DNA of 32,000 bases from positions 2,520,001 to 2,552,000 of the forward strand of contig JAIZWK010000001.1 of assembly GCA_021498095.1 (NCBI GenBank), in the 5' to 3' direction. The position numbers and the translations under genes were made by a program. This DNA is from Candidatus Harpocratesius repetitus. Its GTDB lineage: Archaea; Asgardarchaeota; Lokiarchaeia; Sigyniarchaeales; Promethearchaeaceae. The notes below the pieces were generated by a model. The model was not told where the DNA came from. It saw nothing but the letters and a program-made list of their open reading frames with translations, and made no database searches. Shown here in pieces: positions 1 through 32,000 of this stretch; the stretch's first letter is position 1; each line of letters begins with the position of its first letter.

Positions 1-720
1 TATAAAATTTACAGCGAACGCATTGAATCTTTTAAAAATAAGAAACTGGCACGAAAATATACCAATATGGAAAAAAATCAAAAATATCATCTTTTTGAAG
101 AGATTCTTACAGAAATTAGACCTGTTCTCCAAAGTGGATTGAAAAGCATTCTATTAGTTTCTCGAATCAAGCAAACTGAAGCATCTGATTTCTTACATCA
201 TTTAAAAAAACATCATAAATGGATTTTTAATGTAAATAATCCTAATTCAGCATATATAACAGTATTAACTGGAGATCTCACTGATATGGAGCAAGTTGCT
301 TCATTCACTCAAAATTCATCTTTTAAAGAGTCTCTCGGTCAAACTGTTGAAAAAGAAGCAGATTCAATTATTACTTTGTTAGAAAAACGATTGAATAATC
401 ATGAAAAAAGTTTTTTCCTACATTCTTTAAAAGAGATTGAAAGTTTAATTTATGCAGGAGGCACTCGGAAAAAGAAATTTAAGTCATTACCACTTATTCC
501 TGAATATATACTTTTAACAGATGAATATCTTGAAGAACATCCCAACAAAGCTCGTCTTCAACGATTATTACAAATTGTACGCAATCGAAAAATAAGATTA
601 AAAATTATTTCCAGTGAATCTAGCGCAGGAAATCGATTGACAGATTTAGGGGGAATCATATGTTTTTTGGAAATTAAAACAAAATATGAAGAGCAAAAAG
701 CTCAAGAGTTCTTCGATTGA
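1..720 (+). CDS. Divergent Pelota/aRF1-family protein (domains 2-3), 5' end outside window
   Basis: Frame 1 is open from base 1 (no stop before the ATG at 67). The C-terminus LQIVRNRKIRLKIISSESSAGNRLTDLGGIICFL matches the eRF1/Pelota domain-3 end (V.IIS.EHE.G.QL..LGGIAAILRF). Confidence 0.65.
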   Translation, partial: YKIYSERIESFKNKKLARKYTNMEKNQKYHLFEEILTEIRPVLQSGLKSILLVSRIKQTEASDFLHHLKKHHKWIFNVNNPNSAYITVLTGDLTDMEQVASFTQNSSFKESLGQTVEKEADSIITLLEKRLNNHEKSFFLHSLKEIESLIYAGGTRKKKFKSLPLIPEYILLTDEYLEEHPNKARLQRLLQIVRNRKIRLKIISSESSAGNRLTDLGGIICFLEIKTKYEEQKAQEFFD

Positions 721-757
721 TTTTATTTTATAAAATAGTAATGTATTCAACCAATTT

Positions 758-1705
758 TTATTGATTTTGTATTTCTAATTTTTCTTTCAACTTTTTAACC
801 AGTTCTTCTGCCTTTTCTGCTCTTTTCTTTTCTTCATCAGCTCTTCTCTTTTCTTCATCAGCTCTTCTTTTTTCTTCATCAGCTCTTCTTTTTTCTTCAT
901 CAGCTCTTCTTTTTTCTTCATCAGCTCTTCTTTTTTCTTCATCAGCTCTTTTCTTTTCTTTGTCGGCCCTCTGTTTTTCAATTTCTTTTTCAGTTAAGAA
1001 TTGATCTTCAGTATTTGGTTTCAAAAAAATAATTTTATAAATTGGCTTTTTGTTATCATATTTTTTAGTAATACATTCTAATGCAACGTCAAATGGAAGA
1101 TCTGGACTTAATTGAATTTTCGCAGTTGAATCTAGTAATTTTCCTTTATCAAACATTATTTTAGTTAAATCTTTATATTGATATCGAGAATTCTCATTTA
1201 AATAATAAACACGTAAAAAGGGAGGTGGATAAAATTTCGTAGAAACTTCATATGAAAAGAAAACAATATAATATTTTATACGTAATCTTTCGCATAAGGC
1301 AACATTCTCAAGTAAATCATTATGCCATGTACTTTTTGAAAGAATATTAATTATTAAATCAGGGACTCTATTATTAAATTTTTCAGCTTTGTAAGATGAA
1401 AGCTGGTAATCAATTTTTAGGTTGAGAAAAAAGGAAATATCAAATTGAATGTCAATTTTTTCATCTGCAACGTAAAAATAATGATGTAAATCCCAAATAA
1501 CGCGGTGTTCCGGGAAATTTGTACTTAAAACATCATAAATATATGAAATATTAGCTGAATGCGGCTCACTTTCTCTACGACCTAATCTAGGTTTAAGCAT
1601 CTGAGCATCATCATCTACATCCTTTGACGAGTATTTTAGATGTTCATCCAAAGCATGTCTTGTACTTCTGAATTTATTAGCATCATTTGCTGATTCTTCT
1701 TCCAT
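758..1705 (-). CDS. Uma2/DUF820-like PD-(D/E)xK-fold protein with C-terminal coiled-coil heptad repeats
   Basis: ESEPH, VPDLIINILSKSTW..D and IKYYIVF resemble the Uma2 consensus (ES..H; PDLVIEVLS.ST...D; I.EY.I.DP). The C-terminus carries RADEEKR repeats. Confidence 0.7.
   Translation of the reverse strand: MEEESANDANKFRSTRHALDEHLKYSSKDVDDDAQMLKPRLGRRESEPHSANISYIYDVLSTNFPEHRVIWDLHHYFYVADEKIDIQFDISFFLNLKIDYQLSSYKAEKFNNRVPDLIINILSKSTWHNDLLENVALCERLRIKYYIVFFSYEVSTKFYPPPFLRVYYLNENSRYQYKDLTKIMFDKGKLLDSTAKIQLSPDLPFDVALECITKKYDNKKPIYKIIFLKPNTEDQFLTEKEIEKQRADKEKKRADEEKRRADEEKRRADEEKRRADEEKRRADEEKRRADEEKKRAEKAEELVKKLKEKLEIQNQ
803..970 (-). repeat. 21-nt coding tandem repeat (RADEEKR heptads)
   Basis: Read directly: RADKEKK, 5x RADEEKR, RADEEKK, plus degenerate RAEKAEE. 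On the + strand the unit is tcagctcttcttttttcttca. Confidence 0.95.
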
Positions 1706-1984
1706 ATTCTCATTCCCAATTATATTAAACTATTGTATTTATTTAATTATAACCATAAAAAAAACGAGAAAAACATGAGTTTAAGCAAGATTTTTTCATT
1801 TATAATTTGAATAAAATAGGTCTCTATTTTTAAGACAAAACTGCGGTAAAATTATAGAAATAGGCGATGATTGTAAATTATATATTTACAAAAAAAGAAA
1901 AAAGAATTAAAATATAATCAAATTCAATTAAAATTGAATAATCTTAATTAAACTTAATTGAATCAAACGAGAATCCAAAAATAA

Positions 1985-3217
1985 TTATTTCTTTCTCTCT
2001 TCTGGAAGCCATGTGTGATCTGGAGCATCTACACCATCATAATGCAATTTAAAGCCTGTATCCAGTGTCTTTGCTCGTTTCTTTAAATTACTCATTACAA
2101 CTAAGCGTTGAACTTGATTTGTTCCTTCGTAAATTTGAAGTAATTTAGCACCGCGGAAAATGACACCCATGCCATACTCTTCTGCATATCCATACCCACC
2201 CATTATTTGAATTGCATCAATTGCATTTTGCATGGCATTATCAGAAGCTACAAATTTGGCAATAGCAGACTCTGTGGAATTATTTATATGATTATCTGCC
2301 AACCATGCAGCATAACGAGTGAGATGATGAGCTGCCAAAGCACGGGCTTGCATATCTGCAAGCATAAATCCAATACCTTGGAATTTTGCAATTTTAGTTC
2401 CAAATTGTTTACGTGTGATAGCAAATTTTGATGCTTCATCAACACACCGTTGAGCTACCCCAGATGCAATAGCTGCAATTCCAGCGCGTGTTTTATCTAA
2501 GGTCTTCATAGCGATATGAAATCCTTTTCCAACTTCACCAACTAAACAATCTTCAGGCACATAAACATTTTCAAAAATAACTTCTGCTTGTGCTGAGGCT
2601 TTTTGGCCGATTTTATTTTCTATATGCCCAATTTCTACTCCTGCTGATTTTGGAACCATAAAAACTGCCATTCCTTTGTATCCTTTGCTCGGATCGGTTT
2701 GAGCAAAAACAGTAAATATATCAGCTTTTGGAGAATTAGTGATCCAACACTTTCGACCATTAATAACCCATTCATCACCTTCCTTCACCGCCATTGTCTT
2801 TGTAGCTGCTGCATCTGAGCCTGCTTCACGTTCGGTGAGACAAAATGCACCTAATTTGACCTTCTCTCCGGTAATCAAAGGTTTAATATATTTTTGAAGT
2901 TGCTCTATTGTAGCTCCAATTACCAAAGGTGCAAATGCTAAATTATTGCACATAATTGCGGTAGCACATCCAGCATCTCCATAACCAGTCGATTCTGATA
3001 CAAGTGTTTCATCGAGTAATGAATATCCGGGCCCTCCTGCTTCTTTAGGTATATGTAGATTCATTAGTCCCGCTTCGTATGCTTTTTGGAGTAAATCCAT
3101 TGGAATTTCATCCGCTCTATCTAATTCAACTGCATGTGGCGTAATATGCTCTTTGGTGAAGGCTCGTGCCTTTTCCAATAGTTCCTGTTGATAAGGAAGT
3201 AAATTATAATCAACCAT
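1985..3217 (-). CDS. Acyl-CoA dehydrogenase (short-chain/butyryl-CoA type)
   Basis: GAFCLTEREAGSDAA, WVINGRKCWITN, RKQFG..I..FQGI, AIQIMGGYGY and IYEGTNQVQRLVV (catalytic Glu) are all ACAD signature motifs. Confidence 0.95.
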   Translation of the reverse strand: MVDYNLLPYQQELLEKARAFTKEHITPHAVELDRADEIPMDLLQKAYEAGLMNLHIPKEAGGPGYSLLDETLVSESTGYGDAGCATAIMCNNLAFAPLVIGATIEQLQKYIKPLITGEKVKLGAFCLTEREAGSDAAATKTMAVKEGDEWVINGRKCWITNSPKADIFTVFAQTDPSKGYKGMAVFMVPKSAGVEIGHIENKIGQKASAQAEVIFENVYVPEDCLVGEVGKGFHIAMKTLDKTRAGIAAIASGVAQRCVDEASKFAITRKQFGTKIAKFQGIGFMLADMQARALAAHHLTRYAAWLADNHINNSTESAIAKFVASDNAMQNAIDAIQIMGGYGYAEEYGMGVIFRGAKLLQIYEGTNQVQRLVVMSNLKKRAKTLDTGFKLHYDGVDAPDHTWLPEERKK

Positions 3218-3539
3218 TTTGCTTCACATTAATCCTTTATTCAATTTTGCTCAAAAAGTGTCGTATAGCAATTGCTTAATGTTGTGATTTTGCCTATTAA
3301 AAACTTTTTTTTACATTCCTCTAAATTTTAAGAAAAATAGAATTTCATAGTATTTTATTTCAAATCAAATTCTGATAAATCGACCTAATAATTAAAAAAA
3401 AAATAAAATAAGAATAAACAATGATTTTCAAAAGGATAAAAATATTGTAGTTTAATCTTAGTTATTATAGATTATCTTCAACAAATGAATTATAATAAGG
3501 AATTTAGTCTTTTTGAATTTTAAAAGGAGTATTTAATGG

Positions 3540-3764
3540 ATGAATGTTTTTATTAGTTATTCTTCAAGAGATAGAACCTTCGCTGAAAGAATTGCAAACA
3601 GATTAAAAAAGAATGGAATTAATACTTGGTTTGATCATTGGGCGTTATATACTGGTGACTCTATTAATGATAAAATTGAAACAGGTTTAGCTAATGCAAA
3701 CGCTTTACTAATTGTTTTTTCTGAAAATTCGATAGTAACAATTTTCATAATGATTATTTTATGA
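3540..3764 (+). pseudogene. Truncated TIR-domain (TIR_2-like) gene
   Basis: VFISYSSRDRTFAERIANRL..GINTWFDHW.L..GDSI..KIE.GL...LLIVFSENS is the TIR N-terminal half. Similarity stops after SENSI and the ORF ends 10 codons later. GGAG RBS upstream. Confidence 0.8.
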
Positions 3765-3897
3765 ATAAAAATCATATGATTGAATGATGATAATCCGCGC
3801 TTTACATTAAATTACGTAATACACAATAATCTCCTTTAATACCATAAATTTTCTCTATTATCATGACAAGTATTGTCAAAATATTTGGAGGATAATC

Positions 3898-4164
3898 ATG
3901 CCGTTAACAATTCCAGATGATATGGATCTTATGACTAATATTAAAGCAGGAACTCAGTATAGAATTCGAAATTTAGAAGAGCAAAAGAAAAATTTAATTT
4001 TCAAAAATCAAAAAGCAAAAGATCACGATAAACAATTCTTTTTGTATCTGATTAAAGAATTAGATGATGAAATCAAAAAATTGAAGGAGTTTGAAAAAGA
4101 ATTGTTAATTTATATCGAAAAAACATTTGAAATTACTCCAGAATTTGATATAGATGAAGTATAG
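3898..4164 (+). CDS. Small coiled-coil hypothetical protein
   Basis: Strong RBS (ggaggataatc-ATG) and a charged helical composition. No family recognised. Confidence 0.6.
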   Translation: MPLTIPDDMDLMTNIKAGTQYRIRNLEEQKKNLIFKNQKAKDHDKQFFLYLIKELDDEIKKLKEFEKELLIYIEKTFEITPEFDIDEV

Positions 4165-4575
4165 CAAAAATTAATAAAAAATATATCATATTTTTGATTT
4201 AAATTCATTTCTTCGGCTTTACAAATTAAAAAAAATCAAGAATAACTGTCCCCACTCAAAATCCTTTACGATCACCAGATAATAATGCCAAAAAACACAA
4301 TATTACTAAGTATTGTGAAAAAATCAAATAAAACGAAAAAAAAGTTGTTAGAAACCTTAAAAACTATTTCTTCTTTACAATTATCGTTGTTCCTGCGCCT
4401 AATAAGGCTAAAAGCCTACACCTGCATATACGGCAGGAGGAATGTCTCCGAAGAACGAATTTTCAGTATTTGTGGTATCATCTGGAATTGTAGAATTATC
4501 TGAAGATGATTGATTAACAAAAGGAAATAAGTCAAGTTGATAGGAATTCCCCTGTTGTATTTCCAAAATATTCAC

Positions 4576-6988
4576 CTAGGAACCAGGACCATTGATGAGA
4601 ACTTTTCTCTCCCATGAGGAAATGTTTCCATTTGAATCGTAATAGATATCCATATAGTCTTGTAGTATCCCATTTTCATTGTATAGGATATTGAGGGCTC
4701 GACTGGCATTATACGTGGATGAATCTCTAAAAAGAATTTCAATTTTGTTGCTATCATAATAAAAATCTTTAACAAGATCAAAGCTACCTTCCCATTTCTG
4801 ATATGCTTTAACCATGCCATAATATGCTTCAGACCAGTCACGAAACATGTAAGAGGGTCTGACTTCAGGTGAATGAAGGCATGGTAGTAATCCATTGCCA
4901 TAAATTCCAAGAATATCGACAGGAATACTAACATTATTACCGATATCAAATAGAGGTAATGCGGGCATCCATTCTATTGATCCTGCTTGTAATGCGTATT
5001 TTGCACCAAATATTAAATAATATCCTGAAGGCATTAGAAAAATATCAAATATTTGAGTCAATTCTAATTCTCCTTCAGGGAAACTCGGATATAATAATAC
5101 CAGATTAAATTATCACCTATGGATATTCCCCATTCGGTGGTGTCGAGATAATCATAAGAATTATTCAGATCATTAACAGCATAGAGGCATACTTCAAATG
5201 TGGAAGAAATGATTTGTTTTCCCTCTGCTGACAAAGAATAGATAATTGTATACCAATAATTCATCAAACCATCAGCGGATTTAGTAAAAAGGTCACAGTA
5301 TTTAGATGTAGATGTAAAATAGCGAGTAAATATTGTATTTGATTCTGTTTCTAAGAATTCATAACTCTGTACATTTGGATTAAAAGTAGAATTAGCGAGC
5401 AAGTTTTCGTATGATGAGAAATCTCGGGATCGGGAACAAATAGGGGGTATGAAGATTTGTAAACTTCAACATCAACTGCTATTTCTCCTAAATATTTCAA
5501 ATTTATCTGATTTAAGTAAACCGGCTCTTCATTTCTTAGTGGATCATAGGAAATAATTCCAAGTACAGTATTATTTGCGATTTGAGTTAAATTTCCCAAA
5601 TTTCTCCCCACTAATACGTTTCCAAAATAAATCATTTTGTCATTAAAGATTATAACTTTAGTGATTTCAAATGTCCTAAATTGAATAACCGTTGTATTCA
5701 AATCTCCCGATTGATAACGTTCTAAATAATATAGTTTATCTCCAGGGTATACTCCAGTTTCGGAAAAGAAAGGATCATCAAAAACTCGGAAGAATTGATC
5801 AATATCAAATAATCATAAGCATTTTCTGTGCGTACCATGAAATTCTGAATAACAACTCCTGCTATGTCCACATAGTGATAATAATGATAATAATAATCAC
5901 TTTCAAATCCCATACTATACGTAATATTTATCGCATAATCTGAAAGATTGAATGCGACATAATTAGCTTGGATCACGAATTTCATACAACTGACCTTCTA
6001 AAGATGTGAGATTCATATAATATGGAAGAAATGTGGATTGGTCTAAGGAAATCGATGAATTTTCAATCCAGAAACCCATTTGATACCATTGAGTGGTCAC
6101 GATTGTATAGTTTTGAAAGAATTGCTCTTCTGCCAGGACAAAATGATTTGTCCTATTGTTCGCATAATATTTTCCCCAATATTGGATGCGATAGGAAACA
6201 AAATCTCCTGCATTTGTCAAATTTGAGGAGAGAAGTGAATGACTGATTCCGCTCAACGTTAAATACCGAAGAAGAATCCAGAAACGTAATATTCAGAGTT
6301 GAATCAATTAAAACCCATGAATCGATGGTCATGGTGTCGTTAAAATAATATTCCAGCATTACTCCTGTCTCATGATCGAATTCCATGTAGATAGTTATAA
6401 ACTAACCCTGAATCTGTACCCGTAATATTAATTGATTCTGATGTGAAGCTGAAATTAAGCTTTGCCTCTTGGCCAAAATAGCCTCCATTAATAACATAGT
6501 CTGTAATTTCTGTAATGTTATCGAGTTAACACTTGGTTGGGTATAATGAAGTAAAGAGGGTTCTAACAGATCCCACTCGGACCAATATGTTTCAGTTAAT
6601 TTATATTCTTATTTGCTCCGTTGTCATTGTAGGTGCATGTAAACATAAGAGCTATTTATTCAGGGATGGTATAATTTATTGATGACTGAATAGAATCGCA
6701 CTTCTGAGCTTCTGGACCATCAAGATTTCGCTGGACCAAAAGTCCCAGGTTCGATAATATAAAAAATGAATGATTGGTTTGAATCGGATAATCGTCTAGA
6801 ATTACTCTGTAGGAAGCGAATTAAGTCCAAAATTATTCAGAGGGAAATCGTCCTCAACGCCAAAGTGTTTGTTACCGAGTAAAAATAATATTCCACCACT
6901 TAACATAATTGTGGATGGTGATTAAACACCAAATAACGAATGTATGTATTCGGAGTTTTCTCTTTGTTAACTTCTGCAGCTCTTCCAT
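4576..6988 (-). pseudogene. Frameshift-fragmented large secreted/surface protein (boundaries approximate)
   Basis: Consecutive overlapping minus-strand ORF pieces (4576-5061, 5064-5402, 5351-5701, 5722-5985, 5963-6256, 6153-6386) share an N/T/Y/W-rich extracellular composition. Manual frame-joining suggests a basic, then hydrophobic N-terminus from an ATG near 6988 (KLTKRKLRIHTFVIWCLIT / STIMLSGGILFLLG). Confidence 0.55.
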
Positions 6989-6992
6989 CGCT

Positions 6993-9455
6993 ACCAATAC
7001 TCTAGATGAATTTTAGCGGGATTCCAAACGATCCTTGCCAAAAGATAGCCGCCATACTTAGTAATCCAACTTGACTTCCACCAATTCGACTAATGTTGAT
7101 TTCTCCGATATATAGTGGTGTAATGTAATAATCTACCACTTTGAATGTGTAATCCCTTCATCTAACCGTATGGTGGCTTCATACAATAACATTTTTGCTG
7201 CAAAAGCGTATTGATCAAAATTATTACCTGTCAATCCACCAATGGCTGCAGTAATGGCCATTCCTTTGGCAGAAATTTTCTCAGTAGCGGTAAAATCAGT
7301 TCGTTCGTGTGAATATTCAACACTCATGCTTCCTACTTTAACGCTTGTAGCAGTTTCATAACCAAATTCCCACTGATCTTGTTGAGCAGTACTCTCAGTA
7401 ATTACGATTCCAATTTCGGTATATCCTTCAGAATTCTGTGTTTGAACAGGAAGAGATTTTACCGCACTTTCGCAAAAGTATTAGTTCCATGGCTGTTTAT
7501 CCACTCATCTTTTAGTATAATAGGTAAAAGGGATTTTTTTTGGCATCATAGGGGATATAAAATCGTTAGAAAAGCATATTCTGGATAGGCTGCAATGAAC
7601 GCATTCAAATTCCGCACATGTAATGACTTTCATCCATTGGAGCATTGATATAAACTCTATTAATGCTTGGCGTTCCATTGATATGACTTTATATTGATAT
7701 TGTAGAATATAGGTAAATGAGTACAAATACGCCATGTTCATTTTGAAGAAAGTGCCATAGCTTGGCTAAAGGTCGTAGATACAGTATTGGTTGTACTATG
7801 CGATGAGGTCCAGCCGGCAGAAACTGAACTTTCCAGACCTACCTCGAAAAAATAACAAATCGATGTCTGCACTCATAGTAATTGCAGCCGAATCCGTAAT
7901 AGAAAACCCTGATGTAAATGAAGTTTCACTTGTTTTCCCAAACCTACCGTGGTACCGCAATGTGCTAAACTATGACTCATTCCATCAATATTTGGTGCGG
8001 CAGCTGCCCGCAGCCAATACTTCAGGGCTCAATGACTGATTCCCAGCCTTTTATATTGCGTTATTCTTCCATCCCCATCAAAATCTCCTGCTGCCATAAA
8101 CGGCGGATTAAAAATATTGTTAGACATTTTTCGTTTGAACAAAAAGATAATATTTATCCGTCCTGGCATTCCATCCAATTTCAATCAGATGATTTCGCCA
8201 ATCTTTTATACATGCTTGAAATCAACAATTCATCGCACTTATCTCGATCTCTATTTAGACTGACTGCATGGGCAGGATAGGGATAATTTGATAGTGATGT
8301 TGAAAATTTTTGTTTAAAATTCTCTGCTGCGTCTCCTGCCACTTTTATATAAAGTTTAGTTCCTTTATTGTATACTAATCCAAATTCATCAGCAGGATCA
8401 TAATCAAAATTTCCTGTACAGACAAATGGATCTTCTGCATCGTCATTATTATCCCATGATTTTAAGCTGACAAATTCATGAAAAGCATCATCCAAAACCC
8501 AGCCATTACTATCTTCACCATCATAATTCGTTCCAAAAACAACGATTTCTTCTAAACCATCATTATCGAAATCTCCTCCAGCTGCAGAAGGATTATTAAA
8601 ACCCCTGAACAGGAATATTCTTTTTGTACGAAAGTTTTGAATGAGGAACTAGTTGGATTATAATTATAAGAATTGAGATACATAGTATGATCGGAACTTT
8701 TAAGAGCTGAAAGCATTACAACTTCATCAAATGAATCTCCATCGACGTCAGCAACGACAACTGAAGGATGTTGAGTGGTTCTTAGCCAAGTTGTATAAAC
8801 ATTATGAGGAACTCCGCTTGATTGTCCTAAGAAAATCATACAGGTGGCTTTTCCATTAAAATCACCAACGATAGCTACATCTTCATAGCCGTCATCATTA
8901 ATATATCCAGAATCAATTTGGATCCTGCGATAAGGACTGTAACTCGAATAAATTGTAAAGAAATTCTCTCATAATCATGTTTAGCATCATCATAGACCAA
9001 CAACCGCATTTGCTCACTATCGTCTTGAGTTGCTAAAATAATTTCATCAATCCCATCCCCGTCAATATCAGCTGCAGCACATGATGCTTCATCATAGGCT
9101 GAATTCCAACCCGAACTGTAGATTTCATCGAAGGTTTTTGGATCGTCTACAATAAATTTGATTCGACTATTCCATTTACCTGTTCCGGTAATCACGAGTT
9201 CTTCTTCAGGAACCATATTAATAATATCTGCTTTGAATGGTTTTTTATTAGAGACAATTGTCTCACTAAAATCCATTGGTTTCGGTTTTTCAAGAAAATT
9301 AGGATCATTTTGAGAAGGTAGGTTTTTAATTTACCTTCGTAAATAGGCATATTAAAAAGAATTATCCCTCCCAAAATAGGGATTAGAATAATTCCTAACA
9401 CTAACGTAACAAGTTTGTAATAAGTCGAATTTCTGGATTTGACCATAATATGCAT
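6993..9455 (-). pseudogene. Frameshift-fragmented membrane-anchored FG-GAP/VCBS-repeat (beta-propeller) protein (3' boundary approximate)
   Basis: N-terminal TM segment LVTLVLGIILIPILGGIILF, then repeated Ca-binding motifs in alternating frames: ADIDGDGIDEII, GYINDDGYEDVAI, ADVDGDSFDEVV, GDFDNDGLEEIV, GNFDYDPADEF, AGDFDGDG. Confidence 0.7.
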
Positions 9456-9765
9456 TTTTCGAGTGTGATTTTATATTTAAGTTATGGAAATGTTTATTAA
9501 TTTTTCTTGGAATTCCTACAAATTGATTATAATTTAGAATATTTAAGAAAAACACTAATACTGACTAGTAGGAAAAGGTTAAAGAGTCAATAATATCATT
9601 TTTAAAATTACTTTTGTATTTTCATCTATAAAATTAGCAATAAAGCACTTAATACAGTAAAATTGTCTTATTTCCATATTCATTTCGGCTATAATATGAA
9701 AAAAGAATCGTTTTTCTCATGAGTTATTATTTGATGTTCATCATTTACTTCTATTTTGATGATTA

Positions 9766-10707
9766 TTAATTAATAGATATTTGTTCTAGTGGTTTCCATT
9801 CTAAATTTTTGACTATACTTAAAAAGTATCTGCTTAATTCCCTATATGTGTAAACTTGAATTCCAAATTTTTCTAATAACTTATAAAATTCATGATTCAT
9901 TAAAACTTCATAATCTTGAAACCGCCCTACTGCTGTTTCTGGGGTAATTCCCTTCAATTCATCATTATAAATTGCGGGATGAAAGAAAATATGGGTCAAA
10001 CCTGGTCCAATAGATTTTAATAAACTTCTATAGGCGCGTAGTTTATTCTTCACAGATTGTAGGGAAGCAAATTTAAAATTTTCTACGATAGGATAACCTT
10101 GTTGTTGCAGCAAGGAGAGTTGTTTATGATAGAGTTCTATATCGCCGTCAAGTCCCATATACTCAAACATCTGTTTACTCATATTAGGAATCATCGCTGG
10201 AATTCTATATTCTTTTGCTAGTTTAACTAAAATTGGGAGAAATTTAGGATGGCAGGCCGAGAACATATGAGTATCCATATGGGTTAATTCTAAACCCAAT
10301 TTTTGAAGTGCATCGATTTGAGCGCGCATTTCCAATTCACCGTATTTGGGTACAACATTCGCAACCGCATCTTTTAGGTTCTGCCATAAAAATCCTTGAA
10401 TATCTACTAATCCAGTTTGAGGATCGTTAGTTGCAATAGGGCGCCAACGGAAATTCTTATATTCGCTTGTAAATGTGAGATGAACACCAATATCAAGTTG
10501 GATTTTCTGAGATAAATCCTTAATATTTTGAACTAATTCAGGCATCCATGGAGAATTCGCAATAATTGAACCGGAATGAATCCGATTTTGACTGAATATA
10601 TCAATTACTGCCTGATTTGCACTATGGGAAATGCCTAAATCATCTAAATGCAAAATCACAACTTTATCTGTTTGTGAAAAGCCCAGTTTGTCTATAATAG
10701 ACGGCAT
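9766..10707 (-). CDS. ChbG/YdjC (HpnK-like) carbohydrate deacetylase family protein
   Basis: HLDDLG, IGVHLT, THMDTHM and FFHP motifs. The start is moved to the ATG at 10707 (MPSII) because of the aggggag RBS; the ORF track starts at 10764. Confidence 0.88.
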   Translation of the reverse strand: MPSIIDKLGFSQTDKVVILHLDDLGISHSANQAVIDIFSQNRIHSGSIIANSPWMPELVQNIKDLSQKIQLDIGVHLTFTSEYKNFRWRPIATNDPQTGLVDIQGFLWQNLKDAVANVVPKYGELEMRAQIDALQKLGLELTHMDTHMFSACHPKFLPILVKLAKEYRIPAMIPNMSKQMFEYMGLDGDIELYHKQLSLLQQQGYPIVENFKFASLQSVKNKLRAYRSLLKSIGPGLTHIFFHPAIYNDELKGITPETAVGRFQDYEVLMNHEFYKLLEKFGIQVYTYRELSRYFLSIVKNLEWKPLEQISIN

Positions 10708-10743
10708 AATTAACTCCCCTTTTAGGTTTGTATAAGAAACCCG

Positions 10744-10874
10744 GGCTAATAAGCATATTGTCATATTTCGTTTTATTTAGCGTTAATTAAAAATAACATG
10801 ATCTTAAAAAGTAATCTAAGCTTTTTTTCTTAGGAATTTAAAGGTTTATACAAATCTACCATCGATTCTTTTCC
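10744..10874. repeat. Imperfect direct repeat, copy 1 (two blocks: 10744-10776 and about 10854-10874)
   Basis: ggctaataagcatattgtcatatttcgttttat and atctaccatcgattcttt both recur at 14611-14662. Confidence 0.85.
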
Positions 10875-10958
10875 CCAAATTGATGATTTCCAATCTTCCT
10901 TCTCAGATTATTGCCCTTTCTTTAGCATTGTTAATCCTTGAAGTATATTGTCCTTTAA

Positions 10959-11402
10959 TTAAAAATTGTATTTCACGACCTGTAATTTATTTAATGTATT
11001 ATGGGGAATTTTTTTTATTTTCTTTTCTGTTGTATGGAAAGATATACTTTCAATTAAACAAAATGCAATTGAGATGCAATCATTATAGGATAAAGTTGTT
11101 CTGTGCTTACATTTCAATATTCCTGCTTGATTTATTATCTGATTATTTAATTCTACCTGTATTATTGGGTACTCTTCTAATAATTCTGCCACACGTATCA
11201 AAGCGAGTGATTTTCCCTGCAAAATGCATAGATGATTAATTACTTCGATAATCGTTGTTTTCATTGTAAAAGCAGTTTTTTCTTTTTCTCGAATTGAATT
11301 GAATAATTGAATAATCTTTTCGTTCGGATCTTTACTTGTGAAAAGAACAATTATACCTGTATCAAGACACACGCTTGATTTTGGATTAAATTTCATTTTC
11401 AA
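10959..11402 (-). CDS. vapC: PIN-domain VapC-like toxin
   Basis: VCLDTGII, TTIIEV and LSYNDCISIA are the PIN acidic motifs. The gene overlaps the upstream AbrB-type gene by 17 nt. Confidence 0.85.
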   Translation of the reverse strand: MKMKFNPKSSVCLDTGIIVLFTSKDPNEKIIQLFNSIREKEKTAFTMKTTIIEVINHLCILQGKSLALIRVAELLEEYPIIQVELNNQIINQAGILKCKHRTTLSYNDCISIAFCLIESISFHTTEKKIKKIPHNTLNKLQVVKYNF

Positions 11403-11628
11403 GGCTTATTTCATCACTGTTTAATTTTTCTATTAAATTTTTATATTCTTTTGATGAAAAAGTTCGAAATTTATCCAAATAATTCTTGTTTAAAGGAATA
11501 ATAATTATTTCATCGCCTAAATCTAATATTTTACATTTATCTCCAGGAATTAAATTATATTTTTTCCTGATTTCTGATGGAATTGTAATCATCCCTTTTG
11601 CATTAATTGAAGTTACTTTGTTTGACAT
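11386..11628 (-). CDS. AbrB/MazE/SpoVT-family antitoxin
   Basis: SINAKGMITIPSEIRKKYNLIPGD is the AbrB-fold consensus (KGQITIP.EIR..L.I..GD). It lies directly upstream of the PIN gene. Confidence 0.9.
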   Translation of the reverse strand: MSNKVTSINAKGMITIPSEIRKKYNLIPGDKCKILDLGDEIIIIPLNKNYLDKFRTFSSKEYKNLIEKLNSDEISLENEI

Positions 11629-12535
11629 TTTATATACAATATTAATAAAAAGATATTCATAAAAAATTAATTGATATAAGAAATAAAAAAAAGTGTACTA
11701 ATTGATAGTATAAATTTCCATTCCCAATTAACTTCAATAGTAATAAGCGTATTTGTTTGCTCGAGGATGTCGCAATTTAATTTAACATAATTTACAATCA
11801 TATCATTAAGTGAAAATTTTGCTATTATGGTTCTTGGAAATTGCGCATTATATACTATCTGTTAATTCCATCGATTAGAAACTATGGAAAAGACAATTTT
11901 ACAAATTATTCAAATAATAGGTCTCTGAATTTAAGTTGGAAAAAAAAAGAAAAAAAGACTCTTTATTTTTTTTTTGTTCCCTTTCTAATATTTTACATAC
12001 TTTTGTATTCCCAAGATATCTTTTTATATATAAAAATTATAGCATCAAAAATATCAATGAAAAAATATCAGAGGATGACCTTAAATTTCAAAATAAACAA
12101 GGTATGAACTTTATCCCTATAATATTCGTTGGATATGATTCGATCCTCCCACAAAATCCCGAAAAAAAGACAGGAACATTCTGTTAATTAATAATTATTT
12201 TAGCAATTTTAATTCGTTATATATTCCTGTGGAAAAGTCGGATTCAATATTCCAAATAGTGGATAGAAATATCGAGCTTGATGCGCTAAATCCAATAAAA
12301 ATGAAAATAATGAAAACTATTTCCTTCTAGAAAAGTAAATAACAAAAAGAAACAAAGAATTAAATCAGTGAATTATGTTTATACCAGTAATATTTCAAAA
12401 TTGTATATACATTATCACCGAGTAACATATATCTCAGGTAGACGGGAATAAGGTATCCTAAATAGGATCCCTCTATAATCCATTGCCAATCATCTTGATT
12501 TTAATGGGTACGGTCAGATACAGCTTTATATTTTT

Positions 12536-13903
12536 ATGAAATACTTCAAAATCAGTGATAAAATGACTTATAATATAAATAATAAAGAGAATATTCTTCA
12601 AACTATAATTAAAGAATTTGAAGCCAGTTTGGATTTTTCTTCTATCCAGTTATTTACTAAGAGAATTAACCAACGAGAAAAAAACCAACCTAAAACTTTA
12701 CCAATCCAACTCATTTTGGGAAGCTTACGGGGTTATTATTTCGAAGCTTATACAAATTGGATTTTAAGCCAAATAAATACGAAGATCCCTGGATGTCAAG
12801 GTTATATATGTCCTCAAAATATTCAGAAAGAAAATCATGCTAAAGAAGGATTAACACAAGGAAATAAAGGTGAGATTGTAATAAATCGCTCGGGATTCAT
12901 GCTGAGTGAGTATGATTTTTTACTAATTTATTCTGACCATATAGAAATGATTGAACTGAAATATCGCCTACAATCTGAAAATAATCCTATTAGAAAGACT
13001 TATGTAAGATTGAATAGATTAAAGCAAATTCTTTCATTACAAGTTAAAGGAATAGTCGGTTCCAATAAAAATGAATTCACAAAACATTATTTAAATAAAA
13101 TTGAACAATTTCATTTAGAAAAGATTGAATTTTCTAGATTTAATGAATTTTTTAATTATGTCCAAACCAATGGACTCTCTAAATTGGCAACTAAATTACC
13201 CCCACAATATATAAAACTTTCTCAAATCGATAAAAAACAAATAATTTTTGCAGAAATAGAAGTTCAAATATTGAATCTTCTAACAGCAATCACAAAATTA
13301 AGTCCGAAAAATCAGAAAAAACTCAAGGAGAAATTGCTTCTTCTTGGCTCATTACCAATAGGACAATTAGTTTTAAAATCAATTAATATAACCGATGAAT
13401 TGTTTCCGTCAAAAAAGCTTCAAGATTTGGTGAGAGAAAATAAATCTCCCTTTATTATTTTTTTGAAATATGATGGTGTTCAATTTAGATTAAACCTCGT
13501 TAATAGCCAAATTAATCAGAGATATAAACATAAAAGTTTAAGATCCGCACGTTTTAATCATGAAAGTATTACATTCGTGCATTATCGTCAATCTACAGGC
13601 AGTGAAGGTTATAAATATCATCAAATTAAAGCCCTTAAATCTTTTAATCTCCCCGTAATTGATAAATCCATACTATTAATTTTGAGAAAGTTGGTTAGAT
13701 TTTTAAATAATCCTGAAAATTCTTTTAAATTCTCGAATCAAGAGATTTTTAAACTAAATTCTATTTTTGATCATATAAAATACATTCTTCGAGATATAAA
13801 TGTGAAGAGATCAAAGAAAAAACCGAAGAATAAGAAGAAGAAGAGAGCAAAGAAGAGAGCAAAGAAGAAAGCGAAGAAGAAACATAAGAAGAAAGAAACA
13901 TAA
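12536..13903 (+). CDS. Hypothetical protein with PD-(D/E)xK nuclease-like N-terminal domain and Lys-rich C-terminal tail
   Basis: GYYFEAY ... SEYDFLLIYSDHIEMIELKYR fits the E...D...ExK restriction-endonuclease-like pattern. Tail is KRSKKKPKNKKKKRAKKRAKKKAKKKHKKKET. Confidence 0.6.
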   Translation: MKYFKISDKMTYNINNKENILQTIIKEFEASLDFSSIQLFTKRINQREKNQPKTLPIQLILGSLRGYYFEAYTNWILSQINTKIPGCQGYICPQNIQKENHAKEGLTQGNKGEIVINRSGFMLSEYDFLLIYSDHIEMIELKYRLQSENNPIRKTYVRLNRLKQILSLQVKGIVGSNKNEFTKHYLNKIEQFHLEKIEFSRFNEFFNYVQTNGLSKLATKLPPQYIKLSQIDKKQIIFAEIEVQILNLLTAITKLSPKNQKKLKEKLLLLGSLPIGQLVLKSINITDELFPSKKLQDLVRENKSPFIIFLKYDGVQFRLNLVNSQINQRYKHKSLRSARFNHESITFVHYRQSTGSEGYKYHQIKALKSFNLPVIDKSILLILRKLVRFLNNPENSFKFSNQEIFKLNSIFDHIKYILRDINVKRSKKKPKNKKKKRAKKRAKKKAKKKHKKKET

Positions 13904-13933
13904 AAAGAAAGAAACATAAGAAGAAAGAAACAT
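13886..13933 (+). repeat. 16-nt tandem repeat x3 spanning the stop codon of the 455-aa gene
   Basis: aagaagaaagaaacat / aaaaagaaagaaacat / aagaagaaagaaacat. The 'cat' trimers end at 13885, 13901, 13917 and 13933. Confidence 0.85.
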
Positions 13934-14610
13934 AAAAAAAACTTAAAACATAGTTTCTGGATTCCTTTTGGTTAAGATAGATTCAATGAATGATTATGTT
14001 TGATATTTTCCTATAATTTTCGGACTAAGTTTTCATGTACTTCTCATGATTATGATTTGACATAAAGGACACAAATGATAAGTGTAAATGACATTCACTT
14101 GATTTACTGTGGTATAGGAAATACTTTTTTTCGCTAAACACGATTTCTGGCATTATTGGTCTTTTAGTCAAATCTGGATTTCCCGAAACCATTTTGATGA
14201 ATTAATTGTGAACACCAAATATATAAACAATCTGGTTGAAATTAACGATATTTTGCATCTTATGACCAAAGCTTGAAAAGGAATGCGGATGGGATGGCTT
14301 TTCATCAGAAAATTATGCACAAATTGAAAGAATACCTTTACAAAAAGAACAATTGATATAATATTGGGAAAAATATGAAGGATAACTGGGAAACCTTACA
14401 GTTTTCATCAAATTTTTATTTCGAAACCTGTACTCTTGTTCTTTCCATATATGCTTTCCAAATTTACTCTTAAATACTTTAATTATGTCGATTGTAAAGG
14501 ATTACTTCAAATTACTTAATTTTAACAATATATTAATAACAATTGTGATAAATAATCTGCACAAAATTAAAATTAAACTATTATAATATGTTTTATAAAA
14601 ACTTATGCCC

Positions 14611-14662
14611 GGCTAATAAGCATATTCTCATATTTCGTTTTATCTACCATCGATTCTTTCCC
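14611..14662. repeat. Imperfect direct repeat, copy 2 (the two blocks of copy 1 fused)
   Basis: ggctaataagcatattctcatatttcgttttat (32/33 identical to 10744-10776) runs directly into ctaccatcgattctttccc. Confidence 0.85.
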
Positions 14663-14680
14663 TTTCTTTTTTTCTCTTGA

Positions 14681-14730
14681 TCTTTCTTAATCTCTCTTAA
14701 TCTCTCTTAATCTCTTTTAATCTCTTTTAA
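14681..14730. repeat. 10-nt tandem repeat x5 spanning the HEPN stop codon
   Basis: tctttcttaa tctctcttaa tctctcttaa tctcttttaa tctcttttaa. Confidence 0.85.
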
Positions 14731-15129
14731 TATTTTATTGACGTCATTAATAAAATATCTAAAATCAGATAAATTCTCTCTTATAAATTGAAGAACCCGC
14801 TTTTGATTAATTTTTCCATATTGATGAACTAAAATATTCCTAAATCCTTTCATTGCTTTTAAATTTGATATGTTTGTAAGGTGGTTTTGTAGCAGATCAA
14901 AGAGATTTTCATCATTTTGGGGTGGTCCAAGATGTAAAAACTTCACAAGATGATAAGCTATATCTATCACATTTTCAATACAAATTTGAAGTTGCCGCTC
15001 TATCGCACGACGTTTTTCGTTTGATTTATAGAAAATCTCATCTTCTTTAGGAATAAATTCATTTAATTCTTCAAGATAATTCTCTAATTCTGAAATTTTT
15101 ATTGATATTCGCTCAATTTCTATTTTAAT
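14707..15129 (-). CDS. hepT: HEPN (DUF86/HepT-like) RNase toxin
   Basis: GFRNILVHQY gives the RX4HxY motif. The frame is open upstream of the called GTG (14970) through IERISIKISELENYLEEL...RRAIERQLQICIENVIDIA to a TAG just past 15129, so the probable start is ATT at 15129, overlapping the MNT stop. Confidence 0.85.
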   Translation of the reverse strand: MKIEIERISIKISELENYLEELNEFIPKEDEIFYKSNEKRRAIERQLQICIENVIDIAYHLVKFLHLGPPQNDENLFDLLQNHLTNISNLKAMKGFRNILVHQYGKINQKRVLQFIRENLSDFRYFINDVNKILKEIKRD

Positions 15130-15505
15130 CCACCTCTAAAAATATTTTAAAATGTGGATAGAAATCGGTAAAAGCGCGGTAGGTCTTCTCATAAATATCG
15201 CATACTTGCTCAAAATCCTTATTTATCATCAGTTTTCCATGTGTTAAAACCTCATGTTGAACATAGAGGGGCAAATCAGTGAAAAATTGAATATCTAGTT
15301 TCGATGGAAAATTTCCTTTATAATACAAGACTTTTTGAAGAGGAATACCTTTAACATGCAGAAACGGTACTAAGCAAATATCAATATCGTTATATTCATC
15401 TTCGCGAACACTACTTCCATATAAAATTAGAGCTACAATGTCAGGATCCTTTTTTACTTCAGATAGTAAACCGTTCAATAAATTTAAATCTGAAGATTGT
15501 AGCAT
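15125..15505 (-). CDS. mntA: Minimal nucleotidyltransferase (MNT) antitoxin
   Basis: ILYGSSVREDEYNDIDIC has the GS...DxD motif, and LPLYVQHEVLTHGKL follows. It lies directly upstream of the HEPN gene. Confidence 0.88.
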   Translation of the reverse strand: MLQSSDLNLLNGLLSEVKKDPDIVALILYGSSVREDEYNDIDICLVPFLHVKGIPLQKVLYYKGNFPSKLDIQFFTDLPLYVQHEVLTHGKLMINKDFEQVCDIYEKTYRAFTDFYPHFKIFLEVD

Positions 15506-16070
15506 TCTTGATTCACCAGTTACTTAATTTTAAGGAATACATAAATATAAAACACTCCTATATCACTCCATTCATAAATTTGATATTCTCTCTCTCTCTC
15601 AAAAACAACTTGTAAAAAATTATACTTAAAATATAAGAGGTTCTAGCAACTTCTTCATTTTTGACTAAATTACCATTTTAATCTTTCATTTTCCGACAAT
15701 AATCAAATTTATCCAAGAATTATTTCAGTCGGCAAAAATGAACTTTAGAAAATGGAATTATGGGTCGATTTTTGACTATTTTTAATCAAATTTTAGTAGA
15801 ATTTGATAAAAAAAGTTCTAAATTTCTGTTCGACAAATTTCAAATTTGGATGGAATATTGGTAAATGCGTAAATTATGCAAGATTTTTATTTTTTTATTA
15901 ATCTATCAAATGTTGATAAAAGCTCATAAGATCGATAAATTTTTGTGGAAATAAAGAAATCAAGCAAGAAATTTAGAAAAATTTCTCTATTGATTTAGAA
16001 ATGATATAATTTAATGACTTTATCATGAATTTTTTCATTTTCTTGCAACTGCAGAGAAACAAATGTAAGA

Positions 16071-19000
16071 TTATGAAGACTTGGTTGAATCATTAATTAT
16101 TCTCTTTAAATTTTGAAGCCATTTATTGATATCCTTCGCTTGATCATCCCAATATGATTTTTCTGGCTTTTTAACATATTCAGCAGCCCAAATCTGCACC
16201 TCTTGGTTAAATCGCTTAGCATACTCATTAAATTCTTCATTTGTATGAAACTGACCTTTATCTATAAAGGACCGTAATTTGCGAATTGAGTATGTCTCAA
16301 AAAGATATTTACAAAAGACATAGTAGGGGAAGACTTGCATACTTGGATAGGGGAGGATAACAACATTCCAATTTGTTTTCTTTTCATCTATCTCTATAAC
16401 TAGCGGATGAATTGAAATAAAAATTTGTAAATCTTCAAAACTTGATAATTTCTTAAAATATTTACTCTTCATATAATAAACCAATTTGTGCTGAGGTTCA
16501 TAACGTTCATATTTATTTGGTTGTATATCGAATTTGTGAAAGAATTTATTCAATTTTTGGTTTTTTTCATGGAGAAAAGCAAATTCGATCTGGAGAAATT
16601 CCAATTTAGAGTTGATAGGATTGGTTTTATGATCTCGTAGAAATTTAATAAATTTTCCCACCAATTTTTCTTGCTGTGATTTGCCTAATCCATCACCGAA
16701 AAATATATTAAAATTTTTCAGAAAAGTAAACAATAAATCGTGAAGATCTCTTTCTGTTATTAAAGTCGAATATTTGATCTTTTTATAAAAAAGAGTCAAG
16801 AAATAATCTAAGATAAAATCTTGGGCTTGAAGATTATTCTTTTCTAGTCGAGGCCGGAAAAAGATTGAATAACTTGCTATTTCAGTATTCCCTAATTTGA
16901 TTTTCGATGAAAGAGATGGATAAGGATTAAATGGTAAGGAAAAGAGTACTTCTTTATTGTCTTGATAATCTTTTTCATTTAAAGGAATAAAATAATTAAA
17001 ATCTGTAAAACTTTTCTTAATTTTTTCGATATTTTGCTCATTAATTATTTTTTCTTTAAAGTTTTCAAGCGAAGGGGTGAATTCGATAATATTTTTAATA
17101 AAATCTTCTTTTGAACGAATTAATGAAAATAATTTCGAATAACCTTTTTTAGAGAATAGTTGCAGTAAATCGGCAATAATAAAGTCTTCTACTGTTTTAA
17201 ATTCATATTCTTTGAGAATTTTAAATAAAATAGATATATTTGGTTTCAAAATTTGATAAAGAGAATAAATTCTCGATTTTTCACTAATTTCCACAATTCG
17301 CTGGTAGAATGTAATGAATCTTGTGTATTCTTTCAAAATGCTTGTATGGGTAAGAAATTTAGAATTATTCAATCTATCTTCGATTTTTAGATTGTTTTTC
17401 AATTTACCATTATAAAAGAAATGAGAAAATATTATATTTAATTCTTTAATAAGACTATTTTTCTTTGATGGAGTTAATTCCTTATTTTGTAAATTGCCTG
17501 GTGGCTCTATGAGTCGATAGATCTCAATTTTTAAATCAATTAGTTTGGTATGCGGAAAATAGTTAGGATTTAATGAATGAAAATATGAATATGAAATCGA
17601 TTGTGTGTGAAATGAAAGATTATAAACCAAGGGAGATTGTTCAAGAAATTTCTTGTTATTTTTCTTATCAAACTCTAATAATTCATTCCATCCAATAGAA
17701 TAGAAGATTTTTATTGGTATTAAGTTTGAATCTATATTTTGGTGATGGAGTAGCTGAATTGAAGACCCAATCAAGGGAATTTCGCGAAAAACTGATATAA
17801 AACTTTTCAAAAAATTTTCATAAAACAGTTCAAAGAGCAACAATCCATTCTCTGAAAATCCTTTGGAATTTTTCCATTCCTCTAAAAATTTTGTTTGCTT
17901 GATTTTCTCATTATAGAAATTGTTTAACTTTTGTGCGGAGATTAGTTTTATTTCAGGTTTATAATCTGATTTTTCATAGTTTTGCTTGATGTTTTGATAG
18001 TATCTCTCAATCTCTTGGAATATTGAAGAAAAGGAAACCAAAGGCAATCCATCTAATTTTATTTTTGAAAGATTAGAATTGTTAGAAAGAAATTTTGCAA
18101 TATACATCCTGAAAAATAGATCTAGATGAGAAACATTTCCATTTACAAGCATTTCTTGAGGAATTATATTTATTTCTGTTCTAAATGTTTTCTCCATCGA
18201 TTCTCCTTGTAAATTTTTCCACGTTATACGAATATTCCAATTTTTTTCTATTTGACATATATTTTCATAAGGATTTTCGCTAACTTTAGCTTTAATCACA
18301 ACTTTATCAATAAAAAACAATTTAAATTTACCACTATCCACATTCATCCATAATAACTCATGGGGATTCGGAATTATTTCCTTTTCGTCCAAGAAATTTA
18401 CAATTTCTTCATCCACAAAAAGAGTACCATGGTCGTTTTGTATTTTAAATGCGATTTCTTCTAAAAACTTATATTGATCTTCTGAATTATGCACTATTCC
18501 TATTCCGTAACTTTCTAGCATTCTTAATTCGGATTGAAAGAAATATAGTAATTCAGCCTTTAAGATCATATTGTTTCTTGAACTCAATTTCTCGTGTACA
18601 ATTCGTTCACTTGCATAGAAGCAAAAAGAAGTTTGATCCCCAGGTAGAATCGTGAATTTAGTCTCAATCTCGATTTCTTCACCGATTTTTTCAGAAATTT
18701 GCTTTTCAGCATAAGGATCTTTAATTAGATCGGGAAAATTTTTTTTACACCATAAAAATTGATCTTCGGAATAATAAATTAAAATTAGGTGATCATTATG
18801 AATTTTTAGTATTTCACCAGTTTTGACATATTCATAGGGATTATCAGCATAACCAATCTTGGAAAAAATCAATTCTCGTATTTTCTCTTTTAAAAATGCA
18901 GATGAAAAATCATTTCCAAGGATGTTATGTAAATTACTAGAAAATAATTTAGGTAATGAGAATTTTTTTGGGATTTTAAGAAACTTAAATTTCGGCATTT

Positions 19001-19832
19001 TTGGCGAAAAATTAGAATCCAATTTGAGAGTTAGAAAACATATTTCGCGAATCGTTGAACCAGAAACTTCAGGGCTGTATCCCATAAATTTTCGTGTATC
19101 ATCTTCAGGTTTGATTAATTTATTTTTCGAATTAATTATTTTTTCATAGAAATTTTGGATAATTAGAGGTGGAATCGGTAAAGAACGTTTCATTTCCCAA
19201 TTCAACTTTCGAGATAATAAAAAGCAAAAGAATTCATCCAGATCATTAAAATCTGCAATTTTCAATAAGGCAAAAATCGCACTCTGTTCTTTAGAAATGG
19301 AAATTTCATTATTTTTTAATGCTTTTAAACCTTTTTTCGTTATTTTATATTGATTTAAATAATAGATTCTATTTCGAATATAACTTTCTAAGTGATTTAG
19401 AATGTTTTTGATGGAGAATTTTAGATAATAAGGATCAGATGAATTTTTATCATGATTTTGGAATAAATTTGCATTTTTTTTTTGATTTATATCATTGTAT
19501 CTGGTATTTTTATTTACATATTTTGAATTTTGAATATTTTGAAAATGAAATTTAAGTTCGGAAATATTCGATTTGAAATTTTCTTCGTCAAAATTATCAA
19601 CCAAATCAATATATCCTTGGATTTCTAAATCATTAAAAATATTTTCAATGTGATTTTTCATTGTAATTTTAAGAGTGGAAAAAAAAAGTACTTCATAGGC
19701 AGTTATTTTTTCAAAGTAGGAAGATAACTCTAAAATCAAACGTTCCAATACATTAAGAGGTCTTTTGTATTCTAAATAGAGATTTTCAATATGAAAAAGT
19801 TGGCAGATTATTTTGGTTTTAAGCAAGACCAT
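16071..19832 (-). CDS. 1253-aa hypothetical protein, possible N-terminal winged-helix domain; last gene of the operon
   Basis: Uninterrupted 3.76-kb ORF starting 23 nt after the helicase stop. RPLNVLERLILEL...IENIFNDLEIQGYID and YKITKKGLKAL resemble wHTH elements. Confidence 0.8.
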   Translation of the reverse strand: MVLLKTKIICQLFHIENLYLEYKRPLNVLERLILELSSYFEKITAYEVLFFSTLKITMKNHIENIFNDLEIQGYIDLVDNFDEENFKSNISELKFHFQNIQNSKYVNKNTRYNDINQKKNANLFQNHDKNSSDPYYLKFSIKNILNHLESYIRNRIYYLNQYKITKKGLKALKNNEISISKEQSAIFALLKIADFNDLDEFFCFLLSRKLNWEMKRSLPIPPLIIQNFYEKIINSKNKLIKPEDDTRKFMGYSPEVSGSTIREICFLTLKLDSNFSPKMPKFKFLKIPKKFSLPKLFSSNLHNILGNDFSSAFLKEKIRELIFSKIGYADNPYEYVKTGEILKIHNDHLILIYYSEDQFLWCKKNFPDLIKDPYAEKQISEKIGEEIEIETKFTILPGDQTSFCFYASERIVHEKLSSRNNMILKAELLYFFQSELRMLESYGIGIVHNSEDQYKFLEEIAFKIQNDHGTLFVDEEIVNFLDEKEIIPNPHELLWMNVDSGKFKLFFIDKVVIKAKVSENPYENICQIEKNWNIRITWKNLQGESMEKTFRTEINIIPQEMLVNGNVSHLDLFFRMYIAKFLSNNSNLSKIKLDGLPLVSFSSIFQEIERYYQNIKQNYEKSDYKPEIKLISAQKLNNFYNEKIKQTKFLEEWKNSKGFSENGLLLFELFYENFLKSFISVFREIPLIGSSIQLLHHQNIDSNLIPIKIFYSIGWNELLEFDKKNNKKFLEQSPLVYNLSFHTQSISYSYFHSLNPNYFPHTKLIDLKIEIYRLIEPPGNLQNKELTPSKKNSLIKELNIIFSHFFYNGKLKNNLKIEDRLNNSKFLTHTSILKEYTRFITFYQRIVEISEKSRIYSLYQILKPNISILFKILKEYEFKTVEDFIIADLLQLFSKKGYSKLFSLIRSKEDFIKNIIEFTPSLENFKEKIINEQNIEKIKKSFTDFNYFIPLNEKDYQDNKEVLFSLPFNPYPSLSSKIKLGNTEIASYSIFFRPRLEKNNLQAQDFILDYFLTLFYKKIKYSTLITERDLHDLLFTFLKNFNIFFGDGLGKSQQEKLVGKFIKFLRDHKTNPINSKLEFLQIEFAFLHEKNQKLNKFFHKFDIQPNKYERYEPQHKLVYYMKSKYFKKLSSFEDLQIFISIHPLVIEIDEKKTNWNVVILPYPSMQVFPYYVFCKYLFETYSIRKLRSFIDKGQFHTNEEFNEYAKRFNQEVQIWAAEYVKKPEKSYWDDQAKDINKWLQNLKRIINDSTKSS

Positions 19833-19855
19833 ATGATTTTTTCATCTCTTCTATT

Positions 19856-22800
19856 TCATTTTGATCTTAATTTATATTTATAACCTTTTTTCCATTGGAA
19901 TATTTCAATATGACCATCGGAAAAGATTTCCAATTCTAATAAACGTTTTGAAGTGATTGAACGGTAGAATCTCTTTGATTTCTTTGATGTAGCAATATAA
20001 CCTTCATAATTTTCAATTTTTTCATTCATCTCTTTATGATTGGAATATTTAATCATTCCGATCTCTTTTTTCCTTTTATTTAGAGTTCTATTTTTTTCTA
20101 TTACAAAATTTAATACTCCAATCGAAAATGTACCGAAAAAATTGATATTTAAATTGTTGTTTTTTGTAAAATTTATTATTTTATTTAGAATAGATGCTAA
20201 TACATCGTCATCGGCATATTCAGGTTTTTTTTTATTAGGGAATTCGTGAATGATTAGCTTGAGGAGTGAATCCGCATCTATATTTAATTGTTTGTATGTG
20301 CAAGATAAATAACGTTCTGAAGGTCTGAAATTTGGATCAAGAGGGGGTAATTCCGATATTTCAATCTGACTGGAATCAAATATCAAATAACCTAATTTTC
20401 TTTTTTGAATTTCTTTTTTATATTTTTTAAAAGTTTCCTCTGTAAAATTGTCATTCGAAATTATATAAGAATTCGATTTTATTGCCCTTAATATTAAGTA
20501 TTTATCATCATATTCTCCTAATGGTGCTTCATGGACATAAGGTTTGTCTAAATATGCGAGATAAGCTTTTTTGTTATCAATAAAATTCCTCAAATTAGTG
20601 CTAAATACAACTTCAACTTCATAACCCGCATTTCGACAGTATTTTTCTGCTAATTGTATATTCGAAAATTGAGCAGATTTAGATTTGGTACTTGCCCGAC
20701 ATATATTTGGACCATCGAGAACCACAGATTTTATGGTTTTATCTTTGAATATTTCCAATGAATTAAGCGCTTTTCTGGGATCTAACAAAAAAAGAGGCGG
20801 ATTGGTCTCACCTTTATGATTTGAAATTACATATTTTATCAAATTTTTAAAAATCCTGTTTTTATTGTTTTTTTTTGATAAAGAATTAAAAAATTCATGA
20901 TCTCCAATTATAAATAAATTTTGTCGACATCGTGAGAAAGCTACGTTTAGTCGTTGAACGCTTTTCAAAAACCCAATCGTTTGATATTTGTTTGAGCGTG
21001 TTAAAGGGACAATGATAATTTCTCGTTCTTGTCCTTGAAACCGATCCACAATACTTACTTTAATTTCCACGGATTTTATATCTCTATAGTAATATAATCC
21101 TTTTTGGCATGTGATTTCTTTCATTTTTTTTAGTTTATCACGAATATCAAAAAATTGCGATGTATAAAACGTAATAACACCAATTGTAAGAGGGTGTCTT
21201 TCATCAAATGGAATATTATTCTTTTTTTGATATTCACGGTATCTCCATAAATTGTTAACCCCTTTTTTTTTTATATCATCTCGTATTTGTAAAAGTAATT
21301 GACATACGATATAGCTTTCTAATATATTGCATTTTGAAGTTGATTCAGGTTTATAAATCTCTTGCCTTAAATTGGGCTGAAAATAGGATGTTGATAAAAA
21401 CGTCATTAACGCAAAATAATCATTTTCTTTTGAATTCGCGTTGAATCTTGATTTAGAAATATTAAATCCGTGATAATTTGTAATTTCTGCAGATAATAAT
21501 TCCTTATTGTATACATTTTCACTTAGAAAATTAGCAATAATGGGAGGACATCGATATTGATAATTTAACATAAATTTTCGTGAAGATTCGATGCGATTAA
21601 AGAAATAATGATAAATACTACCTAAAATTTCGATAAATTCTTCGAGAATTTTAATAAAAGATCGATCATATTCCACCAATCTATATATTTCTTCCCACTC
21701 CTTATCAGTGAATTTTTCCCCCCCAACATAATGTTGTCCCTCATAAATCATCTGAAATTTTTCCATTATGAATTCAATAAAAGGCGAAGTTTGTTTTTTA
21801 GAGTTTTTTTGAAAATGACTTTGGGATTTTTGTCTTTTATTAGCCCTTTTTTGTAATTTTTGAGAAAATAAATTTAGTTTTTCTTTTAATTCATCATCTA
21901 ACATTTTAAAACGATATTCCAATGTAATCTCAATTTCATCAACATCAATATAAGGTGGTAGCTGATTTTGATCCCCAATAATTATCCATTTATAAGCCCG
22001 CGTAGCGGGAATTAAAAATTCTAGTACAGTAGCTTTTGACGATTCATCTATTATCATTACATCAAAATTCTGTAAGTATCTATTTTGATCATAAATCCAT
22101 ACGACACCACTGGAAGTTCCAAAAACGAGGTTGGCTGAATTTATAATTGTATCGTCAATTAAGAACGGATCATTTTCAACATTTATAAAAAACTCTTCCT
22201 GGATTACATTCAAATTAGTCTTTTTTTTTGACTTTTGCTTTTCTGGGATTTTATTATGAGAAGTTAACTGATAGTATCTCAAGATATCTTCTTGCATGAA
22301 GTTTTTCCAGTTCTTTTTAATATTCTCCATTGTATATATACGTAATTTATCCTCAATTTTGGCTGGTCTCCCAATCCTTACCATTTGAATTCCAAGATTT
22401 GGTTTATTGTGTAACCTTTCGATAATATTGTCAACTGCGACATGTGTTGGCGCAACGACTAGTACTCTTAACCCATTCCTACAAAATTGCTGTACCATTT
22501 CAATGATCAAAGTGGTTTTACCTGAGCCCGGTGGACCTTGCATTAACGTCAAATCAGGGTTAGATAACGCAGTTTTTAATGCAGTATATTGGTGTAATGT
22601 TTCTTGGTTCTTGGAATTGATTTCGGAATTGATTGGTAAGATCTCTTGAGGTTTATATTCGGTAAAAACCTCTGGTCGGAGAATTTGATCTACTAAATCC
22701 TGTAAGGGTGTTAAAATAGGTGTTTTAAGAAGATCCAAGGCATTTCTTTTGCGATAATGTAAAGTTAAATTTTCATATAGTATAACTTTACCACCTTTAG

Positions 22801-23839
22801 ATAGTTCTCCCGCGATTTTTAGTAATTCTTTCAAATTTTCTTTTTTTTGAAATATAAAAGTGGAGCCCAGTTCATTGTTAAAATCTGAGTCTTCAACCTC
22901 TACGATGATGAATTTCTGTCGTTTATTATTTTTTGATTTTTCACCATATGGAATTTTAAGTTTTGTTCCAGTTTGAGATAATAATTTAGGAGGATAAGAT
23001 TCAAACCAAAGCTTAATATCCTCAATATGATTTAATTCTGAATCTAATCTTAAATTAAGCTGTTCTTCATTTAAACTCTCAGTATTATTTAAAAGAATTT
23101 CTCCTTTTTCGGCAAAATCTTTTTCAATATAATTAATGGAAAGATGGTTGAATTCAGCTTGTGGCTTATAATCATCATTGACAATCGATTGAAATTCTGC
23201 ATCCATATAATAATCAAAGGGTTTAAATTTCCTTAATAAAAATTCAGGATATTCATTATTTAAAACATTTATATTTTTATAAAAGTTTTGACGTAGATAT
23301 TGCTTCAATAAGCGAAAAATTGTATTTTTTAAAGTTTCTGGATTAAAATATCCTTCTTTTTTTAAAACACATAAATAATGGTCGGAAACATTCAATAAAT
23401 TCCAATTTCCTGTTGATATTACACTAAAACATAGAAGTGAGTCTTGATCGTAAGTATAGCTTGTTCGAAATTTCAGACCTAATTCAGGAGAAATCATTTC
23501 AATATTCAATCTATGATAGGTTTTATCATTGGATAGGAAATTTTTAACTTCTTCTATTTTTTCCACGATTTTCTGATTGATTACATCATTATTAAATTGG
23601 TCTTTATTCAAATTTATTTCAATAGGGCTTGTCTCTTTGGTTTGTTTAACGAACGTAGAAAAAATTAATTCAAAATGAGCTTCGATCGATGGGGAATCCA
23701 AAATTTTATCTAAAATGTTATTATTCTTAATTCCTTCTTTCAAATAATTTATAACAAAAGTCCATTTCTCTTCTCTTTTAATCGATTTCTCTAAACTAGA
23801 GTTATCTCGAAAAAAGTCAAAAAAATAATTTTCATCCAT
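19856..23839 (-). CDS. UPF1/DNA2/NAM7-like SF1B helicase fused to a Zc3h12a/Regnase-type NYN (PIN-fold) ribonuclease
   Basis: Helicase motifs: QGPPGSGKTT, VLVVAPTHVAVDN, IIDESSK, IIGDQNQLPP, YQYR, SIVDRFQGQERE, RLNVAFSRCR. NYN motifs: VVLDGPNI, YDDKYLI and IISNDNF (about 20400-20740). Confidence 0.9.
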   Translation of the reverse strand: MDENYFFDFFRDNSSLEKSIKREEKWTFVINYLKEGIKNNNILDKILDSPSIEAHFELIFSTFVKQTKETSPIEINLNKDQFNNDVINQKIVEKIEEVKNFLSNDKTYHRLNIEMISPELGLKFRTSYTYDQDSLLCFSVISTGNWNLLNVSDHYLCVLKKEGYFNPETLKNTIFRLLKQYLRQNFYKNINVLNNEYPEFLLRKFKPFDYYMDAEFQSIVNDDYKPQAEFNHLSINYIEKDFAEKGEILLNNTESLNEEQLNLRLDSELNHIEDIKLWFESYPPKLLSQTGTKLKIPYGEKSKNNKRQKFIIVEVEDSDFNNELGSTFIFQKKENLKELLKIAGELSKGGKVILYENLTLHYRKRNALDLLKTPILTPLQDLVDQILRPEVFTEYKPQEILPINSEINSKNQETLHQYTALKTALSNPDLTLMQGPPGSGKTTLIIEMVQQFCRNGLRVLVVAPTHVAVDNIIERLHNKPNLGIQMVRIGRPAKIEDKLRIYTMENIKKNWKNFMQEDILRYYQLTSHNKIPEKQKSKKKTNLNVIQEEFFINVENDPFLIDDTIINSANLVFGTSSGVVWIYDQNRYLQNFDVMIIDESSKATVLEFLIPATRAYKWIIIGDQNQLPPYIDVDEIEITLEYRFKMLDDELKEKLNLFSQKLQKRANKRQKSQSHFQKNSKKQTSPFIEFIMEKFQMIYEGQHYVGGEKFTDKEWEEIYRLVEYDRSFIKILEEFIEILGSIYHYFFNRIESSRKFMLNYQYRCPPIIANFLSENVYNKELLSAEITNYHGFNISKSRFNANSKENDYFALMTFLSTSYFQPNLRQEIYKPESTSKCNILESYIVCQLLLQIRDDIKKKGVNNLWRYREYQKKNNIPFDERHPLTIGVITFYTSQFFDIRDKLKKMKEITCQKGLYYYRDIKSVEIKVSIVDRFQGQEREIIIVPLTRSNKYQTIGFLKSVQRLNVAFSRCRQNLFIIGDHEFFNSLSKKNNKNRIFKNLIKYVISNHKGETNPPLFLLDPRKALNSLEIFKDKTIKSVVLDGPNICRASTKSKSAQFSNIQLAEKYCRNAGYEVEVVFSTNLRNFIDNKKAYLAYLDKPYVHEAPLGEYDDKYLILRAIKSNSYIISNDNFTEETFKKYKKEIQKRKLGYLIFDSSQIEISELPPLDPNFRPSERYLSCTYKQLNIDADSLLKLIIHEFPNKKKPEYADDDVLASILNKIINFTKNNNLNINFFGTFSIGVLNFVIEKNRTLNKRKKEIGMIKYSNHKEMNEKIENYEGYIATSKKSKRFYRSITSKRLLELEIFSDGHIEIFQWKKGYKYKLRSK

Positions 23840-23892
23840 TTCGTTAAACTTCCTTAATTTTTAAATGATTTAAAATTCTTGATCGAATATTT

Positions 23893-26800
23893 CTAATAAA
23901 TACTTCCAATAATTTCATAGTCAAACACGGTTCCATTTTCTTGAGTTTTTTCCTTTATATTTTTGTATTTTATTATTATTTGCTTACTGGAATTGATATA
24001 AATATAACATTCAATAGGTTCTCGACCATTTTGAGAATTAATTTCAATGTAAAACGGGGGACGGTTAACTTCTTCTAATATATATTTTTGATTAAGTTCA
24101 TGGAATGATGAAATTTCATCAATATCAACAATATGGTCTAATATTCCATCTTCTTGGAGATTTTTACTAATATTTTGAAAAATTGGGTGTTTTGAGAAGA
24201 TTATTAGTCGAAGCTCTTTAATTACAAATTTTAAACCTTCTAAAGGCTTGATACATATTTTACATAAATTATTACTAGGAATTATTGGAGATAAATCCAT
24301 TGGGATGAATTTTAAGCTACCTTGATTCATTCCGAGCAATCCTAATTCTTCTGACAAATTATTTTGGATAATAGGGTTTTTTTCAATTTTAGATAAACCA
24401 AGAATTAAGAATTTTGAATCAGATTGAGATGATAAAATCTTAAAATTCTTCTTATTACTTATTATATCCGTTAAAATATCTTTGAAGTAGTCTATCCTTA
24501 AGGATTGCCCCGATAAGAGAATAAAAAATTCTTTATTCTCACTTTTTTGTAATGTATAATTTTCTAGTTGAGAACGAATATTTTCTACTATTTGATTACC
24601 TTCCCTTATGCAAAATTCTTTAAACATCTTTTTTGGATTAAACTGAGATTTTTTTTCAATTTTTGGCTTAAATTTTTGGAAATAGGAGGGAATAGAATTA
24701 AAATTCTGATGTTTTAAATCTTTAAGAAGAAAAAATCGGATTTTTTGATTCTCTTTTAAATCTTTAAGGTTTTTATTCCATTGCAATTTTTTTTCAATAA
24801 AATCGCCTCCATTTTCACATTCAAGATAATTGCTTAATATAACCTGTTCTTTTTTTTTATTAATTGACACAATTAAGTGAGATGATTTGAAGAAACTCGC
24901 CCCCCAATCTATAATGATAAAATTCTTTTGCTTTCTTGAATCAATCAATTCTTTTTCTAATTTAAATGGGATATTATGTAAATGGGAATATGCAGCGACT
25001 AGCATCTCATCATAACAAACAATTTCATTTTCTTTGAGTCCAAAAAGGTTTGAAAATGTTTCTTTCAAAAAATTCTTAAATGAATTACTAGCTTTTCTTG
25101 GAACAGCAATTTTAATTTTTTGAATTTGGAAATTTGATAAATTTAAATGTTTTTTTACAAGAAAGAAATATTTAGAAATGAGATCGTGGTAATTTACTTT
25201 CTGTCCTGCAATATTGACTTTAACACTCCAATTTTCTCGATACAAATGTGATTTAAGATCATGAATAAGTAATATTGAGGATAAATTAGCTAATTGAAGA
25301 ATTTTATTATCATCAATTATACTTACTCCATGTTGCGGATGGAACATTAATCTTGTAGGAATCTCAAGATATTGATTTTTAAACCAATTTTTATAATTTT
25401 CATTATCTTTCTCATTGGAATATGCTATTTCTAAACTAGGAATTAAATTTACATTTTTTGTATTTTGTGATATTTCTGCATATGCTAATTTTGTGGAATA
25501 TTCTCCAAAATCTATCAGTAGATCTACATTTCTTTTTTCCTTATTTATTTGGTTTACTTTTAATTCTGCATCATGGTTTATTTTAGAATTTAAGATTTGC
25601 CATTCCTCTTGATTAATTTTATTATTTGGAAAAAATTCAAAGTAGAATCTGAGAGAGGCAATATATTGAGCAAGATTTTGGAATAAAATACGATATCTAT
25701 TGTGTTTTTTTCTCATTAAAGAGTAAGAGTTAATGAAATCATAGGAATATCTTGTATTTTTAACATCTTCAATAAAATTGTAAAGTGTATTTATCATATC
25801 ACTGGAAAAAACACATAACGGTGAAATAAAACAGAGAAACTTGAAAATTGAAAAAGAAAAAAGAGAATCTCCAAAAATAATTTTGGTAGTTTTATTATAA
25901 AAATTCAATTCTTCGGGAGTATTAAATTCTAATAAACCAATATGAAAATTTTTATCCCCATTTTCTAACTCTAAAGATACTGACTGTTTTTTCGAGATAT
26001 CGTCATAATAACTTGTTTTAAAATGGATTTTTTTAATGTCGGTTGGTTTTATTAGATTTTTTCCAGGAAACATAAAAAAATACGGACTAACTGTAAGATG
26101 AAAATTAAAATTATCCCATTGCCAGGAATCACATTCTAAACATTCTAGCATAATTGAGGAATATTGTTCCCATTTTAAATTTGAAAATGTTTCCTTGATA
26201 ATGTAAAAAATTTTCGCAGAGTCTTGAGGGGGAGCCCAATTTTGAAATGCGTGAATTTTGTTAAAGAAATATATCATCGTAAGAATTGAACTATTTAACA
26301 TTTTTCGCCAGATAATTTCTGGATTTTCGTTAAATATCATTTCCCTACTAAAGCAAAATGTGTCTAAATCAAATATTATTGAACTATTGGATCCTTTAAG
26401 ACTATTTTGATTAATTAAGTAGCCAAAATTTAACGATTTATCTTTTTTTCGCTTTTTTTGAATTGCTCTCTGAATGGGTAGATATAAGATCGGTTTGTCA
26501 GAAATATATTTTTCAATCACATTCATTTCATTCGAATTAAGGAATTTATTAGAATATAGTAATTTATATATTAAGTGTAAAGCATACTCTTCATTATCTA
26601 ATTCATTTAAAATACTATCTATATGTGCAATTATATCCGAAATTGAAGACATCGGATAATTTACCCACAATCTCATTATATATATTAATTTTTCTCGATC
26701 AATTAATTTTCGAACATTTATCAATACATCATGAGCAATTTTTCGAATATTTAACGATTCGTGGGAAGTTAATATCTCGTAAAAAATTTCGATATCGTCT

Positions 26801-26979
26801 ATTCCACCTTTTTTAAGAAGATCTTCCAAAAAATTCAATATATGTTTTTGTTCTTCTGAATTAACCTTAAGCCTATTACTTGAAAAAAAAGAACGGAAGA
26901 AAATTGCTTTGTTCTTTGCAAGTCCATCTTTAGGAGAATAAATGAATTCAGGAATTGCATTGTGGTTTTTTGTTCTCAA
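23893..26979 (-). CDS. 1028-aa protein with a degenerate Hsp70/actin-fold ATPase-like domain in its C-terminal half
   Basis: LLIDFGEYSTKLAY, IPTRLMF, IAVP, YDEMLVAAYS, IIIDWGASFF, NGGDFIE and ILLSGQSLRI occur in the order of Hsp70 GIDLGTT, TPS, ITVP, NEPTAAA, FDLGGGTF, GGEDFD and LVGGSSRI. Confidence 0.7.
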   Translation of the reverse strand: MRTKNHNAIPEFIYSPKDGLAKNKAIFFRSFFSSNRLKVNSEEQKHILNFLEDLLKKGGIDDIEIFYEILTSHESLNIRKIAHDVLINVRKLIDREKLIYIMRLWVNYPMSSISDIIAHIDSILNELDNEEYALHLIYKLLYSNKFLNSNEMNVIEKYISDKPILYLPIQRAIQKKRKKDKSLNFGYLINQNSLKGSNSSIIFDLDTFCFSREMIFNENPEIIWRKMLNSSILTMIYFFNKIHAFQNWAPPQDSAKIFYIIKETFSNLKWEQYSSIMLECLECDSWQWDNFNFHLTVSPYFFMFPGKNLIKPTDIKKIHFKTSYYDDISKKQSVSLELENGDKNFHIGLLEFNTPEELNFYNKTTKIIFGDSLFSFSIFKFLCFISPLCVFSSDMINTLYNFIEDVKNTRYSYDFINSYSLMRKKHNRYRILFQNLAQYIASLRFYFEFFPNNKINQEEWQILNSKINHDAELKVNQINKEKRNVDLLIDFGEYSTKLAYAEISQNTKNVNLIPSLEIAYSNEKDNENYKNWFKNQYLEIPTRLMFHPQHGVSIIDDNKILQLANLSSILLIHDLKSHLYRENWSVKVNIAGQKVNYHDLISKYFFLVKKHLNLSNFQIQKIKIAVPRKASNSFKNFLKETFSNLFGLKENEIVCYDEMLVAAYSHLHNIPFKLEKELIDSRKQKNFIIIDWGASFFKSSHLIVSINKKKEQVILSNYLECENGGDFIEKKLQWNKNLKDLKENQKIRFFLLKDLKHQNFNSIPSYFQKFKPKIEKKSQFNPKKMFKEFCIREGNQIVENIRSQLENYTLQKSENKEFFILLSGQSLRIDYFKDILTDIISNKKNFKILSSQSDSKFLILGLSKIEKNPIIQNNLSEELGLLGMNQGSLKFIPMDLSPIIPSNNLCKICIKPLEGLKFVIKELRLIIFSKHPIFQNISKNLQEDGILDHIVDIDEISSFHELNQKYILEEVNRPPFYIEINSQNGREPIECYIYINSSKQIIIKYKNIKEKTQENGTVFDYEIIGSIY

Positions 26980-27027
26980 ATCTTTACACTCTGGTACAAA
27001 TTATATTTTTATCAGCGAAAAATAAAA

Positions 27028-28647
27028 TCACATTATTTCAATTCCACCTTTTTTGGGTTTGTGAATTCGAGATTCTTCTTCAGAAGCAAGAACAGCCTCA
27101 TGATTTTCAACTTTAACTCTTAATAGTTCAATCATCTCTTTTTTGGTTTCAGAAAGAGGTTTTGTTTCATAAATTACTTGCTTTAAGTCCTCTTGCGTAA
27201 AATCTCTCTCTTCATCATTAAAAGCAATATACATTGCCTCTTTGATAACTTGTTCTATCTCTGCCCCAACAAATCCTTTTGTTAATTCGGCCAGTTCTTC
27301 GAGATCATATTTATTTGGATCTCTTTTCACATTTTTAATATGGACCTTAAAAATACTCTCCCGTTCTTTTGAGTTTGGCAAATCAAGAAAAAACACTTCA
27401 TCAAAACGACCTTTTCGCATTAATTCTGGTGGCAATTCATCAACATTATTAGCAGTTGCAATTACAAAAACAGGTGAGGTATTTTCTTGCATCCAAGTTA
27501 AAAAGTTCCCCAATACTCGATTAGAAACTCCTGCATCTAAATTGCCTCCTCCGCTTACAAATGCTTTCTCAATTTCATCAATCCATAAAATAGCGGGAGC
27601 AGTAGCTTCTACAAGATGTAGTGCTTGCCGGAGACTCTGTTCTGTAGCACCTACATAAGAGCTATATAGTGCTCCAATATCTAATCGCAGTAATGGCATT
27701 TTCCAACTTCCCGCGATAAATTTTGCTGTGAGTGATTTTCCCGTTCCAGGGATCCCCAGCAAAAAAACACCTCGTGGTTGTGGGAGTCCATATTTTAGTG
27801 CTTTTTCAGAAAATGAATCTTTTCTTCGATTTAGCCATTTTTTTAGTACTTCCACACCTGCTAGATATTGCGGCACCTCATTTGGGGCAAAAAATTCTAA
27901 AGCTCCAGATGCTGCGATAATTCCTTTTTTGCCTTTTACCACAATCTCAACCATTTTTTCAGGATGTTTATTCTCTAAAACTAGTGCTAAATTAAAAAGC
28001 CGTTCTGCTTGGTTCATTGTTAATCCTAAAGAAGATCTGACAATTTGCTCCATTATTGACTCTGGAATTTCTATTTTTCCTGGTAAATTAAGATTATTTA
28101 ATATTCGAGTAAATTTTTGATTTAATTCCTCTTTTGTGGGAGGACGGATCGTTTCAATTTCGAAGAGATCTGTTAGTTCTCGAGGAATTTTCTCTGAATG
28201 AGAAAGAAAGATTACAGAACATTTACTCTCTTTGATATAAGGATGTAACCTTTTTAATGCACGAATCAATTTTTGCGAATAATCTATATCTGTATTCTGG
28301 ATATAAAAATGAAAATCAGGGAAAATTAGTAAATAGTTTTTTCCTTCTTTTGCTATCTCCATGATGTCTGTTTGGAAAGCATCAAGGAAATTTTGTGCTG
28401 ATAAATAGTGAGGAAGTGGGCTTGCATTTTCTTGAGTTAGATGGAAAATCCATTCGTTTAAATTTGACCAAAAGATATTTTCATCAAAAACATAAGCTTC
28501 TCGGTTAGATCTCGTGGCAATTTCTTTAATTATTGCTAAAACTCGCTCGGTTTCGTCACTGACTAACCAGAGATAAGGGTATCTTGCCTTTACCCGTGCT
28601 TCAAGACTCCGTTTAAGTTCAAAATCAATACTATTAACTGAATTCAA
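27028..28647 (-). CDS. Ycf46-like AAA+ ATPase
   Basis: Walker A GIPGTGKS, Walker B ILWIDEIE, sensor ATANNVDELPPELMRKGRFDEVFF. The N-terminal region (RYPYLWLVSDETER, LIFPDFHFY) is Ycf46-like. Confidence 0.9.
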   Translation of the reverse strand: MNSVNSIDFELKRSLEARVKARYPYLWLVSDETERVLAIIKEIATRSNREAYVFDENIFWSNLNEWIFHLTQENASPLPHYLSAQNFLDAFQTDIMEIAKEGKNYLLIFPDFHFYIQNTDIDYSQKLIRALKRLHPYIKESKCSVIFLSHSEKIPRELTDLFEIETIRPPTKEELNQKFTRILNNLNLPGKIEIPESIMEQIVRSSLGLTMNQAERLFNLALVLENKHPEKMVEIVVKGKKGIIAASGALEFFAPNEVPQYLAGVEVLKKWLNRRKDSFSEKALKYGLPQPRGVFLLGIPGTGKSLTAKFIAGSWKMPLLRLDIGALYSSYVGATEQSLRQALHLVEATAPAILWIDEIEKAFVSGGGNLDAGVSNRVLGNFLTWMQENTSPVFVIATANNVDELPPELMRKGRFDEVFFLDLPNSKERESIFKVHIKNVKRDPNKYDLEELAELTKGFVGAEIEQVIKEAMYIAFNDEERDFTQEDLKQVIYETKPLSETKKEMIELLRVKVENHEAVLASEEESRIHKPKKGGIEIM

Positions 28648-28697
28648 ATTTATTAACTCCTTTTCATCATTTTTGAAAAAAAATAATTGCTATCTAT

Positions 28698-29279
28698 TTA
28701 AAAAGTTTTCCAATCAAAATTATCATATAGAGACGTTCCTGTACCGATAACTTTCCCTTTTTCTATTATAATTTCCATATTTCTCTTTGGAATGAAATCT
28801 TGCAGAGAATAACGACTTGAAAACAGAACTATTTGTTTATTTGCAGAACCAATAATTCCTATTGCAACTCTCTCATGATGTTGATACGGGCCAGCAATTA
28901 TTACATCAACATATCGGGATATTTTGTTAAAACTTGGGATTAATTTCAATTCATCTAAGGTTAAACCTGTGCTAATAATTACAGAAAGCCCTAATTGGTA
29001 GGCTTTCTTACTTATCTCATAAACGGCTTTTGGTTGGAGGAAAGGTTCACCTCCAGAAAGCGTAATCCCCTCAATGCTCGAATTTTCGGTTGAAAATTCA
29101 AAAAGCTCATCAATATTCATCAAATAACCCCCATTTTTATCGTGAGTTTGAGGGTTGATACACCCGTGACATTTTTTTTCACATCCTTGAAAAAAGATAA
29201 CTAATCTTTCTCCTGGTCCGTTTACTGATGATTTTGCAATCACACTATGTAATCTCACTGTATTATTCTGGGGAATCAC
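28698..29279 (-). CDS. NrdG-like radical SAM protein (single 4Fe-4S cluster)
   Basis: SSVNGPGERLVIFFQGCEKKCHGCINP contains CxxxCxxC; also GITLSGGEPFLQ and VDVIIAGPY. Confidence 0.9.
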   Translation of the reverse strand: MIPQNNTVRLHSVIAKSSVNGPGERLVIFFQGCEKKCHGCINPQTHDKNGGYLMNIDELFEFSTENSSIEGITLSGGEPFLQPKAVYEISKKAYQLGLSVIISTGLTLDELKLIPSFNKISRYVDVIIAGPYQHHERVAIGIIGSANKQIVLFSSRYSLQDFIPKRNMEIIIEKGKVIGTGTSLYDNFDWKTF

Positions 29280-29285
29280 ATAAAA

Positions 29286-29855
29286 TCACCGTTTCATTTT
29301 TTGTCGTACATTACTTCGTGTATATTGCTGATTTCTTGTAGTATTTCTTTGGGTCGCTTGTTTATGTCGTGTAAAACTAATAACTTTTCCCATCCCTTTT
29401 TCAAAGTCTTTTAAATAAGATCGGCAAGTCAATTCGGGCATTGCTCCTGCCTCCACAATAATTCGGTTTTCATTTGGAAGCACATCGATTTGATATGTCA
29501 ATCTCTGAGTATTTCTTCCATTTCCAATAAGTTTTTCAAAAAACAAACGATAGCCTCCTATAATTGCTCGTTTATTTTTATAATGAAATCCTTTATTTCT
29601 TAGAGTATGTTTAGCATGATTCAAAGTATAAGCAGGTAGAATTTGAGAATTAATTTCAGTTAATCTTTGATTAAGCCGATTCCTAGTTAAATTTTGATGT
29701 TCATCTTGAGTACGGACGCTTGAAGCTATACAGTAATGAGTTCCAGTTGATTTGATTTTTAGATCAGCTAAACTTAACTGCTTTATTGCATCTTCTAAGC
29801 ATTCACGGCAATTATATGTTCCTTGTTCAACTTCTATAGTAATTATTCCCGACAA
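29286..29855 (-). CDS. Putative DUF1257 (Ycf35)-DUF2997 fusion protein
   Basis: The N-half (MSGIITIEV..LEDAIKQL...AYTLNHAKHTLRNKGF) resembles DUF1257. The C-half (IDVLPNENRIIVEAGAMPELTCRSYLKDFEKGMGKV plus a Q/T/R-rich tail) resembles DUF2997. Position next to a Ycf46-like AAA supports both. Confidence 0.6.
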   Translation of the reverse strand: MSGIITIEVEQGTYNCRECLEDAIKQLSLADLKIKSTGTHYCIASSVRTQDEHQNLTRNRLNQRLTEINSQILPAYTLNHAKHTLRNKGFHYKNKRAIIGGYRLFFEKLIGNGRNTQRLTYQIDVLPNENRIIVEAGAMPELTCRSYLKDFEKGMGKVISFTRHKQATQRNTTRNQQYTRSNVRQKMKR

Positions 29856-29978
29856 ATTATATCACCATTTTTAATTTTTATTCATTTTGTTTTTTAATTT
29901 TAATTTTAAATTTGCTTATAAATTTAAAAAATTTGTTTCTGTTTAGATTGCAAATTATTTATAAATTATTTAGAATGA

Positions 29979-30659
29979 TCATTGAATAATCGGGACACAA
30001 TCCAACACCTTTTTAAAACCAAATTCGAGATATATTACCCCAAAGATAGCTTCGACCAATGTGCTTTTCTCATGGTTTAGATTTTTCACGTTTTTCGGAT
30101 CAATCATCCTGGTTCGCTTTAGTCTATATTCGTATAATCCCCATTTATCACAAATGGTTGCCAAATGATCGTTATTAACAACATTCATCCGCTTTTTTGT
30201 CAGTTCGCCAATTTTGGAAATTGAAGAATCCCAAAAGGATTCAATAGTAGCTAAATCTAAAGCAGCATCACCAATTAATGCCAGAGTATCTCCTACGTCC
30301 CCTATATTGCACAATTCCTTAAAATCCACGCTTGGAAAAGCAGAATTCTCCTCTTTCTGAAAACGAATTTGTAGTTGTTCGAATAAATTGTTAAGACTAG
30401 GGCGACATAGCGCTAAAAAGACCATTTCTGGTGTTTCGAAATGTATTCTTAGTATTTTTTCCAATTTTGGCAATAAAACGGATTCAATCAGTTCTATTGA
30501 TTTCAATAAATTTTGTAACTCATCCAAGAAATTCCTAAGAGTTTTTCGGATGTTAGTATATTCTTGTGGTGTTTGGTCAAGTTGTAAAGCAATAAAATTT
30601 TTTAATTTCTCGGTTTTTGTAATCAATCCTATTGCATTCCATTTTAGTCGTTTTTCCAT
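29979..30659 (-). CDS. Ribonuclease III-domain protein without dsRBD (Mini-III-like)
   Basis: LEKILRIHFETPEMVFLALCRPS, TLALIGDAAL and KSTLVEAIFGVIYLEFG match RNase III elements. The protein ends right after the catalytic domain. Confidence 0.8.
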   Translation of the reverse strand: MEKRLKWNAIGLITKTEKLKNFIALQLDQTPQEYTNIRKTLRNFLDELQNLLKSIELIESVLLPKLEKILRIHFETPEMVFLALCRPSLNNLFEQLQIRFQKEENSAFPSVDFKELCNIGDVGDTLALIGDAALDLATIESFWDSSISKIGELTKKRMNVVNNDHLATICDKWGLYEYRLKRTRMIDPKNVKNLNHEKSTLVEAIFGVIYLEFGFKKVLDCVPIIQ

Positions 30660-30898
30660 ATTTATCTATTTAGAGATACAAAAAATTGTATTTAAAGATG
30701 ACCAATGTAGCATCTTTTGAAGAACTACTTTGTTTTTTCAGTTTATGATTTGGATATTTTTCAACTTCATCATTCTAAAATAAAAAATAATTGTAATCCA
30801 AATTTGCTGTTTAAAAAGATATTTTTATATTTCACAAAAACAAACCGTTAATTAATTCTACCTTTCTATAAAAATTATTATCCACATTTCGAATTATT

Positions 30899-32000
30899 AT
30901 GAAAATCTCAATCCAAAAAAAGTTTGAACAATTATCACAGATTTATACTAGAGCATTTGATGCAGAATTTTTGAACACTTCAATGCTCTCGGTTGTGCGT
31001 GCTTATCAGCAAAAAAACATTGCTGATTTAGAAATATGGACATTCATCTGTGCGATCTCAAATTATCAATTAAGTGTGACTAAAAATCTAATTCCAATGA
31101 TGACTGCATTAATGAATCGATTAAACCAAGAAAATTTGTATTATATTGATTTAGTCTATCATCCAGATAAGGCGGAGCAAATTTTATCTTCTTTTCAATG
31201 GGGGAAACATAACTTGGGTTATATTCATCGTTTTTTTCGATATCCCCAGCTGATCATCATAAATAATCAAATTTTGACAATTATAAAAAAATACGAATCT
31301 TTGGGTAAATATATTGAATATTTATACGATTTAGCTCTAAATGCAGATCCCGAATATCCACTCCGCTATATCTTGAAAAATTTTACTGAAAAATTAAGTG
31401 AAGGACTGCCACCAGATTTTCCTCGAGGAATAATTCCAAAATTTCGCAAAGACAATTCTACCGGTCCTATGAAAAGGCTTTGCTTGTTTTTCCGCTGGAT
31501 GGTACGGCCGTATCCAGATTTGCAGAGATGGAACTTTTTTGACCCTCAACATTTGCTCATCCCCTTTGATTCAGGAATAAAGAGAGTTCTGCAACGAGCA
31601 TTCAAAATATCATTAAGAAAATCAGCAAAATTGGAAGATGTTCTTAAAACAACTCGTTTTCTTAAAGAAATTAATCCCAAGGACCCAGTTAAATATGATT
31701 TTATTTTGAGCCGGCCTGCAATTGCTGGTTATTGTCAAAAAGACAAGGATAAAAATTTTTGCTATTACTGTCCGCTTTTTGAATTATGTAGTGAGGCAGC
31801 AAGATTACCTGAAGAAGGAATCGTAAAACCCTTGAGTTCTAAACATGAATCTGAACTCTTTCAGAGATTTTTAAGGTTAAATATTAAGAAATTTGATTTA
31901 GTGGAAACGGAAGTTCCTTTAGGGAATCGTAGGGCTGATGCAGTGCTTCACGTTAAAAGAAATGGGATTTGGGTTGTGGAAGTTGAAAATGAATTGAATT
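30899..32000 (+). CDS. DUF2400 (TIGR02757-like) protein fused to a 4-Cys cluster and a PD-(D/E)xK-like domain; runs off the window end
   Basis: Manual translation from the ATG at 30899 is open to 32000: PMKRLCLFFRWMVR, LLIPFDSGIKRV, DPVKYDFIL, then CQKDKDKNFCYYCPLFELC, then ETEVPLGNRRADAV...IWVVEVE. It is absent from the ORF track, presumably because no stop falls in the window. Confidence 0.82.
   Translation, partial: MKISIQKKFEQLSQIYTRAFDAEFLNTSMLSVVRAYQQKNIADLEIWTFICAISNYQLSVTKNLIPMMTALMNRLNQENLYYIDLVYHPDKAEQILSSFQWGKHNLGYIHRFFRYPQLIIINNQILTIIKKYESLGKYIEYLYDLALNADPEYPLRYILKNFTEKLSEGLPPDFPRGIIPKFRKDNSTGPMKRLCLFFRWMVRPYPDLQRWNFFDPQHLLIPFDSGIKRVLQRAFKISLRKSAKLEDVLKTTRFLKEINPKDPVKYDFILSRPAIAGYCQKDKDKNFCYYCPLFELCSEAARLPEEGIVKPLSSKHESELFQRFLRLNIKKFDLVETEVPLGNRRADAVLHVKRNGIWVVEVENELN

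Follow-up and report, generated by a model that had tools for sequence, protein, structure and literature searches.

A conserved Asgard operon of chaperone-type ATPases, a radical-SAM enzyme and a helicase-RNase, predicted to act in RNA-targeting defence

A six-gene operon of 'Candidatus Harpocratesius repetitus', the archaeal source of the PIWI-like Argonaute HrAgo1, lies within the 32,000-nucleotide stretch of DNA analyzed here (the window) and is, usually together with an adjoining RNase III gene, one conserved, Asgard-specific unit. On the basis of its gene content and relatives, we predict, with a probability of roughly 0.5, that it represents an NTP-driven, chaperone-controlled, RNA-targeting conflict (defense) system.

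Layout, conservation and surroundings

The original prediction had described six co-oriented genes separated by 6 to 53 nt, and a check of the open reading frames in the window found them at exactly the positions given there (16071 to 29855, minus strand; Table 1), with gaps of 6, 50, 48, 53 and 23 nt from g1 to g6.

Table 1. Features of the operon and its surroundings (window coordinates)
Feature	Position	Strand	Basis
RNase III-domain gene, 226 aa	29979..30659	-	PF00636 1.4e-14
g1, 189 aa, fused DUF1257-like/DUF2997 protein	29286..29855	-	Orthologue Pfam and weak hhalign matches
g2, 193 aa, NrdG/PflA-like radical-SAM enzyme	28698..29279	-	Fer4_12 2.1e-26, Radical_SAM 1.3e-9
g3, 539 aa, Ycf46-type classic-clade AAA+ ATPase	27028..28647	-	PF00004 1.3e-30, AAA_lid_3 4.7e-12
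g4, 1028 aa, Hsp70-like protein	23893..26979	-	Orthologue PF00012, family profile, Foldseek
g4 Hsp70 nucleotide-binding domain, residues ~483-870	24370..25533		
g5, 1327 aa, MkoA/UPF1-like SF1 helicase and NYN RNase	19856..23839	-	Pfam and PADLOC
g5 helicase core, residues ~416-981	20897..22594		
g5 NYN (Regnase-like) RNase, residues 1037-1152	20384..20731		
g6, 1253 aa, fast-evolving orphan	16071..19832	-	Position and N-terminal similarity to orthologues
HepT and MNT genes	14707..15505		
PIN gene	10959..11402		

The same six genes recur in identical order on at least 10 further Asgard contigs, at 20 to 56% identity, which makes the arrangement more than chance. Besides the window, loci with this order are L010/L011, L012/L013, L014, L047, L048, L049, L051, L052 and the P0006 contig, while L017 and L018 carry fragments only; gaps across the operon loci range from -16 to 53 nt, with stop and start codons overlapping in several. 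The two halves of the operon (29855 to 27028 and 26979 to 16071) thus co-occur on at least 10 contigs, in line with the proposal that they form a single unit. Conservation is uneven, with orthologues sharing 46 to 56% identity for g3, 37 to 47% for g2, 20 to 27% for g4 and, over part of the length only, 19 to 32% for g6.

As had been expected, the distribution is not housekeeping-like: operon-type g4 was found in approximately 3 of 400 Asgard species genomes, full-length AAA in none of 30 close relatives, and the flanking genes differ from locus to locus without synteny. One pattern, that of the degenerate g4-like genes present in 9 of the 12 genomes of Asgard family f15, mostly on their own, looks more vertical than defense-like and counts against our reading. 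No published description of the operon was found in the literature searched, and no PADLOC model set describes it; likewise, no PADLOC system model fits it as a whole, and the PADLOC and NCBIfam searches returned no complete match to a known system, as originally anticipated.

The RNase III-domain gene lies 123 nt upstream of g1, across a gap with an oligo-T run and TATA-like runs. Its product lacks a dsRBD, carries an N-terminal helical extension and shares 47% identity with the RNase III adjoining the orthologous operon in L012. Such a gene adjoins the operon in seven of the nine loci having enough flank, and we regard it as a likely accessory seventh member. Neither this frequent neighbor nor the link to Argonaute loci described below was part of the original prediction.

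Toxin-antitoxin genes, reported earlier as neighbors, are indeed present in the window (HepT with MNT, and PIN), interspersed with genes for an acyl-CoA dehydrogenase, YdjC and an eRF1-like protein; these mixed surroundings weigh against the reading preferred here. Elsewhere, L014 is flanked by restriction-modification, HNH, NucS/EVE and CARF genes, and a caspase-like peptidase is encoded near L052.

The six gene products

While g1 itself had no match in Pfam, its C-terminal half, which is followed by a basic tail, could be assigned to DUF2997 through the orthologues in L014, L051 and L052 (PF11211, 1.9e-10), and it also aligned with bacterial DUF2997 (hhalign E 0.017, invariant Cys aligned). 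This part of the proposed DUF1257/DUF2997 identity stands, but a weak profile match of the N-terminal half (hhalign E 0.023) is the sole basis of the DUF1257 assignment. Cys19 and Cys144 are invariant across eight orthologues, and the gene begins with TTG, preceded by a GGTGA ribosome-binding site. For g2, similarity to NrdG (1.5e-24) came with a score of 86.7 bits against the NCBIfam model TIGR02491 (NrdG), under the cut-off of 126; its CxxxCxxC and GGEP motifs are intact, with C33, C37, C40 and G76-P79 invariant among nine sequences, including one from a bacterium. The third small core protein, g3, combines an N-terminal domain of approximately 280 aa with a single AAA module, and its translation retains the Walker A and B motifs, the YVG pore loop and an arginine-rich second region of homology. 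Full-length relatives at approximately 40% identity number more than 7000 (JGI label 'SpoVK/Ycf46/Vps4'), and the AAA domain of g3 matches IetA among the PADLOC models (4e-30).

A Pfam search with g4 itself was also without a match; however, its orthologues match PF00012, the family profile matches DnaK nucleotide-binding domains (3e-9), and the AF2 model (mean pLDDT 59.7) aligns with DnaK/BiP across approximately 600 columns (Foldseek 5e-14). The N-terminal part is a helical-repeat region with conserved tryptophans (W224, W248-x-P250), and the C-terminal region is beta-rich. The description of this protein as a degenerate Hsp70 holds for the window copy alone, whose phosphate-2 and adenosine motifs have degenerated and read DWGASFFKS and SGQS in place of the DIGGGTTD and GGG of the operon orthologues. 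With its canonical ATP-binding motifs lost, it may function in another way or be undergoing decay, a point against our reading.

Helicase and nuclease domains are both recognizable in g5 (AAA_11, 3.1e-37; AAA_12, 1.2e-34; RNase_Zc3h12a [NYN], 5.3e-9), which matches the PADLOC MkoA model PDLC03920 (4.8e-96) and the UPF1/IGHMBP2-like TIGR00376 (7e-58); no domain could be assigned to its N-terminal 400 aa. In translation, the helicase motifs (GPPGSGKT, DESS, GDQNQLPP and VDRFQGQE) and the acidic residues of the NYN domain (LDGPN, DDKY and SND) are intact, and the latter is predicted to be an active-looking endoribonuclease. The fusion of this proposed effector to the helicase is, however, limited to this genome: orthologues in other operons have no NYN tail, and L012-type loci contain a linked 375-aa gene that is weakly NYN-like. 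That NYN is not conserved, leaving the operons of other genomes with no obvious built-in nuclease except RNase III, speaks against the preferred reading.

Finally, g6 had no match in Pfam, PADLOC, NCBIfam or the PDB. It belongs to a tiny, Asgard-restricted family (33 representatives among 1.84 billion proteins) in which conservation is confined to the N-terminal ~170 aa, a part that, judging from its sequence pattern alone, may form a winged helix. Orthology was assigned from gene position and 25 to 32% N-terminal similarity, and the structural model (pLDDT 50) was unusable.

Relatives of the core and of the helicase

At bacterial loci L043 to L046, a Ycf46-type AAA+ protein, a lidless Hsp70, a GrpE-like protein, DUF1257 (Ycf35), DUF2997 and an NrdG-like radical-SAM enzyme are encoded next to WD40 or FGE-sulfatase proteins. 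Five of these families (AAA+, Hsp70, DUF1257, DUF2997 and radical SAM) make up the core of the Asgard operon, which, judged by this homology, represents the Asgard version of a cluster widespread in bacteria; no published description of that cluster was found. Its AAA+ protein is approximately 41% identical to g3 over the full length, its radical-SAM enzyme has the same CxxxCxxC and GGEP motifs as g2, its DUF2997 is recognizable in g1, and residues 382 to 513 of its HEAT-WD40 partner align with residues 131 to 264 in the N-terminal region of g4 (hhalign E 9.9e-5, probability 58%). In both cases, the core is paired with large variable partners. The Asgard form differs, however, in that DUF1257 and DUF2997 are fused in one gene, Hsp70 sits behind an extension of approximately 480 aa, no GrpE-like gene was seen in the operon, and the WD40 or FGE proteins give way to a giant orphan and an SF1 RNA helicase that may or may not carry NYN, with links to RNase III and sometimes Piwi. 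In addition, the operon-type AAA proteins form one clade of their own in the tree (support 100/100), on a long branch. Since the bacterial AAA+, Hsp70, DUF1257, DUF2997 and radical-SAM genes travel together, we assign g4 to the conserved core and not to the variable part. The original contrast between a conserved set of small genes and divergent large ones, borne out by the identities of g3 on the one hand and g4 and g6 on the other, requires amendment on this point.

The helicase, in turn, resembles that of Mokosh (MkoA helicase with MkoB PLD nuclease, or fused MkoC), where an SF1 RNA-type helicase is likewise paired with a nuclease; matches of g5 and its orthologues to MkoA models range from 4.8e-96 to 3.9e-103. 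In contrast to Mokosh, the operon has no PLD nuclease (instead, in this genome only, a fused NYN RNase), five further conserved genes are without a Mokosh counterpart, and the MkoA N-terminal region is only partly matched by g5. The general logic, conserved NTP-driven chaperone-type parts with variable effectors or sensors, is that of the conflict systems described by Kaur, Burroughs, Iyer and Aravind in 2020 (MoxR-vWA ternary and GTPase-Hsp70-tubulin systems; PMC7159879), which also include Hsp70/GrpE and are patchily spread. Their NTPases are MoxR or GTPases, whereas that of the operon is a classic-clade Ycf46 AAA+; the operon has no vWA, it has DUF1257, DUF2997 and an NrdG-like radical-SAM enzyme, and its gene set is not described in that study.

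Predicted function and alternatives

Under the preferred reading, the gene products would associate, and assembly, licensing or resetting of the helicase-nuclease effector would fall to the radical-SAM enzyme and the two chaperone-type ATPases, with g4 and g6 as putative diversifying, target-facing parts and RNase III supplying or processing double-stranded RNA. The system would ultimately degrade foreign RNA or, in an abortive mode, all RNA. Counting for this reading are the conservation as one unit, the core shared with bacteria, the accessory-type distribution, the unequal evolutionary rates, the defense-type relatives (MkoA and IetA) and neighbors, the RNA theme (the NYN and RNase III links and the Piwi gene and rnc upstream of the L010 operon) and a second locus next to hrAgo1. 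The joining of the core to an RNA helicase-RNase, together with the second core copy in that cluster, probably points to a role in RNA-directed defense or silencing.

This second locus bears most directly on a first alternative, possible but on balance doubtful, in which the operon is not a stand-alone defense but an accessory machine of Argonaute-based RNA silencing. Its helicase, RNase III, nuclease and chaperone-type ATPases would make guides, load a PIWI-like Argonaute or recycle guides, by analogy with Armitage/MOV10L1, Dicer, Zucchini and Hsp70/Hsp90-assisted RISC loading in eukaryotes, and the window operon would act in trans with HrAgo1 or HrAgo2. Upstream of hrAgo1, this genome has an rnc gene whose product, unlike the RNase III of the window, contains a dsRBD, and genes for an MkoA-like SF1 helicase, a PLD-like (nuclease-like) protein, an NrdG-like radical-SAM enzyme, a Ycf46-type AAA+ protein and DUF2997, including a paralogous core, directly follow hrAgo1. 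The paper on HrAgo1 (Bastiaanssen et al. 2024, PMC11217426) singles out the rnc and helicase genes on either side as candidates for guide generation and, in the text searched, mentions only these two neighbors. Moreover, g1 to g6 of L010 come directly after a Piwi gene, rnc and a 638-aa gene, and two Argonaute-linked loci in about a dozen is, as a rough estimate, far over random placement. Against this stands that the window operon contains no Argonaute, that none was found within the 32 kb of the window, and that hrAgo1 is approximately 1 Mb away; most operon copies (L012, L014, L047, L048, L051 and L052) have no Piwi gene in the available flanks. The AAA+ protein of the HrAgo1 locus is 39% identical to g3 and falls in a different clade, on a long branch, and is thus not a close paralogue; that locus lacks an Hsp70-like gene and g6, and BLAST shows no relationship between the L010 Piwi and HrAgo1.

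We consider it unlikely that the operon instead encodes a cellular protein or ribonucleoprotein remodeling or RNA quality-control system with no conflict role, in which an AAA+/Hsp70 bi-chaperone would service a helicase-RNase that clears aberrant RNA of the cell, in a loose parallel to UPF1 and a PIN/NYN nuclease. The core, kept in many bacterial phyla, does resemble the DnaK-GrpE-ClpB disaggregase, where a pore-loop AAA+ translocase likewise partners an Hsp70-fold ATPase, g5 joins its UPF1/IGHMBP2-like helicase to a PIN-like NYN nuclease, and most genomes of f15 have g4-like genes. The differences from that disaggregase are that the operon has no J-protein or GrpE, the Hsp70-like ATP site of the window copy is degenerate, the AAA+ protein has a single ATPase module, and the links are to RNA enzymes and a radical-SAM enzyme. 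Absence of the full operon from 30 of 30 close relatives and approximately 397 of 400 Asgard species genomes, the lack of flank synteny, the very fast evolution of g4 and g6 and the small size of the g6 family are at odds with housekeeping.

It is highly improbable that the operon is just a juxtaposition of two independent systems, a DUF2997/radical-SAM/AAA+ module and a Mokosh-like helicase-nuclease module with its own partners: while in f15 g4-like genes stand alone or in divergent arrangement with g5 and a short g6, with g1 to g3 absent, and the HrAgo1 locus has radical SAM, AAA+ and DUF2997 without g4 or g6, the halves are collinear on at least 10 contigs diverged to 20 to 56% identity, with g3/g4 gaps of -4 to 48 nt, and Hsp70, here in the "second half," is integral to the bacterial cluster, whose scaffold partner aligns with the g4 N-terminal region. 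Just as improbable is that the operon is cargo of a mobile element or serves its maintenance (an integrated plasmid or virus might, for example, carry a helicase and DNA-binding replication/partition set). The distribution is indeed patchy, and the RNase III and 375-aa genes are inverted or moved between close relatives; moreover, the metagenome contigs L047, L048 and L013 (~14 kb) start and stop at the same genes and L012 ends 214 nt past g6, which suggests that the borders contain repeats or variable junctions. However, the flanks examined showed no integrase, replication-initiator or capsid genes, no g4 relative occurred among 2.9 million viral contigs, and the helicase, a member of the RNA-type UPF1/MkoA family, is joined to RNases.

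The operon and its bacterial counterpart

The six co-oriented minus-strand genes of the original prediction, g1 to g6 in transcription order (a DUF2997 and possible DUF1257 fusion, a radical-SAM protein, a Ycf46-type AAA+ ATPase, an Hsp70-like protein, a helicase-NYN protein and an orphan), were all found exactly where they had been placed, with intergenic gaps of 6, 50, 48, 53 and 23 nt. Close relatives of g3 (53 to 70% identity) come from Asgard metagenomes, on contigs that keep the six genes in the same order; orthology of all six genes between loci was supported by BLAST, and operon junctions across loci are tight (-16 to 53 nt). The genes change at very unequal rates. Among orthologous operons, identities are 46 to 56% for g3, 37 to 47% for g2, 29 to 44% for g5, 20 to 39% for g1 and 20 to 27% for g4, and for g6 they amount to 19 to 32% in the N-terminal part only.

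Location of the operon, its orthologues and associated loci (L, locus or contig; P, protein; G000:C1, contig of the source genome)
Location	Feature	Remark
window 29855-16071	operon g1 to g6	minus strand
window 14707-15505	HepT-like RNase and MNT-type nucleotidyltransferase (toxin-antitoxin pair)	directly downstream of g6
window 10959-11402	PIN-domain gene with small upstream ORF	4 kb beyond HepT/MNT pair
window 30899-31999	DUF2400-family gene (5e-30)	divergent from RNase III gene; runs past window end
L010/L011	six-gene operon, same order	Promethearchaeota
L012/L013	six-gene operon, same order
L014:1535-8686	six-gene operon, same order	Heimdallarchaeota assembly
contig of P0006, L051, L052	six-gene operon, same order
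L047, L048, L049	six-gene operon	located via g4 profile; L047, marine-sediment metagenome record
L017, L018	operon fragments	two species genomes
L050:9830-13414 and L009:1465-11758 (G000:C1 about 3523830-3537760)	HrAgo1 cluster
	HrAgo1 cluster, gene 1	rnc
	HrAgo1 cluster, gene 2	hrAgo1
	HrAgo1 cluster, gene 3	MkoA-like SF1 helicase, 1276 aa (2e-80)
	HrAgo1 cluster, gene 4	375-aa orphan
	HrAgo1 cluster, gene 5	PLD-like 762-aa protein, coiled coil; weak match (25.5 bits, under cut-off)
L009:8725-9337	HrAgo1 cluster, gene 6	NrdG-like radical SAM
	HrAgo1 cluster, gene 7	Ycf46-type AAA+
	HrAgo1 cluster, gene 8	DUF2997, 72-codon ORF (2.3e-7)
	HrAgo1 cluster, gene 9	191-aa gene
G000:C1:58330-59190 (L055:10331-11191)	third RNase III gene of the genome

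Like g4 and g6, g1 has no family match of its own, and no PDB match was found for it. In its orthologues, the C-terminal half matches PF11211 (DUF2997; 1.9e-10), the window protein aligns with them end to end, and comparison with bacterial DUF2997 gave an hhalign E value of 0.017; the DUF2997 assignment is sound. Invariant positions of g1 include Cys19, Cys144 and Gly residues. The match to bacterial DUF1257 spans 36 columns and is weak (E 0.023, probability 2%). The weak matches to DUF1257 and then DUF2997 fall in the expected order, and the position of the gene, the order of its two halves and a shared "MS" start are compatible with DUF1257 without proving it, so that this second assignment is plausible only.

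The second protein, g2 (193 aa), belongs with the small radical-SAM proteins of NrdG/PflA type (Fer4_12, 2.1e-26), and its CxxxCxxC (C33, C37, C40) and GGEP motifs do not vary among nine relatives. Two known identities were rejected for it. As the activase of a glycyl-radical enzyme, it would fit by its cluster motif and small fold, but its scores lie under the cut-offs of NrdG TIGR02491 (86.7 against 126.1 bits) and PFLA (71.6 against 231.75 bits), and no glycyl-radical enzyme (NrdD, PflB etc.) is encoded in the operon or the window. As a prokaryotic viperin (pVip), it matches model positions 7 to 84 of 257 alone (8e-10), is only 193 aa long and reaches 32.5 bits against an NCBIfam viperin cut-off of 180. 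The third protein, the classic-clade AAA+ ATPase g3, has a single module (PF00004, 1e-30), and its translation shows Walker A and B motifs, a YVG pore loop and an arginine-rich second region of homology. IetA models match its generic AAA module alone (4e-30; NCBIfam IteA, 88.8 bits, cut-off 510), and the operon has no protease gene that could supply the subtilase-like IetS, which together rule out IetAS (Gao_Iet).

More distant full-length relatives of g3 (~41% identity) sit in bacterial clusters (L043 to L046) that run from an AAA+ gene through WD40 or FGE-sulfatase, GrpE-like, Hsp70 (~525 aa), DUF1257 and DUF2997 genes to a radical-SAM gene. A Ycf46-type AAA+ protein with an N-terminal domain, encoded beside an NrdG-like radical-SAM protein, is common to both arrangements, as is a DUF2997 protein; g2 can be aligned with the bacterial radical-SAM enzyme, and the presence of Hsp70 in the bacterial clusters makes the Hsp70-like gene part of the conserved core. 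A maximum-likelihood tree unites the AAA+ proteins of the operon type, with 100/100 support, on a long branch next to those of the bacterial type. In contrast to the bacterial clusters, the Asgard operon has an RNA helicase and g6 in place of the WD40 or FGE partners; it holds no GrpE-like, WD40 or FGE gene, and of the bacterial HEAT-WD40 partner no more than the helical part can be recognized, in the N-terminal region of g4. We therefore count it as a variant rather than a typical member: a new Asgard form of the Ycf46/Hsp70/DUF1257/DUF2997/radical-SAM cluster, in which a Mokosh-like helicase would be the effector.

No description of the bacterial cluster was found in the literature, nor was one of the six-gene set found in work on DUF1257/DUF2997, on Ycf46 with radical SAM, on Hsp70/GrpE conflict systems or on Asgard Argonaute neighborhoods. 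As had been anticipated, PADLOC and NCBIfam returned partial single-protein matches alone (MkoA, IetA and pVip fragments), with no system-level fit. The logic resembles that of the chaperone-thresholded conflict systems (Kaur et al. 2020, PMC7159879), although the operon is not among them. Through this operon, the function of a cluster widespread in bacteria and archaea (Ycf46, Ycf35/DUF1257, DUF2997, a private Hsp70 and an orphan radical-SAM activase) becomes approachable: since the variable partners in the Asgard variant are recognizable RNA enzymes, simple biochemical read-outs are available.

The three large proteins

The fifth protein, g5, joins an SF1 helicase (AAA_11, 3e-37; AAA_12, 1e-34) to a C-terminal NYN/Regnase-type RNase domain (5e-9), with helicase motifs and NYN acidic residues intact in the translation. 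Its residues 309 to 1010 match PADLOC MkoA (PDLC03920) at 4.8e-96, and orthologues do so at 2.4e-103 and 3.9e-103; a match to MkoC (5e-23) is limited to the helicase part. Mokosh (type I, MkoA and MkoB; type II, MkoC) was nevertheless rejected. The helicase is there, but none of the six operon proteins matched PLD or MkoB in Pfam or PADLOC, and without a PLD-family nuclease the operon is not Mokosh. Word-based searches with the NYN tail among proteins of near, greater and lesser length gave nothing, and no C-terminal tail shared by the large proteins was seen on g4, g5 or g6. The g6 family is tiny (33 representatives in 1.84 billion proteins), with conservation confined to the first ~170 residues; its AF2 model is unusable (mean pLDDT 50), and neither a PDB sequence match nor a usable Atlas lead was obtained.

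Orthologues of g4 match PF00012 (HSP70); the window protein itself does not match the Pfam HSP70 family. The g4 family profile matches DnaK nucleotide-binding domains at 3e-9, and the AlphaFold model (mean pLDDT 59.7), in which we place low to moderate confidence, aligns with DnaK/BiP over ~600 columns (Foldseek, 5e-14), a span that takes in the nucleotide-binding domain and a beta-rich C-terminal part. Ahead of the Hsp70 part lie ~480 residues that start with a confident helical repeat; residues 131 to 264, where the invariant tryptophans of the family and a W-x-P motif are found, match the middle portion of the bacterial HEAT-WD40 protein (hhalign E 9.9e-5, probability 58%), and no Atlas match was found for this N-terminal region. 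The description of g4 as a degenerate Hsp70 applies to the window copy and not to its family: the operon orthologues have the canonical motifs DFGN..T, DEAT, DIGGGTTD and GGG, whereas the window protein reads DWGASFFKS and SGQS in place of DIGGGTTD and GGG and does not have the intact phosphate-1, phosphate-2 and adenosine motifs of a canonical Hsp70 (DnaK). A single-sequence search of 400 Asgard genomes with window g4 retrieved only itself, so that a profile was needed to find relatives; none came from a pattern scan of genome contigs, and none were found in viral contigs.

The best-supported reading of the operon, to which we would give a probability of about one-half, is an NTP-driven, RNA-targeting conflict system. 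At each mechanistic step we infer that a chaperone-type core (the AAA+ unfoldase, the Hsp70-like protein, DUF1257-DUF2997 and radical SAM) would control the MkoA-type helicase-nuclease and that g4 and g6, which evolve fast, would face the target.

RNase III and the HrAgo1 locus

An RNase III gene adjoins the operon in seven of the nine loci with enough flank. That of the window is co-oriented, lies 123 nt upstream of the operon, encodes no dsRBD and is 47% identical to its counterpart in L012; L012-type loci also retain a gene of 375 aa that matches NYN weakly. In L010, g1 comes directly after a Piwi gene, rnc (RNase III with dsRBD) and a 638-aa gene. A second locus in the source genome encodes paralogues of g3 (39% identity, 4e-106) and g2, and the ORF upstream of them is 100% identical to HrAgo1 (PDB 8r3z; 817 residues), the PIWI-like Argonaute of this genome, which identifies the genome as that of 'Ca. 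Harpocratesius repetitus FW102' and the locus as the published HrAgo1 cluster. In the text searched, the HrAgo1 paper mentions no neighbors of hrAgo1 other than rnc and the helicase gene (Bastiaanssen et al. 2024, PMC11217426); the cluster reaches beyond the two genes mentioned there. Relatives of its AAA+ protein (P0118 and P0089) occur in unrelated gene contexts.

The HrAgo1 and L010 loci speak for the main rival of the conflict-system reading, namely, that the operon acts in Argonaute-linked RNA silencing. However, Piwi adjacency is limited to L010 and the paralogous HrAgo1 locus, and the available flanks of most operon copies, the one in the window among them, contain no Argonaute gene; with no Piwi gene in the window, the operon also lacks the Argonaute or Piwi member expected of a pAgo-associated system. 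We consider the silencing explanation unlikely.

Asgard archaea are the closest prokaryotic relatives of eukaryotes, and the operon is a conserved multi-gene Asgard system uniting the UPF1/MOV10-like helicase, RNase III, PIN-like NYN nuclease and Hsp70 families, whose eukaryotic counterparts cooperate in RNA silencing and surveillance. Apart from HrAgo1, no prokaryotic PIWI-clade Argonaute with RNA-guided RNA silencing is known, and the radical-SAM/AAA+/DUF2997 core and MkoA-like helicase of its locus supply concrete candidates for the factors still missing in guide biogenesis or loading. We speculate, as a decidedly improbable extension, that there is an Asgard chaperone-assisted small-RNA pathway prefiguring the eukaryotic RNAi/piRNA machinery, to which the window operon would belong as a branch that is independent of Argonaute or acts in trans. 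The core of Ycf46 AAA+ protein, Hsp70-like ATPase and radical-SAM protein would then cooperate with an SF1 helicase of Armitage/MOV10/UPF1 type, RNase III and an NYN or PLD-like nuclease, and these parts might produce guide RNAs, load HrAgo1 and other PIWI-clade Argonautes with them or act downstream of these Argonautes.

Two further features of the genome were noted here. First, its third RNase III gene (67% identity with the hrAgo1-adjacent rnc) has unrelated neighbors, with none of the operon or core families nearby, so that two of the three RNase III genes adjoin such a core; given this identity, the copy next to hrAgo1 may have arisen recently by duplication of a housekeeping rnc, or vice versa. 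Second, the frame of the HrAgo1-locus radical-SAM gene opens immediately past the stop codon of the preceding gene, and its CxxxCxxC motif lies upstream of the first ATG, GTG or TTG, which implies either a non-canonical start (ATT or ATA) or a damaged gene.

Distribution, flanks and borders

Three further readings, of the operon as housekeeping genes, as two systems or as a mobile element, are less likely than those already discussed. No full-length g3 homologue was found in any of 30 close relatives, and a g4 profile search placed the operon type in ~3 of 400 Asgard species genomes (census base, species-representative genomes and a few dozen contigs), the other matches being mostly DnaK. The flanking genes differ from locus to locus: the window has HepT/MNT and PIN toxin-antitoxin genes intermixed with metabolic genes, and L052 has a caspase-like peptidase gene. 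The flanks of the Heimdall-type copy in L014 hold restriction-modification (DpnII-type), HNH, EVE/NucS-like nuclease and CARF-domain genes, which make up a clear defense island. This rarity and the differing flanks speak against a housekeeping role, as opposed to the universal synteny of such genes, and are consistent with an accessory, horizontally spread system. Since orthologous contigs carry all six genes in one order, the two halves (g1 to g3 and g4 to g6) do co-occur elsewhere, and the claim that they form one unit holds.

The halves are also able to separate, as in one Asgard family (L036 to L042), where 9 of 12 genomes encode shorter g4-like proteins (~900 aa) with degenerate Hsp70 motifs. 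These genes stand alone or are divergently paired with a g5-like helicase gene and a half-length g6, and no radical-SAM, AAA+ or DUF2997 genes lie beside them.

Finally, in L012, L013, L047 and L048 (72 to 89% identity), the RNase III and 375-aa NYN-like genes switch side and orientation around the operon, and several of these contigs break within ~200 nt of the g6 end. Together, the moved or inverted genes and the contig breaks suggest that the operon is bordered by repeats or invertible junctions.

Follow-up and report, generated by a model that had tools for sequence, protein, structure and literature searches.

A helicase-NYN RNase fusion protein as a candidate subunit of an accessory RNA-targeting conflict system in Asgard archaea

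The Mokosh system, which Millman et al. are said to have presented in 2022, reportedly consists of the helicase MkoA and the PLD nuclease MkoB, with type II represented by the MkoC fusion. CoCoNuT types II and III contain the UPF1-like helicase CnuH, the wHTH-nuclease CnuE, the Hsp70-like CnuD and the McrB GTPase CnuB (PMC11090510). The same work covers nucleases fused to UPF1-like helicases or lying next to them, CARF regulators, and Hsp70-like partners whose ATPase motifs are degenerate, and it proposes a contact between the CnuE wHTH and an insertion in CnuH (PMC11090510). With respect to the nuclease, characterised Zc3h12a-type domains are RNases (PMC5499597), and PhoH2, as cited there, is reported to be a sequence-specific unwind-and-cut enzyme. 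A bacterial origin of Asgard MkoA was inferred by Leao et al.

In the window, the whole 32,000-nt stretch of DNA analysed here, we observe one unbroken open reading frame of 1327 codons encoding P0001 (Table 1). The Pfam scan proposed with the original prediction found AAA_11 (residues 416-631, E 3e-37, 129 bits), AAA_12 (residues 751-981, E 1e-34, 120 bits) and RNase_Zc3h12a (PF11977, residues 1037-1152, E 5e-9, 36.4 bits, the gathering cut-off being 23), and the single frame, these domains, the fold and the motifs together bear out the claim of a helicase and an NYN RNase in one prokaryotic polypeptide. P0005, a protein of 1341 aa from an independent metagenome contig, is 52% identical to P0001 and repeats both its architecture and its gene order, indicating that the fusion is no assembly artefact.

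Table 1. Features of the fusion protein and of the neighbouring cassette genes, in window positions
Feature	Position	Strand	Basis or remark
P0001, helicase-NYN fusion protein, 1327 aa	19856..23839	-	ORF, Pfam
P0001 N-terminal region, residues 1-415	22595..23839	-	AF2 model, Foldseek, MkoA HMM from residue 309
SF1B (UPF1-superfamily, MkoA-type) helicase core, residues 416-981	20897..22594	-	Pfam, PADLOC, motifs, PDB relatives
Helical insertion past Walker A, residues ~485-590, predicted P0002 docking surface	22070..22387	-	complex prediction
Zc3h12a-type NYN (PIN-like) RNase domain, residues 1037-1152	20384..20731	-	Pfam, catalytic residues, AF2, Foldseek
P0001 C-terminal ~175 aa beyond NYN	19856..20383	-	in common with P0005 only
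P0002, 1253 aa, begins 23 nt downstream of P0001	16071..19832	-	orthologues follow helicase in every cassette seen
P0003, 1028 aa, unique N-domain and divergent Hsp70/actin-like ATPase domain	23893..26979	-	orthologues match PF00012
P0004, 539 aa, classical AAA+ (PF00004 and lid; CDC48/FtsH/IetA-like)	27028..28647	-	Pfam, PADLOC
Small radical SAM protein, 193 aa (Fer4_12; NrdG/PflA activase-like)	28698..29279	-	family match
Small conserved protein, 189 aa	29286..29855	-	Heimdall orthologue matches DUF2997
RNase III-domain protein, 226 aa, without dsRBD	29979..30659	-	adjoins cassette in 5/5 loci, orientation varies

The full SF1B set read from the sequence at the outset is intact in P0001, from motifs I (GPPGSGKT 435), II (DESS 598) and III (GDQNQLPP 622) to IV (QYR 761), V (DRFQGQE 932) and VI (NVAFSR 965). 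The best score for the helicase is given by the Mokosh MkoA model (PADLOC PDLC03920; 4.8e-96, 321 bits, residues 309-1010), which the NYN-less orthologues P0007 and P0015 match at 1e-102 to 1e-103, while the MkoC model matches P0001 over the helicase part only. Its relatives in the PDB by sequence are IGHMBP2 (121 bits), UPF1, DNA2 and SEN1; bacterial relatives score 200 to 220 bits, against 87 for solved UPF1, and MkoA-like helicases from Asgard archaea and bacteria are the closest relatives. Upstream of the core, no family could be given to the first ~160 aa, and residues ~165-390 form helices and a beta-barrel that weakly resemble the SETX/UPF1 stalk and 1B regions in an AF2 model of mean pLDDT 66, with SETX as the best Foldseek match (E 5e-3, probability 0.99) and UPF1 at a probability of 0.51. 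The UPF1 CH domain is absent, residues 1-415 holding just two Cys and giving no Pfam match. The missing CH domain and the MkoA-like nearest relatives speak against a UPF1 orthologue, that is, an NMD helicase. As part of the joint explanation favoured below, the helicase is probably of the Mokosh MkoA or CoCoNuT CnuH kind, a UPF1-superfamily branch of prokaryotes.

The catalytic positions of the NYN domain are D1042 and N1045 (VVLDGPNI), D1111/D1112 (EYDDKY), and S1128 and D1130 (IISNDNF), and the counterpart of Regnase-1 D248 is Glu1134 in P0001 and Asp in P0005. The four core acidic residues claimed from the sequence are thus kept, the fifth being a conservative Glu. An AF2 model of residues 1020-1327 reaches pLDDT 92-98 across the NYN core, and its best 22 Foldseek matches in the PDB are all NYN domains of ZC3H12A/B/C or KHNYN (probability 1.0, target TM 0.57-0.71), so that the PIN/NYN fold, set beforehand as a point on which the prediction could fail, is confirmed. 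The last ~175 aa are modelled at low confidence and match no family; residues 1150-1327 contain one Cys, three His and no zinc-finger match, and without a CCCH finger directly past the NYN domain, membership of the Regnase/ZC3H12 family is ruled out. The named proteins closest to the domain are NYN proteins of the archaea Hodarchaeales and Methanolobus. Since PF11977 domains occur in 181 of 400 Asgard genomes and the closest named relatives include Hodarchaeales, a local pool of NYN donors exists.

By name, the closest homologues of P0001 come from Promethearchaeota, Heimdallarchaeota and Kariarchaeaceae, and the source genome has a cluster of rnc, Ago and helicase genes in which the Ago, of 817 aa, bears D585 and E623, as does the published HrAgo1. 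The host, at first left conditional, is thus established as an Asgard archaeon with a Lokiarchaeial genome, in keeping with 'Ca. Harpocratesius repetitus'. In a helicase tree from a quick search, with long outgroup branches and drawn without UPF1, MOV10 and CnuH sequences, the Asgard helicases form a clade (SH-aLRT 99) beside bacterial clades, one of them PLD-nuclease-linked, within a clade of support 95 that leaves eukaryotic SMUBP-2 and Dna2 outside. P0001 and P0005, the only sequences here with the NYN tail, form a sister pair (99) inside a set of NYN-less orthologues, and the fusion occurs in one of 400 Asgard species genomes; it is therefore derived. In two genomes of the same genus (87% and 92% complete), nothing matched the helicase at E 1e-30 or better. 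These patterns only partly follow the scenario, raised with the prediction, of both domains nesting in bacterial clades where the fusion is widespread: the helicase does group with prokaryotic defence helicases, but the fusion is rare. The NYN RNase is a rare, late addition to a Mokosh/CoCoNuT-like helicase. The C-terminal effector slot varies among orthologues, and the cassette helicase may be an MkoA/CnuH-like protein with an exchangeable C-terminal nuclease slot.

P0001 belongs to a cassette of seven genes, encoding RNase III, a small DUF2997-like protein, radical SAM, AAA+, Hsp70-like, the helicase and a protein of ~1200 aa, whose order is kept in five loci on Loki- and Heimdall-type contigs. 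The cassette is patchy, being missing from same-genus and most same-family genomes, and a full-length Hsp70-like orthologue was found in three genomes only (G000, G031 and G145). P0002 and P0003 themselves matched no Pfam or PADLOC model, P0002 showed no sequence or profile link to wHTH or nuclease families, and the N-terminal 280 aa of P0004 were assigned no family. In the RNase III signature, LALIGD stands in place of LEFLGD, with one acidic residue replaced. The flanks inside the window give little PADLOC signal. Related loci have NERD, UvrD, an AAA+/S8 protease and JetD (L002), HNH, EVE/NucS and CARF (L009), or Piwi (L005) as neighbours. The bacterial helicase relatives (28-30% identity) sit in operons of helicase, a 472-aa protein, PLD nuclease and an RtcR-like CARF-AAA protein, adjoining McrBC, OLD-family and DndB genes. 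In one Asgard family (f15), all 12 genomes (12/12) carry a helicase orthologue, a distribution that looks more vertical than mobile; its gene context is different there.

In complex prediction, the N-terminus of P0002 docks on the helicase's helical insertion, with a score of 0.66 against 0.40 for the best control. That mark was attained by 58 of the 80 solved complexes and by 2 of 110 mismatched pairs, counts that are approximate because our own alignments were used. At least 54% of contacts are common to the three runs, with a partner pLDDT of at least 63, and the predicted interface joins helicase residues 485-590 to P0002 residues 27-141. This fits the proposed contact between the CnuH insertion and the CnuE wHTH, the likeness being to the published description of CnuH and CnuE.

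We favour, with a probability of roughly 0.6, a reading of P0001 as the subunit that supplies motor and nuclease to an accessory conflict (defence-type) system, encoded by several genes, driven by NTP and directed at RNA, that is sporadic in Asgard archaea. Helicases of the MkoA/CnuH kind typically partner an exchangeable nuclease, encoded next to them or fused, and an archaeal Zc3h12a-type NYN RNase would have joined the helicase C-terminus in an ancestor of the source genome and one metagenomic relative. Going by the families, the helicase would load on ssRNA and translocate 5' to 3' at the expense of ATP, stripping structure or bound proteins, and the tethered Mg-dependent NYN endonuclease would cleave the exposed strand. 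P0002 (1253 aa) would dock with its N-terminus on the RecA1 helical insertion, as CnuE on CnuH, and provide targeting or a second effector; the AAA+, Hsp70-like, radical SAM and RNase III proteins could be partners in sensing, regulation or dsRNA processing. Both P0001 domains look catalytically competent, and an ATP-driven, unwind-and-cut RNase is the natural inference from the two families, with RNA rather than ssDNA suggested as the substrate by family behaviour alone. To this extent the unwind-and-cut RNA decay machine of the original prediction is supported, but not its Rosetta-stone link to UPF1 and Regnase. The lack of model matches for P0002 and P0003, the missing PLD partner and McrB-type GTPase, the weak PADLOC signal of the flanks and the 12/12 pattern in f15 were counted as points against the conflict-system reading.

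The cassette could instead serve small-RNA or dsRNA processing, as an RNA-silencing accessory to an Argonaute whose gene is either a neighbour or located elsewhere. RNase III and the helicase-NYN protein would then make or trim guide RNAs or degrade targets, comparable to MOV10/MOV10L1 with Zucchini; nematode RDE-8 is a further analogue. We consider this unlikely. RNase III adjoins the cassette in each of the five loci, the one in L005 has a Piwi gene immediately upstream, the source genome carries its cluster of rnc, PAZ-Piwi Ago and AAA_11-AAA_12 helicase, and rnc-asAgo-helicase associations have already been published for Asgard archaea. However, Piwi adjoins only one of the five loci, the RNase III has no dsRBD, a variable orientation and the replaced signature residue, the Ago-adjacent helicase is a distant paralogue grouping with a different bacterial clade, and most cassettes lack the NYN domain. 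It is likewise a long shot that the cassette is a hitherto undescribed machine for RNA-targeting immunity or surveillance, restricted to Asgard archaea, one that may be related by descent or by function to their rnc-Argonaute-SF1B-helicase clusters. If true, helicase-assisted RNase/Argonaute RNA silencing, comparable to eukaryotic MOV10/UPF1-type helpers, would already have been modular in Asgard archaea.

A lineage-specific housekeeping machine for RNA quality control or associated with the ribosome, rather than a conflict system, appears quite improbable. Its proposed parts (AAA+ unfoldase, Hsp70-like protein, helicase and RNases) do resemble chaperone and RNA-decay factors, and both the f15 family and the scant defence signal in the flanks are consistent with it; yet the absence from same-genus and most same-family genomes, the variable effector slot and the defence-type operons of the nearest non-Asgard relatives argue otherwise. 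We give equally little credence to an NYN tail that is not an RNase effector, whether a nucleic-acid-binding or regulatory remnant or a domain acting on ssDNA delivered by a DNA-directed helicase. ssDNA can be a substrate of UPF1-superfamily and MkoA/CnuH-like helicases (PMC11090510), the last acidic position is Glu instead of Asp and the Pfam score of 36 bits is modest, but the core catalytic residues are intact in both P0001 and P0005 despite 35% identity over residues 1020-1327, characterised domains of this type are RNases, and the neighbouring RNase III suggests RNA.

That the fusion is a Rosetta stone preserving an ancient functional partnership of UPF1 and Regnase-1, an Asgard precursor of stem-loop mRNA decay and RNA surveillance in eukaryotes, is very improbable: the superfamilies are right (UPF1 superfamily and Zc3h12a NYN fold with its catalytic residues), the host is Asgard and such NYN domains are frequent in the phylum, but the helicase clusters with prokaryotic MkoA-like proteins (321 bits for MkoA, 87 for UPF1) and not with the eukaryotic ones in the tree, CH domain and CCCH finger are both missing, the derived fusion is limited to two sisters among NYN-less orthologues and one of 400 species genomes, with none in same-genus genomes, and Leao et al. 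also infer that Asgard MkoA came from bacteria. A relic of eukaryotic UPF1-Regnase RNA surveillance is not supported, the RNase being a late add-on in an accessory cassette.

Among described systems, Mokosh type I does not fit the locus: an MkoA-type helicase is present, but P0002, P0003, P0004 and the small genes show no PLD/MkoB match. Type II (MkoC) is ruled out by a fused nuclease that is NYN and not PLD, and a canonical CoCoNuT type II/III system by P0004, which is CDC48/FtsH/IetA-like and has no McrB/AAA_5 or DUF2357 match. Lacking a PLD partner and a McrB-type GTPase, the cassette is neither canonical Mokosh nor canonical CoCoNuT. It shares with Mokosh the MkoA match (4.8e-96), the pairing or fusion of helicase and nuclease and, beside the bacterial relatives, PLD; it differs in having neither PLD nor a kinase-like N-terminus, in a Zc3h12a-type NYN nuclease fused C-terminally, and in five further genes that are conserved (for RNase III, the small protein, radical SAM, AAA+ and Hsp70-like). 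With CoCoNuT it has in common a UPF1-superfamily helicase whose Walker A is followed by a helical insertion, on which the N-terminus of the downstream protein is predicted to dock, a putative Hsp70-like partner with eroded ATPase motifs (by the description of CnuD), an AAA+-class NTPase, CARF proteins in relatives, a nuclease at times fused to the helicase (Vsr in type III-B) and predicted RNA targeting. Unlike CoCoNuT, P0004 is a classical PF00004 ATPase and not an NxD GTPase of the McrB type, McrC/DUF2357 and HEPN are missing, gene order differs, radical SAM and RNase III are extra, and the cassette is so far Asgard (archaeal) only.

The NYN domain resembles those of Regnase-1/ZC3H12A-D, KHNYN and N4BP1 in fold (Foldseek 1.0, TM up to 0.71) and catalytic constellation. 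It is, however, 18-23% identical to them, lacks CCCH, UBA or KH modules and is closer to archaeal NYN proteins, and animal UPF1 is a separate protein. UPF1, IGHMBP2 and SETX share with P0001 the superfamily, the motifs, the place of best solved relatives by sequence and perhaps a weak stalk/barrel similarity upstream of RecA1, whereas P0001 has no CH domain and is much closer to prokaryotic MkoA-like helicases. PhoH2 of bacteria and phages differs in its PIN subfamily (PIN_4/VapC-like, against the PRORP/Zc3h12a group in P0001), in its ATPase family (PhoH), in its reversed domain order and in being encoded on its own instead of within a cassette of seven genes, but it is, like P0001, a prokaryotic single polypeptide that unites a PIN-superfamily RNase with an RNA helicase.

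P0001, a 1327-aa protein of the window, comes from an Asgard archaeon and is a genuine fusion of a helicase with an RNase. Within this AT-rich region (G+C ~28%), Pfam matched AAA_11, AAA_12, and RNase_Zc3h12a in the one ORF, as the original prediction had anticipated, with the SF1 helicase motifs all intact (6/6) and an NYN active site made up of D1042, N1045, D1111, D1112, S1128, and D1130; the position of Regnase-1 D248 is taken by Glu1134 (compared with the MCPIP1 residue list of PMC5499597). Residues 1020-1327, modelled from a 42-sequence NYN alignment, gave a pLDDT of 92-98 across the NYN core, and the best 22 Foldseek PDB matches were all ZC3H12A/B/C or KHNYN nuclease domains, with PRORP next. 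The NYN fold proposed for the C-terminal domain is confirmed by the model, and a PDB sequence search agrees, though weakly (ZC3H12B, 3e-4). A JGI metagenome contig of independent origin, and also a Logan assembly, encode a second helicase-NYN protein, P0005 (1341 aa, 52% identity to P0001), with the same architecture, catalytic residues, and neighbours. Among public sequencing runs containing the sequence none is listed as RNA, and no read bridged the helicase-NYN junction in four hydrothermal-vent DNA runs, which have only identical fragments of 151-271 bases. The model of residues 1-420 is of moderate confidence (mean pLDDT 66), its sole meaningful matches being SETX and UPF1 over the stalk/barrel region, and the first ~160 residues are without assignment. 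It is reasonable to suppose that P0001 acts as an ATP-driven unwind-and-cut RNase, and as a natural fusion it makes the coupling of unwinding to Zc3h12a-type cleavage testable in a single polypeptide.

Coordinates of the fusion protein, its gene cassette, and related loci (positions in the window unless another unit is named)
Feature	Position	Strand	Details
RNase III without dsRBD	29979-30659	-	cassette
189-aa small protein	29286-29855	-	cassette
NrdG-like radical SAM	28698-29279	-	cassette
Classical AAA+	27028-28647	-	cassette
1028-aa Hsp70-like protein	23893-26979	-	cassette
Helicase-NYN P0001	19856-23839	-	cassette; 1327 codons, uninterrupted, within same-strand gene run
P0002, without family	16071-19832	-	cassette; 1253 aa
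AAA_11	P0001 residues 416-631		Pfam, E 3e-37
AAA_12	P0001 residues 751-981		Pfam, E 1e-34
RNase_Zc3h12a	P0001 residues 1037-1152		Pfam, E 5e-9, 36.4 bits (cut-off 23)
rnc-Ago-helicase cluster	G000:C1 about 3,523,800-3,534,700 (L092:4830-15725)		same genome (G000)
f15 helicase with ~900-940-aa neighbour	G051:C28:5018-8952; G050:C546:1068-4931; G045:C340:7363-11443; G049:C55:29-5274		Asgard family f15

With respect to the helicase, the PADLOC Mokosh MkoA model covers residues 309-1010 (4.8e-96), and orthologues without the NYN domain score higher on this model than P0001 does; the NCBIfam top match is the IGHMBP2 family, and among solved structures the closest are IGHMBP2 (121 bits), UPF1 (87 bits), DNA2, and SEN1. 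Among homologues in a large protein database, P0005 ranks first, followed by nine Loki-type orthologues without NYN (42-47% identity, 1032-1218 aa), Heimdall-type orthologues (34-35%), and numerous bacterial proteins with a length near 932 aa (27-30%, about 200-220 bits); the top eukaryotic homologue is a fish SMUBP-2 (111 bits). The nearest of these are annotated as Promethearchaeota, Heimdallarchaeota, and Kariarchaeaceae, which, together with an Argonaute cluster like that of HrAgo1, bears out an Asgard host, of the Lokiarchaeia, a point that the original prediction had left conditional. A pattern search of genome contigs, run with generic P-loop motifs, brought up distant bacterial helicases and nothing named as Asgard. 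A tree of 62 helicases was inferred by maximum likelihood (LG+C20, quick search); it includes no UPF1, MOV10, or CnuH and has long outgroup branches. SH-aLRT support was 100 for the Loki-type clade and 99 for the combined Asgard clade, and the Asgard helicases, together with two bacterial clades, fall within a clade of support 95. P0001 and P0005 are sisters (99) nested within NYN-less helicases, so that the most parsimonious account has the NYN tail gained once. A bacterial origin of Asgard MkoA has been independently inferred by Leao et al. For the bacterial clade that we call PLD-associated, the neighbourhood was inspected for two members, from Paraburkholderia and a metagenome (L007:10001-17391 and L010:10001-17560), each with a four-gene operon of an MkoA-like helicase, a 472-aa protein without assignment, a tandem-PLD nuclease, and an RtcR/PspF-like CARF-AAA-HTH regulator (PADLOC, 3e-139), adjoining McrBC, OLD-family, and DndB genes. 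This layout is that of a Mokosh-like helicase with PLD. Across orthologues the C-terminal tail of the helicase is a variable slot, occupied by NYN, by Lys-rich low-complexity sequence, or by nothing.

Searching 1.84 billion representatives exhaustively with HMMER gave only 99 relatives of the NYN domain with an E value of 1e-3 or below (best 2.9e-15), with Hodarchaeales and Methanolobus NYN proteins as the named proteins among the top matches, and none of the long matches contains a helicase (Pfam on ten representatives, phmmer on all). A search of residues 1025-1165 against long proteins returned no matches, missed P0005 itself, and has no bearing on other fusions. PF11977 is common in the phylum, being found in 181 of 400 Asgard species genomes (e.g., L082-L091), mostly as stand-alone proteins of ~170-190 aa or, in family f13, as proteins of ~580-600 aa; only in the present genome is it joined to the helicase, all other helicase matches stopping near residue 1007. 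Three metagenomic NYN proteins of ~700-1010 aa (P0149, P0166, and P0208) have NYN as their sole Pfam match and an N-terminal Walker A at residues 26-30; these could represent NTPase-NYN fusions of another kind, with no relation to the SF1B helicase.

The original prediction also saw in the fusion a Rosetta-stone record of the UPF1-Regnase-1 partnership of eukaryotes, and this part is not supported, as the helicase is of MkoA type, P0001 has neither the CH domain of UPF1 nor the CCCH finger of Regnase, and the NYN tail occurs in two nested sisters only. P0001 was likewise rejected as an ancestor or record of the eukaryotic pair: SMUBP-2 and Dna2, like a diatom protein, fall on long branches outside the support-95 clade, and the nearest named kin of the NYN domain are archaeal. 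The eukaryogenesis story is attractive and unsupported. The fusion represents a recent exchange of effector within a helicase family of defence type and not a UPF1-Regnase fossil, and the evidence places P0001 as a lineage-specific effector gain in the Mokosh/CnuH-type helicase of an accessory seven-gene cassette.

Six co-directional genes of this cassette are spaced by 6-53 nt, with the RNase III gene a further 123 nt upstream. The six genes that begin with the small protein and end with the ~1100-1250-aa protein keep their order in L002, L003 (one locus with L004, from two assemblies), the Loki-type L005, and the Heimdall-type L009, with an RNase III gene beside the block at each locus in varying orientation. 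Hsp70-like orthologues in these related loci match PF00012, and the Heimdall small protein matches DUF2997. A protein-database search with the Hsp70-like protein of the window (P0003) gave P0003 alone, from a saturated candidate list. A Piwi gene lies directly upstream at L005, a CARF gene lies within the cluster at L009, and beyond the L002 cluster come JetD and a pair of AAA+ and S8 protease genes. The cassette is part of the accessory genome because, among the 400 Asgard species genomes, a full-length Hsp70-like orthologue occurs only in G000 (this genome), G031, and G145, because two genomes of the same genus contain no match to the helicase (threshold E 1e-30) or to the Hsp70-like protein (threshold E 1e-10), and because family f15 has a helicase orthologue in 12/12 genomes in a different gene context. 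Where scored, the f15 helicase adjoins a ~900-940-aa protein that has only the N-domain in common with the Hsp70-like protein (model positions about 35-309), which hints that the conserved helicase partner is this N-domain and not the Hsp70 part. The cassette RNase III, one of three RNase III-domain genes in the genome (the others at G000:C1:58534-58785 and 3523976-3524227), has an N-terminal extension of ~120 aa, and its LALIGDAALD, compared with LEFLGDAVLD in the Ago-linked enzyme, indicates that one signature Glu is replaced by Ala. The radical SAM protein is closest to glycyl-radical-enzyme activases (NrdG, 1.5e-24), but the four large cassette proteins, searched for an RVxG[FWY]-type glycyl-radical motif, have none. 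Nothing in the window matched Rfam or a tRNA, and PADLOC gave a single weak candidate match on ten flanking ORFs. Two window ORFs, both without a PADLOC match, encode a 217-aa protein with an eRF1 domain 3-like C-terminus (67-720, plus strand) and a Pol-beta-type, MNT-like nucleotidyltransferase (15125-15505, minus strand).

P0002, the last cassette protein, scored at most 0.86 in the ESM Atlas, under the useful level, and a relation of its family to the 472-aa protein of the bacterial operons found no support in a profile-profile comparison (probability 0.14). Complex prediction with helicase residues 400-1020 and P0002 residues 1-250 gave a score of 0.66, against 0.40 for the best control; the score mark was reached by 58/80 solved complexes and 2/110 mismatched pairs, counts that are only approximate since own alignments were used. 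Contact agreement between runs was at least 54% and partner pLDDT at least 63. In the predicted interface, P0002 residues 27-141 contact the helicase insertion that follows Walker A (residues 485-590), and this modelling supports a putative binding of the P0002 N-terminus to the helicase insertion.

The same genome, a single 4.36-Mb contig, carries an Argonaute cluster at 3.52 Mb, with rnc (RNase III and dsRBD, 267 aa), a PAZ-Piwi Argonaute (817 aa, D585/E623), an AAA_11/AAA_12 SF1B helicase (1276 aa), a 375-aa protein without assignment, and a 762-aa protein that lacks an HxK(x)4D motif and matches PLDc_2 below threshold (E 1e-5). This arrangement and the D585/E623 pair are those described for HrAgo1 from 'Ca. 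Harpocratesius repetitus FW102', and the AAA_11/AAA_12 domains place the helicase flanking this eAgo-like Argonaute, the 'DExD/H helicase' reported next to HrAgo1, in the UPF1/MkoA superfamily, which bears on the origin of RNA-silencing accessory factors. Its place in the helicase tree is with bacterial proteins of ~1100 aa and not with P0001. What is new here is the whole cassette, along with a possible tie to Asgard Argonaute clusters.

As a system, the cassette is described in none of Pfam, NCBIfam, PADLOC, or the literature found. Without PLD it is no canonical Mokosh, and without a McrB-type GTPase and DUF2357 it is no CoCoNuT. CoCoNuT systems (PMC11090510) have UPF1-like CnuH helicases with a helical insertion after Walker A, occasionally fused to a nuclease, and Hsp70-like partners whose ATPase motifs are degenerate. 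They are described as regulated through CARF and predicted to target RNA, and their downstream wHTH-nuclease CnuE is the proposed binder of the CnuH insertion. The predicted contact between P0002 and the helicase insertion would be analogous to that of CnuE and CnuH. A conserved Asgard cassette is now defined, with a concrete predicted helicase-partner interface.
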